Shown here: positions 1 through 64,000 of the stretch, in pieces
Position numbering within the stretch: the first letter of the stretch is position 1
Layout: each line of letters starts with the position of its first letter
Virus record (IMG/VR): IMGVR_UViG_3300002835_000131
Coordinates: 1 to 64,000 of that record
Source of the DNA: an uncultured virus (IMG/VR IMGVR_UViG_3300002835_000131)
Lineage: Duplodnaviria > Heunggongvirae > Uroviricota > Caudoviricetes
Strand: one strand, 5' to 3'
DNA: 64,000 nucleotides
Notes under the pieces: generated by a model
What the model saw: the letters and a program-made list of their open reading frames with translations, nothing else
Told to the model about the DNA's origin: nothing
Databases searched by the model: none
Program-made: the position numbers and the translations under genes

Positions 1-137
1 TAGGTGTAGAATTAGGTGAAAAAGATTTTGAAGAGTATAATGATGAGGATTTTGAATTAGATGAAGATGGAGATCCTGATATAGATATGTTAAAAGAATC
101 AAGTAAAATAGTAATAATTAATGGGGGTATGTTTTAA
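1..137 (+). CDS. partial acidic early protein (3' end only)
   Basis: Frame 3 is open to TAA at 135-137 (GVELGEKDFEEYNDEDFELDEDGDPDIDMLKESSKIVIINGGMF); followed by a hairpin and promoter. Confidence 0.7.
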   Translation, partial: GVELGEKDFEEYNDEDFELDEDGDPDIDMLKESSKIVIINGGMF

Positions 138-219
138 CCCCCATTTGGCTTTTTAAATAATTTTTATTATATTTAAGTAATAAGAAAAAATAAGTTAAAC
201 AATTTAAAAAGAAAAAGAT

Positions 220-441
220 ATGAAAAATTATGAAATTTTAAGAAGTGATGTAAAGGAAATTATTGGTGATAAATTTTCTTGGTATAATGATAAGTATAGA
301 AGTGGTAAAAGAAGATTAAAATTTAGTTGGTTAAATGATGAGGATAGAGAGAAAGTGTATAATATTTTAAAAGATAAAGGTTATGATGTAAGAAATTATT
401 TTAATAATTTTGATAGATTAGTTGTTTATTTAAATGATTAA
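220..441 (+). CDS. hypothetical early protein
   Basis: ORF with own promoter and AAAGAT-ATG leader. Confidence 0.8.
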   Translation: MKNYEILRSDVKEIIGDKFSWYNDKYRSGKRRLKFSWLNDEDREKVYNILKDKGYDVRNYFNNFDRLVVYLND

Positions 442-529
442 AAAGGTTTGGAAAGTTAAATAATTTTTATTATATTTAAAATGTTAAGAAAATAAATAAG
501 TTAAACAATTTAAAAAAAAAGAAAAAGAT

Positions 530-925
530 ATGAAAAGATTAAGTAAATTTGAAGTTGAAAGTTTAGTAAATGTAGTAGTGAGTAAATTGGAAAAAATTGA
601 AAGTGAAAAATTTGAAAAAGAGTGTATTGAATTTGTTGATGAGTGGAATAAAGAGTTAGAGGAATTGAATAATGAAAGGAAAATTTGGGAAGATAAGTTT
701 AAGGAAAAAAAAGAAAAGATTAGGAAGGAGATAAAAGTAAAAGGATGGAAAGGTGTAGATGTTAATGAATGGTTTTGTGATAATAAGTTTGTTAGATTTA
801 ATGAAAGTAATTTTGTAGAATGGAGTGTAAGGGTTAAAATTATGGATGAAATTGTTATTAATTCTTTAAAAGATAATAATGTTGATAGTTTAATAGATAA
901 TTTAATAAATAAGTTTAAAAGTTAA
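530..925 (+). CDS. hypothetical early protein (charged, coiled-coil-like)
   Basis: ORF with own promoter and AAAGAT-ATG leader. Confidence 0.8.
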   Translation: MKRLSKFEVESLVNVVVSKLEKIESEKFEKECIEFVDEWNKELEELNNERKIWEDKFKEKKEKIRKEIKVKGWKGVDVNEWFCDNKFVRFNESNFVEWSVRVKIMDEIVINSLKDNNVDSLIDNLINKFKS

Positions 926-932
926 TTATTAA

Positions 933-960
933 GGGAGGGTTAAATATGTTTGACCCTCCC
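933..960 (+). terminator. stem-loop overlapping the -33 promoter element
   Basis: GGGAGGGTTAAA-tatg-TTTGACCCTCCC; 26 bp of 927-952 repeated at 1545-1570. Confidence 0.6.
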
Positions 961-1019
961 ATTAATTTTTATTATATTTAATTATAAAGAAAATAAGTTA
1001 AACATTTAAAAAAAAAGAT

Positions 1020-1265
1020 ATGAAAAAATTTACACATGAGAATGTATTGGAGATTTTATTTAATAATGGAATTGATGATGAGTATTTTGAGAAGATGGAT
1101 GGTTTAGATAATAAGGAAATTGAGTATGGGAGTGAGGAGTGGTTGGATGTGTTAAGTGATATTGTGGGTAAGGATGTTTATAATGAGGATTTAAGTAAGG
1201 AGGATGATATTTTAATAAGTGAGTTTATAAGGATGTTGGGGGAAATGGAAATTAATTTAGTATAA
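1020..1265 (+). CDS. hypothetical acidic early protein
   Basis: ORF with promoter and leader; very D/E-rich. Confidence 0.8.
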   Translation: MKKFTHENVLEILFNNGIDDEYFEKMDGLDNKEIEYGSEEWLDVLSDIVGKDVYNEDLSKEDDILISEFIRMLGEMEINLV

Positions 1266-1318
1266 ATGTTTGGCCTTCGGGCCATTCTTTATTATATTTA
1301 ATTATAAAGAAAAAAGAT

Positions 1319-1540
1319 ATGAAAAAAGAAATGAAGTTTAAGATCGGTGATATGGTTAAACCTACAAATAAGGGTTGGGGTAAAAGATTTATTGGTAAAA
1401 TTTGTGATTGTTGGATGAATAAACCTGAAAATATCCAAATTAGAAATGGTGAAATTGTTTATATAGTAACACATCATAATTACAGAGGTAATATGGTAAT
1501 GACTTATCAGATTAAAGAATCTAATTTAGTTGCCCTATAA
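1319..1540 (+). CDS. hypothetical early protein (SH3/KOW-like start FKIGDMV)
   Basis: ORF with promoter and leader. Confidence 0.75.
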   Translation: MKKEMKFKIGDMVKPTNKGWGKRFIGKICDCWMNKPENIQIRNGEIVYIVTHHNYRGNMVMTYQIKESNLVAL

Positions 1541-1639
1541 CTTGTATTAAGGGAGGGTTAAATATGTTTGGCTCTCTTATTATTCTTTATTATATTTAGT
1601 TATTAAGAAAATAAGTTAAACACTTTAAAAACAAAAGAT

Positions 1640-1843
1640 ATGGCAAATATGAGTTATTGTAGGTTCAGAAATACTTACTTAGATTTAATTGATTGTTCTA
1701 ATAATTTAAATGACAAAGATATGTCATTTGATGAAAAAATGGCTAAGAAGAATTTATTAGAATTGTGTAAGGAAATGATTGAAGATTATGAGTTTAATAA
1801 TTTAGGTGAGTTAGAAGATGATTTTGATGAGGTTTGGAGTTAA
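1640..1843 (+). CDS. hypothetical phage protein
   Basis: ORF MANMSYCRFRNTYLDLIDC with promoter and leader. Confidence 0.8.
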   Translation: MANMSYCRFRNTYLDLIDCSNNLNDKDMSFDEKMAKKNLLELCKEMIEDYEFNNLGELEDDFDEVWS

Positions 1844-1900
1844 ATAAGTTTGGCCTTCGGGCCAATCTTTATTATATTTAAATATAAAGAAAAAAAAGAT

Positions 1901-2224
1901 ATGACAAATCAATCGTATAAAATTATCTCTAAAGAAAATCATAAAAATATTTGTGATGCTTATTGTTTAGAATTAAATAATGAGACTTATAAAGGATTTA
2001 ATATTCAAACTAAAGGATATTTACTTTATAATGAAGGAAAAACATTTGATTTAAGTAATAATTTAATTAATAAGTATCTAAATTTTGATTTATGGTCAGA
2101 AATAAGAGATATTAATGGAGTATTCTTAAAAAGAATTGCAGGTTCTAATCAAGGACATTTAATTAATAGTTCTATAAATAGAGTAAAAAAATATATAGAT
2201 AATAATAGTCATAGGTTAAAATAA
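1901..2224 (+). CDS. hypothetical early protein
   Basis: Start moved to the ATG after AAAGAT; the track start (1850) lies inside the promoter. Confidence 0.75.
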   Translation: MTNQSYKIISKENHKNICDAYCLELNNETYKGFNIQTKGYLLYNEGKTFDLSNNLINKYLNFDLWSEIRDINGVFLKRIAGSNQGHLINSSINRVKKYIDNNSHRLK

Positions 2225-2275
2225 GTTTGGCCTCGCCATGAATTGATGTTATATTTAGATATAAAGAAAAAAGAT

Positions 2276-2416
2276 ATGACAGTAGAAGAATTAATTGAAA
2301 AATTATCTAAAATTGAAGATAAAACAAAAGAAGTAATGCTTATAGGTGATACTAAAGAGTGGATAAATCATAGGATTAAAGAAAAAGAGAATTGTATAGT
2401 TTTATATAATAATTAA
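2276..2416 (+). CDS. small hypothetical protein (46 aa, MTVEELIEKL...)
   Basis: Not in track; AAAGAT-ATG directly after the promoter at 2226. Confidence 0.7.
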   Translation: MTVEELIEKLSKIEDKTKEVMLIGDTKEWINHRIKEKENCIVLYNN

Positions 2417-2423
2417 ATAAGAT

Positions 2424-2597
2424 ATGAATATAAGAAAACAATTTATGGATGATTTAATATTAAATCAAGACCATGAAATTTTAGAAACTGTTATTAACTC
2501 TATATGTGAAGAGTTGAGTAAAGAAGGATTTGATAAAGATGATATTAATAAATTTGTATTGGTTAAGGTTAAAGAATATTTGGCCTCGGTAAAATAA
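2424..2597 (+). CDS. small hypothetical protein (57 aa)
   Basis: Not in track; AAGAT-ATG leader, open to TAA at 2595-2597. Confidence 0.65.
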   Translation: MNIRKQFMDDLILNQDHEILETVINSICEELSKEGFDKDDINKFVLVKVKEYLASVK

Positions 2598-2650
2598 GAT
2601 GTTATATTTAGGTATAAAGAAAATAAGTTAAACATTTAAAAAAAAAAGAT

Positions 2651-2836
2651 ATGGGAAGTACAGTATTTGCAGTTTCAGATTTTGAAGGATCATTTGAAGA
2701 ATTAGTTCATATTGATAATGTCAATATAATTGAGTATATTGAAGAAGGATATGATGGTGGTTTACCAAGTGTTAAAGTAATGGACCATGGTAAAGAAGAT
2801 ACTTGGTTTTATATTGATTTAGTAGAAATTGATTAA
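2651..2836 (+). CDS. hypothetical acidic protein
   Basis: ORF with promoter and leader. Confidence 0.75.
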   Translation: MGSTVFAVSDFEGSFEELVHIDNVNIIEYIEEGYDGGLPSVKVMDHGKEDTWFYIDLVEID

Positions 2837-2888
2837 TTTGTTTGGAATCCCAATTAATTGATGTTATATTTAGTTAAATAAGAAAAAT

Positions 2889-3104
2889 ATGATAAAAAGA
2901 GACGAAAAAGTATTAAATATAATCAATCTATGTAAAGATATCGATATTGATGGCGAAACAACTGAATATATTTTAGAAAAGATTGGAATGACTAACCAAA
3001 TGTTACGCCAATTGGTGATGAATAATCCACAATCAGATACAATCGATTTATTAAATGAAAAAATCGAATTGGATAATCAACGACTTAGTAATTATCAAGG
3101 TTAA
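2889..3104 (+). CDS. hypothetical protein
   Basis: ORF with promoter. Confidence 0.75.
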   Translation: MIKRDEKVLNIINLCKDIDIDGETTEYILEKIGMTNQMLRQLVMNNPQSDTIDLLNEKIELDNQRLSNYQG

Positions 3105-3162
3105 ATTTGTTTGGCCTCGCTAATAATTGATGTTATATTTAGGTATAAGAAAAAATAAAGAT

Positions 3163-3411
3163 ATGATACACGAAACAGAATTAAAATCAGGTTACTTCAT
3201 TTATGGTAACAAAGGTAATGTGTGGGAAAACACATCACACATTTACAAATCAGGTCAAGGTAACTTATGTGGTACACCAGCGCTTGCAACTAACCATGCC
3301 AAGTTTAATGGAATTAAAGTGGCGGGTTGTGTAAAGTGTAGTGAAGAGTATAGTGAGTTAATGGAACATCAATATTGGATTGATAAAAAAGAAGATTTGA
3401 TGGAAGGTTAA
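3163..3411 (+). CDS. hypothetical protein, possible Zn-binding (H..LCG..CVKC)
   Basis: Start moved to AAAGAT-ATG at 3163. Confidence 0.75.
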   Translation: MIHETELKSGYFIYGNKGNVWENTSHIYKSGQGNLCGTPALATNHAKFNGIKVAGCVKCSEEYSELMEHQYWIDKKEDLMEG

Positions 3412-3474
3412 ACAGGTTTGGCCCTCCGGGGTAAGGATGTTATATTTAAGTATTAAGAAATTAAAGAAAAAGAT

Positions 3475-4359
3475 ATGAACCAAACACAAACTAAAAGACG
3501 CGGTAGACCGTCTAAAAAGAAGGTAGCACAAAATGTCACATACACGCCATCGTTAATTGATTTCTCAGCTATAACTAAGTTAAACAACTTAAATGTCGAT
3601 CCTAAAATGATGGAGACAATGAAGTCAGGTCTAGCATTAGATCACTTTGTAAGTTATGAGGGTGGAGTACCGAGCGCTTCAAATATGATGATTATAGGTG
3701 ATCCGGGTGTAGGTAAAACAACATTGTTATTAGATCTATTAGCCGCGGTACAGAATAAAAGCCGTAAATGCTTATTTATATCAGGTGAAATGGGCCGTAA
3801 GCAAATGTTTAAATACACACAACGGTTTCCACAGTTTGGTATTGTAGACACTTTATTTATGAGTGACTATATGAATCACAACACTAAGGATGTAATTGAA
3901 CAGGCGCTTAACATTGGATATGATTTAGTTTTAATTGATTCTATCGCTGAAATTATTGATGGGGTTAGAGATGATAACAATTGGGATAGAAAAATTGCCG
4001 AGTCATGGTTAGTAGATGTTTGTGTTAACAATAATAAAGGTGATAACAAAGGAAATAAGTACACATCGTTTCTACTGATTCAACAAGTTACTAAAGCGGG
4101 TGTGTTTGTGGGTTCGAATAAGCTGAAACACTTAACAGACGCAATGTTAGAAATGAGACGTGAGTCGGATAGAAATGGTGGTGGTACATATTTAACATTT
4201 ACTAAGAATAGAAACGGTGAGGCTGGAATGAGAATGAGTTTTCAATTAACAGGCACACAAATATATTACGGCACAATTGAAATTGATTCTGATGGATCAG
4301 ATGAGGAGTTGGAATTAGAAATAACCAACCCGGAGTATCAAAACATTATTTTTTCTTAA
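3475..4359 (+). CDS. RadA/Sms-like RecA-superfamily ATPase lacking the Lon-like C-terminal domain
   Basis: Walker A GDPGVGKT, FISGEM, Walker B LIDSI, GSNKLKHLTDA, KNRNG. Confidence 0.8.
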   Translation: MNQTQTKRRGRPSKKKVAQNVTYTPSLIDFSAITKLNNLNVDPKMMETMKSGLALDHFVSYEGGVPSASNMMIIGDPGVGKTTLLLDLLAAVQNKSRKCLFISGEMGRKQMFKYTQRFPQFGIVDTLFMSDYMNHNTKDVIEQALNIGYDLVLIDSIAEIIDGVRDDNNWDRKIAESWLVDVCVNNNKGDNKGNKYTSFLLIQQVTKAGVFVGSNKLKHLTDAMLEMRRESDRNGGGTYLTFTKNRNGEAGMRMSFQLTGTQIYYGTIEIDSDGSDEELELEITNPEYQNIIFS

Positions 4360-4364
4360 TATCT

Positions 4365-4411
4365 GAGGTAATTGGTCCTGGCGCGTTTCATATCCGCCCA
4401 GGGCTAACCTC
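4365..4411 (+). terminator. intergenic stem-loop
   Basis: TTGGTCCTGG (4372-81) pairs with CCAGGGCTAA (4398-4407) including G-U pairs; GAGG/CCTC closing stem. Confidence 0.45.
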
Positions 4412-4464
4412 TTGTTTGGCCTCCCGATCAATTGATGTTATATTTAATTATAAAGAAAAAAGAT

Positions 4465-4698
4465 ATGACAAACACAAACACTATCATCAAACAATTTTTA
4501 AAATTAAATTTTCCTAAACAGTTTATTTATTTTAATAATCCAAAATCAATTAAAATTCAATTACCAAACACAATTTCTGAATCATTAATTAATTTTTTAC
4601 AATCTCAAAATATTCAATTTAATTCAACACAACCTGAATTAATTCAATATCAATTAACATTTATTAAAAACATGACTCAAATCATAATTAATAAATAA
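4465..4698 (+). CDS. hypothetical early protein (G-depleted gene)
   Basis: Start moved to AAAGAT-ATG at 4465; promoter at 4415. Confidence 0.7.
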   Translation: MTNTNTIIKQFLKLNFPKQFIYFNNPKSIKIQLPNTISESLINFLQSQNIQFNSTQPELIQYQLTFIKNMTQIIINK

Positions 4699-4756
4699 AA
4701 AATTTGGCTTCCGGGTCAATTGATGTTATATTTAGATATAATAAGAAAATAAAGAT

Positions 4757-5191
4757 ATGAAAAAAGAAATTATTATTGCTCAAAAAAACAAAGATTTAAT
4801 CATCACAAACTATAGTGGTGATAGTATGTGTGGTGAAGGTAAGTACAGAGTTATAACAAAATGTAAAGCTGGGTTTATGGTTACAAGTGTTAAACAGGCT
4901 AAAAGTGCGATTGATGTGTTTCGTAGTTATAAAATTAAACATGTACATTCGATTGCTTTTATAAAAGAAAATGATAAGTTAGGTGGGTATGATTTTATGG
5001 TTTACGCTCGTGTAGGTAAAAAAGTATGGATTGAGGAAGATTTATTACGTGAGTTAGAGATAGGTGATATTAATCAGAGTCTATATAATACAGCTTTATA
5101 TTCTCAAGAACAATACAATAAAGTAAATGCTAAGTCATGGGCAAGTAAAGCATATGTGATGAATGGTTCGTTTGAATTTAGTGAGGCCTGA
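4757..5191 (+). CDS. hypothetical protein
   Basis: ORF with promoter and leader. Confidence 0.8.
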   Translation: MKKEIIIAQKNKDLIITNYSGDSMCGEGKYRVITKCKAGFMVTSVKQAKSAIDVFRSYKIKHVHSIAFIKENDKLGGYDFMVYARVGKKVWIEEDLLRELEIGDINQSLYNTALYSQEQYNKVNAKSWASKAYVMNGSFEFSEA

Positions 5192-5242
5192 TTTGGCCTC
5201 GCTAATAATTGATGTTATATTTAGGTATAATAAGAAACAGAT

Positions 5243-5377
5243 ATGAAAATATTAAACATTTTAGATATACCAGGTAACGAGTTAGTAGAAGTGTTATGAA
5301 TCGATGATAATGAAATCGAGTTAATACCGATACAAGAGTTTATTAGTAAGTATGGAGTAGACAAATTAAATAAATAA
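5243..5377 (+). pseudogene. small gene interrupted by an in-frame TGA
   Basis: MKILNILDIPGNELVEVL*IDDNEIELIPIQEFISKYGVDKLNK; TGA at 5297-5299; directly behind the promoter at 5192. Confidence 0.5.
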
Positions 5378-5380
5378 GAT

Positions 5381-5575
5381 ATGAATATAATAAAATTAGA
5401 AACAAGAACAACCACAACGTTTGAGGTGTATTATGAAAGGTATAATTACACAGTGGTTAAAGAACAGTTAAGTAAAAACACATTTAAGTATATTGTAATA
5501 GAAAGTTTTGATCAACCACTTGATGATGACTTTAAATCAAGGTTAGTGATGGAACTAGAAAGTGTAATTGGTTAA
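5381..5575 (+). CDS. hypothetical protein
   Basis: ORF with AAGAT-ATG leader. Confidence 0.7.
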   Translation: MNIIKLETRTTTTFEVYYERYNYTVVKEQLSKNTFKYIVIESFDQPLDDDFKSRLVMELESVIG

Positions 5576-5577
5576 CC

Positions 5578-5733
5578 ATGAAAAAAACAATCACACTATT
5601 AGCATTACTAATTGGATTATTAATGTTAACACAATCATGTTCATCACGTCGTTATTATAAACGTCATAAACCTAAACAAGCATGTAAGGGCGGTGACTGG
5701 GGAGGTAATTTAATGGAAAAACGTATATGGTAA
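5578..5733 (+). CDS. small basic lipoprotein
   Basis: Not in track; MKKTITLLALLIGLLMLTQS-C signal peptide and lipobox. Confidence 0.65.
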   Translation: MKKTITLLALLIGLLMLTQSCSSRRYYKRHKPKQACKGGDWGGNLMEKRIW

Positions 5734-5789
5734 TTTGTTTGGCTCACCAATAATAGTTTATTATATTTAGATATAAAGAAAAATAAGAT

Positions 5790-5951
5790 ATGGCAACGGA
5801 TAAAGAAAAATTAGACATTATTAAAAACACATTAACAGCAGTATTAGAATCTGATGTAATAGTAGATAATAATAATTCAGATGCATTTAAATTTGGTTAC
5901 TTGAAAGGTACCATTAATACAATAATTGAGTTTATAAACGAACAACAGTAA
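5790..5951 (+). CDS. small hypothetical protein (53 aa)
   Basis: Not in track; follows the promoter at 5738 with AAGAT-ATG leader. Confidence 0.65.
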   Translation: MATDKEKLDIIKNTLTAVLESDVIVDNNNSDAFKFGYLKGTINTIIEFINEQQ

Positions 5952-6037
5952 ACAACATGGTAGCATTTTTATTAATAGTAGCAATACTATATTTAGCCTC
6001 AATTAATAATAAAATTAAACACTAAAACCGCAATAAC

Positions 6038-6148
6038 ATGTCAGACATCGGAATCGACTTTAGCATCACGTTAATACTTACTATGGTAGTATTGGTTGTT
6101 GGAACAGAATTAATTGACCGTTATAAACAATATAAACGAGTTAAATAG
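6038..6148 (+). CDS. small single-TM peptide
   Basis: MSDIGIDFSITLILTMVVLVVGTELIDRYKQYKRVK; another hydrophobic 22-aa ORF at 5957-6025. Confidence 0.4.
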   Translation: MSDIGIDFSITLILTMVVLVVGTELIDRYKQYKRVK

Positions 6149-6657
6149 TATTTTATATCATATCTTATGGGTGGGTCGATAATCTCGATCCCCCTTTTCT
6201 TGTTTTGTGTGGGTTACATCCCCTATCTGTTTGCGGTATATATACGGTATATGTACGGAGGTAGTGCGGTGGAAATGCGTGCGTTGTTATCCATCGATGT
6301 GTACGTGGTATGGAAGAAAGAAGGTGATGTAAAAACAGCAAGTAAACGTATACTGCGCGCGGAGCGTATATATTGATATACAACCACTACCTACCATACC
6401 ACTAACACGCATTAACACCGCTATATTCCGCCCATATCCCGCCTATAAACGACGAACAATTGTAAAATGCATAATGCGCAATTCCATATAGCTCCTTTGG
6501 TATAACCGGCTAAAGGCCGGAAATAACTTAGAAGTATAATTTTTCACATCGATGCAAATATATACCTATATACCTTAAGTTTGGCTCACCAGGATAAGGA
6601 TGTTATATTTAAGATGTTAAAAAAGATATAAGTTAAACAAGTTAAAAAATAAAGGTT

Positions 6658-7458
6658 ATGTTAGACATTAAAAACATGGATTTCATCGATAAGTCGGAAA
6701 TCAAAACAAGAGCAAATTCAATTTTCACAACTACCGGTTCACCTAGTACTTCAGATAAGTACGCTCACATCTCAACCGAAAAAATTATTGACGATATGGA
6801 GTTATTAGGATGGGGTGTGGTTGATGCAAAACAAGTTAAGGCGCGTAAGAGTGTAGGATATCAAAAACACTTAGTTGTGTTTAGAAATCCAGAAATTGTA
6901 ATTGATGGAGCAGACGGTGACACAGTTTTTCCTCAAATATTACTTACCAATTCACACGACGGTAAAAATGCATTTACATTCACAGCCGGTTTATTTAGAA
7001 TGATTTGTGAAAATGGTTTAGTGGTTTGTAATCAAGAATTCGAGAACCTAAAAATTAGACACTACGGATATGATTTTGAGGAACTAGAAAAAACCATTAA
7101 TACAATGGTAGAAAAGTTACCGTTAACTGTTGAATCAATGAACCGCTTTAAAACCACGGTTTTGAATTCAAACCAAATGCTTGATTTTGCTAAACGCGCA
7201 TTGAATTCCAGATTTACTGATAGTGAATTAGAGCATATCACCATCGATTTAAATGACTTATTAACTCCATCACGTGAGGAAGATAAGGGTAATGACATGT
7301 GGTCAGTGTTTAATACAGTTCAGGAAAAGTTAACACATGGGTTATTTAATTACGCTTACGGTTCTAAAAATCGTAAGGCACGTAAAATTAAGAACTTCAA
7401 TAAGGACATGGAGTTAAACAATAAGTTATATCAATTAGCAAACGAATTCGTTAATTAA
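6658..7458 (+). CDS. DUF932/DUF945-family protein
   Basis: LLTNSHDGKNAFTFTAGLFRMICENGLV signature and WSVFNTVQE. Confidence 0.8.
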   Translation: MLDIKNMDFIDKSEIKTRANSIFTTTGSPSTSDKYAHISTEKIIDDMELLGWGVVDAKQVKARKSVGYQKHLVVFRNPEIVIDGADGDTVFPQILLTNSHDGKNAFTFTAGLFRMICENGLVVCNQEFENLKIRHYGYDFEELEKTINTMVEKLPLTVESMNRFKTTVLNSNQMLDFAKRALNSRFTDSELEHITIDLNDLLTPSREEDKGNDMWSVFNTVQEKLTHGLFNYAYGSKNRKARKIKNFNKDMELNNKLYQLANEFVN

Positions 7459-7520
7459 TGGCGAGTTCGTATATATGTATATTAGTAGATAGGTATACAC
7501 AAAATTAGCGCGCGAGAACT

Positions 7521-8012
7521 ATGGGAAGTTATAAAACCAATAAACAAGTATTAAAAAAATTAACTGTTGAAGAAGCACAAGCCTTTATTCCGGTTAGTAT
7601 GGAAAACTCTGATGAGTTAGAAAATGCTTATTTTTATACTATGGTTCCTTTAGGTAATGGTTGGGATGAAATAAATTATTATACTAATCGAAATACTCAA
7701 ACTTGGAGACAAGGTAAACATAATAGTTGGATTTATATTTTATCTAATAAAACAATACCTGGTCTTTATAAAATTGGTCACACAACAAAACATCCTGATG
7801 AGCGGGCTAAAGAAATTTCACGATCAACTGGTGTACCAATTCCATTTGAAGTTGAATGGGCGTTTGACTGTTTTGATTCTGATAGGTTAGAAGTAGAAAT
7901 TCACAGAGCATTAGACTCGTTTAGATATTCATCAAATAAAGAATTTTTTGAAATATCTTTAAATGAAGCAAAAGAAACTATAAGGAAACTTGGCTCTGCA
8001 TATAGGAGTTAG
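7521..8012 (+). CDS. T5orf172/GIY-YIG-superfamily protein
   Basis: WIYILSN..GLYKIGHT..RAKE..TGVP.PF..E.EIH..EFF. Confidence 0.8.
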   Translation: MGSYKTNKQVLKKLTVEEAQAFIPVSMENSDELENAYFYTMVPLGNGWDEINYYTNRNTQTWRQGKHNSWIYILSNKTIPGLYKIGHTTKHPDERAKEISRSTGVPIPFEVEWAFDCFDSDRLEVEIHRALDSFRYSSNKEFFEISLNEAKETIRKLGSAYRS

Positions 8013-8064
8013 TATATTTATAATACGATAAATTAAACAAATAAAAACCAATAAAAAAAAGAAG

Positions 8065-8217
8065 ATGAAAAATCTAATTGCAATCGCGGCTTTAGCTGCA
8101 ATCGTTTTGACTTCATGTCAATTTAACTCAACAAAAGAAACTACAACTACAGATTCAACTGCTGTTGATTCAACAGTAGTAGTAGATTCAGTATCTGTTG
8201 ATACAGTAACTAAGTAA
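8065..8217 (+). CDS. small lipoprotein with D-(S/T)-x repeats
   Basis: Not in track; MKNLIAIAALAAIVLTS-C lipobox, then DST, DST, DSV, DTV. Confidence 0.75.
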   Translation: MKNLIAIAALAAIVLTSCQFNSTKETTTTDSTAVDSTVVVDSVSVDTVTK

Positions 8218-8225
8218 TTAGTTAC

Positions 8226-8298
<73 letters not shown>

Positions 8299-8409
8299 CC
8301 CGGATTCATATAAATCGAGCGCAAAACCAATTGCTCCTTAGGTAGAAATATATGAATAAACAACCCGTCACGGTATGTTCATAGAACAGGAGTGAACTAA
8401 GGAGAAAAT

Positions 8410-8529
8410 AGTTAGGTGGCGGAATAGTAGACGCAACAGGTAAGTTAACGGAATTATTAATTCCATAAGGCCATTAATTCCGAGATGTAAGAGAAATACA
8501 TCATACAGGTTCAAATCCTGTCCTAACTA
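8410..8529 (+). ncRNA. tRNA-like RNA with aberrant, expanded anticodon region
   Basis: Acceptor AGTTAGG/CCTAACT, Leu-like D arm, T arm ACAGG-TTCAAAT-CCTGT, no canonical anticodon arm. Confidence 0.65.
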
Positions 8530-8534
8530 CATAT

Positions 8535-8606
8535 TGCGGAATAGAGCAGTGGTAGCTCGCTAGGCTCATAACCTAGAGGTCATAGGTTCGAGTCCTATTT
8601 CCGCTA
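8535..8606 (+). tRNA. tRNA-Met(CAT), initiator-like
   Basis: Anticodon arm CTAGG-CTCATAA-CCTAG; unpaired 1:72 position. Confidence 0.88.
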
Positions 8607-8658
8607 CTAAATGTACTTGTAAGCATACCGTAAGATCTGCTTACAGGTCTTTCTTGGA

Positions 8659-8743
8659 GGAAGGTTGGCAGAGTGGTCGATTGCGGCAGTCTTGAAAACT
8701 GTTGTACTGTAAGGTACCGTAGGTTCGAATCCTACATCTTCCG
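8659..8743 (+). tRNA. tRNA-Ser(TGA)
   Basis: Anticodon loop CTTGAAA, long variable arm, discriminator G. Confidence 0.9.
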
Positions 8744-8748
8744 CTTCT

Positions 8749-8819
8749 TACCCTTTCGTCTAATGGCAGGACAATTGGTTTTGGTCCAATTAATCGAGGT
8801 TCGAGTCCTTGAGGGGTAA
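8749..8819 (+). tRNA. tRNA-Gln(TTG)
   Basis: ATTGG-TTTTGGT-CCAAT anticodon arm; GGTTCGAG T-loop. Confidence 0.9.
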
Positions 8820-8867
8820 CTGTTCTTTGATATATTGGTAGTATTAAAATCATAAGGAGACAAACAA

Positions 8868-9182
8868 ATGGAAACATTATCATTTATTTTAGGAATGTCC
8901 TCAGTAGTGGTTATCGCAATTGCGGTAGTTGCTGTTATAGGATTTTTTAAGGTTAGAAGTGTTGAAAAACAATTTAACGAATACAGACAAAACTTTACTG
9001 TTGGGTTTGATATGAGAATAAAAGATATTCACGATAGTATACATCAGGTAAATGATCAATTACATCGTAGAATTGATAACACAGAAAGAGAAGTTTTTTC
9101 CCAATTAGACTCTCGATTAGATAAATTGGAAACTAAATTAACAGACACAATTAAAAATGGTTGTGAACCTGTTAGAAAATAA
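8868..9182 (+). CDS. membrane-anchored coiled-coil protein
   Basis: N-terminal TM helix followed by heptad-like region. Confidence 0.75.
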   Translation: METLSFILGMSSVVVIAIAVVAVIGFFKVRSVEKQFNEYRQNFTVGFDMRIKDIHDSIHQVNDQLHRRIDNTEREVFSQLDSRLDKLETKLTDTIKNGCEPVRK

Positions 9183-9227
9183 ATTAACAAGTAAATAAAT
9201 TAAACCCACTACCAATATATTAAGAAC

Positions 9228-9302
9228 GCTCGGTTCGTCTAGGGGTTAGGACAGGAGATTTTCATTCTTCAAACAGGGGTTCGATTCCCCTACCGAGTAC
9301 CA
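9228..9302 (+). tRNA. tRNA-Glu(TTC) with encoded CCA
   Basis: Acceptor GCTCGGT/ACCGAGT, loop TTTTCAT, ends ACCA. Confidence 0.88.
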
Positions 9303-9365
9303 TATTTATCATAAAATAGGTTGTCGTCAATTAGTTATATTTATCTTTAAATAATTAAAACGATA

Positions 9366-9614
9366 ATGAAAAATATTATAACCTGGTTAGGTGGTCTTTT
9401 CAAAGATGAAAAAGGCACACCGTCTTCTAAGAGATTCGTAGGAATCTTATGCGCAATAACACTATGTATTACTATGTACTCTAATTCATTTACAGAGGCT
9501 CATTTTGCTCCTTCTAAAGAATTAGTTGATGCTGTTGCGTTACTTGCATTCGGATGTTTAGGTCTTGCATCTGTAGATAAAATTTGGGGTAAGAAAAAAG
9601 AAGGAGAAGAATAA
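9366..9614 (+). CDS. putative holin (2 TM)
   Basis: Two hydrophobic helices, charged C-terminus, in a cluster with the endolysin. Confidence 0.55.
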   Translation: MKNIITWLGGLFKDEKGTPSSKRFVGILCAITLCITMYSNSFTEAHFAPSKELVDAVALLAFGCLGLASVDKIWGKKKEGEE

Positions 9615-9901
9615 TGGCAGCACCTAAAAAAACAGAAATTAAAGTTCCTTCAGCAATGCCTGTATCTTTTGAGCAGTTTAGTAAAGATCCTGTAAAAGGT
9701 TTATTATTTATTGTATTAGTAGCTATTGGGTATTTATATGTAGATGGTAAGATGAATTATACTCAGCAAATAGATAAATATAATACAGAAGTAATTATGT
9801 TAAATCAAAAAGTTGATAAGTTAACAGAACATATTAGAAAAAGCGATTCAACTTTAGGATATATGATTTCAAAAGTTGAAATGTTACAAATAATAAAATG
9901 A
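9614..9901 (+). CDS. membrane protein (TM + coiled coil), lysis cluster
   Basis: One TM segment; stop/start overlap with the upstream gene. Confidence 0.6.
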   Translation: MAAPKKTEIKVPSAMPVSFEQFSKDPVKGLLFIVLVAIGYLYVDGKMNYTQQIDKYNTEVIMLNQKVDKLTEHIRKSDSTLGYMISKVEMLQIIK

Positions 9902-10224
9902 GAATAGCTATTATATTTATATTTTTAATGACCGCTGTTTTGGCTCAATCACCAAAAGTAGTAGATCCTAAAGAAAAAGAGTTAGATGCTCTTATGTTAA
10001 AATCTCAAAACAGGTTAAAGAAGATTAATGTGCTTACAAAGCAAATCGATAAGATGTCTTCGAGCAAGGTAAATGGGATGAAGGAAAGTATAGAAACATT
10101 ACAAGAAGAAAAAACACAATTAAAAAATGAACTACAAGAAACTAAGGCTATTGTTGAGTATAACTCTCCTGATAAGTCTATCCCATTCAGCCTTGAGCCA
10201 ATCGTATCCGACTCAACGAATTGA
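9898..10224 (+). CDS. spanin-like coiled-coil protein
   Basis: N-terminal hydrophobic signal, coiled coil, 3' end overlaps next ORF. Confidence 0.5.
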   Translation: MRIAIIFIFLMTAVLAQSPKVVDPKEKELDALMLKSQNRLKKINVLTKQIDKMSSSKVNGMKESIETLQEEKTQLKNELQETKAIVEYNSPDKSIPFSLEPIVSDSTN

Positions 10225-10573
10225 GGGTAAGGATACTGTTGTTGTAATGACTAAGAAGCAAGCAGAGAATATCAATATCGTATTTAAAAATACCAAGACT
10301 CAGATTGATAAACTTAAGATAGAGATTGACTCTATTACTAAGATTAAGCCTACCTTAGTCAGAGATACTATTTATAAGCGTGGTTCTATTTTAATTCCTA
10401 ATGGGAACTATTTGCTTTATAACTTTAATGAGTCAGAGAATAGATATGAACTAGACCCTAACTCTGTTATAGCTGCTAAAGGTACAGATGATGAGGCTAC
10501 TACTAAAAAAGATGTAGTCATTACTACTATAGGATTTGTCACTATATTTTCTTTATTTATTTTATTATTATAA
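10127..10573 (+). CDS. spanin-like partner (signal peptide + C-terminal TM)
   Basis: Overlaps previous gene by 98 nt in another frame; immediately precedes the endolysin. Confidence 0.5.
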   Translation: MNYKKLRLLLSITLLISLSHSALSQSYPTQRIEGKDTVVVMTKKQAENINIVFKNTKTQIDKLKIEIDSITKIKPTLVRDTIYKRGSILIPNGNYLLYNFNESENRYELDPNSVIAAKGTDDEATTKKDVVITTIGFVTIFSLFILLL

Positions 10574-10576
10574 CTT

Positions 10577-11047
10577 ATGCAATTATCAAAGTATTTCACA
10601 TTAGCTGAATTAACTCCTTCGGGAACAGCAAAACGTTTAGGTATTAAAAATGATCCAACTCCTGCACATTTAGAGTGCTTAAAAGGATTATCAGTTAATG
10701 TATTAGACAAAGTAAGAGAACATTTTGGAAAACCAATTTGGGTTTCTTCAGGTTACCGTTCTAAAGCATTAAACGAAGTTACACCAGGTTCTAGTGCTAC
10801 ATCACAACATTGTTCAGGTGAAGCAGCTGATTTAGATCAAGATGGTAGAGGTACAGGTGTATCTAACAAAATGGTATTCGATTATATCAAGGATCATTTG
10901 AATTTTGATCAATTAATTTACGAGTACGGAACTGATGCTAATCCTGATTGGGTTCATGTTAGCTGGGAATCTACAGGTAAACAAAGAAAGCAAGTATTAC
11001 GTTGTACTAGAGTAAACGGTAAACCAGTTTATACACCATACAAGTAA
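10577..11047 (+). CDS. endolysin, peptidase M15 family Zn peptidase
   Basis: SSGYRS, SQHCSGEAAD, WVHVS motifs. Confidence 0.88.
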   Translation: MQLSKYFTLAELTPSGTAKRLGIKNDPTPAHLECLKGLSVNVLDKVREHFGKPIWVSSGYRSKALNEVTPGSSATSQHCSGEAADLDQDGRGTGVSNKMVFDYIKDHLNFDQLIYEYGTDANPDWVHVSWESTGKQRKQVLRCTRVNGKPVYTPYK

Positions 11048-11096
11048 TTTAATTACAGCTTGGCATCATGACCACTCTTTATTATATATCAGGAGT

Positions 11097-11537
11097 ATGG
11101 ACATAGATAAAGTATTTAATTCATTTAATGATGGAGAGTTTCAGGAGGCTATAAAAGATCTCAGGGACACTCCATCTTATTGGATTGGTATGTTTAAAAA
11201 ACTAATACACAATTATAATAGTGGTTATCAATATTTCATGAAAAATCTTTTAGACTCACTAGAAGATGAACACGACATAGATAAGGAAAAAGTAAAAGAC
11301 ACAGTTGAATACTTAACTTATTCTATAGCATACTCATATATTAAAAGACTTGATATTACCGATTTATCCCACGTATATTACATTACCTTAGCAACTGACG
11401 ATATGCTGTTGACTAGTGTTAAACGTTGTTTATACTACTTTGAATCAATAGAGAGATATGAAGATTGTGCTTATCTAAAATCAATTGAAACAGAAGTAAA
11501 CAAAATTCTCCTAAAGTTTGGCTCCCCAAGTAAATAA
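11097..11537 (+). CDS. hypothetical protein with C-terminal UvrB/UvrC-like motif
   Basis: ESIERYEDCAYLK. Confidence 0.6.
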   Translation: MDIDKVFNSFNDGEFQEAIKDLRDTPSYWIGMFKKLIHNYNSGYQYFMKNLLDSLEDEHDIDKEKVKDTVEYLTYSIAYSYIKRLDITDLSHVYYITLATDDMLLTSVKRCLYYFESIERYEDCAYLKSIETEVNKILLKFGSPSK

Positions 11538-11646
11538 CATTATATTTTGAATACGGGTTTTAAGGATTAAGAGAGATAGGGAATAAGAACGAAACAAGAA
11601 CAAGAAAAGCACCTAGAGAATAAAATGGGTGGTTATAAATAAACAT

Positions 11647-11844
11647 ATGAGAAATAGAGAAATTTTTAATAGGAAATTAGAGAACTTAGAGTCTAATTTA
11701 ACTAAAATGTCTTACTTATTAAGACGCCAAGGAACTAAAGATGAGTATGATGACATGATCACATCTTGTAGAGATTTAATTGAACAGATGAAATCATATA
11801 TTAATATGGAACCTGTTACACCTAATGAAATCAATAAGTACTAA
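11647..11844 (+). CDS. hypothetical protein
   Basis: ATG at 11647; early-type promoter at 11517-11548. Confidence 0.65.
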   Translation: MRNREIFNRKLENLESNLTKMSYLLRRQGTKDEYDDMITSCRDLIEQMKSYINMEPVTPNEINKY

Positions 11845-11845
11845 T

Positions 11846-12625
11846 ATGTTACAACCGGAACAAATATTAAGTAACTGGGAAGAGTTCTTAGGTTATATTG
11901 ATATGTACATTATGGGAGACCGTGGTGCTAAATTAAAAGCGTTTTATGAACAATATTCTGAACGTTTTATGATGATGCCGGCTGCTCATAAACCTCAATA
12001 TCATAATTGTTTTCCTGGTGGTTATGTAGATCATGTTAATAGAGTAGTTCAAGGTGCTATAAAAATAGATCGTGTATGGAGGGAAATGGATGTAATTGAT
12101 ACTTATACTACAGAAGAATTAATATTTTCTGCTCTGAATCATGATTTAGGTAAATTTGGTACTTTTGAACAAGAAGCATATTTACCTCAAACTGACCAAT
12201 GGAGACGAGAAAAATTAAATGAACCGTATATGTTTAATGATCGTTTGGAGTTTATGTCTGTACCTGATCGTGGTTTATATATATTATCTCAGCTAGGAAT
12301 TACAGTTACTAAAAATGAAATGTTAACTATTAAGTTACATGATGGTCTATATGATGAAGCTAATAAACCATACTTAATGTCATGGATGCCAGAAACTAGA
12401 CCTCGTACTTCATTAATTTATATAGTTCATCAAGCCGACTTAATGGCAGCAAGAATTGAATTCGAAAGAGAATGGTTACCTAAATTATTAGGTCCTAAAG
12501 CAGAAAATAAAGCAAATTTTAATTTAAAAAAAGAAGATAAGAAGACACCAGTTAAATCTAAAGCACTAAGTAGTGTTAAAAGTGAAGGTTTAAAAAATGT
12601 AATGTCTAATTTCTTCGACGAATAA
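11846..12625 (+). CDS. HD-domain phosphohydrolase (YhaM-like)
   Basis: PAA..HNCFPGG..DH, NHDLGK, HDG, HQAD. Confidence 0.82.
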   Translation: MLQPEQILSNWEEFLGYIDMYIMGDRGAKLKAFYEQYSERFMMMPAAHKPQYHNCFPGGYVDHVNRVVQGAIKIDRVWREMDVIDTYTTEELIFSALNHDLGKFGTFEQEAYLPQTDQWRREKLNEPYMFNDRLEFMSVPDRGLYILSQLGITVTKNEMLTIKLHDGLYDEANKPYLMSWMPETRPRTSLIYIVHQADLMAARIEFEREWLPKLLGPKAENKANFNLKKEDKKTPVKSKALSSVKSEGLKNVMSNFFDE

Positions 12626-12627
12626 AA

Positions 12628-12894
12628 ATGATATTAATAATATTAAGTGTATTGGTTGTGATCTTAGGATTCACGACCTTTAACCTTCTAATGAAAAATG
12701 AACAAGCAGAAGATATAATTATGTCTCAAGATACATTTATATCTAAATTTATGGATACTGTTAATAAAGCAGACGCTAAATTAAAACAAATTGATCATAA
12801 AGGTTCATTTGAATCAGATGATGAAATAGGATTCTTTTTTAAAGAAGTAAAAAATATACAAGCAACACTGAATGAGTTCAATAATAAACGCTAG
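12628..12894 (+). CDS. membrane-anchored hypothetical protein
   Basis: N-terminal TM; GSFESDDEIGFFF. Confidence 0.7.
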   Translation: MILIILSVLVVILGFTTFNLLMKNEQAEDIIMSQDTFISKFMDTVNKADAKLKQIDHKGSFESDDEIGFFFKEVKNIQATLNEFNNKR

Positions 12895-13594
12895 TAATTT
12901 ACCTAAGAACCCAAGTTCTACTAGGTATTTTACTCAAGACACAGAAGATGCTATCGTTGCTTATAATAAGTCTTTAGACTTTGATGAACGTGATAAGATT
13001 TATAATAGAAGAATTCATTATGCTTTTTTTAAGCTAACGGAGAATATTATACATACGTTTAAATTTTATTATACCGAGGTAGATAATATTGAAGATTTAC
13101 AACATGAAATTATAACATTTCTATTAAGTAAAATTCATTTATTTGATCAAAGTAAAGGTGCTAAAGCATATTCTTACTTTGGTACTATTGTAAAACGATA
13201 TTTAATTATATCTAATACTAAAAATTATAAAAAACGTATAGATAAAGCACCAATTGAGGATTTAGAGCAAGACGAAAAACATTCGTATGAAATCGATGAT
13301 ATCCCGCCTAATGAGCGCTTAAATGAGTTCTTAACACTATATACTGAATATTGTTCTAATAACTTAAAAATGTTATTTCCTAAAGATGGTGATGCTAAAA
13401 TAGCTGACGCAATTCTTGAGTTATTCCGTAAACGCGAGGTATTAGATATATTTAATAAAAAAGCGCTTTATATATACATTCGTGAAATAATTGATGTAAA
13501 AACACCTAAAATTACTAAAATAGCTAATAAATTAGGCGACATATTTAAAGAACATTACTTATTTTATATTGAAAACGGATATACAAATTTCTAA
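12872..13594 (+). CDS. phage late-transcription sigma factor (T4 gp55-like)
   Basis: Sigma region-2-like pattern: KFYY..DLQHE..FDQSKGAKAYSYFGTIVKRYLI. Confidence 0.7.
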   Translation: MSSIINASNLPKNPSSTRYFTQDTEDAIVAYNKSLDFDERDKIYNRRIHYAFFKLTENIIHTFKFYYTEVDNIEDLQHEIITFLLSKIHLFDQSKGAKAYSYFGTIVKRYLIISNTKNYKKRIDKAPIEDLEQDEKHSYEIDDIPPNERLNEFLTLYTEYCSNNLKMLFPKDGDAKIADAILELFRKREVLDIFNKKALYIYIREIIDVKTPKITKIANKLGDIFKEHYLFYIENGYTNF

Positions 13595-13618
13595 GTATCA
13601 TATTTATAAATAAAAATC

Positions 13619-13960
13619 ATGAGTAATTTAGAATCAGTTGTTTTTGGAAACAAGAAATTCTCTGATATCTTAAGTGAGATATACGATAATCAAAAGAAAA
13701 AAGAAAAACAAATATCAACATTAATTGGTGAATTAAAGCCATTAATCAATGATATTGGTGATGCTACATTAATTGTACCTTTAATTAAAGAATACTTAGA
13801 AATAAGTGTTAAAAATGATGAACAATTAATTAAAATGGCGACTATTATTCAACGTGCTTTATCTAATTCAGCTGAAGCAGGTAATGGATTTGATTTATCA
13901 GATGAAGAAAAAACACAACTATTAGCTGAAATAGATAAAATAAGTAAAGATGCCAATTGA
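13619..13960 (+). CDS. hypothetical protein
   Basis: ORF after late motif; helical. Confidence 0.75.
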   Translation: MSNLESVVFGNKKFSDILSEIYDNQKKKEKQISTLIGELKPLINDIGDATLIVPLIKEYLEISVKNDEQLIKMATIIQRALSNSAEAGNGFDLSDEEKTQLLAEIDKISKDAN

Positions 13961-15218
13961 TGTTACATATGGTTACAGTTCAGTAAGTAAAGGATTTAAT
14001 ACAGGTAATAAAAATTATGCTGTTGATACCGCTACTTCTTTAGGTAATCTAATAACAGCTGTTCGTGTTAAAGATATAGTATTAGATAAAACACATCCGC
14101 AATTTGTAAATGTAGGTGAATGGAATGGTTTAGGTACTATATTTTTTGATGTAGTTAAAGATCCTAATATTTCAAATAAAAATACTTGGTCTACTGCTCG
14201 TCCTATATCATCTAATATTAAAATATATCCATTAATTAATGAGATAGTATATTTAATATCATTTCCTGATACTGGTATAGGAAGTAATCCTACATCAGGT
14301 CAATTATATTATATTAGTACTATAGGTATATGGAATACACCTCATCAAAATGGTTATCCTACTATTGATACCATACCACCTCCATCACAACAAAAAACAA
14401 TTGATCAAATTGAGTTAGGAAGTTTAAGAACTGTAACTAATCAATCTACTGAACTTAATTTAGGTGATACATTTAAAGAACGTGGCAATATTCATCCTTT
14501 ATTACCTTTTGAAGGTGATGTAATAGAAGAAGGAAGATGGGGTAATAGTATTCGTTTTAGTTCAACTATTAAAACTAAATCATTACCATCAATAGGTTTA
14601 AATGATTGGTCTCAAGGACCAAGTACATCTGGAGATCCTATCACTATTATTAGAAACGGCCAATCAGTAAAAGCAAATAATGAAGGTTGGGTACCTATAA
14701 CAGAAGATATTAATAATGATTTAAGTTCTATTTATTTAACTAGTACACAAACTATACCATTAAATGCATCTAGTATTAGTTATTTTAGTTATCCTGATAA
14801 CCCACCTCAAGATATAAATAAATTTAATGGCCCTCAATTAATATATAATTCAGGACGTATAATATTAAATACAAACCAAGATCATTTACTTTTAAGTTCT
14901 ATTAAATCAGTAAATTTAAACGCTGTAGAATCAGTCAATATTGACACACCTACAACTATAATTCAGTCAAATAAAGTATTATTAGGTTCTAAAAACGCAA
15001 CAGAACCTGTTTTATTAGGTGATAGTACAATCGCTACTTTAGCATCAATACTTGATAATATGGTAGGATTTTTAAATTCTTTAGAAAATGTAGTATCTAC
15101 AGCTCCAGGAACACCATTAATTACATTATCCTTACCTGCTAATTTATTATCAAGTAAACTAGATGAGATTAAAGGTAATCTTGAAAAATTAAAATCTAAC
15201 ACTGTTAAAACTGTATAA
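13950..15218 (+). CDS. baseplate hub/spike protein (gp5-like)
   Basis: P.INEIV, EGDVIEEGRWGNSIRF, beta-rich C-terminus with EPVLLGD; upstream of gp25/gp6-like genes. Confidence 0.6.
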   Translation: MPIDVTYGYSSVSKGFNTGNKNYAVDTATSLGNLITAVRVKDIVLDKTHPQFVNVGEWNGLGTIFFDVVKDPNISNKNTWSTARPISSNIKIYPLINEIVYLISFPDTGIGSNPTSGQLYYISTIGIWNTPHQNGYPTIDTIPPPSQQKTIDQIELGSLRTVTNQSTELNLGDTFKERGNIHPLLPFEGDVIEEGRWGNSIRFSSTIKTKSLPSIGLNDWSQGPSTSGDPITIIRNGQSVKANNEGWVPITEDINNDLSSIYLTSTQTIPLNASSISYFSYPDNPPQDINKFNGPQLIYNSGRIILNTNQDHLLLSSIKSVNLNAVESVNIDTPTTIIQSNKVLLGSKNATEPVLLGDSTIATLASILDNMVGFLNSLENVVSTAPGTPLITLSLPANLLSSKLDEIKGNLEKLKSNTVKTV

Positions 15219-16174
15219 TGGCAACTATCAACCCAGAAGAATTAGAACAGGCTAGATTACAACAAGCATTTGATGAACAAGTAGCATTAGCTCAATCTAA
15301 TACTACCACAGTAGATGCTACTGAAATTGAAAATGCAACTCCATCTGATTTAAAAGCGATGGGTATTTCTAAATTACCTTTATTATTATTAGTAATAGGT
15401 AATCAAATAAAAAATATTATTGAACCTGCGTTAATCAATTTAATTAAAACTTATATACAAAAATATTTAGCAGCTGAAGCCTGTGCTGATCAAGCTACTA
15501 TAGATAAAATAATACAACAACGAAATTTAATAGTTAATCAATTAAATAAAATTGTTAAAACTTTAACTATTATCACAATATCATTAGCAGTAGCTATTAC
15601 ATTTTTAGATCTTTTAAAATTAGCTATTAAAGGTATTGATTTAGCTAAAATTGCAGCGTATTTTGCAGCTGCTGCGTTTCCTGTATTAATACCTACTTTA
15701 CCTAGTACATTACAACAATTAGATTTAGCTAAAATAAAACTACAAACAGACGAAGAAGGTAATGCTAAAATAGCTAAATATAAATCAATAATTGGAGGAG
15801 CAGCATTAGTATCATCTATTATTGGTGGATTTATATTAATAGCTATAGGATTATTAAATTCTATTGATATTTTCTTACAAAAATGTGCTCCTAATCAAGC
15901 AAATGAATTAGTTCCTATATCTAAAGAAACACAAGATATAGCTAAAGTACAAGCTCAAGCAACAACAACACAAAATCAAACAACATATAGAGATTTTATT
16001 ATTGAAATTGAATTAGTACCATACACTTCTACTACAACTCGTAGACGTGCTATTGGTAAAAATCAAGATGGTATTATATTAATTCAAACTGAATTATCAT
16101 TTACTACTAATGATCAAACATTAATTGATGAATTAAAACTAATTATTGATAGAGATAATTTAAAAGCCTATTAA
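15218..16174 (+). CDS. hypothetical helical protein with hydrophobic segments
   Basis: ORF within the baseplate operon. Confidence 0.7.
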   Translation: MATINPEELEQARLQQAFDEQVALAQSNTTTVDATEIENATPSDLKAMGISKLPLLLLVIGNQIKNIIEPALINLIKTYIQKYLAAEACADQATIDKIIQQRNLIVNQLNKIVKTLTIITISLAVAITFLDLLKLAIKGIDLAKIAAYFAAAAFPVLIPTLPSTLQQLDLAKIKLQTDEEGNAKIAKYKSIIGGAALVSSIIGGFILIAIGLLNSIDIFLQKCAPNQANELVPISKETQDIAKVQAQATTTQNQTTYRDFIIEIELVPYTSTTTRRRAIGKNQDGIILIQTELSFTTNDQTLIDELKLIIDRDNLKAY

Positions 16175-16192
16175 CTTAATATTTATAACACG

Positions 16193-16546
16193 ATGAAATC
16201 AGAAGAATTTAAAAAAATCATTAAAGAAGCCGTTCGTGAAGTATTCGTTGAAGAAATGAAAGAAATACTTTTAGAAGCGGTTAAAGCACCTAAAGCCTCA
16301 GCAGGTCAAGGTGGTTATGGAACTGTTACAGAATCAGTTAAACCAATTAGTTCTAAACCATTAGATCCAAATGCTAAAAAAGCAGTTATGGCTAATATTT
16401 TAGGTGATATGGCATCTGGTAGAACAATGACAACAGAAGCTCTTACTGCTAATACATTTATACCTAGAGGAGGAGATGCAATTAATGGATCTTTACCTGA
16501 TGGTAATGTTGGATTAGATCAAATTATGGGTTTATTAAATAAATAA
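16193..16546 (+). CDS. hypothetical protein
   Basis: N-terminus MKSEEFKKIIKEAVRE. Confidence 0.7.
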   Translation: MKSEEFKKIIKEAVREVFVEEMKEILLEAVKAPKASAGQGGYGTVTESVKPISSKPLDPNAKKAVMANILGDMASGRTMTTEALTANTFIPRGGDAINGSLPDGNVGLDQIMGLLNK

Positions 16547-16548
16547 TA

Positions 16549-16956
16549 ATGGCATTTGGTGCACAAAAAATATTTCCTATTGATACTAAAACTGGTACGG
16601 CTATTGGTGTTAGTTTAGATTTTAGTAATCCTGGAGTATTTCAGTCTACTTATTTAACTAAAGATGCTATTAAGAATAATTTAATAAATTTTTTCTTAAC
16701 CAACCAACCAGAACGTTATTTAAATCCATTATTTGGTGGTAATTTAAGAAATTTTATATTTGAACAAATAACAGCTAATAATACTGATTTTTTAAAACAA
16801 GATATTCAAACCCAAATAGGTTTATATTTTCCTAATGTTATAGTAGCTAGATTAGATGTTATAGAATATCCAGATATAAACCAAGTAGTAGTAACATTAA
16901 AATATACAATAGCAGACACTAATATAAGTGATCAATTAGATATAGCATTCAATTAA
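16549..16956 (+). CDS. baseplate wedge protein (gp25-like)
   Basis: IKNNLINFFLT..ERYLNPLFG.NL..FE. Confidence 0.85.
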   Translation: MAFGAQKIFPIDTKTGTAIGVSLDFSNPGVFQSTYLTKDAIKNNLINFFLTNQPERYLNPLFGGNLRNFIFEQITANNTDFLKQDIQTQIGLYFPNVIVARLDVIEYPDINQVVVTLKYTIADTNISDQLDIAFN

Positions 16957-18812
16957 TGGCAACAATTAAAGATATAAAGTACCTAAATAAAGATTTTACA
17001 GAGTTAAGATCTAGTTTAGTAAACTACGTTAAAACGTATTTTCCAACTACGTATAACGATTTTACTCCAGCATCACCAGGTATGATGTTTATGGAAATGG
17101 CAGCTTATGTAGGTGATGTTTTGTCATTCTATTTAGATAATCAATTCCAAGAAACATTTTTACAATATGCTCGTCAAACAAATAATTTATATGAATTAGC
17201 TTATATGTTTGGTTATAAACCAAATGTAACAGGTGTAGCATTAGCTGATATAAATTTTTATCAACAAGTACCTGCTATATCTTCAGGTTCATCTTATATA
17301 CCTGATTTTAATTATGCTTTATATATTGAACCTAATTCTAGAGTAACATCTAATCTTAATTCAAACATTTCATTTTTAGTTGGAGATCCAGTTGATTTTT
17401 CATTTTCAAGTTCAAGTGATCCAACTGAAGTAACTATATATCAAATAACAGGAACAACTCCTCAATCATTTTTATTAAAGAAAACTCGTAAATCTATTTC
17501 TGCTACTCTTAAGTCTAAAACTTATACATTTGGAGAACCAGTTCAATTTGCAACTGTTGAATTAAATGATGAAAATATTATTGGTATATTAGATTGTGTT
17601 GATACTGATAGTAATCCATGGTATGAAGTTGATTATTTAGCTCAAGATACAATTTATAAATCAATAAGAAATACTAACACTAACGATCCTTATTTATCAC
17701 AATATCAAGGAGATACACCTTATTTATTACAATTAGAACAAGTTCAAAGAAGATTTGTTACTCGTTTTATTGATTCAGGCTCATTACAAATACAATTTGG
17801 TGCTGGAACCGCAACAGATAAAGATGAAGAAATTATTCCTAATCCAGACAATGTTGGTTTAGGTTTACCATTTGAAAAAGATAGATTAACAGTAGCTTAC
17901 TCACCTAATAACTTTACTTTTACTCGTACCTATGGTATAGCTCCGTCTACTACTCAATTAACCTTTAGTTACTTAACTGGAGGAGGAGTTTCAGCGAATG
18001 TGCCGTCTAATGACTTAACTCAGTTTAATGGCAGTGTTCAATTCTTAAATAGTAATCTAAATTCTACTACAGCTAATACAATATTTAATTCATTAGCTGT
18101 ATCAAATCCAGAAGCAGCAAGTGGAGGAGGTAGTGGAGATACAGAAGAAGAAATTAGACAAAATTCATCTGCTAACTTTGCTTCACAACAACGTAATGTT
18201 ACTCAAGATGATTATTTAGTTAGAACATTAGCTATGCCGGCTAAATATGGTACAGTAGCAAAAGCATATATTGAACCTACTAAAGCACAAACTATATCAG
18301 CTGGTGAATCTAATTCAATATTAGATTTATATGTTTTAAGTAATAATGCTCAAGGTCAATTAACCACAGGCTCATTAGCTTTAAAACAAAATGTAATTAC
18401 TTATCTATCACAATATAGAATGGTTAATGATTCTATTAATATTAAAGATGGATTTATTATTAATATTGGAGTAAATTTTGAAATTATAATTTTACCTAAC
18501 TATAATAATAATCAAGTATTAACAGCTTGTATATTAGCATTACAAGATTATTTCACAATTGATAAATGGCAAATTAATCAACCTATCTTATTACGTAATT
18601 TATATATACTTTTAGATAGAATTGAAGGAGTTCAAACAGTAAAAACTGTGGATATAGTAAATAAAGTAGGTACTAATTTAGGATATTCACCTTATGCTTA
18701 CGATATTACAGGAGCAACAGCAAATAATGTTATTTATCCTAGTTTAGATCCATCTATATTTGAAGTAAAATACTTAAACACAGACATTCAAGGTAAAGTA
18801 GTACCTTTATAA
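16956..18812 (+). CDS. baseplate wedge protein (gp6/J-like)
   Basis: DFTELRSSL..YNDF..EMAAYVGDVLSFYLD; GG.DTEEEIR..QRNVTQDDY. Confidence 0.88.
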   Translation: MATIKDIKYLNKDFTELRSSLVNYVKTYFPTTYNDFTPASPGMMFMEMAAYVGDVLSFYLDNQFQETFLQYARQTNNLYELAYMFGYKPNVTGVALADINFYQQVPAISSGSSYIPDFNYALYIEPNSRVTSNLNSNISFLVGDPVDFSFSSSSDPTEVTIYQITGTTPQSFLLKKTRKSISATLKSKTYTFGEPVQFATVELNDENIIGILDCVDTDSNPWYEVDYLAQDTIYKSIRNTNTNDPYLSQYQGDTPYLLQLEQVQRRFVTRFIDSGSLQIQFGAGTATDKDEEIIPNPDNVGLGLPFEKDRLTVAYSPNNFTFTRTYGIAPSTTQLTFSYLTGGGVSANVPSNDLTQFNGSVQFLNSNLNSTTANTIFNSLAVSNPEAASGGGSGDTEEEIRQNSSANFASQQRNVTQDDYLVRTLAMPAKYGTVAKAYIEPTKAQTISAGESNSILDLYVLSNNAQGQLTTGSLALKQNVITYLSQYRMVNDSINIKDGFIINIGVNFEIIILPNYNNNQVLTACILALQDYFTIDKWQINQPILLRNLYILLDRIEGVQTVKTVDIVNKVGTNLGYSPYAYDITGATANNVIYPSLDPSIFEVKYLNTDIQGKVVPL

Positions 18813-18822
18813 TAATTAAATA

Positions 18823-19959
18823 ATGGCAGTATATAAAATATTTCCTACTCAAGATGCAACTATGTATTCTATGTTCCCACAGATGAATACAGGTATTGAT
18901 GAGATCATAGAAGCAACAACAACAACATTTGGTCCATTTGTTCCAAATCCTGAAGTTAGTAGATTTTTAATTCAATTCGATTCAAACGAAATGAATAGTA
19001 TTATTAGTACTAGAATAGGAGCAAGACAATGGGATGCTTATTTACAATGTTACGCGGCCGTTGTGACAGGTTTAAATGAACCTACTACAATAGATATTTT
19101 TCCATCTTCACAAAGTTGGAATAACGGTACAGGAAAATATTTAGATCAGCCAGTAACTACAGATGGAGTTTCTTGGGTATGGACTAATTATTCAGGTTCT
19201 ATACAATGGACTACAGCATCTTTTAATGCTGGTTCTACAGGTTCATATAGTACAACACCTGGAGGAGGAGTATGGTATAATAATATATCATCATCTCAAT
19301 TATTTCAATACTCAGATAATATTGATTTAAATGTTAGTGTAAAAAATATAGTAAGTGCTTGGTATACAGGTAGTTTAACTAATACTTATAATACTAGTAG
19401 TAGTTTACCAAATAATGGATTCATAGTTAAACAAGCTAATCAAGATGAGTTTATAGATAATCCTAATGTTCAAGTAGAATTTAAATTTTTCTCAATTGAT
19501 ACTAATACTATTTATCCTCCTCAATTAGAGTTTAGATGGAATGATACATCTAGTTATACTGGCTCAACAACTGTCACTACTATTAATACAGATCAAATGA
19601 CTGTTGTATTAGGAGAAAACCCAGGTACATTTTATAGTGGTAGTATTAATAAATTTAGAGTAAATTGTAGACCAACATACCCACCAGTAGTATTTCAAAC
19701 AGCGTCAATTTATCTTCAAAATTATTATTTACCTACTGAATCATATTGGTCATTAAAAGATTTATCTACCAACGAAGTAATTATAGATTTCAGTGATCCT
19801 TATACTAAACTAAGTACAGATATTTCAGGTAGTTTCTTTACAATGTATATGAATGGTTTAGAACCAGAAAGAAATTACCAAATATTAATTAAAACTATTT
19901 TTAGTGGTTCAGTACTTATTTTTAATGATGATTATTACTTTAAGGTAGTTAATGGATAA
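18823..19959 (+). CDS. virion structural protein
   Basis: In the baseplate operon; DAT.YS..NTG.DEI, NNGFIVK, YPPQLE; many S/T-G-S motifs. Confidence 0.65.
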   Translation: MAVYKIFPTQDATMYSMFPQMNTGIDEIIEATTTTFGPFVPNPEVSRFLIQFDSNEMNSIISTRIGARQWDAYLQCYAAVVTGLNEPTTIDIFPSSQSWNNGTGKYLDQPVTTDGVSWVWTNYSGSIQWTTASFNAGSTGSYSTTPGGGVWYNNISSSQLFQYSDNIDLNVSVKNIVSAWYTGSLTNTYNTSSSLPNNGFIVKQANQDEFIDNPNVQVEFKFFSIDTNTIYPPQLEFRWNDTSSYTGSTTVTTINTDQMTVVLGENPGTFYSGSINKFRVNCRPTYPPVVFQTASIYLQNYYLPTESYWSLKDLSTNEVIIDFSDPYTKLSTDISGSFFTMYMNGLEPERNYQILIKTIFSGSVLIFNDDYYFKVVNG

Positions 19960-20312
19960 TGGAACAAGTAAATTTAAATAAAAATGTTTTTTTAAAGGAT
20001 CAATATGAAAAAGTTATTGATACTTCATTCACTCAACTAGTACAGCCAGCTGCTACTAGTTCAGTTGTTCCTCCATCTATTTCAATAGCTGAATTTTTTA
20101 CTAATTATCAAACATTATTTTTTGAAATACCTAAGTATGGTAATACAAATTCACATGAATATTTGATAAAAACAAGCCAAGCATACGCTGGTGATTTTAG
20201 TAATAGTGATGATACTATTCAAGCATTAATTGAGGAAGTAACATCATTAAGACAAGAAAATTTAACTTTACAAGAACAAATATTAAATCCTACAGGTAGC
20301 ATTAATCAATAA
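19959..20312 (+). CDS. hypothetical virion protein
   Basis: Stop/start-coupled ORF. Confidence 0.7.
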   Translation: MEQVNLNKNVFLKDQYEKVIDTSFTQLVQPAATSSVVPPSISIAEFFTNYQTLFFEIPKYGNTNSHEYLIKTSQAYAGDFSNSDDTIQALIEEVTSLRQENLTLQEQILNPTGSINQ

Positions 20313-23300
20313 TGAGTAAAATAGTTAATATACAACCAGTTAATCCTATAACATTTGAATATCAAACATATTCACCTCAGGATGAATCTTTAATATCTAG
20401 CTTTGAAGTCACTAATAATTTTAATGTTTCTTCAAGTTATATAGAGTATTTTATTTATGATTTAAATAATAATATTTTATATAGTAATGAAATTGGCTAT
20501 AGTGGTTATTCATTTCAAGGAGCAAATGTATTAACTATTGATCCTCAAATTGATTTAGAAACTCAAGGATATACAGAAGGTCAATACTATACAGTTTATA
20601 ATTTTTTAAATCCATTATTATCATCTAACGCTCTTAATCGTTATTATATTGATCAAATCAGTTCAGATAGAACTGAAATTAGATTAAACACTACTCAAAT
20701 ACCTAATATTGATGTTGTATCTTCTTCTTTAGAATTACAAATTCAAATTAGTCAATCTTTTGGAGGTTATAAAGATTTTTACTTAGATTTTGGATCAAAT
20801 CAACTTATTATTGCTAATAATGTATTATTAGATAATAGTAATCCAAATGATCCTACAGTATTAATTAAATTATATGATCCGCTTCCTTTAGATTTTAGTT
20901 TACAATCTCAATGTTGGGTAGTAGAAACAATAATTGAACCTTTAGCTTATCAAATTGAAATAACTCAAGTATTTCAACCATTAGATGAGTTTATACAATT
21001 AAAAGGACCTAATACTAATTTAAATATTAGTGATCAAATTAATAATTCAACTGATTATATTAATTATTCTTCATTAAAAGCTACAACCTCATTAAATAAT
21101 TCATCAAGTTTAAAATATCAATTAAATAGTTTACTTGCTGAAAAAGGAATTTCAATTAATATAGATTATAATAATTTTAGTAATTTTTGCAATTTTTCTT
21201 CAGCACAAACACGTATAGAAAATTTTTACTATAAATTAGTATTAATTGAACAATATAGTGTTAGTAGTAGTTATACAACAGGTTCAACTAATTATTATAC
21301 ATCAGGTAGTCAAACTATTTGGGATAGTAAAATAAATGATATTATAACTAATTTTGATGGTTATGAATATTTCTTATATTTTGACTCAGGAAGTAATTCA
21401 TGGCCTAAATCTAATAGTACTCCTCCTTATAATAATTTATCTACAAACGCTTCAGCTTCACAAGCTTGGTTAAATATTAAGTTAGTAGAGGCAGAAGAAT
21501 ATGATTTAGAAAATAGTAACAATTTAATTTATAGTATTCCTAGCTATCTATTAGATGACCCAGCAAACGCTCAATATGAATTATTCATTGAGATGATAGG
21601 TCAATACTTTGATGATATTTGGGTTTATATTAAAGATGTTACTAACAAATATAATGCTGACAACAGATTAAATTATGGAGTATCTAAAGACTTAGTAGCT
21701 CAAATATTAAGAGATTTAGGTGTTAAAATTTATCAAAACAATTTTTCAGTAGATAATTTATATACTGCTTTCTTAGGATTAACTAATTCAGGAAGTTTAT
21801 ATAATATTCCTAATATTACAAATACATTACCAGCTCCAACCGGTTTAGAGTATATTAACCTTATAGTTACCGCCTCTAACACAGCGTCTCTAGTAGGTAC
21901 AGATGATGTTAATAAAGAAACTTATAAGCGTATTTACCACAATTTACCATTCTTATTAAAGAAAAAAGGTTCATATGAGGGTTTAAGAGCATTAATTACT
22001 ACATACGGTATTCCTGAAACTATTTTAAGTATAAGTGAGTATGGTGGTAAAGATAAAAATCCTAATACATGGGATTATTTTAAACAAATTTACAATTATA
22101 ATTTAATTACTGGTTCTGGAGTAATAACTACCCCATGGACTTTAAATTCAAGTTGGGATACGTTAAATGCAACTAACACTCCTTCAACTGTACAATTTAG
22201 ATTTCAAACCCAAGGTTTACCTACTTCTAATATTCCATTATCTCAAAGTTTATGGCTTGTTAGAGCAGACGGAGTAGATGAAGGAGCAGGAATAGTATTA
22301 ACATATACAGGATCAGGATATACATCAGGATCATATAGCGGATCAATTCCTAACCCTTATAATCAATATGCTAATTTAGTATTTTATCCTTCTTATAATT
22401 CATTATCAACTACAGCTAGTGTTTATTTACCTTTCTTTGATGGTGGATGGTGGTCAGTGATGGTTACCCAAACTGGTTCTAATTACAATATATACGCAGG
22501 TAATAAAATATATCAAGGATTTGAAGGTAATACTATAGGATTTTTAGCTTCTTCATCAGTAAATTATGTAGGAGGATTATGGGAATCAGCTAGTGTAACT
22601 AGTTCATTCTATAATACAGATAATGAATATCCAGCTAATAGTTTAACTGGTTCATTACAAGAAATTAGATATTACACTCAACCTATATCAGTTAATAGAT
22701 TTGAAGATTATATAATGAATCCTCAATCTATTGAATCAGAAGATACACCTAATCAATTAGCTTTTAGAGCTTCATTAGGTGGAGAATTGTATACTGCTTC
22801 GTTATCAATACATCCTAAAGTAACTGGTTCTTGGATAGCTACATCTTCATTTGCTGGAGGTAATAATAGTTGGACTTCTAGTTTAACCCCATTATTTACT
22901 TCTAATACAGAATATGCTTACTATAATCAACCAGCAGTAGGTATTCAAAATCCTATCACTGATAAGATTAAAGTAGCAAGTATGATAATGCCTACAGGCA
23001 GTACTTTATCTCCTTATATTTCAATACAACAAAATCCTCCAATATCACAAAGTGTAACTAGAGATATTGATTATGTTGAAGTAGCATTTTCTCCTCAAGA
23101 TGAAATTAATATTGACATTTATGATCAATTAGGTTACTTTAATATTGGAGAATATATTGGTGATCCAAGATTAGTACCAACTAAAGAAGAATCATATCCT
23201 CCTTTAGATGATTTAAGAGACGCTTATTTTGAAAAATATACTAGCAACTATGATGAATGGGATTATATAAGACTTATTAAGTTCTTTGATAACTCATTAT

Positions 23301-24145
23301 TTAAAATGTTACAAGATTGGGTTCCTGCTAGAACAAGTTTAGCAGCAGGAGTTGTTGTAAAACAACACGTTTTAGAACGTAACAAATATCCATTACCTCA
23401 AGCTAATATTACCTCATCAATTGCCTTTATAGGTAGTGGATCAACTAATATTCCTTATTTAACTGAAAATATTTTAGTTACTGGTTCATCAGTTCAGATG
23501 GGTTATATTGAAGGAGGTGAAGGTGGATCAATTCGTAATTCTGAGAATTTAATATATACTTCATCATTTTTTAATTTAGCGGCCACTAATACTTTAACTT
23601 TAAATTTGGAGTTAACAGGACCAGTTCGTATCATTAGTAATATATCATCATCACAAGAAGCATTAACACCAGCAGTTATAAAATTTTATAATGGTGATGT
23701 TACTACAGATGAATTAATATATACAACATCATCATTACCACTTAATTATACATTAAATGAAATATTTAATATAACAAGTGGATATTTAACTATAAAAAAT
23801 GACAGTGATAATGCTAATATTAAATTTTCAAATGTTCTAATATATTCTGAACCGGCTTATTATACTGTGAATATAACACCAGTAGGTGATTTTGAACAAT
23901 TAGTAACTAATGAATTTGATTATAATGGTGAATTAGAAGGAACAAATTTAGAAGTAACTAATGGTGATTTAAATGGTAATAATACCTTTTTACAATATCC
24001 TAAAACTCCAACTAATTATTCTCCTGTATTTTACAATTCGAATACAGTATCAGCAGATATATTTTTATTAAATACAACAGTACCAGAATCAGGTCAAATA
24101 TATTTATTTTATGATACCGGTTCTACTTCATCTCCAGCAGACTAA
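20312..24145 (+). CDS. large baseplate/tail structural protein (gp7-like region plus lectin-like insert)
   Basis: LLKKKGS..GLRALI..YG wedge-like motif; LTGSLQEIRYY LamG-like motif. Confidence 0.65.
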   Translation: MSKIVNIQPVNPITFEYQTYSPQDESLISSFEVTNNFNVSSSYIEYFIYDLNNNILYSNEIGYSGYSFQGANVLTIDPQIDLETQGYTEGQYYTVYNFLNPLLSSNALNRYYIDQISSDRTEIRLNTTQIPNIDVVSSSLELQIQISQSFGGYKDFYLDFGSNQLIIANNVLLDNSNPNDPTVLIKLYDPLPLDFSLQSQCWVVETIIEPLAYQIEITQVFQPLDEFIQLKGPNTNLNISDQINNSTDYINYSSLKATTSLNNSSSLKYQLNSLLAEKGISINIDYNNFSNFCNFSSAQTRIENFYYKLVLIEQYSVSSSYTTGSTNYYTSGSQTIWDSKINDIITNFDGYEYFLYFDSGSNSWPKSNSTPPYNNLSTNASASQAWLNIKLVEAEEYDLENSNNLIYSIPSYLLDDPANAQYELFIEMIGQYFDDIWVYIKDVTNKYNADNRLNYGVSKDLVAQILRDLGVKIYQNNFSVDNLYTAFLGLTNSGSLYNIPNITNTLPAPTGLEYINLIVTASNTASLVGTDDVNKETYKRIYHNLPFLLKKKGSYEGLRALITTYGIPETILSISEYGGKDKNPNTWDYFKQIYNYNLITGSGVITTPWTLNSSWDTLNATNTPSTVQFRFQTQGLPTSNIPLSQSLWLVRADGVDEGAGIVLTYTGSGYTSGSYSGSIPNPYNQYANLVFYPSYNSLSTTASVYLPFFDGGWWSVMVTQTGSNYNIYAGNKIYQGFEGNTIGFLASSSVNYVGGLWESASVTSSFYNTDNEYPANSLTGSLQEIRYYTQPISVNRFEDYIMNPQSIESEDTPNQLAFRASLGGELYTASLSIHPKVTGSWIATSSFAGGNNSWTSSLTPLFTSNTEYAYYNQPAVGIQNPITDKIKVASMIMPTGSTLSPYISIQQNPPISQSVTRDIDYVEVAFSPQDEINIDIYDQLGYFNIGEYIGDPRLVPTKEESYPPLDDLRDAYFEKYTSNYDEWDYIRLIKFFDNSLFKMLQDWVPARTSLAAGVVVKQHVLERNKYPLPQANITSSIAFIGSGSTNIPYLTENILVTGSSVQMGYIEGGEGGSIRNSENLIYTSSFFNLAATNTLTLNLELTGPVRIISNISSSQEALTPAVIKFYNGDVTTDELIYTTSSLPLNYTLNEIFNITSGYLTIKNDSDNANIKFSNVLIYSEPAYYTVNITPVGDFEQLVTNEFDYNGELEGTNLEVTNGDLNGNNTFLQYPKTPTNYSPVFYNSNTVSADIFLLNTTVPESGQIYLFYDTGSTSSPAD

Positions 24146-24148
24146 TAT

Positions 24149-26581
24149 ATGGCATATACCCCCGTTTTTTCACAAGGTGTTAAATTTATTAAAATTGCTC
24201 GTATAGACGATCAAGGTAAGGATAATACTTTGTCTTTACAAGAATTAAATAGTATTAGAATTGACTATAGTGATACAGGTATAATAGAATATCCTGTCAC
24301 TTCAATTTCAAAATATAATACTTATTTCTTATTTGGGATAGCACCAACTAATGCTACTTCATCAGCTGATAATCAAGTACTAAATTATAGATTTTCAGCT
24401 TCGTATACTAGAGATTTTGCAGTTGGTACAACATATATTTTAAATAATTATATACCTTATGGATCTGAAGCTTATGATAATTTAGGATATTTTGATATGA
24501 GTAATGGTAGATACACATTAGGAAATCAACCTAATATACCTATCATTATAAAAGTGTCAGCTTCTGTTACTTCATCAGCAGATGAAGTTACCTCTGTTTT
24601 ACGTATAGTTTCTAATCTTAATGGAATTGTAGCTTCACAAAGTTATTTTTTCCCTACAGGAAATCCTAGAACTATAATGACATCATCATTTACAACAGTC
24701 CCAATAACTGGAGAATATTTTTATTTAACTTTTTCTCCTGGAGCTGATGCTCAATTTACAGGAAGTTATTTTGCTACTCAATCAGTACCACCTACAGCTT
24801 CTGTTTCAGATTTAGTTGTTTTACAACCATATATTGATGAAAATTTTTATGTTAGTGAATATAATGTATTAGCAGGAAATGCTGTTATACCTCGCTATAG
24901 TGAACTTTATATGGATGTAGATTATTCTACTAATATTGTACAAGCTGTAAACCAAGTACAAATCATATCAGGATCAGCAACTAGAGCAGCAGTACAAGAC
25001 TCAAACTATACAACATTTGCTAACACTAGTCCAAGATATATTGGTAAAGAATTATCTTCAGCGGCTATAAATGTATGGACAGAAGGTGATATATCTTATG
25101 GTAAAGTACCTAATGTAAGTAATCCTGAAGTAAATTTTGTTTCATTTAAAAGTTTAAATGGTACTTCACCTCAATGGGGTAATAATAATGTTGATTTAAC
25201 TCAAGTTAATATTGAATATATTATTGATAGTAATAATAATCTCACAAAACCTATTAATGATACTGACAATATAAATTTAAATACAATTCGCCAAACATTT
25301 CCAGAATCAACACCTTCAATAAATAATAGAACACATAATCAATCTAATGCTTCTCTTTTTTTAAATAATGTAGAAGTATCAGGATCTGATTTATCAACAC
25401 TAAATGGTCAGTGGCCTCTTTTTAAAAGTGGATATAGAATTGAACCTATTTTATATACACAAACTGCTAGTTATGATGTTAGTGGTAATGTAACAGGATT
25501 TGGTTACACAACAACAATGTCATTTGTTCAAGGAGAACAAGGTCCTAATGTGACTAAAAATGATTATATGATGTATGCGGCAGGTACAGAAGATATAATA
25601 ACCCCTAGCCAACCCCTTTCAGTAGGAATGGCATTACCTGCTGGACTTCATTTTACCTCTGTAAATATAGGATCTTCAGGAAGTTTACGTGATAATATTT
25701 TTATCGCTTATTCTGGTAGTATTTATAATCCTACAGGATCTTTAACTAATTTAAAAACAGAAGGATATATTTTAGATTTTCGTGTTAAATTAGTATCTAA
25801 TACTATTACTGCTGTTACAGTCACTTATGCTTTACAAAAATCAATTAATGGAGGATCTAGTTGGAGTGATTTAGCGACAACTCAAGTTAATTATGCTTTT
25901 ACCCCTCAAAACGTAAAGGATTTAGGAGTTAGTAGAGACGCTAATATTTTTTATCAAGAACGTAATGCCACAACTTCTTCATTATATAGAGTAGCTGTTA
26001 CCAGTACTGAAGTATTTAAATATGATTCACCTCCCCAAGCCATACCTACTCAAAGTCCAGTATATTTAAATAATAATTCATATTTTTGGATAACTCAATA
26101 CCCAGCTCCAAATACTGGTTTAGCAAAAGCTCCATTTTGGACAACAGGTTCATCCGCTAATATATTATTAGCTAGTACAGCATCTGAAGGTTTAAATATT
26201 TATAGAAATCAAAAACAAAAAGATATAGCAAATAGTGGATTTAAACCTATTAACTTAGATTTTGAACCTCAAATATATGATGAAATTCGATTTGAAGGAT
26301 TAGAACAATTATCATTTATTATTACTACTGTTACTGAATCAGCTAATAACCAAATGATACTTAATTTAGATCAAGAAATACCAAATGGAGTTAACTTAGA
26401 TCGTTTCTTATTAAGACGATATGTAGATGATCCATCAAGTATTTTACTTAATGTAAATTATCCATTGCAAGATAAAAGTGGTAGTTCTAGTAGTACAGGT
26501 AATGGTATTTTAAAACCACAATATGTTACTAAAGAAGTAGACACAATAATTCAAAATATACTAACTCAAAATTTAATATAA
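24149..26581 (+). CDS. virion structural protein (tail/baseplate)
   Basis: 810 aa, S/T-rich beta-type protein in the structural operon. Confidence 0.6.
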   Translation: MAYTPVFSQGVKFIKIARIDDQGKDNTLSLQELNSIRIDYSDTGIIEYPVTSISKYNTYFLFGIAPTNATSSADNQVLNYRFSASYTRDFAVGTTYILNNYIPYGSEAYDNLGYFDMSNGRYTLGNQPNIPIIIKVSASVTSSADEVTSVLRIVSNLNGIVASQSYFFPTGNPRTIMTSSFTTVPITGEYFYLTFSPGADAQFTGSYFATQSVPPTASVSDLVVLQPYIDENFYVSEYNVLAGNAVIPRYSELYMDVDYSTNIVQAVNQVQIISGSATRAAVQDSNYTTFANTSPRYIGKELSSAAINVWTEGDISYGKVPNVSNPEVNFVSFKSLNGTSPQWGNNNVDLTQVNIEYIIDSNNNLTKPINDTDNINLNTIRQTFPESTPSINNRTHNQSNASLFLNNVEVSGSDLSTLNGQWPLFKSGYRIEPILYTQTASYDVSGNVTGFGYTTTMSFVQGEQGPNVTKNDYMMYAAGTEDIITPSQPLSVGMALPAGLHFTSVNIGSSGSLRDNIFIAYSGSIYNPTGSLTNLKTEGYILDFRVKLVSNTITAVTVTYALQKSINGGSSWSDLATTQVNYAFTPQNVKDLGVSRDANIFYQERNATTSSLYRVAVTSTEVFKYDSPPQAIPTQSPVYLNNNSYFWITQYPAPNTGLAKAPFWTTGSSANILLASTASEGLNIYRNQKQKDIANSGFKPINLDFEPQIYDEIRFEGLEQLSFIITTVTESANNQMILNLDQEIPNGVNLDRFLLRRYVDDPSSILLNVNYPLQDKSGSSSSTGNGILKPQYVTKEVDTIIQNILTQNLI

Positions 26582-26620
26582 AATAAAATTTGTATATATT
26601 TATAACAAAAATAATAACCA

Positions 26621-27280
26621 ATGGGATATTTAAATAATACTATAGTAACAGTTGACGCGATATTAACAACAACAGGTCGTCAGTTACTAGCTCAAAACGA
26701 CGGAACGTTTAGAATCACACAATTTGCTTTAGCTGATGATGAAATTGATTATACTTTATATAATCCAAACAATCCATCAGGTTCTGCTTACTATGGTCAA
26801 GCAATTGAAAACATGCCTTTATTAGAAGCGTTTGCTGAAACTACTCAAACTATGAAATATAAGTTAGTAACTTTACCTCGTGGTACAGCTAGATTACCTA
26901 TATTATCAGTACCTCCTTCAATTAGTTTACCACAAGGTGCTTCACAAGCAATTTCACCTCAAACATTAAATTATTTAGGAGCTAACACAGTTGAACCATC
27001 AGGATACACATTTACAATCTCAGATGTTAGATTATTTTCTACATTTGAAGGTGTAGGAGTTAATTCACCCGCTGTAACAGCATTAAATGTATCTAATTCA
27101 ACTACAACATTAGGTACAACAATATCTCAAACAGTAGTAGGAACAGTACTTAATTTAAGAGCTACAACAGTGAACACATTATTCCAAACTTATACTCAAT
27201 TACAAGCTACATTAACAATAGTAGGTAGAGATAGTGGTGCAAGACAAACAATCCCAGTAACAGTAACAAAAACAGCTTAA
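26621..27280 (+). CDS. virion structural protein
   Basis: DAILTTTGRQLLA..FALADDEIDY, resembling tail-collar/baseplate N-terminal motifs. Confidence 0.65.
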   Translation: MGYLNNTIVTVDAILTTTGRQLLAQNDGTFRITQFALADDEIDYTLYNPNNPSGSAYYGQAIENMPLLEAFAETTQTMKYKLVTLPRGTARLPILSVPPSISLPQGASQAISPQTLNYLGANTVEPSGYTFTISDVRLFSTFEGVGVNSPAVTALNVSNSTTTLGTTISQTVVGTVLNLRATTVNTLFQTYTQLQATLTIVGRDSGARQTIPVTVTKTA

Positions 27281-27290
27281 TATATAACAT

Positions 27291-28325
27291 ATGTCTTTTA
27301 ATAGATTAGATCCATCAGATTTTGTAGTAAGTTCAGACTCAATAACAGCAACGTTATGGACTGGAGCTATACCTACATTAACTACATTTTTTACTTCATC
27401 AGTTCAAGAAGCTGGTTCAAGTGGAGATTATTATTTAAATGTTTTTCAAGCTGATCCTCAAACATCATCTACTGCATCAATTCAATTTGCGGTAGCTTAT
27501 GGTAACTCAGCCGGAAGCGGAAGTACATTATATAACTCAGCAGTAAATGGATTATCACCTACTTCAACAGTTTATGGTCAATACCAAAATATAGTATTAG
27601 GAGATGAAAATACAAATTTTGTATTTGGAGCATTTACTTCTTCACAATTTTGGGCTATATCATTTGAAAGAGCAAGATATAAACAATCATTATTCCCTGG
27701 TTCTTTAACATTAGAATTATCAGGTAGTTTAGGAGTTATATCTTTAACTGATAATAGTAATTATGTTGCTTCTCAAACATTTAATGAAGCTGGTAGGGTA
27801 TTTCAATTAATTTCAGGTTCAGCAGGTGTTAAAGTAACTACAGCATCTACAACAACTGATGGATTTAGTTTAAACTCAGGTTCATATGGTTGGTTATTAC
27901 CAGATATTGGAACTATTTTATTAAACCCAGCAGCATTAAGTGGCTCAGTAGCTTCAGGTGGTATTGGATTAAATTATAGTATAGTATCAAATTCAACAGG
28001 TAGTAATAATCAAAAATTATATAGAGCCATAAGTGGTTCAACAGCCGCTACATTTACAATTAATTCTCAAGAAACAATTACTTCAGATTTTATATTTGTA
28101 AGACCTAGAAGTGCAGAATTTAATTACTCAGAAAATCCATCATTCATTTCAGGTTCAACAGGTGAGGTATTATATCCTTCATTTATTAATAACCCACAAA
28201 CTTACATTACAACAGTAGGTTTATATAACGATACTAACGAATTATTAGCGGTAGCAAAATTATCTAGACCATTATTAAAAGACTTTACAAAAGAAGCTCT
28301 TATTAGAGTAAAATTAGATTTCTAA
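27291..28325 (+). CDS. baseplate/tail-collar-like structural protein
   Basis: C-terminal YITTVGLYND..ELLAVAKLSRP. Confidence 0.65.
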   Translation: MSFNRLDPSDFVVSSDSITATLWTGAIPTLTTFFTSSVQEAGSSGDYYLNVFQADPQTSSTASIQFAVAYGNSAGSGSTLYNSAVNGLSPTSTVYGQYQNIVLGDENTNFVFGAFTSSQFWAISFERARYKQSLFPGSLTLELSGSLGVISLTDNSNYVASQTFNEAGRVFQLISGSAGVKVTTASTTTDGFSLNSGSYGWLLPDIGTILLNPAALSGSVASGGIGLNYSIVSNSTGSNNQKLYRAISGSTAATFTINSQETITSDFIFVRPRSAEFNYSENPSFISGSTGEVLYPSFINNPQTYITTVGLYNDTNELLAVAKLSRPLLKDFTKEALIRVKLDF

Positions 28326-28328
28326 TGA

Positions 28329-29333
28329 ATGGGCGCTTACAAACAATTTTTAGCATCTGATATCGTAGTAACTCCCTTCGAAGTGAATAAAGCATTCAAC
28401 TTCGAGGGAGCAGCCGCATTAACTGCTTCTGGTGTTGGAATTGATAGATTTTTAGGAACTAATATAACAGGAGCTTTTAATCTTGCTTCTGCTCCTACAA
28501 CAGGACAAGTATCAACTCAATATCAAAGTTTAGTATATAATTCAATTAAAGAATTATATTATACAAACTACTTAAGTTCAAGTTATGGTGATAATGTAAA
28601 TACAGCTAGTTTAATACCTGGAGCTGATACAGCAGGAGATAGATATGTTGGTACCACACAAACACCTAACTATTTTAACTACTTACAAACTACATTAACT
28701 TACCAAAGATATTTTCCTACAGGTTCAAATGATATTATAGGTGTTATATCTATTCCTTCACGTTTATTTGGAGATTATATTCAACCTAAGTCATTTGTTT
28801 ATACTACACCTAGTGGTAGCATAACAGATGATGGAGAAGGTAATATAATAGATGAAAACTTAGAAATTATAGGTAATATATTTTATTATCAAGGACTTAT
28901 AACTATTACAACTTCTAATCCTATAGGATATGGATTTGTAACTTATGGTAATACACTTTATGGTGGTCAAGCAGGAGATAATACTTCAATTTTAGAATAT
29001 GTTACTGGTAGCAATATAACTTGTTCATTCTCTAGTTCATATAAAATATATGAAACACAATATAAATGTACAATGAGAGAAAATGAATTTAATTTTTCTC
29101 AAAATCCAAGTTTATCCTCAGGTAGTACATTAATATCAAGTTCAATGGGTACTTTCTTTACTCCAGGACAATATTTAACAGATAACGTAACAGGTTCTTA
29201 TTTTTCACCTTATGTAACAACAGTAGGTTTATATGATGAAAATCAAAACTTATTAGCAGTAGGAAAACTATCCCAACCCTTACCTGTATCACCTACTACA
29301 GATACAACAATATTAATTAATTTAGACAGATAA
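28329..29333 (+). CDS. baseplate/tail-collar-like structural protein (paralogue of previous)
   Basis: EFNFSQNPS and YVTTVGLYDE..LLAVGKLSQP shared with 27291-28325. Confidence 0.65.
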   Translation: MGAYKQFLASDIVVTPFEVNKAFNFEGAAALTASGVGIDRFLGTNITGAFNLASAPTTGQVSTQYQSLVYNSIKELYYTNYLSSSYGDNVNTASLIPGADTAGDRYVGTTQTPNYFNYLQTTLTYQRYFPTGSNDIIGVISIPSRLFGDYIQPKSFVYTTPSGSITDDGEGNIIDENLEIIGNIFYYQGLITITTSNPIGYGFVTYGNTLYGGQAGDNTSILEYVTGSNITCSFSSSYKIYETQYKCTMRENEFNFSQNPSLSSGSTLISSSMGTFFTPGQYLTDNVTGSYFSPYVTTVGLYDENQNLLAVGKLSQPLPVSPTTDTTILINLDR

Positions 29334-29791
29334 TGTTAACATTACCAACTTGGGTTTACAATAGTAAACCCATCACTAACCTCAACGATTTTCCTAAAGA
29401 TACATTTGGATTTATTTATATAGTTAAAAATACTGATACTAATAAATCTTATATAGGTAAAAAAGTATTATACCATAATAAAAAAGTAAAATTAGGTAAA
29501 AAAGAAGTAGCCGAATTAACTGGTGTTGGCCGTAAACCAACTACTAAAATAATAACCAAAGAATCAGATTGGGAAACATATTACGGCTCTAATAAAGAAG
29601 TAATGCAATTAATTAAAGACGGTAAACAAGATTTGTTCACTCGCACTATAATTAAATTAGCACCTAATAAAAAATTACTAACTTACTACGAAACACAAGC
29701 CTTATTTACATATAAAGTATTAGAACACCCAGAATCATTCTATAATGATAATATATTAGGTAAGTTCTTTACTAAGGACTTTACACTATAG
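29333..29791 (+). CDS. GIY-YIG-family nuclease-like protein
   Basis: GFIYIVKN..SYIGKK; DW.TYYGS; YNDNI. Confidence 0.7.
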   Translation: MLTLPTWVYNSKPITNLNDFPKDTFGFIYIVKNTDTNKSYIGKKVLYHNKKVKLGKKEVAELTGVGRKPTTKIITKESDWETYYGSNKEVMQLIKDGKQDLFTRTIIKLAPNKKLLTYYETQALFTYKVLEHPESFYNDNILGKFFTKDFTL

Positions 29792-29828
29792 TTTGGCTTT
29801 TTAACCATTCTTTCGTATAATATGAGGT

Positions 29829-30758
29829 ATGGTAAATCAACTACTTGTAAATTTAGTAAACTCGGTTTTAGGCATTAGTAAATCTACATCAAAAGGCAAC
29901 TACGCGTATCATTGTCCTTTCTGTAATCACCATAAACCTAAGTTAGAAATCAATTTTACTGAATCAGATAAAAGTGAAAATCCATGGCATTGTTGGAGTT
30001 GTAATAAAAAAGGTAAATCATTAATTAATTTATTTAAAGCAATACATGCTGATCCTGATAAGTTAGCAGAACTAAGACCATTAGTTAAATACACATCAGG
30101 CGAAAAAATAGTACAAACTGCAACTATTTTAAAATTACCTCAAGAATTTAAACCATTAACTAATATATCTGATAGTAATATTATAGGTAAACATGCTTTA
30201 AATTATATTAAAAAACGAGGTATAACAGAAGATGATATATTAAAATATAATATAGGTTATTGTGAGGGTGGTAAATTTAATAAAATGATTATTTTACCAT
30301 CATATGATGCTACGGGCAAATTAAATTACTTTACTGCTCGTAACTTTGATAAAACATCAAGTCTTAAATATAAGAATCCAGATGTGTCACGTAACGTTAT
30401 ACCATTCGAACTGTTTATAAACTGGAATACACCGATTATACTGTGCGAAGGAATGTTTGACGCCATTGCTATTAAACGAAATGTTATACCGTTATTAGGC
30501 AAGAATATACAGTCTACGTTGATGTTAAAGCTAGTAGCATCATCTGTTAAGAAAATTTACGTAGCTTTAGATAGAGACGCATTAAGAGAAGCATTACAAT
30601 TTTGTGAACAATTAATAAATGAAGGCAAAGAAGTATATTTAGTAGATTTAGATGGTAAAGATCCAAGCGAATTAGGATTTAGACATTTTACTGAATTAAT
30701 ACAGAACACCTATCCCCTAACCTTTTCAGGCTTGCTTGAAAAAAAATTATCATTATGA
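29829..30758 (+). CDS. DNA primase
   Basis: Zn finger CPFC..HCWSC; Toprim CEGMFDA, LDRD, KDP; early-type promoter at 29792. Confidence 0.9.
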   Translation: MVNQLLVNLVNSVLGISKSTSKGNYAYHCPFCNHHKPKLEINFTESDKSENPWHCWSCNKKGKSLINLFKAIHADPDKLAELRPLVKYTSGEKIVQTATILKLPQEFKPLTNISDSNIIGKHALNYIKKRGITEDDILKYNIGYCEGGKFNKMIILPSYDATGKLNYFTARNFDKTSSLKYKNPDVSRNVIPFELFINWNTPIILCEGMFDAIAIKRNVIPLLGKNIQSTLMLKLVASSVKKIYVALDRDALREALQFCEQLINEGKEVYLVDLDGKDPSELGFRHFTELIQNTYPLTFSGLLEKKLSL

Positions 30759-31543
30759 TAGAAAAAAATGTAAACATTAACAAAAAACATGTTAAACGTA
30801 TTTTAGAAGCGGATGTAGATTCTAAACGAGTTAATATATTAGACAGTAGATTCTATAGTAGACATGGAAATTATTATCCATCTGTTACTAATATTTTACA
30901 ATTTATGCCAAAAAATAAATATTTTGAAAATTGGCTTAAAGATGTAGGACATAACGCAGATATTATTGCTCGTAGAGCAGCTGAAGAAGGTACTCAAGTA
31001 CATGACGCCGCTGAAAGATATCTTAAAGGCGAAAAACTACAATGGTTTGATGAGAAAGGAACATCTATTTATTCATTAGATGTATGGAAAATGATTTTAA
31101 AATTCCATGATTTTTGGAGTACTTATAAACCAACTCTAATAGAGAGTGAAATCCATTTATTCTCAGACCAATTTATATATGCTGGTACTTGTGATTTAGT
31201 ACTTGAAATTAATGGTGAAAAATGGATGGTAGATATTAAAACATCAAAATCATTACATACAAGTCAAGAATTACAATTAGCTGCTTACTCACAAGCATGG
31301 AATGAAAACTTTGAAGAGAAAATAGAACGTGCAGGTATATTGTGGTTAAAATCAGCTAAACACGGTCCTGATAAAAATAATAAAAAAATTCAAGGTAAAG
31401 GTTGGGAATTAGCAGAATCTGAGCGTAGCATTGAAGATAATTTAACATTATTTCATTCAATTCATAATCTATTTAAATTAGAAAACCCAAACCCACGCCC
31501 ATCATCTGAACAGTATCCTACAGAAATTCAAATAGGAGTATAA
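30755..31543 (+). CDS. PD-(D/E)xK exonuclease
   Basis: YPSVT, GT.VH, AGTCDL, DIKTS, QLAAY. Confidence 0.85.
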   Translation: MIEKNVNINKKHVKRILEADVDSKRVNILDSRFYSRHGNYYPSVTNILQFMPKNKYFENWLKDVGHNADIIARRAAEEGTQVHDAAERYLKGEKLQWFDEKGTSIYSLDVWKMILKFHDFWSTYKPTLIESEIHLFSDQFIYAGTCDLVLEINGEKWMVDIKTSKSLHTSQELQLAAYSQAWNENFEEKIERAGILWLKSAKHGPDKNNKKIQGKGWELAESERSIEDNLTLFHSIHNLFKLENPNPRPSSEQYPTEIQIGV

Positions 31544-31571
31544 GTATTAATATTTATATATAAACATTAAG

Positions 31572-32534
31572 ATGATTTCTTTAATTGAGCTTTTAAAATC
31601 AATAACTTTAGAAGGTGGCAACGTATTTGGCACCACCTCTAGTATCAAAAAAGAATACATCCAACCCACTCTTAAAAATTTCACTGCTGAATTAAATAAA
31701 GTATACCCAAAAGTAAAATTTAACTTTAATACTTTAGGTTCAGTTGGTAAAAAAGATGAATCTGGTGATATTGATTTAGGTATGAGTGTTGACCAATTTA
31801 TGGATAAAGATGGTAATCCATTATTATCTAATTGGAATATTGATAAAGCTGAATTTGACACTCTATATGAAAAAATTAGAAAACGTTCACGTTCAGCATC
31901 AGAAACTCAAAGCAAATTAAGAGCTATGTTAGAATTAATAGCTACTAATCTTGAAAAGAAATCAGAATATATAGACACTGATTTAAAAGCAGCAGGTAAT
32001 GGCTCAATATTTTGTAATTTTCCTCAATACAATGAAAAAGGAGAAATACTTAATGATAAATCAGTACAAATAGATATTAATGTAGGTAATTTAGATTGGC
32101 TAAATTTTAGTTACTATTCAAATACCTATAAAGATAATGTAAAAGGTTTACATAGAACCCAATTAATGGTAGCTATGTTCCAAGCATTAAATAAAACTTT
32201 TAGTCATGGTACTGGTGTTAAGGATAAAGAAACAGGAGATATAGTAGCGACTAATCCTCAAGAAGCATTAGATGTATTAAACCAAGGATTTAAACTTAAT
32301 TTATCTCAAGATGTATTAAATGATTATTTTGAGTTAATGGATGTTTTAAAGAAAAAACTACCTAAAGATAAATTAAATCAAGTATTAGATATATATTTAA
32401 GAATATTAGACTCAACTAGAGCTGATATTCCATTAGATCTTCAAGAATATTGGATTACTAATCAAAGTCGCTTAGGTCTTAAAGGTAAATTTTTACCTGA
32501 TGATTCTAATTTAAATAAATATAAAGCAGCATAA
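31572..32534 (+). CDS. Pol-beta-superfamily nucleotidyltransferase
   Basis: LGSVGKKDESGDIDL (GS..DxD) and third Asp in VQID. Confidence 0.75.
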   Translation: MISLIELLKSITLEGGNVFGTTSSIKKEYIQPTLKNFTAELNKVYPKVKFNFNTLGSVGKKDESGDIDLGMSVDQFMDKDGNPLLSNWNIDKAEFDTLYEKIRKRSRSASETQSKLRAMLELIATNLEKKSEYIDTDLKAAGNGSIFCNFPQYNEKGEILNDKSVQIDINVGNLDWLNFSYYSNTYKDNVKGLHRTQLMVAMFQALNKTFSHGTGVKDKETGDIVATNPQEALDVLNQGFKLNLSQDVLNDYFELMDVLKKKLPKDKLNQVLDIYLRILDSTRADIPLDLQEYWITNQSRLGLKGKFLPDDSNLNKYKAA

Positions 32535-35500
32535 TGTCAGGTTCAGCAGGTGGAAATAGAATATCTAGGGCAGCAGTAGAAAAAACTGTTCAAGATTATA
32601 TAAATAAAGTATTATCTAAATTCCCTGGATTTAAGGACGCTAAAGCAACTGGTTCTTATAATACAGGAACTAAACAAGACTTTGGTGACATTGATTTAAT
32701 TGTTCATTTAGATAGTAATGATAAAAAATTAGCTAAACAAGATTTAGCTAAATATTTTGCTTCTCTCCCTGATTCAGTTATTGTACCTTTTAAAAGTAAT
32801 AAATATAAAGGAAAAAAATCACTTAGTAGTGGTGAATTAGTAACTGTATTATACCCTATAGTTGGTATGTCTGATGAATTTGTTCAAATAGATAATATTA
32901 TTTCTACTAGTGAAGAAGAATCAACATTTAAAAATACATTCTTAGATTATCCAGCTGAAGTACAAGGTTTACTTTTAGGTTTAGCTAAAGTAATTTGTTT
33001 AGAAGAAGATCCTAAAAAAATATTCACTAGATTAGGTATTACTAATGTACCTGAACTTGAAGCGAATCAAGAATATGAATTTAATTTATCAAGTGCTGGA
33101 TTAACATTACGTATAGTAACATTAGATAATTTTAAAGAACTTAATAGAACTGAGGTTTGGAAATCTTCAAATTGGAGTATTGTTAAAAAATTATTTGACA
33201 ACTACAATATAGATGGTGATTTTAAAACATTATTACAAGATTTAAAATCTAAATTAAAAAACGAACGTTCTAAAAATAGAATAAAAGGTATATTTAAATC
33301 AATGGTGTCTATTAAAAGTGGAGAAGTTGATACACCTAAAGGTGATAATAAACAAGCAGCATTAGACGCAGTTAGTAGTTTATTAGAAAATAAATTATTT
33401 AAAGGATTAGTTAGAGAATTAATCTTACCTTTAATTGAAGCAGATTCAAAGAAAACAGTAGCACTTTATGGTGGTGGTTTTAAACCACCTCACAAAGGTC
33501 ATTTTGAAGTTGTTGAAAAAGCATTAGAGCAATTTCCTCAAATAGATGAATTTATTATTTATGTTGGTTCTGGAACAAGAGATGGAATTACTCAAGCTGA
33601 ATCACTTTTAACTTGGGATATATATAAAAAATACTTACCTTTAAAAGTAAAAGTAGAACCAGCTAAATCACCAATTACAGCTATATATGAGTATATTGAA
33701 AATCATCAAGATGAAGATGTAATATGGGTTATTGGAGCTAGAGATGGTAAAGATGATGATTTTGTAGACTTAGCATCAAAAACTAAAGGTATAGGTAAAT
33801 ATGAAAATGTTGAATTAGCTCCTATAATTACTCAATCAGATACAAGTGGAACTGATGCTCGTCAAGCATTAAAAAAAGGACAAGAAGCATTTTTATCTTT
33901 TATTCCTGAAAAAGTAAAAGAAAAAACAGAAATATTTAATACTTTATCTACTGTCATTCAAGAACTAGTAACAGCTACAGAAGTTATTTGTGATAACTGT
34001 GGCTGGACCTGGAAATTAGCTGATGGTGGTAAGGATTTATATATTTGCCATAACAAATTACCAGATGGTAGTATATGTGGACATGATAATAATCCTGATT
34101 TAAATGAAGGAACTTGTGATTATGATACAGATGTTAAAACAGGTAAAAAATTAGATACACCTGGTGGATTAGAAGAAGGTAAGCAAGTTGGTCCTTTATA
34201 TCACTACACATCAGCCGATGGATTAAAAGGCATCCTTCAGTCTAATAAAATAAATACCTCTGAAGAAAATTATTTAGGTAATGAATTATATTATATTTCA
34301 TTTACTCGTAATAAAAATTTCTATAAAAAAGGATCTAATTTTGGAGTAAAAACAGATTATAGAATTACATTAGATGGAGACAAATTATCTGACAAATATA
34401 AAATAACACCTTTTGCCTACAGACCGGGATGGAACTATGAAGACAATTGGGAATATAATTGGTTAGAAGATGAACCTGAAAGTGTAGTGAGAGATTTCTT
34501 TAATAATACTGGTGATTATGATGAACAAGAAGAAAGAATATCTTTTAAAGGTCCTGAAGGTGGAATTGATAACATAAAAAATTATATCTTAGCTGTTAAT
34601 AAAGTAGAAGATTTAAAAGAAGGTATTATATCATTAAGTGATGAAGAAGAAACAAAATTAAGAAATTTAATTCCTATTTTTATACAAGCTTTAAAAGAAA
34701 AAGACTTTAAAGTAGGATTAACTAATCCTATCAAATACAAAATGGCTTCAGGAGAAGAAGCAGAATTTGTACCATACATTTATGATGATGGTGACACCCG
34801 ATCAGCAGCTAAGTTTTTAACACAAGATAATACTAATTTTAAAGATAATTTTATAGGAATTAATGGAAATTATTGGTTTCCTGCTTTTGAAGGAACATTA
34901 GAATCTATTTGGAAAACATTAACTGGAGATAATCCTAAAGAAGCTCTTTTATCTTCTTTACGTCATGAATTAATTCATGCAAAAGATCCAGCTGTAAATC
35001 ACAAGCCATTAAAAACTAAATATGACCCTTCAAAACCAGAATTATATTATGGTACTTGGGAAGAATTTCCATCACAAACAGGTGAATTTTTAGAAGCTAT
35101 AAAATTTAATAGTTATGAATATATAAATAATAATAAAGATAATTTAAAACAAGCTGTACTTGAGTTAAACTCTTATTATCAAGATATTTTAGATTTTTAT
35201 TCTGGTAAAAATAAAATGTTTAATAAAAGTACAATGGATTGGTTATCTAAAGGAGAAAAAGGTAATGATATTCAAAAATTTATAAGAAAAATAGCAGATT
35301 GGGGAGGATGGTTTTTAGGAATAAATACAAATCCAGGGTGGGATTCAAGAAGTACATTAACTAATTTTCACTCAAATATAGAACAAATAAGAAAATATAA
35401 TCCAGAAGGATATAAAGAATTTCAAAAAGATTTATATAAAACAATTCAAAATACTATTGATTATATTAATACAAAATTACCTAAAGATAGTCCGTTATTA

Positions 35501-35917
35501 AAAGCAGGTGGACAAGGAAAATTAAAAGAAGGTAAAGAAAATAATGACTATAAAAAATATATTCCTGAATTAACTAAATATATGGTTAATCAAGGAATGA
35601 ATATTAAGCCATTACCTGTTGTTAAATTTATTAACAATGATAAAGCAAATGCTGAAAATGTATTTGGCAAAACAGCATTTTACAGCCCAGAAGAAAAATC
35701 AATTACTTTATTTACTATGAATAGACATCCTAAAGATGTTTTACGTTCATTTTCACATGAAATGATACATCATGAACAAAATTTAGATAATAGATTAAAT
35801 AATATAGGTACAACAAATACAAATGAAGACGGAGATTTACCTGAAATTGAAAGAGAAGCTTACAAAAAAGGTAATATGATGTTTAGAAATTGGGAAGACA
35901 GTATTAAAAATAAATAA
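32534..35917 (+). CDS. multidomain protein: Pol-beta NTase + HIGH-type nucleotidyltransferase + Cys-rich module + ART-like + two HExxH domains
   Basis: TGS..GDIDL..VQID; GGFKPPHKGH..SGT.AR; CDNC; LYHYT..ISFTR..EQEE; HELIH; HEMIH. Confidence 0.7.
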   Translation: MSGSAGGNRISRAAVEKTVQDYINKVLSKFPGFKDAKATGSYNTGTKQDFGDIDLIVHLDSNDKKLAKQDLAKYFASLPDSVIVPFKSNKYKGKKSLSSGELVTVLYPIVGMSDEFVQIDNIISTSEEESTFKNTFLDYPAEVQGLLLGLAKVICLEEDPKKIFTRLGITNVPELEANQEYEFNLSSAGLTLRIVTLDNFKELNRTEVWKSSNWSIVKKLFDNYNIDGDFKTLLQDLKSKLKNERSKNRIKGIFKSMVSIKSGEVDTPKGDNKQAALDAVSSLLENKLFKGLVRELILPLIEADSKKTVALYGGGFKPPHKGHFEVVEKALEQFPQIDEFIIYVGSGTRDGITQAESLLTWDIYKKYLPLKVKVEPAKSPITAIYEYIENHQDEDVIWVIGARDGKDDDFVDLASKTKGIGKYENVELAPIITQSDTSGTDARQALKKGQEAFLSFIPEKVKEKTEIFNTLSTVIQELVTATEVICDNCGWTWKLADGGKDLYICHNKLPDGSICGHDNNPDLNEGTCDYDTDVKTGKKLDTPGGLEEGKQVGPLYHYTSADGLKGILQSNKINTSEENYLGNELYYISFTRNKNFYKKGSNFGVKTDYRITLDGDKLSDKYKITPFAYRPGWNYEDNWEYNWLEDEPESVVRDFFNNTGDYDEQEERISFKGPEGGIDNIKNYILAVNKVEDLKEGIISLSDEEETKLRNLIPIFIQALKEKDFKVGLTNPIKYKMASGEEAEFVPYIYDDGDTRSAAKFLTQDNTNFKDNFIGINGNYWFPAFEGTLESIWKTLTGDNPKEALLSSLRHELIHAKDPAVNHKPLKTKYDPSKPELYYGTWEEFPSQTGEFLEAIKFNSYEYINNNKDNLKQAVLELNSYYQDILDFYSGKNKMFNKSTMDWLSKGEKGNDIQKFIRKIADWGGWFLGINTNPGWDSRSTLTNFHSNIEQIRKYNPEGYKEFQKDLYKTIQNTIDYINTKLPKDSPLLKAGGQGKLKEGKENNDYKKYIPELTKYMVNQGMNIKPLPVVKFINNDKANAENVFGKTAFYSPEEKSITLFTMNRHPKDVLRSFSHEMIHHEQNLDNRLNNIGTTNTNEDGDLPEIEREAYKKGNMMFRNWEDSIKNK

Positions 35918-35936
35918 AACAAAATAAAAAGATAAT

Positions 35937-36332
35937 ATGAAAAAATTAATTGACCTTTTAAGAGAAAATTTAGAAGAAGAAACAATGGAAACAAAAGAAA
36001 TTATCACTAAAAACTATGATGTAGTTGATGAAGTAGGTAAATTCTTTGTTGTATCTAAACCAGGTACTAAATCTACAAAAGAAGAAATAATGTTTGAAGC
36101 TGATCTTTTTTCATTAGCTGAAAAAATTAAAAATGGCTTAACATATGAAAATATCATGGGTATGTATAAAAACAAATCAGATGCTGGCAGAACAGCTACT
36201 ATGGTTTTAAAAGAACGTGATATGCAAATTGATGAGTTAAAATCATCAATGGATGAATTTAGAACATCTAAAAAAGATATTGATGAGAAAAAAGCTAAAG
36301 CTAAAGAATTAATTCAAAAATTAAAGCAATAA
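35937..36332 (+). CDS. hypothetical (probable head-internal) protein
   Basis: N-terminus MKKLIDLLRE. Confidence 0.7.
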   Translation: MKKLIDLLRENLEEETMETKEIITKNYDVVDEVGKFFVVSKPGTKSTKEEIMFEADLFSLAEKIKNGLTYENIMGMYKNKSDAGRTATMVLKERDMQIDELKSSMDEFRTSKKDIDEKKAKAKELIQKLKQ

Positions 36333-36333
36333 T

Positions 36334-36975
36334 ATGGCTTACAAATATAAATTAAGAGAAGAAGAAGCAGAAACTACACCTTCAAATCGTGAACAAGTAA
36401 ATTACGATATTGTAGTTACTCCTAATAGTGTTTCTGTAGAAGATACAGTTAAGGCTTTAGAAACATTAGATAACTATGGAATGTATGTTTCTAACATGCG
36501 TAATAAATCATCTATACAAAAAGCTATAGAAGATCACTTTGGTCCTGTTATTCCTGCTAAACGCAAGAAAATGGAAAGAGATCAAGGTTTTCCTTTTCCT
36601 GTTAAAACTAAAACATCAATTGATGATTTTGTTAAATCACATACTTCTAAACCTACATTATTAAAATATAAAGTTAAAGATGATACTATTGTTTTCCCTA
36701 AATCAGGAAATCCAGCTAAAGACTTAACTAAAAAAATTATTGATGTAGTAATGAAAAATGCTAAAATTAATTATTCAATAGTAGATAAAGAAGCAGTTGA
36801 TGAATCAGCAGATAAATTAGATCAAGAAGCAAAATTATATTTTATGCAACAGTTTAAAGCAGGTAAAATTAAAGAATTACCTAAAGATCCTAAAGCTGAG
36901 TATATGAAAGTTAAAATGACTAAAAAAGAATTACAAGAAGTCATTAGAGAACAAATAAAAAATCTAATAAAGTAA
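36334..36975 (+). CDS. hypothetical (probable head-internal) protein
   Basis: YKYKLRE N-terminus; C-terminal MTKKELQEVIREQI. Confidence 0.7.
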   Translation: MAYKYKLREEEAETTPSNREQVNYDIVVTPNSVSVEDTVKALETLDNYGMYVSNMRNKSSIQKAIEDHFGPVIPAKRKKMERDQGFPFPVKTKTSIDDFVKSHTSKPTLLKYKVKDDTIVFPKSGNPAKDLTKKIIDVVMKNAKINYSIVDKEAVDESADKLDQEAKLYFMQQFKAGKIKELPKDPKAEYMKVKMTKKELQEVIREQIKNLIK

Positions 36976-36978
36976 TAA

Positions 36979-37548
36979 ATGTCAGAATCAGTTTTAAAAA
37001 AAGAATTTAAAGAAAAAGATGTACAACGTCTTCGTAATTTAGTTCAAGGTAAATATGGTGAAAAAACTAGTACTAGTATTGGTTTTACCAAACAACAAGA
37101 GTTTCATAATGAAGGAGATGTATGGGAAGAAGATAGTCGTAAATGGACTATTAAAAATGGTATAAAACAAAATGTTACAAAATTGGATAAAGCAAAAGCT
37201 CAAATCCATTTACCCTTGTTTTGCCCTGAATGCTCTAAAGTAATGAAACACCGTTATGATAAACAGTTTTATATTCAATATAACAGATGTTTTAATTGCC
37301 AAATAGAATTTGAAGGTACAATAAAAGCAAAAGGATTATGGGTTGAATATGAAAAAAATATATTAAATTCTGATATTGATAGTATAATTAAAGATTTTAA
37401 TATTTGGATTGATGAAAAAATAGATACCAAAATGGAATCTTATATTACAGAGGCAGGAGATGTAGAATCATGGAACGGTTCAGACAAAGCACAATTATTA
37501 AAGAATAAAGAACAAACAATAGAATACCTACAAAGTTTAAAAAAGTAA
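36979..37548 (+). CDS. hypothetical protein with CxxC..CxxC Zn finger
   Basis: CPEC..CFNC. Confidence 0.7.
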   Translation: MSESVLKKEFKEKDVQRLRNLVQGKYGEKTSTSIGFTKQQEFHNEGDVWEEDSRKWTIKNGIKQNVTKLDKAKAQIHLPLFCPECSKVMKHRYDKQFYIQYNRCFNCQIEFEGTIKAKGLWVEYEKNILNSDIDSIIKDFNIWIDEKIDTKMESYITEAGDVESWNGSDKAQLLKNKEQTIEYLQSLKK

Positions 37549-38153
37549 TGGATATAATAACGGCAGTGATAGTTGCATTTATAACAGCAGTAATAGGACC
37601 AATAGCAATGACTTGGGTTAAAACTAAATTAGAAAGAAAAAAGCAAGATCCATTAGCTGAAGCTATTGAACATAATGCATTAATCGACCATCAAGTTGAT
37701 AATTTATTTGACCAATTAAATTGTGACCGTGTATGGATATCACAATTCCATAATGGTGGGCATTTATATCCTACAGGTAAATCATTACAAAAATTTTCAA
37801 TATTATATGAAAAAGTAAGCATTGATGTAGCATCTGTTAAAGAAGTATACCAAAATATTCCTACATCATTATTTAGTAAAGCATTTTCTACATTATATAG
37901 AGAAGGTGAAATTACATTACCTCATTATGATGCTGATAAAGCTCAAAATTTATTCCCTGTAGACAAAACATGTGGAACTAAATCATTTTATGCTCTTGCT
38001 ATACATGATTTGCATGATCAGTTTATAGGTGTGTTAGTTATTGATTATGTTAATGAAAATCATACATTAACGCTAGAAGAATGGATATTTATAAGACAGA
38101 AGATAGGTGCTATAGGTACACTACTAAGTAATTACTTAAAAACTAAAAAATAA
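37548..38153 (+). CDS. TM + GAF-like domain protein (architecture like T4 holin T)
   Basis: N-terminal TM; CDRVWISQFHNG; FIGVLVIDY. Confidence 0.55.
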   Translation: MDIITAVIVAFITAVIGPIAMTWVKTKLERKKQDPLAEAIEHNALIDHQVDNLFDQLNCDRVWISQFHNGGHLYPTGKSLQKFSILYEKVSIDVASVKEVYQNIPTSLFSKAFSTLYREGEITLPHYDADKAQNLFPVDKTCGTKSFYALAIHDLHDQFIGVLVIDYVNENHTLTLEEWIFIRQKIGAIGTLLSNYLKTKK

Positions 38154-38356
38154 TGGGTACATTTAACACATATAAATATTTTAACAATCGTCGTTTAGTT
38201 GAAAATAATGAGATGATGGAAGAAGATATATTAAATCCTGTAATTAAATTTGATGTTAGTGAAAAACTATATAAAATATTAAAGGATAATCCTGATTTAC
38301 TAGACACTAGTATGTCACAATTTCACTACAAAATTAATGATCTATTAAGTAAATAA
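38153..38356 (+). CDS. hypothetical protein
   Basis: Stop/start-coupled ORF. Confidence 0.6.
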   Translation: MGTFNTYKYFNNRRLVENNEMMEEDILNPVIKFDVSEKLYKILKDNPDLLDTSMSQFHYKINDLLSK

Positions 38357-38357
38357 T

Positions 38358-38708
38358 ATGGATGCAATTCAACAAGTAGCTAAGGAAAAATTAGAAATTA
38401 TCAAAGACAAAATTGATACTTACAATACACCTACAGTAAAATATTTTTTAAAACTTTATGCTAATGGTAAAACAGTGGATGAATTAGATCCAATAACTGA
38501 TTTTGTTATTATTAATAAAATATTTAATACACCTAGATTAAAAGAACGCATTGATAATATATTAAATGAATTATTAACTGAAAAACTTTGCCCTAAAGGC
38601 GAAGCATATCGTCAACGTAGACTTGCATCTGGCGAAAAATCTTCAGCTTATTTATCAGGTCGAGCTGTTAAGGTATGTAAAGGATTAATGTCAGGCAAGA
38701 AAAAATAA
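38358..38708 (+). CDS. hypothetical protein with basic C-terminal module
   Basis: LLTE followed by KLCPKG..SAY..CKG. Confidence 0.65.
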   Translation: MDAIQQVAKEKLEIIKDKIDTYNTPTVKYFLKLYANGKTVDELDPITDFVIINKIFNTPRLKERIDNILNELLTEKLCPKGEAYRQRRLASGEKSSAYLSGRAVKVCKGLMSGKKK

Positions 38709-38980
38709 TGGACAATTTAAAACGTCTAGTACAAGAATCACTACGTGACTGGTTTAAAAAAGAAAAATGGGTCCGTATAGATACTCAAGGTAACATCGCA
38801 GGTGACTGTGGTACAATGCCTAAAGGTAAAGCAACACAACGTTGCTTACCATTAGCTAAAGCAAAACGCTTAACTAAAGCAGAACGTGCCGCAACAACAC
38901 GCAAAAAAGTTGAGGGTAGTAAAAAAGGTAAACAATTTGTATCCAATACAGAAAAAGCAAAAGTTAAGTTTAACAAATAA
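38708..38980 (+). CDS. small basic protein
   Basis: LRDWFKKEKWV..CG..CLP; N-terminal LKRLVQE. Confidence 0.7.
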   Translation: MDNLKRLVQESLRDWFKKEKWVRIDTQGNIAGDCGTMPKGKATQRCLPLAKAKRLTKAERAATTRKKVEGSKKGKQFVSNTEKAKVKFNK

Positions 38981-39011
38981 CACATATTTATAATATATAA
39001 CTATATAAAAC

Positions 39012-41135
39012 ATGAAACCAACATTAAATGAACAATTAGCTCGCATGCAAAAACTTGCGGGTATTATTAAAGAAAATCAAGGATCTAATACTAACATGTT
39101 AAATTTTTCATCATGGAAAAGAATCATGGGAGATGATAATATCTACCACATGGTACCTCCAAATAAAAATGCTGATGAAACACTAGACATCTGGGTATAC
39201 CCAGCAAAAAACAAAGTCATGATTGCATCAAATGATGACATTATGATCCAAACTATAGCAGACAAATATAATTCAGAAGTATACCAAGAAATGGCTCCAT
39301 CTATTTATCAAGTTAATTTAAAATTAACTGATTTAGCTACTTTATTCCCAGGTCAAGACTTTTTCTTAGATGATATGAATGAAGGTGAAGGTGCTTACAA
39401 AGATTCAAAAGTAAGTTTTGGTAAATTTAAAAATGTTGAATACTATAAAGTAGATAATGAACTTTATTTAGTTGTTACTAACAGTGATAATTTTAAAGAA
39501 ATAGAAAATTCTATGGATTTTGGTGATAGAGATTATTTAAAAGATAAAGAAAAATCATTTTTAAATAATACAGTAGATAAATTAGCAGATGAAATGAGTA
39601 ATTATTTAACTTCTATTGGAGTAAAAAATGAAGTAGGTGATAGTCCAATAGGATATGGTCAAGAAATTGATAATTTAATAGTTGTTATTGATCCAAACGA
39701 TTTATCTAAATTAAATAATACACAAATGAGCGAAGGTGATACTGATTATGATAGAGCTAAATCAGCTAAACGTTTAGGTAAAAAAGGTGAAGAAAATATA
39801 TATGGTGCTGGAGTTAAAAAAGGTGAAGAAATCGAAAAAGAAAAGATGACTAAATCTAAACTAAAATCAAAAATCAAAGAAATGATTTTAGCTGAATTAA
39901 ATGAAGATTCTACAGAAGATATTGATGAACCAGGTGCTTTAAATAACATGTATGATCCATTAGCTGAAGCAGAAGAAGTAGAATTAGAAGACAACAACTA
40001 TGATGCTGAGTTTTTATTTAAATATTTTAAAAATAAAGGTGATCTTTTTATAGATGAGATGCGTGAATATGATGCTGAAGAATTAATGAACTCTTATCCT
40101 GGTTTATCAGAAGAAGAAGCAGAAAAATTAGAAGATATGTTGCAAAATCCTTTAGATGAAGCTATATCTACTATTGGAGATAATTGGGACTTTACTAAGC
40201 CTAAAGATGTTGAAAGAAAAACTGTTACTGCTATAGAAACTGCTTTTAGGAATTTAGATATAGTTAAAAATCTTGTCATGTTTGGTCAATTCACAGATAG
40301 AGAGATGGAAGATAGAATAATAGAAATGAAATATTTCTTAGCAATGTTACATTCAAGTATTAAAGGAATTTCTGATGGTACTACCTTAAAAGAAGCAGAA
40401 TCAAACAAAGTAATGTTAAACGGAAAAGAAGTTGATGTTAATTCAATTGAAGTAGAAGGTGGATCTTATAATGATTATTCTGACGTTTATATTTCTGTTG
40501 CTAAATTTAAAGATGGCACAGATCTTAATAATGATGAACGTGAAGAATTAGAAAATTTAGTGGACATGGGTAAGTTAGCTAATGACAGTCTTAGTGAAGC
40601 TAAAAAAGATAAAGAAGTTGAAGACATAACAGTAGACGATACTGAAGTAGTTGATGCTCCTGAATCAGATATGATGGCTGGTAAAACAACTGAAGTATCA
40701 GGTATTCAATCTAACTTACAAGCAGCATATGCTGAAGCAAAAGCATTAGGTGATGAAAAATTAATTACTCAAATTGCTAATACAATTACTTATTTTACTA
40801 AAGCTCATATCTTAGATACAGCTCCAATTAATGAAGCTATAAATGATGATAGTGCTGATGCTATATATGATATTTTATCAAATATGGACAATGAAGACAT
40901 AATAAATGATATGTTTACAGCAATACAGAAAAATCCAGGAATGAAATTGGAAGACTTCTTAAATCAATATGATGCTGGAGATAATCCAGGTGATGATAAT
41001 GATGATAATTATGATGACAGCATGGATGTTTATGATGATAGTTATCCTGATATGGCTGAAGCTAAAAAAGCTAAAGGTAAATTAAATCAAATTAATGAAA
41101 ATATGTTTCCAATGTTAAAAAGAATTTTAAGATAA
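39012..41135 (+). CDS. acidic modular protein, probable head-internal polyprotein
   Basis: N-terminal LNEQLARMQKLAGIIKE; repeated [LIM]xE junctions. Confidence 0.7.
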   Translation: MKPTLNEQLARMQKLAGIIKENQGSNTNMLNFSSWKRIMGDDNIYHMVPPNKNADETLDIWVYPAKNKVMIASNDDIMIQTIADKYNSEVYQEMAPSIYQVNLKLTDLATLFPGQDFFLDDMNEGEGAYKDSKVSFGKFKNVEYYKVDNELYLVVTNSDNFKEIENSMDFGDRDYLKDKEKSFLNNTVDKLADEMSNYLTSIGVKNEVGDSPIGYGQEIDNLIVVIDPNDLSKLNNTQMSEGDTDYDRAKSAKRLGKKGEENIYGAGVKKGEEIEKEKMTKSKLKSKIKEMILAELNEDSTEDIDEPGALNNMYDPLAEAEEVELEDNNYDAEFLFKYFKNKGDLFIDEMREYDAEELMNSYPGLSEEEAEKLEDMLQNPLDEAISTIGDNWDFTKPKDVERKTVTAIETAFRNLDIVKNLVMFGQFTDREMEDRIIEMKYFLAMLHSSIKGISDGTTLKEAESNKVMLNGKEVDVNSIEVEGGSYNDYSDVYISVAKFKDGTDLNNDEREELENLVDMGKLANDSLSEAKKDKEVEDITVDDTEVVDAPESDMMAGKTTEVSGIQSNLQAAYAEAKALGDEKLITQIANTITYFTKAHILDTAPINEAINDDSADAIYDILSNMDNEDIINDMFTAIQKNPGMKLEDFLNQYDAGDNPGDDNDDNYDDSMDVYDDSYPDMAEAKKAKGKLNQINENMFPMLKRILR

Positions 41136-42535
41136 TGAAACAAAGTATCACTGAAAAAACATTAACTCCTAATGAATTAAAAAAACGTGAGGAAGTTATT
41201 AAGCAACTTAAAACCGCAAAATCATCATTAGTTAAACGCTATGGTAAAGATGCTGAAAAAGTGATGTATGGACGTGCTACTAATATAGCTAAAAAAACAG
41301 CAGAAAACATGAATAAAGATAAAGTACGTGAAATGATTAAAAAGACTCTTATGAGTCCTGTAGATGAAAAATTTTCAAAAGAGTTTGATACTGATCCTGC
41401 TTTAAAAGGTGGTCAAAAATCATTACCTGATGAATTGCAAAAATCAATCATTAAAAAAGCTACAAAAGAAGATATTGATTTAGGCCATCAAGATGATGAA
41501 CCAGATATGTTAAAAGCATCTGTTTATCGTATAGCTAAATATGCCGCTAGTTTATATAAAATGCTAGATAAATATGATCAAATGGATCAAGAAGTTGATT
41601 TCCCTGATTGGTGGCAAGAAAAAATCCATCTAGCTGCTGATTATATGGATAAAGCTAAACATTATTTAGAATTTGAAGATAAACAACCAGCTTTAGATGC
41701 TATGATTCAAGAAGAAAAAGCTCAAATGTTTGTTACTGGAGGTAGTATTAATCCTGAATTAAGAAAAAAAGTAGAACAATTTGTTAAAGGTGTAGCTAAA
41801 TACTATGATTATAGTATTGATGATGCTTACTCATCTATTATGACTATCCTTAAAGGTGGTTTAGTTAAAGAAGAAGTTAACGAAGAAGAAGCAGAAGCTA
41901 AAGATGCAGTAGATACAGTTACTATGGATGTACCTTTATTTATTCGTATGTTAGAATTTGCTCGTGAAGACGCTAAAGCGGATATGGATTTACATGATGT
42001 GGCTGAAAAAGCTATTGAAATCAATAAAAGTAAAGAAACATTGTCAATGCAGGATTACGAAGATATTATTCCAGCAATGGATGAACCAATGAATGAAGTT
42101 ACTCCTGCACAAGAAAAATATAGAGTTAAATCATCTAAACCAACACAATTTAAACAGGATATTGCTGCGGCTAAAAAAATGATTGATGCTGGAAAGTCTG
42201 AGAAAGAAGTAGTGTCAAAATATGGTCAAGAAGTTTTTAACGCTGTAAATGCACAGAACATGGATGAAGTTAAATCTTTAACAAACTCAACATTATCTGA
42301 AAAAATAATGGCTAAACTTAAAAAACCAATGGTTAAAGAAGAAGCAGCAGAAGGTGAAAAGTGGGTAGTATGGATTAATGTAGATAAAACCGGTAAAAAA
42401 TTAAGACATACTTTAAATTCAAAAGCTGAAGCTCAAAAAATAGGTCAACGAGTAAAAAATAATTATTATGATGATTATGATACTGAAGTAGGCATGATGA
42501 GTTTATCAGACTGGAATAAAGAAAATAAAAACTAA
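41135..42535 (+). CDS. modular probable head-internal protein
   Basis: Short modules separated by xxE junctions; VMYGRAT, PDWWQEKI, MDVPLFIRMLE. Confidence 0.7.
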   Translation: MKQSITEKTLTPNELKKREEVIKQLKTAKSSLVKRYGKDAEKVMYGRATNIAKKTAENMNKDKVREMIKKTLMSPVDEKFSKEFDTDPALKGGQKSLPDELQKSIIKKATKEDIDLGHQDDEPDMLKASVYRIAKYAASLYKMLDKYDQMDQEVDFPDWWQEKIHLAADYMDKAKHYLEFEDKQPALDAMIQEEKAQMFVTGGSINPELRKKVEQFVKGVAKYYDYSIDDAYSSIMTILKGGLVKEEVNEEEAEAKDAVDTVTMDVPLFIRMLEFAREDAKADMDLHDVAEKAIEINKSKETLSMQDYEDIIPAMDEPMNEVTPAQEKYRVKSSKPTQFKQDIAAAKKMIDAGKSEKEVVSKYGQEVFNAVNAQNMDEVKSLTNSTLSEKIMAKLKKPMVKEEAAEGEKWVVWINVDKTGKKLRHTLNSKAEAQKIGQRVKNNYYDDYDTEVGMMSLSDWNKENKN

Positions 42536-43023
42536 TGGTAAAAGAAGACTTTAAAAATAGAATACGTGCTATTGTAAAACAAGTTTACAAAGCCCAATCT
42601 AAAATAGATTTAGATGTTCCTAAAACAGATATTTCTTTAGATTTGGATAAGTTTCCTATTTTAGCTAAATTCCCTACATTACGTGATTCTATCATTCAAT
42701 TACTAACAACTCAATATAAAGATTTTGTTAGTGAAATACAATGGATAGCACCTAAACCAACAACATTTAAAATATTATTAGCTAACAATCAATTCTTTTA
42801 CTTACTATATGATGATGTTACATGGATTTGTAAATCAGAAGGTAAAAAATATTGGCTAAATGATATAAAAGACGAAGGGCGGGCAACAGAATCTATAGCT
42901 AGATTATTATCATATGGAGCTTCAAAAGATGCGAATTCATCATTTAAAGATTCAGGTGATGAAGCAGCTACAGAACCAGGTCCAGCTGAAGAATCAACTC
43001 CAGCTGCTGATTTAACAATTTAA
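42535..43023 (+). CDS. hypothetical protein
   Basis: Stop/start-coupled ORF. Confidence 0.7.
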   Translation: MVKEDFKNRIRAIVKQVYKAQSKIDLDVPKTDISLDLDKFPILAKFPTLRDSIIQLLTTQYKDFVSEIQWIAPKPTTFKILLANNQFFYLLYDDVTWICKSEGKKYWLNDIKDEGRATESIARLLSYGASKDANSSFKDSGDEAATEPGPAEESTPAADLTI

Positions 43024-43034
43024 TTACTAATATT

Positions 43035-43325
43035 ATGAAAAAATCAGAACTTAAAAAATTAATAAGAGAACAAATTTTAGAAGTCACTACTGAAGAACCA
43101 AAACTTCAAGGTCAAATCAAAACAGATTTATTTAAAAAATTAGGTGTTGAAGGTTTTGATCCTTCTAAATTTACTACTACTATTAATTTAGTAAAAAGTA
43201 ATAAACCTTTGAATGTAGCGGCTAATAAAATATTGGCTGATACTATGATTGCTATGATTAAAACAAATGACGACAATTTATTAACTCAAATATTTTCAAA
43301 TTTGAAGCAAATTGAAGTAAAATAA
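43035..43325 (+). CDS. hypothetical protein
   Basis: N-terminus MKKSELKKLIREQILE. Confidence 0.7.
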   Translation: MKKSELKKLIREQILEVTTEEPKLQGQIKTDLFKKLGVEGFDPSKFTTTINLVKSNKPLNVAANKILADTMIAMIKTNDDNLLTQIFSNLKQIEVK

Positions 43326-44350
43326 TGGATCCATTAGATAAGTTTTTAAAACAATATTCTTATAAATTTCCTAAAGGATATCCTGACATGAAAAATGAAC
43401 AGGATATTTTATTAATGGAATCATTACTAAATAATTTAGGTATTAGTTTAAAAGAAGATAAAATAACAACACCCCAAGTTATAAGAACTATTTTATCATC
43501 AGATGAAGCTAAAGGAAAATTAGGTCCTCATAGTAGACCTAAACGTATAAAAAATATAGGGAATATTACTAATAATGAATTTATAGATATTATATCTAAT
43601 ATATTTGATATAGATCCTAAAGATATTAAAATTCTTCCTCCAACAAAATTAGGTAATCCTAATAACCAAAATCCTAGTAGCAGAAATTTTGCATTCCAAT
43701 TTCCTATTGAAGGAAAAGATATAATTTTAGTATTAGGTATGGAAGCTATTGGTGCTGATATTGAAGATTATCAATTAAGTAATTTAAATAAAGCTATTGA
43801 AGAAAAAGGTGGAAGTATTAATATAAAAGTAGGAGAAAAAGTATACAAAAATATTACTACAGTAGAAAAAATACCAGGTAATAAACAAGCTGATTTTATA
43901 TTTAAGGGTGATGAAAATCTATATATCCAACATAAAGATATTCAATCTCAACAATTATCAGGAATGAGTAAATTAAGTAATAATGATGAGGTTAAAAGCT
44001 TTATAGATGCTGTTAAGCAAACATCAGGTGGAGAACTAAAAAATAAAGACAGTTATAAAAGAGATATTAAATCTGATGATTTAAAATTAAAAGCATCTTA
44101 CGGTTTAGGTGAAGATTTTGGAATTGATAAAGTAGAATTAATATGCTTTGGAAATATAACATTAATTGATAAAGGTGAGTATTTTGAAATAACTAGTCCT
44201 GCTTATTTTATATATCCACAACAATTAACTGGAGAATATATACCACATATGGCTGTCACTTTTAGAAATAATATGAGTCAACAAGACATTAAAAACGCAA
44301 GATTTGGATTTTATCCTAAAAAGCAATTTTCAACTGCTAAAGCAATTTAA
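43325..44350 (+). CDS. possible restriction-endonuclease-like (PD-(D/E)xK) protein
   Basis: E...KQADF..YIQHK pattern; leader segment ending LKE. Confidence 0.45.
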   Translation: MDPLDKFLKQYSYKFPKGYPDMKNEQDILLMESLLNNLGISLKEDKITTPQVIRTILSSDEAKGKLGPHSRPKRIKNIGNITNNEFIDIISNIFDIDPKDIKILPPTKLGNPNNQNPSSRNFAFQFPIEGKDIILVLGMEAIGADIEDYQLSNLNKAIEEKGGSINIKVGEKVYKNITTVEKIPGNKQADFIFKGDENLYIQHKDIQSQQLSGMSKLSNNDEVKSFIDAVKQTSGGELKNKDSYKRDIKSDDLKLKASYGLGEDFGIDKVELICFGNITLIDKGEYFEITSPAYFIYPQQLTGEYIPHMAVTFRNNMSQQDIKNARFGFYPKKQFSTAKAI

Positions 44351-44361
44351 TATTTATAATC

Positions 44362-45009
44362 ATGAATAAATTAAAACAACTTATCTCAGAAACTTTGCAA
44401 AATTACAAAGTAACCGATTCATGCAAACACTGCGATACACCGCCTTTACTCGTAGAGTCTAAGCAGTACAATATGGCGATATCTGAGGCGATGCGTTACC
44501 ATATAGACAGTAAAATACAGCTTACCGAGAATATATATCGCCCAGGCAGTTTCGCTCATCAAAAATTATTGACTGAAGCGAGAATGTTATGGTCTAAAGG
44601 TATTATTGAATTACAAGGTACAGATAAAAAAATATTTGAACGTACTGATATTGGCAGGTGGGCAAAATATGAAGGCGAATTTGTTCCTTTAGATTTACCA
44701 TTAATGGAAATAATAACTGAAGCTAAATACCAAGGTAAAGAAGTAGCATTAGGTAAACCAAAACGTGGTGGATCTAAAAAATTCTATGTTTATGTTAAAG
44801 ACGGTGATAAAGTTAAAAAAATATCATTTGGTATGGCTGGTGGAGCTTTAAGAGCAAAACTAAACAATCCTAAAGCACGTAAAGCATTTTCAGATAGAAT
44901 GAATTGTCCACAAGCTAAAGATAAAACAACAGCACGTTACTGGTCATGTAGATTACCTCGTTACGCAAACTTATTAGGATTTAAAACTACTTTTACCGGT
45001 TTTTGGTAA
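44362..45009 (+). CDS. hypothetical protein with basic C-terminal module
   Basis: ITE-AKYQG..KKFYVYVK..RKAF..C..ARYWSC. Confidence 0.7.
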   Translation: MNKLKQLISETLQNYKVTDSCKHCDTPPLLVESKQYNMAISEAMRYHIDSKIQLTENIYRPGSFAHQKLLTEARMLWSKGIIELQGTDKKIFERTDIGRWAKYEGEFVPLDLPLMEIITEAKYQGKEVALGKPKRGGSKKFYVYVKDGDKVKKISFGMAGGALRAKLNNPKARKAFSDRMNCPQAKDKTTARYWSCRLPRYANLLGFKTTFTGFW

Positions 45010-45020
45010 TACTTACAATT

Positions 45021-45464
45021 ATGAAACTATCAGAAATTAAAAAAGCAATTAAAGAAGAATATGCTTCATCAAAAAAGGTATTAGCCATTGGTGGTGTTAT
45101 TGTTATCAACCCTAAAGTTGCTAAAATGAAATACATTTTATCTGATGTTAGAGCTGTATTAGGTGTAACTATTGTTAATAACAGAGAATATCAGTCAGGT
45201 AATCCATCATCACAATATGAATATGCTTATTTAGATATTAAAATTGATCCATCACCATTCCCTAAAGGATTAAATGACAATACTAATATTGTAACTAAAG
45301 TAGAAAAAGATATTAAATCAATTCGTGGTGTTGTTACATTTAAATTGAAAGAAAAAGCACATGATGCTAAAACTTGGACTATATCAGAAACTCCAGATCC
45401 TCAATCTGGCAAATCAGCTCCATATGGTTCAGGATATGCTCCATTTAAAAAAATAAAAAAATGA
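45021..45464 (+). CDS. hypothetical protein
   Basis: Start moved to ATG at 45021 (MKLSEIKKAIKEE). Confidence 0.7.
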   Translation: MKLSEIKKAIKEEYASSKKVLAIGGVIVINPKVAKMKYILSDVRAVLGVTIVNNREYQSGNPSSQYEYAYLDIKIDPSPFPKGLNDNTNIVTKVEKDIKSIRGVVTFKLKEKAHDAKTWTISETPDPQSGKSAPYGSGYAPFKKIKK

Positions 45465-45778
45465 TTAATCTTATTCAATTATTAACTGAAGCTAAAGAAA
45501 GTTTTGAAACATTTGCTAAAAATCGTTTAGCAGGTGCTGAAAAAATTATAGCTAATGCTAAAGAAAAAGGCGGCGATGCTTTATTAACATATACTCACTT
45601 TAATGTGAAACCATCTTATTATAAAAAAGCTATAAAAGGTAAATTTGATAAAGAAGCAGCTAAAAAAGAATTCGATGAAACCTATAAAAAAATATCATTA
45701 GATATGACTCAAAATGAATTCCAACGTGAAGTTGGTCGTTTAGAAGTATTAGGCGAATTGTTAATTAGAGAAAAATAA
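45461..45778 (+). CDS. hypothetical protein
   Basis: N-terminus MINLIQLLTE. Confidence 0.7.
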   Translation: MINLIQLLTEAKESFETFAKNRLAGAEKIIANAKEKGGDALLTYTHFNVKPSYYKKAIKGKFDKEAAKKEFDETYKKISLDMTQNEFQREVGRLEVLGELLIREK

Positions 45779-45779
45779 T

Positions 45780-46403
45780 ATGTTAAACGCGGATATTCCA
45801 AGTTTTAAAGCTTTAGTTCGTAAATCATATTTCACTAAAAATAAAAAAGATTCAGAAGTATTTTTAAATGTTTATGTTTTTGGACTACAATCATGTTCCG
45901 GAAAAATATTAACATTTCATGTTATGACTGATGATGGTATGGTTAGAAATAGGGTTCCAATATCTGAAATCTATACTAAAATTCCAGAAAACGACATTCC
46001 ATTTAATTTTAAACAATTATGGGATTGTTTTTCAGTTAATGTATCAGTTGTAGAATATGATTTTTTATCATATCATAGAGCTCAAATTGTTTTAAGAGAC
46101 GGAAGTAAAGTTTGGGGAACTTATATGTTTACTGTAGATTGGTATGATAATCCATATAGTGATGAACCATCAGATTATAAATGTGGACATATATTTAAAG
46201 CAGATGATGGATATTTAATGTGTCAACCAAATAATAGATTATTTTGGAAAGATTCAAATTGGGTAACTAAAAAATTACCTGAAGATTTAAAACAATTTAA
46301 AGTAGACACTGAATTACCATCAGTAGAAAACCAATCTGATAGATGGGTAACTGAAGATGGAGATTCATTTTATTACGATATGATTGATACTAAAAGAAAA
46401 TGA
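45780..46403 (+). CDS. hypothetical phage protein
   Basis: QLWDCFS, YMFTVDW, QPNNR. Confidence 0.75.
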   Translation: MLNADIPSFKALVRKSYFTKNKKDSEVFLNVYVFGLQSCSGKILTFHVMTDDGMVRNRVPISEIYTKIPENDIPFNFKQLWDCFSVNVSVVEYDFLSYHRAQIVLRDGSKVWGTYMFTVDWYDNPYSDEPSDYKCGHIFKADDGYLMCQPNNRLFWKDSNWVTKKLPEDLKQFKVDTELPSVENQSDRWVTEDGDSFYYDMIDTKRK

Positions 46404-46930
46404 TCAAACTCATTGATTTATTAACAGAAAGTTACTCATTCACAGGTCCTAAAAAAACAAGTGATGGTGTACGTTATAATTTTATAAATAAAAAAGGAAA
46501 CAATATTTTTGTTTCTATAAATAATTCATATGAAGATTACTGGATATCTTTAGTGAATTCTAAAGCTAAACCTGAAGATATAACTAATGATGATTTAATA
46601 TTAGATGTTAGTTTTGGTTTAAATAAAGGAAATCCATGGGCTCAAACTGAATCAGGAGACGGTATAGCAGTATTAAATACTGTTGTTGATATTCTAAAAA
46701 AATTTATTGAAATTGACTTTAAAGGCTATGGTGAATTTACATTAGAATGCCATCCTGCTAATGAGGCAGATGAAGAAACAAGTAGAAATAGTAAACGAGA
46801 TAGAATATATCAAAGTTTAGCTGAAAAAATGATGAAACAATTACCATATGTGACTAAAGTTGAATCTTTAGGTGGCAGTTGGGGAGATGATGAATATAAA
46901 TTATATATACTAATAAATAAAAATATATAA
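46400..46930 (+). CDS. hypothetical protein
   Basis: N-terminus MIKLIDLLTE; KRDRIY. Confidence 0.7.
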   Translation: MIKLIDLLTESYSFTGPKKTSDGVRYNFINKKGNNIFVSINNSYEDYWISLVNSKAKPEDITNDDLILDVSFGLNKGNPWAQTESGDGIAVLNTVVDILKKFIEIDFKGYGEFTLECHPANEADEETSRNSKRDRIYQSLAEKMMKQLPYVTKVESLGGSWGDDEYKLYILINKNI

Positions 46931-46934
46931 TTAA

Positions 46935-47195
46935 ATGAGACCATACACTGATATAGAAGTTACAGATGAATATATTATTCGTGAATTTAACGAAAATATA
47001 GATCCAATTGAACTAATGTGGCATCGTGATGATGAAGACAGAACAGTTGAAGTAATGGGTAAAACAGATTGGCAATTACAACTTGAAAATCAATTGCCGA
47101 CTTCTATAAACCAACCAATATTTATACCAAGACATGAATGGCACCGCGCTATAAAAGGTACAGGTACATTAAGATTAAAAATATATAAGTCGTGA
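46935..47195 (+). CDS. small cupin-like protein
   Basis: WHRD.EDR, IFIP..WHR.IKG. Confidence 0.6.
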   Translation: MRPYTDIEVTDEYIIREFNENIDPIELMWHRDDEDRTVEVMGKTDWQLQLENQLPTSINQPIFIPRHEWHRAIKGTGTLRLKIYKS

Positions 47196-48304
47196 AACAA
47201 TCAGAATTAAAACAATTAATTAAAGAAGTAAAAAAGGAAATTTCATTTTCTTTAATACCTAAGACTATAAAAATAGTTCAAGAAGAATTTATTAAATCTA
47301 TACCAAATAATGATTATTTTACTAGTGGTGAAAAACAAGCATTATCTTTATATCTTGAATCACATTCTAGTTTTCATAGAAAAAATATAGTATTATTTGA
47401 ATCTCAAGTAAACGAAGGTATAGCAGATTGGTTTAGATCAGGATGGGAAAAAGTTAAATCTACTTTTGGTGGAATTAAAAATTATGTTGTAAAAGTTTGG
47501 GCTCAAATTAAAAAAGCTTTTACTGATCTTATTTCAAAAGGAAAAACAGCAATTAAAGGATTAATAGAAAAAAATAAAAATAAAATAACAGAAGCCTTTA
47601 AAAAAGCACTAAATGGCCCAGATAGAGATGATTTAATAGCTGAAATAAATCACATACTTAAAATAGATAGTTTTTTTAAGGGTAAAATAGAAGACCCAAG
47701 TACTATGATTGATGCTATTGGCGACAAAGTAGTTGAACCAGTTATTACAAAAGCAGAAGAAGCAGGAAAAAATATTCAAGAAAATATATTTAATAAACAA
47801 ACTACTGAACATTTAAATAATCCTAATGTTTTATTAGAAGCAGAAGAAAATAGTAAATGGAAAACATGGTTAGGAAACATAATAAAAGTAGCATTAAATC
47901 CAGTAATGGGTATTGTAAGTATAACTGGTTCTTGGGCAAGTTCTAAAATATTAACACTAATATCTAAATTTATTGAAAAAATAGGAGGCCCTAAAGCTAT
48001 GGAATTTCATGTTATTCCAGAACTTATATCAGCTGTTATGGAAATTTCAGGAGTTTTTAACTCTTCTTGGAGTTGGGTAGAAGAAAAAATAAAAGAATAT
48101 TCTGCTTATATTCCTTACGCAGATGATCTTATAAAGATATGGGAATTTGGTCATTATATATTATTAGCATATGCTATAATTGAATTAATTAAAGAAAGTT
48201 GGGAGTCTATAAGTTCTATTGTAAAAAATATAAAATCACCATCAGCAATAAATGAATCTTTATCTTTAGAATTCATTAGAATGCAAAAACTAGCAGGAAT
48301 ATAA
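47192..48304 (+). CDS. helical protein tagged at both ends, with hydrophobic segments
   Basis: N-terminal MKQSELKQLIKE, C-terminal FIRMQKLAGI. Confidence 0.7.
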   Translation: MKQSELKQLIKEVKKEISFSLIPKTIKIVQEEFIKSIPNNDYFTSGEKQALSLYLESHSSFHRKNIVLFESQVNEGIADWFRSGWEKVKSTFGGIKNYVVKVWAQIKKAFTDLISKGKTAIKGLIEKNKNKITEAFKKALNGPDRDDLIAEINHILKIDSFFKGKIEDPSTMIDAIGDKVVEPVITKAEEAGKNIQENIFNKQTTEHLNNPNVLLEAEENSKWKTWLGNIIKVALNPVMGIVSITGSWASSKILTLISKFIEKIGGPKAMEFHVIPELISAVMEISGVFNSSWSWVEEKIKEYSAYIPYADDLIKIWEFGHYILLAYAIIELIKESWESISSIVKNIKSPSAINESLSLEFIRMQKLAGI

Positions 48305-48328
48305 TTTAAAATTAAAAATATATAAAAA

Positions 48329-48568
48329 ATGAAAGAGCCATTAAATGAGCAATTTATAAAAATGCAAAAAATTGCGGGAATTAAAATAAATGAGGAAATG
48401 TCCGGAAATGATAGTCCTATAAACATAGGACAAAAAAATGTTATTAAGCAGTATTTAAACAAATTGCGTGAATTTGAAAGAGATAACACAGCTGATGATG
48501 CTGATCTTAAAAATTTAGAAACTGCTGTTAACATGTATCATAAAGAATTACTTAATAAAATTAAATAA
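48329..48568 (+). CDS. small probable head-internal protein
   Basis: LNEQFIKMQKIAGIKINE. Confidence 0.7.
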   Translation: MKEPLNEQFIKMQKIAGIKINEEMSGNDSPINIGQKNVIKQYLNKLREFERDNTADDADLKNLETAVNMYHKELLNKIK

Positions 48569-48570
48569 TA

Positions 48571-49176
48571 ATGAAGCAACCATTAAACGAGCAATTTATC
48601 CGTATGCAAAAACTTGCTGGGATTATTACTGAAAGTAAATATAGAGAAGATATTCAAGAAACTACTTTATCACCAGAAGAGCAAAAAATAGCTGATGATA
48701 TAATTAATACATTAAATGAAGGAGTATTTGATGATGTATTAGAAAAAATTAAATCATATGCTAAAAAAGGCTTAATGACTGCTGCTATATTATCATCATT
48801 GTTAGCATCTCCAGGTTTTTCTCAAGACCAAAAACAATCAATCCAGCAAGTTGTAAAAACTGAAATGCCGGTTTCATATGCAAAACGAAACACAGCTGAT
48901 ATAAATAAAATGTCAAATACACAAGCATATGATGCTATGGTAAAAGCAATAAAAAGTACAACACCTGATATAGCTATATCTTATTTAAATAAAATCAATA
49001 CAACAAGTAAAGAAGAAGAAGTAGACAAAAATATGTTAATTACTTTTATCAATTCAGTACACCAAGGAAAACCTATGGGTGATAAAGAATATATGGGGAA
49101 AAGAATTAAACAAGCTTATAAATTTTCTCAAGATTTTTTATATGCTGTTAATAATAATATGTCATTCTTTAAATAA
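48571..49176 (+). CDS. probable head-internal protein
   Basis: LNEQFIRMQKLAGIITE. Confidence 0.7.
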   Translation: MKQPLNEQFIRMQKLAGIITESKYREDIQETTLSPEEQKIADDIINTLNEGVFDDVLEKIKSYAKKGLMTAAILSSLLASPGFSQDQKQSIQQVVKTEMPVSYAKRNTADINKMSNTQAYDAMVKAIKSTTPDIAISYLNKINTTSKEEEVDKNMLITFINSVHQGKPMGDKEYMGKRIKQAYKFSQDFLYAVNNNMSFFK

Positions 49177-49232
49177 TAAATAACATACAGACAGATTCAT
49201 AGCCTGTCGATTTTATAAAACATTATGGAGCT

Positions 49233-49260
49233 GTGGCCCACCCTAAAAAAGGTGGGCCAC
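49233..49260 (+). terminator. perfect 10-bp GC-rich hairpin
   Basis: GTGGCCCACC-ctaaaaaa-GGTGGGCCAC just before an early-type promoter at 49266. Confidence 0.6.
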
Positions 49261-49302
49261 CTTAGTTTGGCCTTTAGTTAAAAATTAATTATATTAAAAT
49301 AT

Positions 49303-50619
49303 ATGAAAAAAATTGTAATCGTTGGAGCCGGAGTAGCAGGCATTAATGCTGCAACTAAATTAGTAGATAATGGATATGATGGTAATTTAATTACTATCAT
49401 TGATATGGGTAAAGATCCATATAACCGCTTACCTGAAGAGGTGATGACAGGAATGTTAGGAGCAGGTGGATGGAGTGATGGTAAATTAACATACCATACA
49501 GCTATTGGTGGTCAATTAGCTAAGTACACAGGCGAGGAAAAAGCAATGGAATTAATGGATCAAGTTATTACTAACTTTAAACGTTTCCATCCTAAACCTG
49601 AAGAAGTACAATGCTCAAACCCAATTGCTGAACCAGATTTTATTAAACCATATTTCGGTTTACGTTTATTTCCTGTATGGCATGTAGGTACAGATTATTT
49701 ATCTGAAATTGCTAAAAATTGGTATGATTATTTAGTATCTAAAGGTGTTAGATTTTTTTGGGAAACTAAAGTTAAAACTATTGATTTTAATTTTAGTGAA
49801 ATATTTGGTGAAACCACTACAGGTAGTCCTTGGATTGGTACTTATGATGAACTTATATTTGCAGTAGGTAAATCAGGAATTGATTTTGCTCAACAATTAG
49901 CAAATGAATATAAACTACCAGATGAACCTAAATCAGTTCAAATTGGAGTACGTTTTGAAGCACCACAAGAACACTTTCAAAAACTAATTGATATTTCATA
50001 TGACTTTAAATTATATAGAAAATTTGATGATAAAGGTGTTTCATTACGTTCATTTTGTACAAACAATAACGCGGCTTATGTTGCTGTAGAAGAAACATAT
50101 GGTGATGTTACTTACAATGGTCACGCTAAAAAAGATCCTAAATATCTAAATGGAATGACTAATTTTGGTATTATTATGGAAATTAAGGATATTGAAGATC
50201 CATTTACTTGGTCTAGAGAATTAGTAAATAAATTACAAATTAAACCTAACAATACAGGTTTATATTATTCACCTAATGGTACTCGTAATCCATCAACCAC
50301 ATCTGAAGGAACTCTTATTAATACAGCTCAAGTTGATGAGATTGGATTAAAAGATATAAAACAAGAATTTCAAGGATATTTTCAATATATTGAAGATTTT
50401 ATTGATGATATGAAAAAAATATTTCCAACATTAGGCGATGATTGGGGAGTTTATATACCTGAAGTAAAATATTTATCACCAGAACCATTAGTAGACTATA
50501 CTAATTTAGCATTAACTAAATATCCAAATGTACACTTTGTTGGTGATGCGTTGAGTGCGAGAGGTATTACAGTTAGTGGTGCACATGGTATTTATGTTGC
50601 CGAATCATTATTAAAATAA
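49303..50619 (+). CDS. FAD-dependent oxidoreductase
   Basis: GAGVAG Rossmann motif, GAGGWSDGKL, FCTNN, FVGD..RGI..SG. Confidence 0.85.
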   Translation: MKKIVIVGAGVAGINAATKLVDNGYDGNLITIIDMGKDPYNRLPEEVMTGMLGAGGWSDGKLTYHTAIGGQLAKYTGEEKAMELMDQVITNFKRFHPKPEEVQCSNPIAEPDFIKPYFGLRLFPVWHVGTDYLSEIAKNWYDYLVSKGVRFFWETKVKTIDFNFSEIFGETTTGSPWIGTYDELIFAVGKSGIDFAQQLANEYKLPDEPKSVQIGVRFEAPQEHFQKLIDISYDFKLYRKFDDKGVSLRSFCTNNNAAYVAVEETYGDVTYNGHAKKDPKYLNGMTNFGIIMEIKDIEDPFTWSRELVNKLQIKPNNTGLYYSPNGTRNPSTTSEGTLINTAQVDEIGLKDIKQEFQGYFQYIEDFIDDMKKIFPTLGDDWGVYIPEVKYLSPEPLVDYTNLALTKYPNVHFVGDALSARGITVSGAHGIYVAESLLK

Positions 50620-50620
50620 T

Positions 50621-51316
50621 ATGAAAACATTAGTAATGTCTGACCTACATATAGGTTCTAAAGGTTGTAATACTAAAGCTATTATAAATTTACTTAAAAC
50701 CGTAGAATACGACCGCTTAATATTAGTAGGCGATATTATTGATGGGTGGTTATTCCAGCGTTATAAGAAGTTTAGCACGGATCATAACAAAGTAATACGT
50801 AAGTTGTTTAAAATATCTAAAGAAAAAGAAATTATTTGGATATCAGGTAATCATGATGAATTCTTAAGAAAATATACACCTATGCAATTAGGTAATATTA
50901 AAATAGTAGACGAATTTATCGAAGGTGGTATTTGGTTTTGTCATGGAGACAAATATGATGGCATTATTAAAATGCATTGGTTAGGTATGTTAGGCTCAAT
51001 TGGTTATGATGCTGCTATTGTTATTGATAGACTATTAAAGAAAATTAATAAGAAAACAAGTTTATCTAAATATTTAAAAGATAATGTTAAAGCAGCTGTT
51101 TCATTTATGGTTGATTATGAGCAAGAAATGGTTAGACAAGCTAAAAAACGTAATTGCCATACTGTTATTTGTGGACATATTCACACACCAGTAGACAAAA
51201 CTATAGACAATATTAGATATATCAATACAGGAGACTGGATTGAAAATCAATCATATGTAATATATGAATTATCTAATTATGAAATAGGTAGTGGAACATT
51301 AAAATTATACAAGTGA
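50621..51316 (+). CDS. calcineurin-like metallophosphoesterase (LpxH-like family)
   Basis: SDLHIG, GDIIDGW, GNHD, HGD, GHIH, NTGDW. Confidence 0.85.
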   Translation: MKTLVMSDLHIGSKGCNTKAIINLLKTVEYDRLILVGDIIDGWLFQRYKKFSTDHNKVIRKLFKISKEKEIIWISGNHDEFLRKYTPMQLGNIKIVDEFIEGGIWFCHGDKYDGIIKMHWLGMLGSIGYDAAIVIDRLLKKINKKTSLSKYLKDNVKAAVSFMVDYEQEMVRQAKKRNCHTVICGHIHTPVDKTIDNIRYINTGDWIENQSYVIYELSNYEIGSGTLKLYK

Positions 51317-51636
51317 TAATTACAGATAAAGCTAGAGATAGAATAAAAGTAATCAAATTAGAATCTAATTTTGATGAAACATACTTCCTCCGTGTATCAG
51401 TACAAGGAGGAGGTTGCTCTGGTTTATCTTATAAATTAGATTTTGACAATACTATTAAATCAGGTGACCAGGAATTTGAAGATAACGGAGAAAAATTAGT
51501 GTTAGATATGAAATCATTCCTATATCTAGCAGGTACTGAACTTGATTTTTCAGATGGGTTAAATGGTAAAGGATTTCAATTCAATAATCCAAACGCAACA
51601 CGAACATGTGGATGTGGTGAAAGTTTCGCAGTATAA
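51313..51636 (+). CDS. iscA: HesB/IscA-family Fe-S cluster carrier
   Basis: GGGCSGLSY and CGCGESF. Confidence 0.92.
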   Translation: MIITDKARDRIKVIKLESNFDETYFLRVSVQGGGCSGLSYKLDFDNTIKSGDQEFEDNGEKLVLDMKSFLYLAGTELDFSDGLNGKGFQFNNPNATRTCGCGESFAV

Positions 51637-51674
51637 GTTTGGCCTCCTACTAATTTGATGTTATATTTAATTAT

Positions 51675-51926
51675 ATGGAAAATAAAAAATTTGAACCAAC
51701 TAAAAAATTAACAAAAGCAGACGGAACAATTGCGTATGTTTGGGAAGGCAAGTATCATAACTGGGATGGACCAGCATTAATACCTCAAGGTGAAAGAAAA
51801 AAACGTGAGTATTATTTATATGGTATTAAATACACTGAAAAATTATTTAAAGAACATTGTAAACAACGTGAAGGTTTACCATGGTTCAAATCATCAACTG
51901 GCAATGCAGCTGGTTCTAGAGTTTAA
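51675..51926 (+). CDS. hypothetical protein
   Basis: HNWDGPA..EYYLYG; early-type promoter at 51638-51669. Confidence 0.7.
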   Translation: MENKKFEPTKKLTKADGTIAYVWEGKYHNWDGPALIPQGERKKREYYLYGIKYTEKLFKEHCKQREGLPWFKSSTGNAAGSRV

Positions 51927-51978
51927 ACAAATTAATTACAACTTGGTCTCATTAGAGACTTTACATACATTATAATAT

Positions 51979-52509
51979 ATGAAAATAGGTTTTTGTGGAA
52001 CAATGAGTGTTGGTAAAACAACATTAGTAAAATCATTAGGTGAATTGCCTGAATTTAAAGACTACTATGTTACAACTGAACGTAGTAAATATTTAAAAGA
52101 TTTAGGTATTCCATTAAATACTGATAGTACTTTAAATGGTCAAACTATATTCTTAGCCGAACGTGTTAGTGAATTAATGCGTCCTAAATTAATTACTGAT
52201 AGAACAGTTATTGATGTTATAGCATTTGCAAAATGCGCTAAATCTATTAATGTTTTAGATAAAGAAGCATTTGAAGATTACGCTAAATTATTTGTTAGTC
52301 AATATGATTATATATTTTATGTAAATCCTATTGGAACAGTTATGGAAAATAACGGAGTACGTGAAACTGATAATGAGTTTAGAAAAACAATTGATTTCTT
52401 TATTCAAAGAATTGCTGATAGATATTCACATCGTATGAAAAATTTTGTAGAAATTAGCGGAACTAATGAAGAACGTGTTAAAAAAGTTAAAGAGACAATA
52501 TTTTCATAA
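51979..52509 (+). CDS. P-loop nucleoside/nucleotide kinase-like (NadR/AAA_28-type)
   Basis: GTMSVGKTT, TDRT..D, ENNGVR. Confidence 0.78.
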   Translation: MKIGFCGTMSVGKTTLVKSLGELPEFKDYYVTTERSKYLKDLGIPLNTDSTLNGQTIFLAERVSELMRPKLITDRTVIDVIAFAKCAKSINVLDKEAFEDYAKLFVSQYDYIFYVNPIGTVMENNGVRETDNEFRKTIDFFIQRIADRYSHRMKNFVEISGTNEERVKKVKETIFS

Positions 52510-52530
52510 TATTTATCAGAAAAATATAAC

Positions 52531-53577
52531 ATGAAAATCAAAGAATTTAAATCTTTTATACGTGAAGAAATCATAGGTGCATTAAGTGAAACTACTATGG
52601 TAGGTCCACAAACAACAACTGATGATATTAACACAATAGCTAAATCAGAAAAAACATCAACTGCTACTGTTAAAGCAGCAATTGATCAAGCTAAAAAATC
52701 AGGACAATCCATAGCCGTAGCTGAAGAAGTTAATGATTTAACTCCATTACAACAAACAGTATATGAGTTTGAATCAGAAGTATCTCCAAATCCAGATGAA
52801 TTTATTAAGGATATTAAAAAATTAAGCTCAGTTAAAGATGTTTATGATTATTATGCTCATACAAGAGGATGGTTACAAGATAAAGATTTTAAATATCTTT
52901 TAAAAGATTTAATGATGTCATTATCTAATAATGAAAATGATTTAAATGAAATGGCTCGTGCTAAAGTATCTTACATTTTAAATAAAGAAATGAAAGATGA
53001 ATTAGCTTCATTAATTGAAAAAGCTAAAGGTAATGTTAAAAAAGCATTAGAATATCTTTTAGAAAAAGGTGAAATGTCAGTTGCTGATGTAGCTAAAGAA
53101 TTTGGTTTAAATGATACAGCTAGTATTAACAATCCTAAATTCAGAGAATTAATGGGTATGTTAAAAGATAAAGGTGTAGTATCAATGGGTGGAGCCGCTC
53201 CAAAAGCAGCGGTTGTTAAACCATCTAAAGAAAAAATAGAAAAAGCAGTTAAAGCAGTGGAAAAAGATATTAACACAGGCGAAGAAGAAGCTGATGACTA
53301 CTATAAAGCAGGAGACGAAGACTCAGCGCCAGACGAAACAGATATTGACAAACAAGCATCTAAAGCTGCTGATAAATTAACTAAACGTACTTCTAAATTA
53401 GATAAAGTATTAAAAGGTTTAATTCAAGTAGAAAAAGAAATGAAGACATTAGCTAACGACTATAAAAAAGCTGAAGGCGAAGAAAAAGCAAATATTGTTG
53501 CTAAATTAAAAGAAAAAACAGCACAAAAGAAAGAATTAGAAGCATTAAAGGATAAATTTGAATTTGATGTTGTATAA
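52531..53577 (+). CDS. probable head-internal modular protein with HTH-like segment
   Basis: KEFKSFIREEI N-terminus; LNE-MAR junction; MSVADVAKEFG. Confidence 0.65.
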   Translation: MKIKEFKSFIREEIIGALSETTMVGPQTTTDDINTIAKSEKTSTATVKAAIDQAKKSGQSIAVAEEVNDLTPLQQTVYEFESEVSPNPDEFIKDIKKLSSVKDVYDYYAHTRGWLQDKDFKYLLKDLMMSLSNNENDLNEMARAKVSYILNKEMKDELASLIEKAKGNVKKALEYLLEKGEMSVADVAKEFGLNDTASINNPKFRELMGMLKDKGVVSMGGAAPKAAVVKPSKEKIEKAVKAVEKDINTGEEEADDYYKAGDEDSAPDETDIDKQASKAADKLTKRTSKLDKVLKGLIQVEKEMKTLANDYKKAEGEEKANIVAKLKEKTAQKKELEALKDKFEFDVV

Positions 53578-53914
53578 AGAAATTCTTAAATTTTTAGGAT
53601 ACATAGGATTAGTGTTATTAATTGTAAATATTCTTAACATTAATCCTAATTTCCGTTTGGCTAAAGAAAACGAAACATTAAATAATAAAATAGATTCATT
53701 ACAGGCAAATATTGACTCTACTAAAATTAAAATTGCCCAATTAGATTCAGTTACTGCTGTTTATAAAAAACAAGTAACAGAAGATAAAACAAAATTATCG
53801 GGTTTAAAATATAAAGCCGATTTATATAAAACTAAATACAATGAAGAACATAATCGTATTAATAACTTGTCTAATGATGCCCTTGTTAGTGAGTTCACAA
53901 ACGCTTTTAACTGA
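53567..53914 (+). CDS. spanin-like TM + coiled-coil protein
   Basis: N-terminal TM, coiled coil, overlaps next ORF. Confidence 0.55.
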   Translation: MLYKEILKFLGYIGLVLLIVNILNINPNFRLAKENETLNNKIDSLQANIDSTKIKIAQLDSVTAVYKKQVTEDKTKLSGLKYKADLYKTKYNEEHNRINNLSNDALVSEFTNAFN

Positions 53915-54230
53915 GGATTTAGTTACAGTTCCCACTAAAACATTAAAAAATGCTTTAATTGTAAAAAATGAACGTGATTTTCTTAAAAATCAAATCACAG
54001 TAGTTAGAGATTCAGTTAATATTTTAGTTACAATAACAAACAATCAAGATTCTATTATAAAAAATCAAGATACATCTATTTCATTATATAAAAAAATTGA
54101 TATAGATCGTCAAAAACAATTAGAATATAAAGATAATATTATTACTGATTACCAAAAACAAATAAAAAAATTCAAATTAAAGTTCATAGTTAGTTCTATT
54201 GCTTTTGTTGGTATTTTACTAGTTATATGA
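53841..54230 (+). CDS. spanin-like partner (signal peptide + C-terminal TM)
   Basis: 74-nt overlap with previous gene. Confidence 0.55.
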   Translation: MKNIIVLITCLMMPLLVSSQTLLTEDLVTVPTKTLKNALIVKNERDFLKNQITVVRDSVNILVTITNNQDSIIKNQDTSISLYKKIDIDRQKQLEYKDNIITDYQKQIKKFKLKFIVSSIAFVGILLVI

Positions 54231-55804
54231 GTCAAGACTTACGTGAAGTTATAAGACAGGAATATGTAAAGTGTGCGAGTGACCCAAGCCACTTTATGAA
54301 AAAATACTGTTATATTCAACATCCTCAAAGAGGAAGAATCATGTTTAATTTATATCCATTTCAAGATAAAGTATTAAATTTATGGAAAGACAATCCATAC
54401 AGTATAGTACTTAAATCAAGACAATTAGGTATTTCAACACTATCAGCTGGTTATTCTTTATGGTTAATGTTATTCCATAAAGATAAAAACGTACTTTGTA
54501 TTGCTACAAAGCAAGAAACTGCTAAAAACATGGTAACTAAGGTAAAATTCATGTATGAAAATTTACCATCATGGTTAAAAGTAACAGCAGACGAAAATAA
54601 TAAACTTACATTACGATTAAATAACGGATCTCAAATTAAAGCAGTATCAGCTGCTGGTGATGCTGGTAGATCTGAAGCTGTATCTTTACTATTAATTGAC
54701 GAGGCAGCATTTATTGAAGGTATTGATACAATTTGGGCTTCTGCTCAACAAACCTTAGCTACGGGTGGTGGTGCTATTGTATTATCTACTCCTTATGGTA
54801 CAGGTAATTGGTTTCATCAAACATGGGTTAAAGCTGAAGCCCAACAAAACGATTTCTTACCTATTAAATTACCTTGGTTTGTCCATCCTGAAAGAAATGA
54901 AGCATGGAGAAAAAAACAAGACGAATTATTAGGTGATCCTAGATTAGCATCTCAAGAGTGTGATTGTGATTTTAGTACTTCAGGTGATACAGTATTCTAT
55001 TCAGAATGGATTGAATTTATATCTCAAACCACAATAAAAGAACCGCTAGAACGCCGCGGAGTTGACCGTAACTTATGGATATGGGAACCGGCGGACTATA
55101 CTCAATCATATATGGTTATAGCCGATGTAGCACGGGGTGATGGCAAGGATTTTTCCGCAGCCCATGTTATACATGTTGAATCTAATACACAGGTAGCAGA
55201 ATATAAAGGTCAATTACCACCTAAAGAATTTGGATTTTTCTTAGTTGGTTTAGCTACAGAATATAACCAAGCTTTATTAGTAGTAGAAAATGCTAATATT
55301 GGTTGGTCAGCATTAGATGCAATTCAAGAACGTGGATATAAGAATTTATATTATTCACCTAAAAGTGATGCTAGTAATAATGCTGATGCTTATTTTGACC
55401 AATATATGGATAATTCAAAATTAGTACCTGGTTTTACAACATCACTGAAAACTCGTCCTTTAATAGTTAATAAATTTAGAGAGTATATAGGTGATAAAAG
55501 TGTTGTTATTCAATCTAAACGTTTACTAGAAGAAATGAAAGTATTCATTTGGAAAAATGGTCGTCCTGAAGCACAATCAGGATACAATGATGACTTAATT
55601 ATGAGTTTTGCAATTGGAATGTATTTAAGAGATACATCATTAAGATTTAAATCACAAAACCTAGAAATGTCTAGAGCAACATTAAGTAATATGTCTGTTA
55701 ACAGAACAGGATTTACAGGAGCGTATGGTTCTAGTGTTCCTAACCCATATAGTATAGAAAATGGTATGGGCGGAAATGAAGACATTAGTTGGTTAATACG
55801 ATAA
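54227..55804 (+). CDS. terminase large subunit (gp17-like)
   Basis: LYPFQ, KSRQLGIST, LIDEAAF, STP.G, ADVARG, NDDLIM. Confidence 0.95.
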   Translation: MSQDLREVIRQEYVKCASDPSHFMKKYCYIQHPQRGRIMFNLYPFQDKVLNLWKDNPYSIVLKSRQLGISTLSAGYSLWLMLFHKDKNVLCIATKQETAKNMVTKVKFMYENLPSWLKVTADENNKLTLRLNNGSQIKAVSAAGDAGRSEAVSLLLIDEAAFIEGIDTIWASAQQTLATGGGAIVLSTPYGTGNWFHQTWVKAEAQQNDFLPIKLPWFVHPERNEAWRKKQDELLGDPRLASQECDCDFSTSGDTVFYSEWIEFISQTTIKEPLERRGVDRNLWIWEPADYTQSYMVIADVARGDGKDFSAAHVIHVESNTQVAEYKGQLPPKEFGFFLVGLATEYNQALLVVENANIGWSALDAIQERGYKNLYYSPKSDASNNADAYFDQYMDNSKLVPGFTTSLKTRPLIVNKFREYIGDKSVVIQSKRLLEEMKVFIWKNGRPEAQSGYNDDLIMSFAIGMYLRDTSLRFKSQNLEMSRATLSNMSVNRTGFTGAYGSSVPNPYSIENGMGGNEDISWLIR

Positions 55805-55831
55805 TATTTATAATTAATAACATATAATAAA

Positions 55832-57709
55832 ATGGCAGACAAAGGCTTATTTTCACGATTACAACGACTGTTCTCTACTGATGTAGTGATGAGAAATCAG
55901 GGTGGTGATCAATTAAAAGTAATGGACGTTAACACCATACAACAAACAGGTGATATCGCTACTAACTCATTAATGGATAGATATAATAGAATCTATTCAA
56001 CTAATGCATCTTCACTTTATGGAGCTCAATTAAATTTAAATTATCAATACTTACGTACCCAATTATATTCAGACTATGATATCATGGATCAGGATGCAAT
56101 TGTTGGTTCTGCACTTGATATTGTAGCTGATGAGTCTACATTAAAAGATGATATGGGTGAAGTATTATCTATTCGTTCATCAGATGAAAACATTCAAAGA
56201 ATTTTATATAACTTATTTTATGATGTATTAAATATCGAATTTAATTTATGGTCTTGGATTCGTCAAATGTGTAAATATGGTGATTTTTTCTTAAGATTAG
56301 AAATTGCTGAAAAATTTGGTGTATATAATGTTATTCCATACACAGCGTATCATATTGAAAGACAAGAAAATTATGATAAAGACAAACCAGCGTCTGTTCG
56401 TTTCCAATTTAAACCTGAAGGATTTTTATCAGGTGATGGTTATTACAATACACCTAATTTAGGCCGTCAAAACGAACCAGGTATTTTCTTTGAAAACTAT
56501 GAGGTTGCTCACTTTAGATTAATTACAGATGTTAATTATTTACCATATGGTAGATCTTATCTAGAACCAGCTCGTCGTTTATATAAACAATACGCGTTAA
56601 TGGAAGATGCAATGTTAATCCATCGTGTAGTTCGTTCACCAGAAAAACGTACTTTCTTTATTAATGTTGGTTCTATCCCGCCTAATGAAGTTGAAGCATT
56701 TATGCAGAAAACTATTAGTTCAATGAAACGTACTCCATTAATGGATCAAAAGACAGGTGAATATAACGTAAAATATAACATGCAAAACTTACTAGAAGAT
56801 TTTTATATTCCAGTAAGAGGTAATGACCAAGCAACACGTATTGAAAATACTAAAGGTTTAGATTACGATGGTATTCAAGACGTTGCATATTTAAGAGATA
56901 AATTATTTGCAGCATTAAAGGTACCTAAAGCATTTTTAGGTTATGATAAAGATTTACAAGGTAAAGCAACATTAGCAGCGGAAGATATTCGTTTTGCTCG
57001 TACAATTGATCGTATTCAACGTATTACATTGTCTGAATTATATAAAATCGCATTAGTACATTTATATGTTCAAGGTTATACTAATGATGAATTAACTAAC
57101 TTCGAGTTATCGTTAACCACACCGTCTATTATATATGATCAAGAACGTATTATGTTAATGAAGGAAAAAGTTGATTTAGCTAAAAACATCATTGAAACTA
57201 AATTAATGCCTACTGATTGGGTTTATGACAATGTATTCAGATTCTCTGAAGATTCATATGATGAATATAGAGATATGATGATTGAAGATGCAAAACGTGA
57301 ATTTAGAATCGCACAAATTAAAGAAGAAGGTAATGATCCAGTAGAAACAGGTAAATCTTATGGTACACCACATGATTTAGCCAGTTTATATAGTAAAAAC
57401 GGCAGACCAGAAGGTGAATTACCACCAGGATATAATAATGATACACAATTAGGTCGTCCAAAAGAAAAAGTATCTAATATTAACACACAAGATAGCGCGT
57501 TAGGTCGTGATAGATTAGGTGTTAAAGATATGAAATCAGATGACCAACCAGGATATGGTAAATCAACAACCAAACCGTTTGCTTTAGAAAATGCTAAGTC
57601 AGCTTTCGCAAGAAATAAACGTTTGTTTGAACAAGTTGACAAAAAATTATGTCTTAGTCAAGAAAAACCAGGAGATTCGCTATTAGATGAATCCCAAATT
57701 AGAGAATAA
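55832..57709 (+). CDS. portal protein (gp20-like)
   Basis: MEDAMLIHRVVRSPEKR, LEDFYIPVRG, ALKVPK. Confidence 0.95.
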   Translation: MADKGLFSRLQRLFSTDVVMRNQGGDQLKVMDVNTIQQTGDIATNSLMDRYNRIYSTNASSLYGAQLNLNYQYLRTQLYSDYDIMDQDAIVGSALDIVADESTLKDDMGEVLSIRSSDENIQRILYNLFYDVLNIEFNLWSWIRQMCKYGDFFLRLEIAEKFGVYNVIPYTAYHIERQENYDKDKPASVRFQFKPEGFLSGDGYYNTPNLGRQNEPGIFFENYEVAHFRLITDVNYLPYGRSYLEPARRLYKQYALMEDAMLIHRVVRSPEKRTFFINVGSIPPNEVEAFMQKTISSMKRTPLMDQKTGEYNVKYNMQNLLEDFYIPVRGNDQATRIENTKGLDYDGIQDVAYLRDKLFAALKVPKAFLGYDKDLQGKATLAAEDIRFARTIDRIQRITLSELYKIALVHLYVQGYTNDELTNFELSLTTPSIIYDQERIMLMKEKVDLAKNIIETKLMPTDWVYDNVFRFSEDSYDEYRDMMIEDAKREFRIAQIKEEGNDPVETGKSYGTPHDLASLYSKNGRPEGELPPGYNNDTQLGRPKEKVSNINTQDSALGRDRLGVKDMKSDDQPGYGKSTTKPFALENAKSAFARNKRLFEQVDKKLCLSQEKPGDSLLDESQIRE

Positions 57710-57744
57710 TAATCCTTATATATTTATAATAAAACACTTTAGGA

Positions 57745-58599
57745 ATGATTGTTAAACATTCAAAATACAAGAATACTGGCATTTTATTTGAACTTTTAGT
57801 TAGACAAATTACGTCTGATACATTGTCAGGCGTAGACTCAAAAGCAGCAACTATTCTAAAAAAACACTTTGTAAAAACAGAGTTAGGAAAAGAGTATAAG
57901 TTATATGAAACGTTGTTAAACAACATTAAATTAAGTGAAGGCAAAGCCGATATTATTATCAGTACTTTATTAGAAAGTGCTAAATATTTAAACAAATCAG
58001 CATTACGTCGTCAAAAATATAATTTAATTAAAGAAATTAAAGCAAATTATGACGTTGATGAATTTTTTAAAACCAAACTTCCTAACTACAAAACACAAGC
58101 AGCGTTTTATACATTATTAGAAATGTATGATGGTATTAATCAACCAGAAGCTAACCAAGTAATCTCAAATAAATTAATTCTATTAGAACATTTAACTTCA
58201 GCACCACTTACAACAGTTGCTAAAGATACACTAATGGAAGAATTTAAGTCATACGATAAAGATATTCGTATGTTAACTTATAGAGCGTTATTAGAAAAAT
58301 TTAATTCTAAGTATGCTAATTTAAATGAAGGACAAAAATCAGTATTAAAAGAATTTATCAACAGTGTTGATAATCCATCTAAATTAAAAGATTTTTACAA
58401 TACTAAAGTAACAGAAATTAAATCTAATTTAACTAAATTAAATAAAAAAGTTAAAGATAAGACAACTCAAATTAAAATTAATGAGGTGTCTAATATTTTA
58501 GTTACATTAGATAAAAATGATAAAATTAGTAATGATGATATGACTAATTTACTTCATTATTATGAATTACTAGAAGAATTACATAAGGTAAATGGATAA
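57745..58599 (+). CDS. hypothetical head-module protein
   Basis: HSKYKNTGILFELLVRQ; between portal and protease genes. Confidence 0.75.
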   Translation: MIVKHSKYKNTGILFELLVRQITSDTLSGVDSKAATILKKHFVKTELGKEYKLYETLLNNIKLSEGKADIIISTLLESAKYLNKSALRRQKYNLIKEIKANYDVDEFFKTKLPNYKTQAAFYTLLEMYDGINQPEANQVISNKLILLEHLTSAPLTTVAKDTLMEEFKSYDKDIRMLTYRALLEKFNSKYANLNEGQKSVLKEFINSVDNPSKLKDFYNTKVTEIKSNLTKLNKKVKDKTTQIKINEVSNILVTLDKNDKISNDDMTNLLHYYELLEELHKVNG

Positions 58600-59428
58600 G
58601 TTAAAAAGTATCATTAAACAAACATTAAAAGAAGTTAGTATTCATAAAGGTATTGACGGACAATTTGATACAGCTCTTCAGTGGATTTGGCTTTTTGGTG
58701 GTAAAGAATTATTAAAAAATAAACTAGAAATCTATAGCCCATCTAATGAATTTAGAACATTTAAAAAAGCTATGGAGACTGGTAAAATTACTATCCAAGA
58801 CTTAGATAAAGCTACACAAGGAGAGCATGGACAAGCAGATAATATAGCTTTTTCACAAACCGCAGTTTGGAAACAAGATTTAAAACCATATTTAGATAAT
58901 TATAACCAAGAAAAATTTAACAATTTAAATATTGATTTAGAAGAAGAGTCAGGTACAGGAGGTGGAGCATCAGCAGGGGCATTTAGTCCAGGTGAAGGAC
59001 CACAAACAGCTACAAAAGCAGGTACAGATGCAGCTTATAAAAAAAATACTAATTCTAAAGGCACAACAAATAACTATTACTATAAACTAGGTTACAAACC
59101 TGTTAATCAAAAAAAACTGAATCAACAGGCGAAAGGAATCGAAGTTAAACAAATGTGGAAAGAGAATGTAAACGAAGCACAATTAGATGTAGATGCTTAT
59201 ATTGATTCTTTAAACATAGATACACCAGAATTAAAAATATTTATCAAATCTAGATTAGAAGGATTTGATACATTAGAACAAAAATTAAACGAATTATTAC
59301 CATTATTACAAAACGCAAAAGAAAAAACATTAAATTATTATAAAGATAAACCTAGTTTTAATGTGTTATATGGTACTGATTTAGCAAACGATTATTTAAA
59401 CGATTTAATAAACTTATTTAAAGACTAA
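58592..59428 (+). CDS. modular probable head-internal protein
   Basis: KLKSIIKQTLKE N-terminus; LEE and VNE junctions. Confidence 0.7.
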   Translation: MDKLKSIIKQTLKEVSIHKGIDGQFDTALQWIWLFGGKELLKNKLEIYSPSNEFRTFKKAMETGKITIQDLDKATQGEHGQADNIAFSQTAVWKQDLKPYLDNYNQEKFNNLNIDLEEESGTGGGASAGAFSPGEGPQTATKAGTDAAYKKNTNSKGTTNNYYYKLGYKPVNQKKLNQQAKGIEVKQMWKENVNEAQLDVDAYIDSLNIDTPELKIFIKSRLEGFDTLEQKLNELLPLLQNAKEKTLNYYKDKPSFNVLYGTDLANDYLNDLINLFKD

Positions 59429-59429
59429 T

Positions 59430-59654
59430 ATGGCAAATATACCTGTTAATACAACCGGAATAGTAACTACAACATCAATCACTGGTTCATACGCTGGCTT
59501 TACAGTAGTATCAGGATCAGCTACATTCACTGGTATAAAAGATTTTAATGGATCTCCATTAACAACTCCTTGGGTTGTACCCGCTGGATTCACTGTTCCT
59601 ATTTATGTAACTAGTGCTTCTTTATCATCAGGAGCAGTATTATTTTACAATTAA
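59430..59654 (+). CDS. small beta-rich virion protein
   Basis: S/T-rich; TGS, SGS, SAS motifs. Confidence 0.6.
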   Translation: MANIPVNTTGIVTTTSITGSYAGFTVVSGSATFTGIKDFNGSPLTTPWVVPAGFTVPIYVTSASLSSGAVLFYN

Positions 59655-59667
59655 TAACTCATTATAA

Positions 59668-61005
59668 ATGAAAACATTACAAGAACAATACATCCTTATT
59701 AAAGAAGGAAAAGGAAACAAAGATCATTTCTTAAAACAAGCAAGAATTTTATTTCCAAATTATATTAATCAATATTCTGATTATAATACAACTATAAGTG
59801 TACTTAAATCAAAAAGTATTTTAAGTGAAGGTATTGGTGGTGTAATTAGTCACAAACCATCATCATCTTGGTTAGAAATTTTTAGAGAAAATACAAGTAA
59901 TGAGGCAGTAGATATGACTTCAGCTTCTGATGGTCCCTTTGGGCAGGCTGTAGGTATGATAAAGCGTAATGGAGGTGCTAAATTATTAAATGATAAAAAC
60001 ATCACTAGAGCTATTGATTTATTTAATGCTCTTAAATCAGGAGAACTTAAAAAAGAAGATCTTGATATGATTATAATGGCTGATGGAAAGAAATTCACTG
60101 AAACTGAAATATTTACACAAGATATAAAACCTCTTTTAAATACAAATGAAGGTGATGTATTAGGTACTTCACATAGTGATTTATCATTTGGCTCTAAAGT
60201 TAAAGTTGGTGATAAAGCTATGATTGGTGATGATAAAGTAGAAATTACTTTAGTAGATAAAGTAGATGGCAAAATTAAACAAATTAAAGGCAAGACAGAA
60301 GATGGTAGAGAGTTATTTGTAACTAAACCAATGTTGTTAAGACCAGTTAAAGAAGAAACATTATCAGAAGTCATTGGTGTTCCAAATAGAAAACTATATG
60401 GTGATTATGATGAGTTTAAAAAACCATCTAAACAAGTTAAAAAAGATTTAGCTGATCAATATAATACTGAAGATAAGAAAAATATTGATAATGTTTATGG
60501 TACATCTTTCTTAAATGGCTACTATGCTGAAATGAAAGATCCTAAAAACAAAACTAAAACAGTTGATGAGTTAAAACAAATTGTACTTAAAAACATGGTT
60601 AAAGACATAAACTATTATGCTAAAAATGCTATGTTTGGAACTAAAGGAGTAGGATTTAAAACTGAAAAATTAACAATTGCACCTAAAGGTAAATATAAGT
60701 CAAGCGGATATGGTGATTTACCTAAAGCTAAAACTATTAAAGAAGGTATTCATGACCGAGATATATTATCAAGACCTTCTTCAAACCCAGATGTAACACC
60801 ATTAAAGCGATCACCTGAAGAGTTAGGTAAAGAGGCAGATAATAGATCTGAAAACATGTTGTTAATGAAATACCAAAAGCAAATTAATGATCGTAATATA
60901 ACAGATGATGAATTAAGAGATATATTAAGTGGTCAAGGTGTTAAGGGATTTGGAGGAAGAAAAAATGCAATTGAAAAAATTATAAGTAATAGAAATACAA
61001 ATTAA
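59668..61005 (+). CDS. modular probable head-internal protein
   Basis: LQE, IKE, LSE, VKE junctions; shares a module with 58592-59428. Confidence 0.7.
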   Translation: MKTLQEQYILIKEGKGNKDHFLKQARILFPNYINQYSDYNTTISVLKSKSILSEGIGGVISHKPSSSWLEIFRENTSNEAVDMTSASDGPFGQAVGMIKRNGGAKLLNDKNITRAIDLFNALKSGELKKEDLDMIIMADGKKFTETEIFTQDIKPLLNTNEGDVLGTSHSDLSFGSKVKVGDKAMIGDDKVEITLVDKVDGKIKQIKGKTEDGRELFVTKPMLLRPVKEETLSEVIGVPNRKLYGDYDEFKKPSKQVKKDLADQYNTEDKKNIDNVYGTSFLNGYYAEMKDPKNKTKTVDELKQIVLKNMVKDINYYAKNAMFGTKGVGFKTEKLTIAPKGKYKSSGYGDLPKAKTIKEGIHDRDILSRPSSNPDVTPLKRSPEELGKEADNRSENMLLMKYQKQINDRNITDDELRDILSGQGVKGFGGRKNAIEKIISNRNTN

Positions 61006-61011
61006 CGTAAT

Positions 61012-61617
61012 ATGAGACAAGTATTAATTGAAACACAATTATTTTCTCCTAAAGCTGTTAGGTTAACTGAAGGAACTAATCCTGGAGGTAACATATTAGT
61101 AGAAGGTGTGTTAGCTACTGTCGAAGTAAAAAACGGTAATGGTAGATATTACGCTAAAGAATTATGGGAACGTGAAATGGATCGCTACATGGAATCAGTT
61201 CGAGAAAACAGAGCATTAGGTGAATTAGACCACCCAGATTCTTCAATTATTAACTTAAAAAATGTTTCACATAATATTAAAAAATGCTGGTGGAATGGAG
61301 ATAATGTAATGGGTTTAATTGAAATTTTACCTACTCCATCTGGTAACATCTTAAAAGCATTAATTGAAAGTGGTATTACAGTAGGTGTATCATCAAGAGG
61401 AATGGGTTCGTTAGAACAAAAAGGTAATGTAATGGAAGTACAAGATGACTTTGAATTACTATGTTGGGATTTTGTTTCAACACCTTCTAATCCTGGTTCA
61501 TGGATGCAACCAACCAACTTAAACGAATCATATACTCCAGGTACAAATCAATACGGTAAAATTAATTCAATTATTACTGATATTCTATGTGCTAATGGAT
61601 CATGTCCGTTATTCTAA
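61012..61617 (+). CDS. prohead core protease (gp21-like)
   Basis: NGNGRYY, ALGELDHP, VSH, GVSSRGMGS, DFVSTPS. Confidence 0.95.
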   Translation: MRQVLIETQLFSPKAVRLTEGTNPGGNILVEGVLATVEVKNGNGRYYAKELWEREMDRYMESVRENRALGELDHPDSSIINLKNVSHNIKKCWWNGDNVMGLIEILPTPSGNILKALIESGITVGVSSRGMGSLEQKGNVMEVQDDFELLCWDFVSTPSNPGSWMQPTNLNESYTPGTNQYGKINSIITDILCANGSCPLF

Positions 61618-61618
61618 C

Positions 61619-62212
61619 ATGAAAAATTTATTTCTAGTAATATTAGTTTGCCTATCAACAGTAGTTTTTGGACAAACTAAATTAAGAGATAGTGTTAACT
61701 ATCAAACTCCTAACTTTCGTATTGTATATTCTGAAATTTTAGAACAACCTAAATGGGTTACTTATACTGTTAAATGTCCTACAGGTACCGCTTCTAGAGC
61801 AGGTATGGAATTCTACACAGACAAAAACATTAAAACATCTGATAACGAAGATTATGTTAATAATGAGTGGGACAAAGGACATATTGCTCCTGCTGCTTCA
61901 TTTAACTGTACTAAAGAAATGTTATACTCAACATTTACCTATATTAATTCAGCAATGCAACAACAATCACTTAATCGTGGTCCTTGGAAAGCATTAGAAA
62001 TATGGGAACGTGAACAAGCAAAAACAACTACTGTATCAGTATATGTTAGATTAGATTACGATAAAGTACCTAAACGTGTACCTACAAACGCGGCAATACC
62101 TAAAGGATTCTATAAAGAATTAAAAGTAGGTAACACTAAGTATTGTTATTATTTTCTTAACATTGCCCCTACATCAAAAGACTTAAACACGTTTAAGTGT
62201 AATTGTAAATAA
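61619..62212 (+). CDS. DNA/RNA non-specific endonuclease (His-Me finger, NucA-like) with signal peptide
   Basis: MKNLFLVILVCLSTVVFG signal; WDKGHIAPAA, TF.Y.N..Q..LNRG.W..LE. Confidence 0.85.
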   Translation: MKNLFLVILVCLSTVVFGQTKLRDSVNYQTPNFRIVYSEILEQPKWVTYTVKCPTGTASRAGMEFYTDKNIKTSDNEDYVNNEWDKGHIAPAASFNCTKEMLYSTFTYINSAMQQQSLNRGPWKALEIWEREQAKTTTVSVYVRLDYDKVPKRVPTNAAIPKGFYKELKVGNTKYCYYFLNIAPTSKDLNTFKCNCK

Positions 62213-62218
62213 AACATG

Positions 62219-62246
62219 GCTCTTCCAAAAGAAGAGCTTTCTCTTT
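62219..62246 (+). terminator. intrinsic terminator
   Basis: GCTCTTC-caaaa-GAAGAGC followed by TTTCTCTTT. Confidence 0.7.
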
Positions 62247-62383
62247 ACACTTCTGTGTGTTTTAGATAATCTGGACATATGTATATTAGAATATACTGCC
62301 CGCAATCGCATTTGCAGTATCTATAAATAACAATTCTATTACACTTTAAATAAGTGTATTTCCCAAACAAAATTTTAGGACAA

Positions 62384-63442
62384 ATGAGTAAAAACAGAGA
62401 TTTGCTTAAAGAAGCAATCGAAGACGCTAAAGTTGTTAAAGAAACAGCAATAGCAAGCGCAAAAGCAGCACTTGAAGAACACTTTACTCCACAATTAAAA
62501 TCTATGCTATCAGCTAAACTTGCAGAAATGGAAGAAATGGATGTTGAAGAAGCAGAGATGGATGATATGGAAGAAATGTATTCTAAAAAAGAAGAAAACT
62601 TAATGGGCTACAAAGAAGTTAAAGAAGAAGAAGATCTAATCAACAACCCAAAAGGTCCAACAGCACATGGTAATGTAGCTGAAGAAGAATTAGATGAACT
62701 TAATCTTGACGAATTATTAGCTGAATTAGAAGCAGACATGAAAGACGAAAACATGCATGCTGAAGACGACGAAATGAAAAAAGAAGAATTAAACGAAGCA
62801 GAAGGTGAAGAAGAAGTTGAAACTGAAGAAGAAATCAACATTGAAGACATGACTGAAGAAGAGTTAAAATCATTCATTGAAGACGTAATTAAAGACATGG
62901 TTGAATCTGGCGAATTAGAAGCTGGTGAAGGCATGGAAGGTGAAGAAGGCGAAGAAATGGAAAGTGAAGAAGAAGAAGTTTCAATTGATGAAATTTTAGC
63001 TGAAATCGCATTAGACGAAGCTAAGAAAAAAGGTGACAAAGAAGACAAGAAAGACAAAGAAGAAATGACTAAACTTAAAAAAGAGTTAGAAGAAGCTATG
63101 TCAACTATTGCTACTATGAGAACTGACATCAATGAAGTTAATTTGTTAAATGCGAAATTACTTTACACTAACAAAATTTTCAAAGCTAAAAACTTAACCG
63201 AGTCACAAAAAGTAAAGGTTTTAAATGCATTTGATAAAGCATCAACAGTAAAAGAAACTAAATTAGTATTCGAAACATTATCAGAAGGTTTAAAAGAAAC
63301 TTCTAAATCACATGTTAATGAATCATTGAAAACTAGTTTAGCATCTAAAACAACAGGTATCATGCCATCGGCAAGAAAACCTATTGTAGAAGTTAATGAC
63401 ACATTCAAAAGAATGCAAAAAATAGCAGGAATTATTAAATAA
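62384..63442 (+). CDS. prohead core scaffolding protein (gp22-like)
   Basis: Acidic coiled coil between protease and capsid genes; NLLNAKLLY; ends RMQKIAGIIK; start moved to ATG at 62384. Confidence 0.85.
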   Translation: MSKNRDLLKEAIEDAKVVKETAIASAKAALEEHFTPQLKSMLSAKLAEMEEMDVEEAEMDDMEEMYSKKEENLMGYKEVKEEEDLINNPKGPTAHGNVAEEELDELNLDELLAELEADMKDENMHAEDDEMKKEELNEAEGEEEVETEEEINIEDMTEEELKSFIEDVIKDMVESGELEAGEGMEGEEGEEMESEEEEVSIDEILAEIALDEAKKKGDKEDKKDKEEMTKLKKELEEAMSTIATMRTDINEVNLLNAKLLYTNKIFKAKNLTESQKVKVLNAFDKASTVKETKLVFETLSEGLKETSKSHVNESLKTSLASKTTGIMPSARKPIVEVNDTFKRMQKIAGIIK

Positions 63443-63470
63443 AACAATTTAAAAAAAAATTTTAAAAAAA

Positions 63471-64000
63471 ATGAGCACAATTCAATCATTATTAGAATCA
63501 GCTAGTCCTTGGAAATCACTCCAAAGCGATGCAGCTAAATTGTCTTCTAAATGGAACAAAACGGGTCTATTAGAAGGCTTAACAAATGTAGAGGCAAACA
63601 ACATGTCTTTATTATTAGAAAACCAAGCTAAGCAATTAGTTATGGAACAATCAGATACAGGTGGAGGTTCATCAGCAGGTTCATTCTCTGTTGGTCAATC
63701 AGAAAACTGGGCTGGTATTGCTTTACCTTTAGTACGTAAAGTATTTGCTCAAATTGCAGCAAAAGAATTTGTTTCAGTTCAACCAATGTCAATGCCTTCA
63801 GGTCTTGTGTTCTTCTTAGACTTCCAATACGGAACAGCTAAAGATCCATTTGCAGTAGGTAGTTCATTGTATGGTAACAGAAATGCAACAGGTGAATTCC
63901 CGTTTGCAACTCCAGCACCATCAGGTGGTTTATACGGAACAGGTCGTTTCACTTACTCTACCAACCAATTCTCATCATCGGCAATCACAATTGCAACTGG
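63471..64000 (+). CDS. major capsid protein (gp23-like), truncated by window end
   Basis: Not in track; KW..TGLLEGL..LLENQ..ALPLVRKVF..FVSVQPMSMPSGLVFFLDF. Confidence 0.93.
   Translation, partial: MSTIQSLLESASPWKSLQSDAAKLSSKWNKTGLLEGLTNVEANNMSLLLENQAKQLVMEQSDTGGGSSAGSFSVGQSENWAGIALPLVRKVFAQIAAKEFVSVQPMSMPSGLVFFLDFQYGTAKDPFAVGSSLYGNRNATGEFPFATPAPSGGLYGTGRFTYSTNQFSSSAITIAT

Follow-up and report, generated by a model that had tools for sequence, protein, structure and literature searches.

In a few small early genes of an uncultured freshwater phage, natural selection holds the coding region free of cytosine (C), and in one further gene family it holds it nearly free of guanine (G). The phage (IMGVR_UViG_3300002835_000131) is kin to Flavobacterium phages, and the window analysed here is a 64,000-nt stretch of its genome. 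Its large terminase and structural genes are T4-like, and its host is probably a Flavobacterium relative, judging from the nearest cultured relative alone; a megablast search of positions 1-8000 against a phage collection returned no match. The early region is laid out as follows, with all features on the + strand.

3..137, +, 3' end of an acidic early gene encoding 80 aa; shoulder of the C-poor zone on its upstream side
120..145, +, terminator-like hairpin GGGGG...CCCCC, with 5 of the 22 C of positions 1-1265 in its 3' arm
145..219, +, predicted host-type promoter TTGGCT-17-TATATT, continuing TATATTTAAG, and a long A-rich leader that has the ATAAGTTAAACA motif and lacks a Shine-Dalgarno sequence
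220..441, +, C-free gene ORF1, 73 aa, basic, pI 9.2; 1 C and 44 G in 222 nt
442..529, +, intergenic, predicted promoter and leader of ORF2, without a hairpin; 1 C (506)
530..925, +, C-free gene ORF2, 131 aa, no known family; 1 C and 92 G in 396 nt
933..978, +, terminator-like hairpin GGGAGGG...CCCTCCC over the next predicted promoter, TTGACC-17-TATATT, resembling a promoter-early stem-loop (PeSL) cassette
1020..1265, +, C-free gene ORF3, 81 aa, acidic, pI 4.1; 2 C and 71 G in 246 nt
1271..1298, +, GGCCTTCGGGCC hairpin over the predicted promoter of the next cassette
1319..2836, +, six more early cassettes with 3.5-8.1% C and normal G, the downstream shoulder
165..6609, +, 16 cassettes of predicted promoter and stem-loop with one small ORF each, their order shuffled among relatives
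4465..4698, +, G-poor mirror-image gene, 77 aa, basic; 5 G in 234 nt, C ~15%

Exact counts confirm the near-absence of C that the original prediction had claimed for ORF1 to ORF3. Summed over the three genes there are 4 C in 864 nt against ~109 expected, in a window that has 12.8% C and 16.3% G overall, and positions 1-1265 as a whole hold 22 C and 269 G. At the 12.6% C of the other early genes, 4 or fewer C in 864 nt would occur with a probability of 3e-44, and even at the 5.9% C of the neighbouring C-poor genes the probability is 6e-18. Five further AT-rich genomes of phages served as a control (1,485 ORFs of at least 50 aa, both strands), and none of their ORFs fell below 5.6% C. Two terminator-like hairpins account for half of the 22 remaining C, with 11 in their 3' arms (138-142; 954-956 and 958-960); one is at 149 within the -35-like TTGGCT, three belong to a repeated leader motif, GTTAAACA (200, 506, 1003), three fall in the truncated upstream ORF (75, 76, 100), and four are inside ORF1 to ORF3 (278, 864, 1033, 1035), the last two of these falling in the codons for residues 5-6 of ORF3, a conserved Thr-His pair. 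Codons ending in T outnumber those ending in C by 116 to 0 over the three genes, and the 131-aa ORF2 product has no Ala, Pro, Thr, His or Gln, again as claimed. The gradual return of C is also as described: the six genes at 1319-2836 hold 3.5-8.1% C, and from 2889 on the value is at least 8.7%. On the other flank, the 80-aa acidic gene, complete at 3375-3617 of the overlapping contig L009, holds 11 C in 243 nt (4.5%). The pattern recalls Szybalski's rule, or purine loading, and transcription-linked GC skew in that the coding strand is purine-rich (68% in ORF2) and G stands far above C. It differs in that the skew reaches ~+0.98, overrides amino-acid composition, is confined to single genes and has a gene of opposite sign nearby.

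Comparison with relatives distinguishes selection from drift, because differences within the ORF2 family avoid C and those of a neighbouring gene do not. ORF2-family relatives at 48-60% protein identity differ by 60-114 nt, of which 1-4 involve C, a comparison of homologues that bears out the C avoidance suspected at the outset; by comparison, C is involved in 26-32 of the 46-58 differences seen in the RecA-like gene alongside. Among ORF1 homologues that are 93-99% identical, C takes part in 0 of 11, 0 of 3 and 0 of 10 differences. The constraint overrides protein composition, as had been proposed: Ala, Pro, Thr, His and Gln are wholly absent from 44 of 60 ORF2-family representatives (47-100% identity) and make up 39 of 7,731 residues over all 60, with Gln the commonest (18 of the 39), and each of the 59 ORF3-family representatives has at most three such residues, as against 18-22% in ordinary proteins of the same phage. 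The protein family is not the cause, since at least four families without a BLASTP relationship are C-free and since the ORF3 homologue of one relative, L032, at 53% identity, has 11.3% C. The ORF2 family is fast-evolving, its differences are mostly amino-acid-changing (8 of 91 lie in codons that keep the amino acid) and it has paralogues in relatives; together with the sporadic, lineage-specific distribution of the C-free trait, this is the pattern of an arms race. No Pfam or PHROG family was found for ORF0 to ORF3. Among the first 14 early proteins scanned, a set that runs from the small ORFs (131 aa or less) through the G-poor gene and adds the 294-aa RecA-like protein, 12 had no PHROG family and 13 no Pfam family. 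AlphaFold predicts for ORF2 a long helix, a beta hairpin and two helices (pLDDT 88.5), and in the PDB Foldseek found no structure matching this model at E <= 0.001. An Rfam scan of positions 1-10000 found five tRNAs and nothing else.

The trait is a property of single-gene transcription units rather than of a stretch of DNA, an end of the genome or a gradient of mutation, because C-free and normal cassettes alternate in one relative and a C-free gene stands between normal genes in another. In the first of these, L177, the alternation occurs inside 2 kb, with C counts, in order, of 2/234, 32/372, 1/204, 8/150, 2/381 and 27/279 nt, and neighbouring cassettes with near-identical promoters range from 0.5% to 9.7% C. 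In the second, the cultured Flavobacterium phage immuto, which is grown on Flavobacterium sp. LMO8, gp143 (68330-68686 of NC_055915.1) holds 5 C in 357 nt (1.4%) between flanks of 8.9% and 14.7% C that share its promoter type. Gene order and content differ among five related contigs (L009, L010, L011, L176 and L177), and reordered genes keep their own C content. Skew thus tracks gene identity rather than region or expression. The mirror image is conserved as well: homologues of the G-poor gene, 63-77% identical to it, share the depletion (6 G in 225 nt and 8 G in 237 nt) and have normal flanks; the family is looser, with 5-8 G per gene and G in 11-15% of its differences. An identical copy of the G-poor protein is encoded on a contig of 155,611 nt.

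This mosaic bears directly on mutation bias, that is, strand-specific deamination of cytosine on the non-template strand of heavily transcribed DNA with no selection at all, which the original prediction had listed among its alternatives. The sign of the skew fits, with C lost and G kept, and many of the differences between ORF3 and its C-containing homologue are of the A-to-V or T-to-I/V type. Deamination is nevertheless hard to reconcile with adjacent cassettes that differ so widely in C under near-identical promoters, with a C content that moves with the gene upon reordering, with a C-normal homologue and with a G-poor family of opposite sign. Gln would moreover not be expected to lead the rare residues, as C-to-T changes turn its codons into stops, and an equilibrium at 0.3% C demands an implausibly large rate asymmetry. 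We regard this explanation as highly improbable.

The island is not an assembly artefact, another doubt raised at the outset, because independent contigs from many lake metagenomes carry it. At least 88% of the sampled words of window positions 1-7000 are present in each of 19 DNA runs, which come from 19 lake or freshwater studies of 2016-2024, and the C-free island recurs on independent IMG/VR and JGI contigs; in five RNA runs, only 5-10% of the sampled words are present. Contig L009 is identical to the window over their shared part, reaches 3,480 nt further upstream and shows that the window opens inside the island: the C-poor zone starts ~380 nt before window position 1 and is preceded by at least 3.1 kb of same-strand genes of normal composition. 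Viral contigs extended the upstream side by 3.5-4.3 kb only. A metagenome relative supplied 10 kb more, all ordinary genes with no modification genes among them. In relative L176 the C-free gene is separated from the two contig ends by ~11.8 kb and ~33 kb.

These positions count against the reading first placed on the island, namely that it is leading DNA which, lacking G/C palindromes, escapes type II restriction until anti-restriction proteins are made. Its logic is correct, as a strand without C or G can carry no G/C-containing palindrome, and the early position of the genes is compatible with it. The expected depletion was found within the C-free ORFs, whose sole G/C palindrome is CATG at 1034-1037 in ORF3. 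It did not extend to the rest of the contig, where such sites are plentiful (GATC 145, GTAC 253, AGCT 302; observed/expected 0.6-1.2). As judged on contigs, the island is internal in L009 and L176, away from any genome end, and C-free cassettes are interleaved with normal ones in L177 and around immuto gp143. Even in positions 1-1265, two of the remaining C form GATC and CATG, while the cassette hairpins carry GGCC (six in positions 1-3000) and AT-only palindromes abound in the island (TTTAAA, for example, nine times). A T4-like large terminase suggests headful packaging, with no fixed end. Restriction-site avoidance and first-entering DNA are known from phages, as in the leading end of T7 with ocr and the first-step-transfer DNA of T5, and the likeness lies in early genes, a counter-defence logic and the absence of G/C palindromes; here, however, the zone is internal, the mosaic runs gene by gene, and sites occur both inside the zone and elsewhere. 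Finally, immuto carries fdPreQ1 in place of every G, and its DNA already resists enzymes with G in their site (PMC10516641), yet this protected genome has a C-free gene. Restriction avoidance is thus unsupported, and it strikes us as barely plausible.

Each gene of the region has its own predicted promoter and most have their own hairpin; ORF1 and ORF2, with no hairpin between them, may alternatively be co-transcribed. The predicted early promoter is sigma-70-like, TTGG(C/A)N-17-TATATT, in 16 copies over 165-6609, and predicted terminator-like sites number 10 in positions 1-7000 against 1.4 (sd 1.2) in shuffles, several of them over a -35 box. Leaders end in AAAAAGATATG with no GGAGG-like Shine-Dalgarno sequence. 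This arrangement resembles the PeSL cassettes, whose name stands for promoter-early stem-loop and which are known from T4-type phages, in their hyperplastic regions (Arbiol et al. 2010, PMC2839356). Shared features are repeated strong host-type promoters, here predicted, G-run/C-run stem-loops between or over promoter boxes, a location upstream of small ORFan early genes that are shuffled among relatives, and T4-like structural genes. The present cassettes differ in having an A-rich leader that ends in AAGATATG and no Shine-Dalgarno sequence at the 3' end, and in a host that is probably a Flavobacterium relative; genes lacking a nucleotide are not mentioned in the available text of PMC2839356. 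A long-leader motif precedes 13 of 19 C-free genes against 17 of 68 genes compared (Fisher p = 8e-4, where the rows are related sequences) and occurs before C-rich genes too, so that as a mark of a regulatory class it offers only a hint.

We infer that the benefit of losing C acts at the level of RNA, and selection against one base at the transcript or during transcription is, in our estimate, the probable class of explanation. Within this class, the reading that ranks first, which we advance tentatively from the sequence features, is that C-free messages evade RNA-cutting enzymes that require C. Escape from C-dependent mRNA interferases had been among the original alternatives and has thus moved to the front, at a probability that is still modest. 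A single-stranded coding part without C would be uncuttable by endoribonucleases whose recognition needs C; candidate cutters would be the mRNA interferases of toxin-antitoxin or abortive-infection systems and the collateral RNases of RNA-targeting CRISPR systems. The products of the C-free genes, probably counter-defence or takeover factors, could then still be synthesised at a time when nucleases cut host messages and the ordinary messages of the phage. Loss of every C would confer blanket immunity against many enzymes with differing C-containing motifs, and the G-poor gene would be the same answer to G-containing motifs.

Several observations favour escape from cutting. C is tolerated where a cut would spare the coding region: in the paired arms of hairpins that follow the stop codon, and in the 5' leaders of C-free genes, which hold 0-3 C and usually one. 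The unit of the trait is the single transcript with its own predicted promoter and mostly its own hairpin. The remaining C of the genes have no dinucleotide context and depletion is uniform along the genes, which fits avoidance of C itself. The arms-race pattern of distribution, amino-acid-level change in ORF2 and paralogues points the same way, as does the conservation of the mirror-image G-poor family. Target-site avoidance has precedents in ACA-less messages, which escape MazF, and GCU-poor messages, in relation to MqsR. As there, a message would survive for want of the recognition element of a nuclease, and the effect is specific to gene and message. The difference is that a whole nucleotide is removed and five amino acids are lost, instead of a 3-7 nt motif, and that the setting is natural, in phage early genes. 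To our knowledge no bacterial RNase needs only a lone C, so the argument has to rely on many motif-specific enzymes. Two further points tell against escape from cutting. In one ORF2 subfamily the presumed single-stranded leader holds three C (AAACCC), which is harmless only if a cut leader stays translatable or the start lies downstream, and the G-poor family is less strict, with its several G per gene.

Because every C of the coding strand corresponds to a C in the RNA and a G in the template, hazards to CTP use or to template G fit the sequence features equally well, and the evidence for gene-specific selection serves them just the same. CTP- or ddhCTP-independent transcription, one of the original alternatives, is possible. 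In its general form, this explanation holds that a gene needing no CTP and offering no template G is transcribed despite ddhCTP, a shortage of CTP, or guanine damage or hypermodification (fdPreQ1 in immuto, guanine-directed DNA modification, glycosylase attack), with the G-poor gene as the counterpart against ddhGTP or a hazard at template C. Prokaryotic viperins are described as making ddhCTP, ddhGTP and ddhUTP, which terminate chains (10.1101/2023.09.13.557418). With every G of immuto replaced, gp143 is the one gene that offers almost no modified base in its template strand, and at a leader position where the other seven cassettes examined have a C, it has none. A C-less leader variant, AAATA, occurs in 3 of 16 leaders of C-free genes examined, and every C-containing long-leader gene examined keeps the leader C. 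Against these points, the leaders of C-free genes usually hold one C and in one subfamily CCC, which should be equally dangerous there. The promoters are predicted to be of host type, and host RNA polymerase is reportedly insensitive to ddh-nucleotides. Nor is a link to 7-deazaguanine general: no ORF at C <=2% was found among 246 in CP220, for which full dADG replacement is described (PMC10516641), or among 1,239 in four complete DpdA3-clade genomes, the lowest ORF values being 6.4% and 5.6%, respectively, and the link is retained only as one element of the transcription-hazard explanation. No homologue of QueC, TGT or the immuto Que/DpdA proteins was found in the 74-kb contig G000 (46% complete) or in fragments of relatives, and of 80 DpdA-bearing viral loci, none overlaps G000 or L009 and none has its promoter motif. 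A hazard of transcription seems to us rather unlikely as the cause.

Two other explanations look to the behaviour of the message in the cell. Without C or without G a message can form no G-C pairs, and might stay unfolded and be translated fast in a host that does not use Shine-Dalgarno sequences, with C retained only where a hairpin is wanted. A single pressure would then cover both the C-free and the G-poor genes, the leaders indeed lack Shine-Dalgarno sequences, and C is concentrated in hairpins. Predicted folding is weak (MFE/nt -0.07 to -0.09 in the C-free genes and, in the G-poor gene, -0.065; late-gene windows give -0.166, sd 0.023, n = 16), but z-scores against dinucleotide shuffles (+0.5 to +0.95, and -1.1 for the G-poor gene) show nothing beyond composition. 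A 5' bias of depletion, looked for in the C-poor genes, was absent; the potential for A/U pairing is not lowered; and a collective property such as folding should require neither the elimination of every last C nor the exclusion of five amino acids. Freedom from structure is accordingly an unlikely reason. The second concerns Rho, a termination factor that needs C, loads on naked RNA rich in C and poor in G, and silences foreign DNA: C-free, G-rich early messages would escape termination before ribosomes engage. This would account for the wider 3.2-kb zone of ~4-6% C and ~20% G. However, ~5% C would already be enough, which leaves the 0-0.8% C of the C-free genes without a reason, and the conserved G-poor, C-rich gene, with a C/G ratio of ~5-7, would be an ideal loading site. 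We give Rho escape little credence.

A literature search, carried out largely outside subscription journals, found no published description of natural C-free phage genes. There is a likeness to the G-less and C-less cassettes used in transcription assays in vitro, units that can be transcribed without one NTP; those are artificial, whereas the present genes are natural, protein-coding and conserved. It is conceivable, though we lean against it, that such three-letter genes are a general and hitherto undescribed viral strategy in which C or G is kept out of the earliest counter-defence genes. If so, their expression would be put beyond weapons that act via that base, whether in the NTP pool, the template or the message, and the strategy would flag, from sequence, unknown counter-defence genes and, indirectly, base-specific defences. 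That one letter and five of twenty amino acids have been dropped means that selection on nucleotides has outweighed constraint on the protein, a condition that is rare and detectable by computer. The cultured relative immuto, with its 357-nt gp143, makes the idea directly testable, and C-free messages may offer a natural design rule for nuclease-resistant messages. If a base- or motif-specific attack by the host is the cause, the trait would mark early ORFans that are vital in the first minutes of infection and would point to an unassigned defence activity in Flavobacteriia.

The original prediction held that the first early genes of this virus nearly lack cytosine on the coding strand. Its hand counts for three ORFs proved exact on recount:

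220-441, + strand: ORF1 (73 aa), 1 C in 222 nt
530-925, + strand: ORF2 (131 aa), 1 C in 396 nt
1020-1265, + strand: ORF3 (81 aa), 2 C in 246 nt

G makes up 20-29% of these ORFs, and T-ending and C-ending codons stand at 116:0. Residues for which every codon contains C (A, P, T, H and Q) constitute 0-2% of the three proteins, as against 18-22% of other phage proteins. With the other early genes as reference (12.6% C), the probability of at most 4 C in 864 nt is 3e-44, and in a control set of five other AT-rich phage genomes (1,485 ORFs) the lowest C fraction of any ORF was 5.6%.

Location of the 22 C within positions 1-1265
3' arms of two hairpins: 11 of 22
ORF1-ORF3 coding sequences: 4 of 22
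Repeated leader motif: 3 of 22
Truncated upstream ORF: 3 of 22
-35-like box: 1 of 22

The return of C downstream, also noted originally, is borne out as a stepwise rise: six genes within 1319-2836 stand at 3.5-8.1% C, and those past 2889 at 8.7% or above. The C-poor zone is about 3.2 kb long, with a core of 1.1 kb, and the related contig L009, which is identical to the window over their shared part and extends 3,480 nt farther upstream, shows that the window starts inside it.

The window covers the first 64 kb of an IMG/VR record of 74,176 nt, which is classed as linear, with an estimated completeness of 46%. Every large ORF of the window lies on the + strand, and its proteins include PHROG matches to a large terminase, portal, prohead protease, baseplate wedge, primase, exonuclease and endolysin. 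Flavobacterium phage vB_FspM_immuto, a cultured phage of 160 kb (hereafter immuto), has a large terminase with 59% identity to that of the window, which also resembles, more distantly, the terminases of T4-type phages. This nearest cultured relative, the leaders devoid of a Shine-Dalgarno sequence and the type of promoter motif together suggest a Flavobacterium-like host; the promoter motifs also match the Bacteroidetes -33/-7 consensus. At least 88% of sampled words from window positions 1-7000 were present in 19 DNA sequencing runs from 19 lake or freshwater studies. The codon dialect differs between early and late genes, third-codon-position G+C being about 6-14% in late structural genes (13950-29333) versus about 21-31% in ordinary early genes (3475-7458). 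Other features of the window are:

7521-8009: T5orf172-domain protein in the early region
8226-9302: five tRNA genes, Thr(UGU), Met, Ser(UGA), Gln(UUG) and Glu(UUC), three of which read C-containing codons of residues avoided by the C-free genes (Thr, Ser-TCN, Gln)
29333-29788: SegE-like GIY-YIG homing endonuclease, between structural and replication genes
32534-35914, + strand: 1,127-aa protein outside any PHROG family, with weak matches to nucleotidyltransferase, cytidylyltransferase-like and ADP-ribosyltransferase domains

Related contigs with only 48-60% identity in the ORF2 protein carry the same C-poor island. Homologues avoid C despite amino acid change: C is involved in just 1-4 of the 60-114 base differences between ORF2 homologues, in 0 of 11, 0 of 3 and 0 of 10 for ORF1 and in 0 of 22 for ORF3, compared with 26-32 of 46-58 in a RecA-like gene 2 kb downstream. 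ORF2 divergence lies chiefly at the amino acid level and paralogues exist, and C avoidance persists throughout. A collection of 5.8 billion proteins supplied 60 cluster representatives for the ORF2 family; A, P, T, H and Q are entirely absent from 44 of them and total 39 of 7,731 residues overall. All 59 ORF3 representatives carry at most three such residues, mostly one conserved Thr-His pair. On this evidence, the C-free trait is conserved and maintained by selection. The conserved frames and a confident ORF2 AlphaFold model (mean pLDDT 88.5, from an alignment of 38 relatives) suggest that the C-free ORFs encode real proteins. ORF1-ORF3 match no Pfam or PHROG family, and a Foldseek search of the PDB with the ORF2 model gave no match at E <= 0.001.

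The trait is a property of genes and not of a region. Gene order varies among relatives, and C content moves with its gene; successive cassettes within 2 kb of contig L177 contain 2/234, 32/372, 1/204, 8/150, 2/381 and 27/279 C/nt. Additional C-free ORFs were found in L177 and in another relative, L173. The complete immuto genome has a single C-poor ORF among 324, gp143 (5 C in 357 nt), which is cassette 3 of an analogous array and is flanked by neighbours of 8.9% and 14.7% C with the same promoter type. In its leader, T replaces the C of GTATCAATAATT, a C kept in the seven other cassettes read. By BLASTP, ORF1, ORF2, ORF3 and gp143 are mutually unrelated. Nor is C content imposed by the protein family, because C reaches 11.3% in an ORF3 homologue (53% identity) from a phage that is more distantly related.

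Sixteen cassette copies lie within 165-6609. Each carries a TTGG(C/A)N-17-TATATT promoter, frequently with a G-run/C-run hairpin over or ahead of the -35 box, and a short or long A-rich leader that ends in AAGATATG and is followed by a small ORF. Terminator-like hairpins number 10, compared with 1.4 in shuffled sequence (about sevenfold enrichment). The promoter-early stem-loop (PeSL) cassettes described in plastic regions of T4-type phages share this architecture but possess the Shine-Dalgarno sequence that the window cassettes lack (PMC2839356). Elements of the array and its flanks are:

174-219, 477-529, 979-1019, 1597-1639, 2609-2650 and 6610-6657: long leader variant, ATAAGTTAAACA(A/T)TTTAAAAA
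6150-6600: G+C-rich stretch separating the early cassettes from a DUF932 gene and reaching 47 C per 200 nt, with no convincing ORF and no Rfam match at gathering score
6173-6191: terminator-like hairpin inside that stretch
L009 1970-3040 (about 0.4-1.5 kb before window position 1): G+C-rich region of about 1 kb with GGGGAT(G/T) repeated at least 13 times and two small genes of DNA-binding type
Within L009 1970-3040: 53-aa protein with two GRP (AT-hook-like) motifs
Within L009 1970-3040: 68-aa protein, helix-turn-helix-like

The long leader, which has AAATA and AAACCC sub-variants and contains a second -10-like TAAGTT, is more common among C-free genes (13/19 versus 17/68 in this phage group, the rows being related) and perhaps serves as a tandem promoter or regulatory site. 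The repeat region lies immediately ahead of the early cassette array and could be an origin or a master regulatory region; immuto has an analogous one (ACCCGT repeats, L023 2300-2900) ahead of its array. G+C-rich, short ORF-like stretches occupy places corresponding to 6150-6600 in the relatives L010 (6388-6582) and L011 (2440-2550 and 5286-5420). With the translation ...HTGSSPVLTT..., these stretches possibly represent conserved RNA elements, not genes.

Several findings argue against the original proposal that the C-free genes are first-injected DNA unseen by type II restriction enzymes, a reading that would require one unbroken leading stretch at a fixed end of the genome. In L009 the array begins downstream of the 1-kb repeat region, with normal composition upstream of the latter, and the zone is likewise internal in the relative L176, where the nearer end of the contig is about 11.8 kb away. 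The zone mixes C-free and normal cassettes and, contrary to the expected absence of G/C palindromes, still contains GATC, CATG and GGCC; the remaining genome carries hundreds of G/C palindromes at near-expected frequency. Protecting lone 200-400-nt genes at the DNA level makes little sense, because a cut in an adjoining cassette would be equally lethal. Moreover, immuto DNA has fdPreQ1 in place of every G and already resists enzymes with G in their site (PMC10516641). An explanation through 7-deazaguanine is attractive for immuto but does not generalise, since no C-poor ORF occurs in five other genomes with DpdA3.

The window also holds a mirror image:

4465-4698, + strand: G-poor gene, 5 G in 234 nt (P = 3e-16), C about 15%

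The homologue at 77% identity contains 8 G in 237 nt and the one at 63% contains 6 G in 225 nt; both have ordinary genes on either side. Residues with G in every codon make up 6.9% of 30 family representatives versus 35-39% of ordinary phage proteins. The exclusion is looser than that of C, G being involved in 11-15% of differences. A hydrophobic 57-aa ORF in L176 (13208-13381), in which only 7 of 174 nt are G, may be one more G-poor gene, or its composition may simply be that of a membrane protein. Mutation bias, including the strand-specific deamination offered originally as an alternative, is ruled out by the cassette mosaic, this gene of opposite sign and the C-normal ORF3 homologue; Gln, moreover, accounts for more of the rare C-requiring residues in the ORF2 family than any other amino acid, yet deamination would turn its codons into stops. 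Full-text searches of largely non-subscription journals found no description of natural phage genes without one nucleotide.

With one message per cassette, a benefit confined to single genes implicates the transcript or its synthesis. Hazards to message, NTP supply and template are inseparable by sequence, because each coding-strand C is at once a C in the RNA, a CTP used and a G in the template. Selection for a structure-free message explains both the C-free and the G-poor class with one idea, but folding shows no signal past composition and depletion has no 5' bias. Avoidance of Rho explains the broad C-poor zone; it leaves the extreme values unexplained and is contradicted by the G-poor, C-rich gene. 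Chain termination or template damage, as hazards of transcript synthesis, fit poorly, since a leader C would be as harmful as a gene C and one ORF2 subfamily has a CCC leader, an objection that lapses if transcription starts downstream, possibly via the TAAGTT of the long leader. RNA cleavage is ranked first among the remaining readings, as a tentative and still rather doubtful choice, because C survives where cutting would spare coding capacity (in paired hairpin arms past the stop codon and in 5' leaders, which retain 0-3 C), because depletion is uniform along the gene without sequence context, and because the purge is nearly complete, as would be expected if each site is an independent risk. 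Under RNA cleavage, every C would be a separate cutting risk, and a C-free message would escape.

Follow-up and report, generated by a model that had tools for sequence, protein, structure and literature searches.

A conserved early gene of an uncultured T4-type phage with a nearly G-free coding strand

Among the small early genes of an uncultured T4-type myovirus, a reading frame of 234 nt at positions 4465–4698 (+ strand) is written with only five G, and comparison with its homologues gives good support to purifying selection on the nucleic acid, and not on the protein, as the force that holds the coding strand nearly free of this letter. The frame lies in a window of 64,000 nucleotides, the whole stretch of DNA that was analysed, which corresponds to bases 1–64000 of a viral contig of 74,176 bp with an estimated completeness of 46%. 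To explain this selection, we favour a hazard acting on each G of the transcript, or on each G during its synthesis. Taken as a class, such causes receive a probability of roughly 40%.

The ATG...TAA frame at 4465–4698 counts A110 C37 G5 T82. The preliminary description of this DNA had placed the five G at 4467, 4521, 4579, 4636 and 4674, and the base count found every position exact; two of them sit in ATG codons, two in GAA and one in CAG. Their spacing is about even (54, 58, 57 and 38 nt), which we treat as a coincidence, the spacing at locus L012 being uneven. The C announced as plentiful is so indeed, with 37 residues or 15.8%, against 13% for the contig. As also announced, the 77-aa product (I13 N11 Q10 T7 K7 F7 L7 S5 P4 M2 Y2 E2) holds no Gly, Ala, Val, Asp, Arg, Cys or Trp, and His is absent too. 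A scan of the whole window gave a mean of 38.1 G per 234 nt (sd 7.7); stretches of this length with 10 G or fewer occur only within 4419–4724, where the minimum is 4, and the minimum in the remaining contig (64001–74176) is 24. When at most 3 G per 150 nt are allowed, the depletion spans 4463–4705, which is the ORF alone. Residues that need a G in every codon number 4 of the 77 in the product, compared with a mean of 28.3 per 77 aa (sd 6.1, minimum 11) over 13,391 windows of the phage's 48 large ORFs. The G-poverty of 4465–4698 is thus confirmed to lie far beyond chance.

Several lines of evidence argue that 4465–4698 is a real gene, since its frame is the lone open one, its family is conserved, its predicted fold is confident, and its promoter and leader are common to its neighbours. 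Stop codons interrupt the three reverse frames and the remaining two forward frames throughout. A word-indexed search recovered 30 protein clusters at 61–100% identity to the 77-aa protein, and a profile search against 1.84 billion representatives added 6, for a total of about 36; the ORF is kept in homologues down to 34–46% identity. Judged from these searches, the family is small and apparently confined to this phage group. AlphaFold2, given 22 aligned sequences, predicts with a pLDDT of 92.6 and a pTM of 0.79 the element order H-E-E-H-E-E-E-E, and on this model the product is a ferredoxin-like alpha/beta protein. The 77-aa protein belongs to no Pfam or PHROG family and has no usable match in the ESM Atlas, and Foldseek of the model against PDB and BFVD returned nothing at E ≤ 1e-3. 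A wide VIA-align comparison reached a best Z of 7.1 (the XcpY periplasmic domain and de novo designed proteins), which is in the background range; with fold matches at background level only, to ferredoxin-like sandwiches and designed proteins, the fold is a generic alpha/beta sandwich, uninformative on function. The phage GenBank collection gave no DNA match, and its single protein match (E = 4) is at chance level.

There is next to no chance that the frame is an accidental ORF or an inverted fragment of one of the C-free genes described below, the very case that the preliminary description had named as its refutation. Such an origin would account for the mirror-image composition and for nothing else. 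It is contradicted by the closure of all reverse frames, by conservation down to 34–46% identity together with the confident fold, and by the complete lack of minus-strand similarity of 4465–4698 to the C-free block or elsewhere in the contig. Antisense pairing with the C-free genes was also considered and rejected, the only matches found being plus-strand matches of the promoter and leader.

The phage itself is of T4 type by its Pfam matches, Portal_T4 (9e-65), Terminase_6N (2e-11) and the prohead protease Peptidase_S77 (3e-31), and its PHROG matches comprise baseplate wedge, portal and terminase. All of its large ORFs lie on the + strand. About 20 small genes occupy the first 6.5 kb, most of them behind a promoter element that is repeated before about 12 of them and in many cases has a stem-loop attached. 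These small early genes gave one sub-threshold Pfam match, and their PHROG matches were only to families of unknown function.

Upstream of the G-poor gene, the RecA-like ATPase gene is followed on the + strand by a stem-loop at 4375–4404 (GTCCTGG...CCAGGGC, 7-bp stem), the putative terminator half of the promoter/stem-loop element upstream, which is conserved in loci L022 and L023. Next comes a putative sigma-70-like early promoter at 4415–4444 (+), which starts TTTGGCC and is predicted from consensus only: TTGGCC at 4416–4421, a 17-nt spacer holding GATC (4426) and CAATTG (4429), and TATATT at 4439–4444. The repeats fit sigma-70 by consensus as TTGRCC, 17 nt, TATATT; a Bacteroidota-type reading was dropped on the TTGACC variants. 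The short A-rich leader at 4445–4464 (+), TAATTATAAAGAAAAAAGAT, is common to neighbouring early genes and matches that of the gene at 1319 with 100% identity. It ends in AAAGAAAAAAGAT before the ATG, contains two G and carries no canonical Shine-Dalgarno sequence. The coding sequence (4465–4698, +, 77 codons and TAA), backed by its homologues and the AlphaFold2 model, gives way to a junction at 4703–4756 (+). This junction comprises a degenerate stem-loop, TTGGCTTCCGGGTCAA (4703–4718), the next predicted promoter (TTGGCT at 4704, TATATT at 4727) and, for the gene at 4757–5191, its leader. Other cassettes carry GGCCTTCGGGCC or GGGAGGG/CCCTCCC hairpins.

The closest copies of the upstream element stand at 1292–1322 (31 nt, 100%), before the gene at 1319, and at 2242–2281 (40 nt, 95%). 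This sharing bears out the description of 4465–4698 as an early-type gene behind a repeated promoter and leader. The further statement that promoter and leader are the same as those of the C-free genes holds for the element family and not for the exact copy, the three C-free genes carrying a variant with 22 nt identical at 972–993 and a leader about 25 nt longer. Relatives reveal how mobile the content of the cassettes is. L022, with an ATPase 99% identical, is without both 4465–4698 and 4757–5191, its sequence running from the same promoter repeat straight into the homologue of the gene at 5243. L023 (96% identical) has an unrelated gene in place of the cassette, directly after the conserved promoter repeat, and L017 bears the G-poor gene on the other side of the ATPase gene. 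Compared across these relatives, the locus has the organisation of a PeSL-like early-gene cassette in the variable early region of the phage. PeSL (promoter-early stem-loop) elements join strong sigma-70-like early promoters to stem-loops; in T4-type phages, such cassettes border ORFans of hyperplastic regions and bring about the shuffling of modules, according to the available text of Arbiol et al. 2010 (PMC2839356) and Comeau et al. 2014 (PMC4122927).

The preliminary description suggested that the gene came from a relative whose leading region is G-free, and proposed to look for G-free neighbourhoods around its homologues. The opposite was found at 24 homologue loci (22 of 24 metagenome loci together with L016 and L017, the 100% matches L050 and L051 being left out), where flanks hold 17–27% G. 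In 18 of them, two with the ORF cut by a contig end, the gene has 0.9–4.5% G and its 1-kb flanks 17.1–22.2%. The L058 homologue has 2 G in 225 nt, and that of L071, only 46% identical to the window's protein, 7 G in 222 nt. Two further homologues (L066, L069) stand at 7% G, and the remaining four (L063, L064, L065, L067) at 12–13.6%, about half of their flanks' 23–27%, so the constraint is not universal in the family. A second sample was drawn through the neighbouring RecA-like ATPase (66–100% identity): its 29 loci and the contig yielded 1078 + strand ORFs of at least 45 aa, among which only five have 5% G or less, all of them members of the G-poor family. Two short minus-strand ORFs also fall at or below 5% G and are taken as probable antisense artefacts. 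The complete 154.8-kb genome of a relative, G002, contains no G-poor ORF and one C-free ORF only. The 29 ATPase-linked loci, the 24 homologue loci and G002 thus provided no G-free leading region from which the gene could have been imported. G depletion ends at the ORF borders in every relative examined, and on this comparison G-poverty travels with the gene family wherever the cassette sits.

The third codon positions of the family carry the case for selection. Fourteen distinct G-poor sequences (minimum amino acid identity 0.45, median 0.69) were compared with 22 distinct sequences of the neighbouring ATPase gene from the same phage group (median identity 0.70). Of the 61 third-position columns that vary in the G-poor family, 7 include G, which accounts for 2.1% of their nucleotides; the ATPase control gives 153 of 258 columns and 13.7% (Fisher P = 3e-12; the columns are non-independent, the sequences being related, and the contrast is large). 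The other letters move freely through the same 61 columns, with A in 48, C in 45 and T in 59. A synonymous test on the gene itself, where the minimum possible is 3 G, gave 4 observed and 12.6 expected with the codon usage of 12 neighbouring early genes (P = 1.4e-4). The expectation falls to 6.4 (P = 0.12) when the reference is taken from the 48 large, mostly late genes, in which G-ending codons are scarce. The choice of residues also tracks the codon table, with Lys used in place of Arg, Asn of Asp, Gln of Glu, Ile of Val, and Thr/Ser of Ala/Gly.

It is highly improbable that this pattern reflects a protein-level need for an Ile/Asn/Gln/Lys/Thr-rich chain, or neutral drift and AT pressure. With late-gene codon usage as the reference, the amino acid sequence does account for the G count, and the conserved core motif of the family, FIYYNNPKSIKIQLP, is built of residues that have no need for G. 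However, third positions free to vary among A, C and T avoid G, and the missing residues have only the G of their codons in common. G-obligate residues range from 4% to 26% across the family, and at aligned positions the distant members accept Val, Asp, Glu, Arg, Ala and Gly, so the fold does not need a G-free alphabet. AT pressure is at odds with a C content that is normal or raised (15.8% vs 13%), and a mutation bias specific to the gene is unlikely because neighbours with the same type of promoter are ordinary.

The same phage carries a counterpart in the other letter. Three genes at 220–441, 530–925 and 1020–1265 have 1, 1 and 2 C, where 13.1, 17.7 and 12.6 are expected from their amino acids (P ≤ 5e-6), and the intergenic DNA between the first two is C-free as well. 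G is enriched at their synonymous sites (91 vs 73.7 expected, 70 vs 47.6), and the motif GGAG is mildly enriched in the block (6.0 per kb vs 3.8 expected). Locus searches with single C-free proteins returned close relatives only. The 131-aa C-free family (family B) extends over 60 homologue clusters at 47–100% identity; C-obligate residues number zero in 44 of the 60 and exceed 5 in none, and none of the 60 has G-poor members. C-free blocks are kept in diverged relatives, and L044 has 1.5 kb without any C downstream of the ATPase gene. The C-free and the G-poor phenomena are both real, selected and family-specific in this phage group. The preliminary description is supported in its case against cytosine deamination of the coding strand, which cannot yield a G-poor gene with normal C.

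That description preferred instead the avoidance of restriction or modification sites at the DNA level, possibly inherited from a G-free region that enters the cell first. A strand without G or C indeed cannot carry palindromes that contain them: the sole G/C-containing 4-bp palindrome inside the gene is CATG at 4671, against a contig rate of 18.4 per kb, and the C-free block (100–1330) has 3. The surroundings of the gene speak otherwise, with GCGC, CGCG, GGCC, GATC and CAATTG in the 90 bp before it and CCGG and CAATTG in the 25 bp after it. With these seven palindromes in the flanks, the DNA stays cleavable, and a cut in a flank would be as lethal as a cut in the gene. Depletion stops at the ORF borders and does not run on into intergenic DNA; adjacent genes are normal in G across all relatives, and elsewhere the genome is ordinary, with no G-free region in either set of loci or in the 154.8-kb genome. 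A fixed first-entering end is doubtful because the phage is of T4 type and T4 packages by headful; in the assembly of the complete relative the ends overlap by 123 bp, and a longer contig has ordinary DNA upstream of the C-free block. Site avoidance is therefore not supported for 4465–4698, for which we hold it very unlikely, and it may still hold for the C-free block.

An account that treats both letters alike is that dropping G or C abolishes G–C pairing, so that an unfolded mRNA could be translated at once. The mean folding energy per 120 nt is −5.6 kcal/mol in the G-poor gene and −6.6 to −9.3 in the C-free genes, far from the contig mean of −17.4 (sd 5.2) and from the −15 to −25 of neighbouring early genes. 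Recoding nevertheless makes this account quite unlikely. With its leader, the actual message folds at −17.5, compared with −18.3 (sd 3.2) for free synonymous recodings, and 46% of 50 such recodings fold no more strongly than it does. Against 50 G-free recodings (mean −11.1), the actual message has the stronger structure in 98% of cases. Since the message is no weaker than its recodings, the absence of third-position G buys almost no loss of structure, and the C-free genes prefer G-ending codons, which add G–U pairs.

Transcription termination by Rho offers another route to strand-specific composition. The message would be an extreme rut site, which would make the gene Rho-hypersensitive as part of a delayed-early switch or would titrate Rho, and the C-free genes would be Rho-proof. 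The available text of PMC9160355 describes rut sites as C-rich, G-poor and unstructured 'C>G bubbles' with YC repeats. The gene has sequence features of this kind (C37/G5, 20 YC, the low folding energy given above) and lies within the longest uninterrupted C>G bubble in the contig, 4313–4735; it holds 6–10 YC per 78-nt stretch, the contig average being 4.5 (sd 2.5). G-poor homologues have 15–22% C, their flanks 11–16%; the synonymous G enrichment of the C-free genes points the same way, and a non-coding C-rich and G-poor tract at 6377–6470 closes the early cluster. On the other side, C exceeds G in 28% of all 78-nt windows, several with similar or higher amplitude, and synonymous C is not enriched in 4465–4698 (37 observed vs 35.5 expected). 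With the ORF starting some 20 nt behind the promoter, ribosomes should shield the RNA from Rho loading, and protein conservation is left unexplained. We consider a role of Rho unlikely.

A hazard that acts on each G remains the explanation that we favour. Synonymous G barely shifts the folding energy and yet is selected against at third positions, which suggests a cost per G and not a collective one. If each G of the message is costly by itself, the agent would act on G residues singly, in the transcript or during its synthesis. Candidate agents would be G-directed RNA cleavage or RNA modification, and chain termination by a GTP analogue or GTP limitation in transcription. A message of A, U and C alone would escape them all, and the 77-aa protein, presumably a host-takeover or counter-defence factor, could be produced even while ordinary messages are disabled. 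The C-free genes at 220–1265 would represent the same trick against a C-directed agent. A per-G hazard fits the strict and additive avoidance, in which even synonymous G is removed, the confinement of the depletion to the ORF, the parallel existence of C-free genes, and the tolerance of G and C in the stem-loops past the stop codon. Counting against it are the two G of the leader and the G of the start codon, the P of 0.12 obtained with the codon usage of the 48 large genes, and the G-richer subfamily (L063, L064, L065, L067).

Agents that work letter by letter do exist, such as base-specific RNases and RNA-modifying toxins. GTP limitation alone is a weak candidate because translation, too, consumes GTP. 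No G-specific agent is tied to this phage or to a host. The Pfam model REGB_T4 for a RegB-like GGAG nuclease matched none of 4 records, an uninformative result since the control genomes were silent too; as to base modification, no 7-deazaguanine genes were found in the phage. A PHROG match to 'NAD synthetase' was set aside as a SegE-type GIY-YIG endonuclease, and three of the 4 related records have a long gene of the Thymidylat_synt family. Viperins make the chain terminators ddhCTP, ddhGTP and ddhUTP, as described in the available part of bioRxiv 10.1101/2023.09.13.557418. Going further, the G-free and C-free genes could be 'one-nucleotide-independent' messages that host RNA polymerase can finish under ddhGTP or ddhCTP, or without one NTP, and that encode counter-measures to that very defence. 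We regard this specific version as a long shot; if true, every gene written in three letters would flag an anti-defence protein and tell which nucleotide is employed by the defence. The share of probability left by all these readings goes to causes not among them.

Natural coding sequences almost never dispense with one of the four letters. A methods paper, PMC6526412, states in its available part that most natural DNA and RNA is without long three-letter stretches. The literature searched, with subscription journals and bioRxiv supplements outside its scope, holds no description of natural C-free or G-free phage genes. The gene of a folded protein is held at 1–4% G across divergence to 46% identity, next to genes of ordinary composition only a few bases off. 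Such a pattern points to an agent of host or phage that would read single G, or C, in early messages or in their synthesis, and such a single-letter agent is absent from the current picture of phage–host conflict. Its identification would turn three-letter genes into a sequence-only flag for proteins made under attack, and the principle could be reused in the design of attack-proof messages. Even with a mundane cause, the gene illustrates how far nucleotide-level selection can reach over the amino acid alphabet of a protein.

The locus shares aspects with several known systems and differs from each. It resembles the PeSL cassettes in its sigma-70-like promoter repeats before small ORFans, often with putative stem-loops nearby, and in the gain, loss and swapping of genes at the repeats. 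It differs from them in its base-depleted coding sequence, of which the available text of PMC2839356 and PMC4122927 has no description. The lack of a Shine-Dalgarno sequence and the degenerate downstream stem-loop are further differences, with promoter and terminator both putative here. With rut sites, as far as the accessible description of them goes, it has in common an unstructured RNA, C-rich and G-poor, that is dense in YC for more than 200 nt; here, in contrast, there is a conserved ORF right behind the start codon, C is no higher than the amino acids give, and the role of Rho is hypothetical. The first-step-transfer region of T5 is first-entering DNA poor in restriction sites, a likeness in that early phage genes are without the words that host nucleases read. 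In the present case, however, a whole letter is missing from one 234-nt ORF, the flanks keep their sites, and the phage is of T4 type.

Closer to the favoured reading, viperins are an antiviral agent that, by the available account, hits single C or G positions in RNA synthesis; nothing links this phage or its host to viperins, which stand as a candidate agent only. The mRNAs deprived of ACA that resist MazF likewise escape an RNase by missing its cleavage word, a 3-nt word being avoided there and a whole nucleotide here. Finally, the G-less and C-less cassettes that serve in in-vitro transcription give transcripts that can be completed without one NTP; they are laboratory constructs, whereas 4465–4698 is a natural and conserved coding gene.

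The C-free state of the early region covers a block (141-1270) holding three genes, at 220-441, 530-925 and 1020-1265, which carry only 1, 1 and 2 C respectively. Counted together with its intergenic DNA, the block has 25 C in 1163 nt, and the synonymous sites of these genes are enriched in G. Within the 131-aa family, the lack of C is kept in 44 of the 60 homologue clusters, and it is also kept in diverged relatives. A further example was found at L044 (10470-12047), a locus linked to the RecA-like ATPase gene, where three genes spanning about 1.5 kb contain no C at all. There, a strong terminator is followed by a spacer of about 250 bp of pure A/T, holding two promoter-like repeats in tandem, and then by the C-free genes. 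The C-free stretch lies downstream of the ATPase gene in L044 and upstream of it in the window.

Five tRNA genes (8226-9302) encode Thr-UGU, Met-CAU, Ser-UGA, Gln-UUG and Glu-UUC, reading the codons ACA, AUG, UCA, CAA and GAA. It is by these codons that the G-poor gene (4465-4698) specifies its Thr, Met, Ser, Gln and Glu residues, and three of the five (ACA, UCA and CAA) are shunned by the C-free genes. In the G-richer subfamily of homologues of the G-poor gene (L063, L064, L065 and L067), only 5 nt separate the TATATT box from the ATG (TATATTTAGGT-ATG), a spacing which suggests that their messages are leaderless or near-leaderless.

Another cassette gene, at 5243-5377 (MKILNILDIPGNELVEVL), carries an in-frame TGA at 5297-5299, whereas the 99%-related locus L022 has TGG at this codon. 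Past the TGA, the reading frame stays open for 25 more codons, so that, judging from the sequence, the window copy looks truncated through a nonsense change.

Two genes resembling mobile endonucleases are situated within modules: a SegE-type GIY-YIG homing endonuclease (29333-29791), bearing the PHROG label 'NAD synthetase', and a T5orf172/MUG113-domain protein (7521-8012). Related phages (loci L079-L084 in records G001, G002 and G003) possess a Thymidylat_synt-family gene of 370-378 aa, the product of which exceeds ordinary ThyA in length and may be either a thymidylate synthase or a pyrimidine hydroxymethylase, the latter a base-modification enzyme. On the 74-kb contig, the least structured 120-nt RNA window (G000:C1:69121-69240; MFE -1.5 kcal/mol, 28% G+C) is located outside the window, within a stretch where C exceeds G.

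At 6377-6520, the last small early gene is followed on its 3' side by a non-coding tract rich in C and nearly devoid of G, in which the excess of C over G reaches 25 per 78 nt, the contig maximum. After the C-rich tract come a CCGGC/GCCGG hairpin (6506-6520) and then one more promoter repeat. The tract may represent a rut-like terminator at the close of the early cluster.

Follow-up and report, generated by a model that had tools for sequence, protein, structure and literature searches.

Modular anatomy of the P0001 gene

The window analysed here, comprising positions 1 to 64,000 of the uncultured caudoviricete record IMGVR_UViG_3300002835_000131, carries at 32534-35917 an ORF of 1127 aa, designated P0001, which consists of seven enzyme-like modules. 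Both the ORF and its modules lie where the original prediction had put them; all features described below are on the plus strand. Module A (residues 1-295; 32534-33418) is a putative nucleotidyltransferase of the Pol-beta superfamily. Its match to Pfam NTP_transf_2 (residues 24-83, E 7.4e-4) scored 20.3 bits, just below the cut-off of 21. GS (40-41), D52 and D54 of the DxD motif, and D120 were invariant in 12 relatives, and the predicted fold resembled those of Pol beta (3k75_D, Z 9.2), Trf4 (Z 8.6), Pol mu (Z 8.4) and CdnE (Z 8.3). Module B (303-477; 33440-33964) appears to be a HIGH-motif adenylyltransferase with PHKGH at 319-323 and SGTDAR at 438-443. Against Pfam CTP_transf_like it scored 26 bits over residues 311-444 (E 1.1e-5), which exceeds the cut-off of 21, and it matched the PDB profile of NadD (2h29, E 1.3e-6), the folds of PPAT (4nah, Z 16.0) and NaMNAT (3h05, Z 14.3), and NadD/PPAT structures in Foldseek (E about 1e-5).

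A Zn-ribbon-like module (478-525; 33965-34108) follows, its Cys motifs occupying residues 486-517 (CDNC 486-489 and C505..C514-x-H); in relatives it comes after IKE, INE or VQE. The next 23 residues (526-548; 34109-34177) form a spacer peptide, which in the relative P0217 is preceded by a leader and followed by the ART module. The full-length model of P0001 is poor (mean pLDDT 53.7), and its blocks at residues 521-550, around the spacer, have pLDDT of only 29-33.

The third putative enzyme (549-696; 34178-34621) carries H557, the Y587 region and EQEE (665-668). Its match to Tox-ART-HYD1 (residues 555-596, E 6.5e-4, 20.7 bits) was below the cut-off of 25, which was exceeded in the relatives P0184, P0178, P0162 and P0164, and its modelled fold was close to Tpt1 (7yw2, Z 9.1, rmsd 2.8, 94 aligned). 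In fold, this module, assigned earlier as ADP-ribosyltransferase (ART)-like, stands closer to the Tpt1/KptA-type transferases than it does to Alt of T4.

The C-terminal part comprises two zincin-like modules. The first (697-999; 34622-35530) contains HELIH at 811-815, and H811, E812, H815, KDP (817-819) and E844 are invariant columns in it. A model of this module alone was confident (pLDDT 83.4, pTM 0.82) with disordered ends. Its matches to zinc peptidases were weak (E 0.014 and worse), and Tox-MPTase2 was matched in two of 31 members (best E 6.6e-5). The second, small domain (1000-1127; 35531-35914) contains HEMIH at 1075-1079 (HEMIHH 1075-1080) and EIEREAY at 1104-1110, and was found in nearly all relatives; it hit Peptidase_M91 at E 0.043, and its look-alikes in the structure atlas include one cluster with Peptidase_M78 in 14% of members.

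The start of P0001 overlaps by one base (TAATG) the stop of the upstream gene (31572-32534), which encodes a second GS..DxD transferase-like protein of 320 aa. This protein bears a 14-residue leader ending in TLE, followed by GGNVF; the leader is kept in eight relatives, and the Immutovirus copy begins directly at MGGNVF. BLASTP gave no significant match between this protein and module A.

Sites at the module junctions

All the tripeptides named in the original prediction are present. The linker between modules A and B (J1; 33380-33439) holds LLE (283-285) and LIE (300-302), together with a third candidate, VRE (293-295). Module B ends with IQE (J2, 475-477) and the Zn-ribbon-like module with LNE (J3, 523-525); LEE (J4, 546-548) separates the spacer from the ART module, LKE (J5, 694-696) the ART from the HELIH module, and a second LKE (J6, 997-999) the HELIH from the HEMIH module. 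The proposal that protease-type sites mark the domain boundaries was supported. The total number of [LI]xE in P0001 is at the chance level (14 seen against 13.9 expected from composition), and the seven non-junction sites would need protection by folding. Of the longer motif [LI]xEG there are four copies where 1.0 would be expected, each of them exactly on a module boundary; these boundaries are ones which were set independently from BLAST against homologues lacking or reordering modules and from low-confidence linkers in the models. Over 122 family members its excess is only mild (107 seen, 84.3 expected), because P1' varies among G, A, S, N and other residues.

Comparison of the sites with the models favoured the proposal. 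The LxEG at 523, 546 and 694 (J3, J4 and J5) lie in 10-residue blocks of pLDDT 29, 31 and 40 between confident domains, and those at 694 and 997 (J5 and J6) are within the ends of the HELIH-only model with pLDDT <50, whereas J1 and J2 are in predicted helices (blocks of pLDDT 58 and 56 in the full-length model). The non-junction [LI]xE at 337, 384 and 457 are in blocks of pLDDT 85, 88 and 80. Cleavage may be partial, and is likeliest at the four LxEG that have disordered linkers around them.

Shuffling of modules among relatives

The xE junctions are exactly where modules are reordered and, as had been predicted, gained and lost. P0012 joins residue 530 directly to 1004 and P0003 joins 525 to 687 (P0001 numbering), and a set of 102 non-redundant long relatives showed 30 different architectures. 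ART-PolyVal, NUDIX, GNAT and DUF5661 also occur in relatives. In the same 102 proteins, [LI]xE was found within 20 residues upstream of 145 of 194 internal module starts, against 139 of 1185 intramodule control windows. Like the other counts on relatives given here, these are taken from related sequences, so the Fisher p-values overstate their independence. At J1, at least one [LIVM]xE is kept in all 17 non-redundant relatives that begin with module A. The association is looser for internal HEMIH starts (28/61) and Zn-ribbon starts (17/26), and no [LI]xE lies between the Zn ribbon and HEMIH in minimal forms, e.g. P0106 and P0093.

Certain junctions being weak or missing in relatives is what one would expect if P0001 were packaged and merely trimmed at one or two sites (e.g. 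J1 or J6), with most modules still fused, in the manner of polyvalent proteins of the N4 vRNAP type; N4 vRNAP is packaged unprocessed, according to the relevant part of Iyer et al. (PMC5512222). We regard such limited trimming as very unlikely, since P0001 has four clean LxEG in flexible linkers, two sites bound a spacer of merely 23 residues, and the same modules are separate, leader-bearing genes in other phages.

Leaders on first and stand-alone modules

The HIGH transferase, ART, HELIH and HEMIH modules each also occur as the first or sole module of other proteins, where they follow short leaders, most commonly of 10 residues, which end in [LI]xE exactly at the position of the P0001 junction. 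T4 gp21 cuts after L/I-x-E, and T4 internal proteins are made with N-terminal capsid-targeting propeptides of 10-19 residues, in which residues 4 and 7 serve targeting and residues 8 and 10 processing (as described in PMC9026906). Among 57 distinct 10-residue leaders, collected with a filter that put no constraint on positions 4 and 7, position 4 is hydrophobic in 56 and position 7 in 52. Metagenomic ART proteins begin with MKTFKEFINE or MKPYKQFIAE, near copies of the capsid-targeting sequences (CTSs) of T4 IPI (beginning with MKTFKEF) and IPIII (MKTYQEFIAE, the IPIII/IPII sequence).

At ART starts, 150 non-redundant contexts have E at P1 in 148, L/I at P3 in 138 and G/A/S at P1' in 142; where the start lies within 40 residues of the N-terminus (62 proteins), a leader of 10 residues is the commonest (24). 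The E-G/A ahead of ART could belong to the ART domain itself. Fifty-six HELIH contexts have L/I/V at P3 throughout and E at P1 in 50, five of the six exceptions being shifted by one register, and 19 of 42 HELIH leaders are 10 residues long. Where module B comes first, leaders of the kind MNQLTKFLLE are seen, and 32 of 35 such relatives carry [LI]xE; stand-alone HEMIH proteins (126-150 aa) begin with MVKLSQLLKE, some in clusters whose longest contig is >30 kb. We take this comparative evidence from leader sequences as the strongest support for P0001 being head cargo.

Module A is the exception: none of the 17 A-first relatives has a leader, and P0001 itself begins with MSGSAGGN. This counts against the head-cargo reading. 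The J1 linker resembles the 10-residue leader of B-first relatives, and this internal stretch is the only candidate signal in the P0001 sequence, whereas the leaders in the T4 account cited above are all N-terminal.

P0001 might instead process itself, with cleavage by one or both HExxH modules taking place inside the head or once injected, and with no role for the prohead protease. Both zincin-like modules have an intact HExxH and a downstream Glu, HEMIH is nearly ubiquitous among relatives, and the domains that relatives add are those predicted for polyvalent proteins, in which embedded metallopeptidases (MPTases) are argued to free the other domains (Iyer et al. 2017, PMC5512222, in the part concerned). 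Nevertheless, ART-alone proteins of 136-200 aa share the leader and the [LI]xE site without any HExxH, so that they must be processed in trans; HEMIH could possibly act in this way. The HEMIH module itself sits behind such leaders, the junction motif is the known specificity of gp21, and the leaders fit the T4 CTS at positions 4, 7, 8 and 10. We thus consider self-processing improbable.

Genomic context

A gp21-type prohead serine protease is encoded at 61012-61617, where it had been anticipated (Peptidase_S77, E 2.6e-31, 109 bits, cut-off 27; phrog_207, E 4.8e-56), and Peptidase_S77 was encoded in all five long viral records having relatives. The same head module includes a T4-type, gp20-like portal (55832-57709; Portal_T4, E 9.3e-65), an acidic scaffold-like protein (62354-63442), with a C-terminal tail that other genes bear as their leader, and the start of a gp23-type major capsid protein (63471-64000, continuing to contig position 65147; Pfam Gp23, E 8.6e-12). 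When the capsid protein is aligned with T4 gp23, its VME (57-59) comes to lie a single column away from LTE (63-65), the T4 gp23 maturation site. T4-CTS-like leaders of 10 residues were found on the gene next downstream of P0001 (35937-36332; MKKLIDLLRE) and on two genes within 45461-46930, starting at 45461 (MINLIQLLTE) and 46400 (MIKLIDLLTE). A gene between the latter two (45780-46403) has no leader.

The P0001 gene lies 25 kb from the protease gene and adjoins genes for a primase, an exonuclease and an NAD-synthetase-like protein, a synteny conserved in Immutovirus. Such a position would suit an uncleaved cytoplasmic enzyme, in which nucleotide/NAD metabolism and repair functions are fused for replication and [LI]xE are leader relics or recombination seams; the missing N-terminal leader, the chance-level [LI]xE total and the helices at J1 and J2 are also in its favour. 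Relics should decay evenly, yet the E at P1 and the L/I at P3 of ART starts are kept while other linker positions vary freely. In addition, junction sites are in disordered linkers, and all module types but A bear a CTS-like leader when first or alone. We therefore judge the uncleaved enzyme unlikely, albeit worth bearing in mind. No virion proteome of the source phage or Immutovirus was among the literature matches listed.

A putative cargo polyprotein

Module anatomy, conserved junction motifs, shuffling at the junctions, leaders and a T4-type protease gene were all observed directly. Together with the structural models they support the original prediction's interpretation of P0001 as a polyprotein, and we infer from them cleavage, encapsidation, ejection and the module activities. 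P0001 is probably a precursor, a 'polyvalent cargo polyprotein' of a T4-like aquatic phage, i.e., head cargo cut apart by the prohead protease. Synthesis of the precursor would be late and followed by its uptake into the core of the prohead, where the gp21-type serine protease would cut behind the Glu of [L/I]-x-E wherever two modules meet. The predicted products are two nucleotide-transferring enzymes, one of the Pol-beta type with about 33 kDa and one NadD/NMNAT/PPAT-like adenylyltransferase with about 20 kDa, a Zn-ribbon peptide of about 5 kDa, the 23-residue spacer, an enzyme of about 17 kDa with the Tpt1/HYD1-type ADP-ribosyltransferase fold, and two zincin-like proteins (about 35 and 15 kDa). 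These pieces would remain in the head, exit with the DNA and act as soon as infection begins. A kit centred on NAD is plausible, with a putative NAD-making adenylyltransferase alongside a putative NAD-using transferase.

Comparison with known systems

P0001 and the T4 internal proteins IPI, IPII, IPIII and Alt have in common the protease family, Peptidase_S77, and the L/I-x-E cut motif. The 10-residue leaders of the relatives, hydrophobic at 4 and 7 with L/I at 8 and E at 10, also agree with T4, and an NAD-using transferase fold is present in the putative cargo as it is in Alt, which in T4 loses a C-terminal piece as well. In contrast to P0001, with up to seven modules, internal sites and no N-terminal leader, T4 cargo consists of single proteins with one N-terminal propeptide, as far as the cited account goes. 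Further, the ART fold of P0001 is of the Tpt1/HYD1 type, a Pfam family different from those given for Alt in the source sections consulted, and P0001-type phages are uncultured, aquatic and Immutovirus-like, with a different host range.

The cut motif in the head ejection proteins of the giant phages phiKZ and SPN3US is A/S/G-x-E rather than L/I-x-E. In these phages, a gp21-related protease (gp175/gp245) cuts many internal head proteins after the Glu of a short motif, with several sites per propeptide (PMC9026906 and PMC10052503, in the parts concerned). Nevertheless, all cleavages identified in SPN3US, except for self-cleavage of the protease, remove N-terminal propeptides and do not split folded enzyme modules, according to the relevant part of PMC10052503. 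For ART, Nudix and other NAD/ADP-ribose enzymes fused to MuF or portal proteins, Iyer et al. 2022 (PMC9503650, in the part concerned) argue that they are packaged in the head and injected, above all in myoviruses; these owe their targeting to the structural head domain they are fused with, whereas we propose short cleavable leaders and protease joints for the P0001 family.

The polyvalent proteins that phages and conjugative elements encode (Iyer, Burroughs, Anand, de Souza and Aravind 2017, PMC5512222) carry several unrelated enzymatic domains per polypeptide and, in the account given there, share with P0001 the ART, Pol-beta nucleotidyltransferase and zincin-like HExxH domains, predicted delivery with DNA and highly mosaic architectures. 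Pol-beta nucleotidyltransferases are, however, reported in the sections consulted for conjugative-element proteins only, autoprocessing is proposed to be by embedded MPTases or a C-terminally fused assemblin-like peptidase, and the same sections describe neither T4-type leaders nor L/I-x-E joints. If P0001 is genuinely head cargo, it would join two known kinds of protein, the CTS/gp21 cargo of T4 and the "polyvalent proteins".

Domain organisation of the polyprotein and its family

The ORF at 32534..35917 (+) encodes a protein of 1127 residues, hereafter the polyprotein, in which every module and all seven tripeptides named in the original prediction were found. A PDB sequence search with the whole polyprotein retrieved nothing at E<=0.01.

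Module A (residues 1-295) bears the GS, DxD and third Asp motifs of the Pol-beta superfamily, all of which are invariant among 12 relatives. Its NTP_transf_2 score (20.3 bits) was just below the cut-off of 21, and a PDB profile search with the module yielded nothing at E<=0.01 (best E 0.43). As modelled within a longer chain, the module resembled Pol beta (Z 9.2, over 1-289), Pol mu (Z 8.4) and also Trf4, GLD-2, TUT7 and CdnE (Z 8.2-8.6). Module B (residues 303-477) is a HIGH-motif adenylyltransferase: both HxGH and SxTxxR motifs are present, PF01467 and TIGR00125 (27.9 against a cut-off of 27.7) were matched above their cut-offs with no models below the superfamily-domain level passing, NadD (2h29) was found at E 1.3e-6 in the PDB profile search, and the fold matched PPAT (Z 16.0) and NaMNAT (Z 14.3-13.7) about equally well. 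With NCBIfam models, whose cut-offs range over 112-409, the module reached 16-24 bits for the NadD/NMNAT equivalogs and 27 bits for an NMNAT subfamily model. Because these values are far under the cut-offs, the scores do not fix the substrate, and NMNAT is at most a putative name for the Immutovirus homologue.

Module B is followed by a Cys-rich zinc ribbon (residues 478-525) and a spacer of 23 residues (526-548; 34109-34177), which runs from GTC to TPGGLEE. In many relatives, conserved peptides of ~20 residues with a cut motif at both ends recur between modules, as in SDPQAGTALPYGSGFAPVKE of the relatives P0357-P0447, and cleavage may set such bounded segments free as small peptides inside the head.

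The ART module (residues 549-696) scored 20.7 bits with Tox-ART-HYD1 (PF15633), below the cut-off of 25, and the same module exceeded this cut-off in the homologues P0184 (39.9 bits), P0178 (31.6), P0162 (28.9) and P0164 (27.8). Its fold is nearest to that of the RNA 2'-phosphotransferase Tpt1 (7yw2; Z 9.1, rmsd 2.8, 94 residues aligned), and the PDB profile search gave a weak match to another Tpt1 entry (8tfz, E 0.12). All 31 sequences compared for the HELIH module (residues 697-999) keep HExxH, KDP and a Glu further downstream. The MPTase-type Pfam matches of the polyprotein were all sub-threshold (Tox-MPTase2, E 0.0022; Peptidase_M91, E 0.043, the latter in HEMIH). For HELIH, Foldseek detected a weak resemblance to zinc peptidases, with DPP III as the best rows (E 0.014-0.08) and no match at E<=0.001; the wide VIA search returned helical-bundle rows only (Z under 8), and the PDB sequence search found nothing at E<=0.01 (best E 0.075, unrelated). 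These rows are too weak for a named fold to be claimed for HELIH. The last module, HEMIH (residues 1000-1127), is a small HExxH domain shared by almost every relative.

Among 7999 candidates scored, 1034 were relatives of the polyprotein at E<=0.001, and a further 615 library proteins matched the ART or HELIH module at the same threshold. The 102 non-redundant long relatives fall into 30 architectures with variable module order, and the A-B-Zn-ART-HELIH-HEMIH arrangement of the window occurs once among them. In other relatives, ART is combined with NUDIX, GNAT, sulfotransferase, PAP2, DUF5661, DUF6934 or ART-PolyVal domains. Among cultured phages, relatives of the polyprotein were found only in Flavobacterium phage Immutovirus (four records; a myovirus of 160 kb). 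Its homologue (gene immuto35A_182 of vB_FspM_immuto, which infects Flavobacterium sp. LMO8) has 907 residues and is annotated as 'nicotinamide mononucleotide adenylyltransferase'; LAE-A, VKE-G, LPE-G and MAE-G are its candidate joints. A tblastn search of cultured phages with a leader-bearing ART protein (P0314) matched nothing but Pseudomonas phage Lu11 (E 9e-4; 2 records), and none of the cultured phages that have a virion proteome carried a protein of this type in that search.

Placement of cleavage motifs at module boundaries

Bare [LI]xE tripeptides are not enriched in the polyprotein (14 seen against 13.9 expected), and across the whole family [LI]xEG is hardly above expectation. In the polyprotein itself, LxEG occurs four times (at residues 523, 546, 694 and 997) against 1.0 expected, and all four sites are points at which modules were lost or swapped in homologues. 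Residue 530 is joined directly to residue 1004 in the relative P0012, and residue 525 directly to 687 in P0003, while P0005 lacks HELIH and keeps the ART module. The predicted gain and loss of modules at these joints was thus borne out by the homologues. As the bare motif is at chance level and LxEG sits at boundaries, it is the placement of the motif, not its frequency, that stands out.

Predicted structures bear on the same point. In the full-length model, which is poor overall (mean pLDDT 53.7), the 10-residue blocks that contain sites 523, 546 and 694 have pLDDT 29, 31 and 40 and are flanked by confident domains, and sites 694 and 997 fall in the disordered ends of a HELIH-only model (pLDDT 83.4, pTM 0.82). 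The non-junction sites 337, 384 and 457, in contrast, lie in blocks of pLDDT 85, 88 and 80. The proposed coincidence of LxE motifs with domain boundaries therefore holds for the four LxEG sites, which are in low-pLDDT linkers, but is less clear for the A/B linker (residues 283-302, with LLE 283-285, VRE 293-295 and LIE 300-302) and the B/Zn joint (IQE 475-477), both of which are within predicted helices of middling confidence.

Leaders and joints in the relatives

Modules B, ART, HELIH and HEMIH each stand first or alone in some protein, and in such proteins the short leader in front of the module closes with an [LI]xE positioned precisely at the polyprotein junction. For ART starts, 150 non-redundant contexts had E at the presumed P1 position in 148 cases, L/I at P3 in 138 and G/A/S at P1' in 142; the commonest leader length was 10 residues (24/62). 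For HELIH starts, P3 was L/I/V in all 56 contexts and P1 was E in 50, and the leader was 10 residues long in 19/42. In 57 distinct 10-residue leaders, position 4 was hydrophobic in 56 and position 7 in 52, both positions having been left free by the filter that picked these leaders. Over all module types, an [LI]xE lies no more than 20 residues upstream of 145/194 internal starts, compared with 139/1185 control windows within modules, although, since the sequences are related, a p-value would overstate the independence of these counts. The joint is often missing before HEMIH (present at 28/61 internal starts) and before the zinc ribbon (17/26).

The polyprotein, which starts with MSGSAGGN, has no N-terminal leader, and none was found in the 17 relatives that begin with module A. 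The A/B linker resembles the leader of the relatives beginning with module B, and one to three [LIVM]xE are kept there in 17/17 of the A-first relatives.

The coupled upstream gene (31572..32534) encodes a second GS/DxD protein, of which a 14-residue leader stops just ahead of GGNVF. BLASTP did not link this protein to module A at a significant level (best E 0.24), and a putative kinship of the two rests solely on the common motifs GGN, GS and GDIDL. Of 16 related loci, 8 have an ORF that begins with ATG and stops where the polyprotein starts, and all of these (8/8) carry a leader of this type; the remaining eight have no ORF with such a start and end. The Immutovirus copy (immuto35A_181, 5091-5999 of the Immutovirus locus L001), as annotated, begins with MGGNVF, i.e., the predicted mature end, without the 14-residue leader. 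The leaders in the eight loci, together with this start, indicate that leaders are add-ons joined exactly at the cut point.

In the window, 10-residue leaders of the MIKLIDLL type head the genes at 35937 (next downstream of the polyprotein), 45461 and 46400. A second leader type was also observed. The C-terminus of the scaffold-like protein (63410-63439) reads FKRMQKIAGIIK, and a near-copy of this tail (..RMQKLAGII.E), about 20 residues long, is at the N-termini of 39012, 48329 and 48571, while the same words form the C-terminal tail (48278-48301) of a fourth gene, ORF 47192-48304. The scaffold-tail leader also heads the stand-alone HELIH and ART proteins P0216 and P0336, and in P0245-P0257 the tail sequence serves as a joint between modules downstream of HELIH. 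Such a leader may bring cargo into the head by imitating how the scaffold touches the shell.

Head genes and gene neighbourhood

The window (bases 1-64000 of a viral record of 74,176 bases, estimated to be 46% complete) has a G+C content of about 28% and holds almost all genes on the + strand. A prohead protease is encoded at 61012-61617 (PF03420, Peptidase_S77; E 2.6e-31, 109.1 bits, cut-off 27). On the contig that carries the polyprotein, this protease is part of a T4-type head module together with a portal protein (Portal_T4, E 9.3e-65), an acidic scaffold-like protein and a gp23-type capsid protein. In an alignment, VME 57-59 of the capsid protein meets LTE 63-65 of T4 gp23, which we take to be the T4 maturation site, one column out of register. 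Peptidase_S77 is encoded by all five long viral records that carry relatives of the polyprotein.

An Endonuclease_NS gene (DNA/RNA non-specific endonuclease, E 3.3e-23) lies at 61589-62212 between the prohead protease and scaffold genes; the two neighbours overlap where the protease gene stops and the endonuclease gene starts, and the N-terminus of the endonuclease is hydrophobic and signal-peptide-like. The interval between portal and protease (57745-61005) holds three ORFs of unknown family, at the position of the core genes 67 and 68 in T4. An [LI]xE occurs close to the N-terminus of two of the three (58592, MDKLKSIIKQTLKE; 59668, MKTLQE..LIKE).

The polyprotein gene itself is surrounded by replication genes, which counts against its product being head cargo. 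The order primase, exonuclease, hypothetical protein and big ORF is common to the window and Immutovirus. Promoter-like (72 against 69.7 expected) and terminator-like sites (2 against 2.4) in 29000-39500 were at the level of shuffled sequence. Just ahead of the primase, at 29333-29791, we found a phrog_447 'NAD synthetase' gene (E 2.4e-34), and in Immutovirus a gene of the same label is also upstream of the primase, about 3 kb off; these neighbours are consistent with an NAD theme around the polyprotein. At the beginning of the window, GC skew is extreme (0.68) over the first 2 kb, and small ORFs at 2243, 3127 and 4432 share the opening words MMLYL.I+K.KDM, which suggests that a 5' element is repeated across this early region.

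A predicted precursor of head cargo

The maturation of the polyprotein in this phage could in principle fall to its own HExxH modules. Nevertheless, ART proteins that stand alone and lack HExxH altogether bear the same leader and cut site. This speaks for one protease that serves them all in trans, and from the motif this would be a gp21-type enzyme. Several observations count against the polyprotein being such cargo: its lack of an N-terminal leader, its setting among replication genes, the joints missing before HEMIH and the zinc ribbon in relatives, and the near-absence of [LI]xEG enrichment across the family. On balance, we consider the polyprotein to be probably head cargo cut by the prohead protease. 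This interpretation, already made in the original prediction, is still a predicted one, and every computational test available supports it.

It is tempting to speculate further, albeit tentatively, that T4-like phages of aquatic habitats assemble their capsid cargo in a combinatorial way. Exchangeable enzyme modules, each bounded by a head-protease site, would be freely strung, split and reordered, with a few short leader types as the address, one of them copying the C-terminal tail of the scaffold, and with the prohead protease as polyprotein maturase, a role that proteases have in RNA viruses. The phage studied here would then inject a ready set of enzymes centred on NAD, in which one adenylyltransferase forms NAD and another transferase uses it, along with a mini nucleotidyltransferase and two proteases, pre-empting host defences that deplete NAD or damage nucleic acids. 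If the polyprotein is indeed head cargo cut by the prohead protease, the T4 rule of a leader plus a gp21 cut applies not just to small single proteins but also to long multi-enzyme precursors whose modules can be shuffled, and [L/I]-x-E joints together with 10-residue leaders provide a sequence rule that predicts injected-protein genes of uncultured T4-like phages. The candidate counter-defence enzymes named here are open to test, for which the cultured relative, Flavobacterium phage Immutovirus, is a practical system.

Comparison with known systems

Within the literature covered by our search, we found no description of multi-enzyme polyproteins with gp21-type joints, and among the papers listed there was no virion proteome of this phage or of Immutovirus. 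The polyprotein combines traits of two established groups. The first is the head cargo of T4 (IPI to IPIII and Alt), which is alike in protease family, motif and leader rules but consists of single proteins, unlike the multi-module polyprotein. In T4 leaders, positions 4 and 7, which are also hydrophobic in most of the 57 leaders above, are assigned to capsid targeting and positions 8 and 10 to processing; gp21 is described as cleaving after L/I-x-E, and Asp in place of the Glu abolishes processing in T4 (PMC9026906). In the T4 genome, IPIII and IPII open with MKTYQEFIAE and IPI with MKTFKEF, and metagenomic ART proteins open with MKTFKEFINE and MKPYKQFIAE. As in T4 cargo, a Peptidase_S77 gene accompanies the polyprotein and, at the four LxEG sites, L/I-x-E lies in presumably accessible low-pLDDT linkers, whereas a capsid targeting sequence of 10-19 residues at its own N-terminus is absent; relatives that begin with, or consist solely of, B, ART, HELIH or HEMIH do carry such a sequence, as does the upstream gene at 31572. 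In the giant phage SPN3US, gp245 strips N-terminal propeptides with several sites, and no separation of enzymes is described in the sections consulted (PMC10052503).

The second group, the 'polyvalent proteins', according to the passages of Iyer et al. 2017 consulted, are alike in being multi-enzyme mosaics with predicted injection; they have zincin modules, of which the two HExxH modules of the polyprotein are putative counterparts, and are proposed to process themselves via embedded metallopeptidases or a fused assemblin-like peptidase (PMC5512222). The protein of the window belongs with them in that an NTase, an adenylyltransferase, a zinc ribbon, an ART fold and two HExxH modules are united in one viral polypeptide. 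Should the prediction hold, it would suggest for such proteins a processing route other than the published autoproteolysis.
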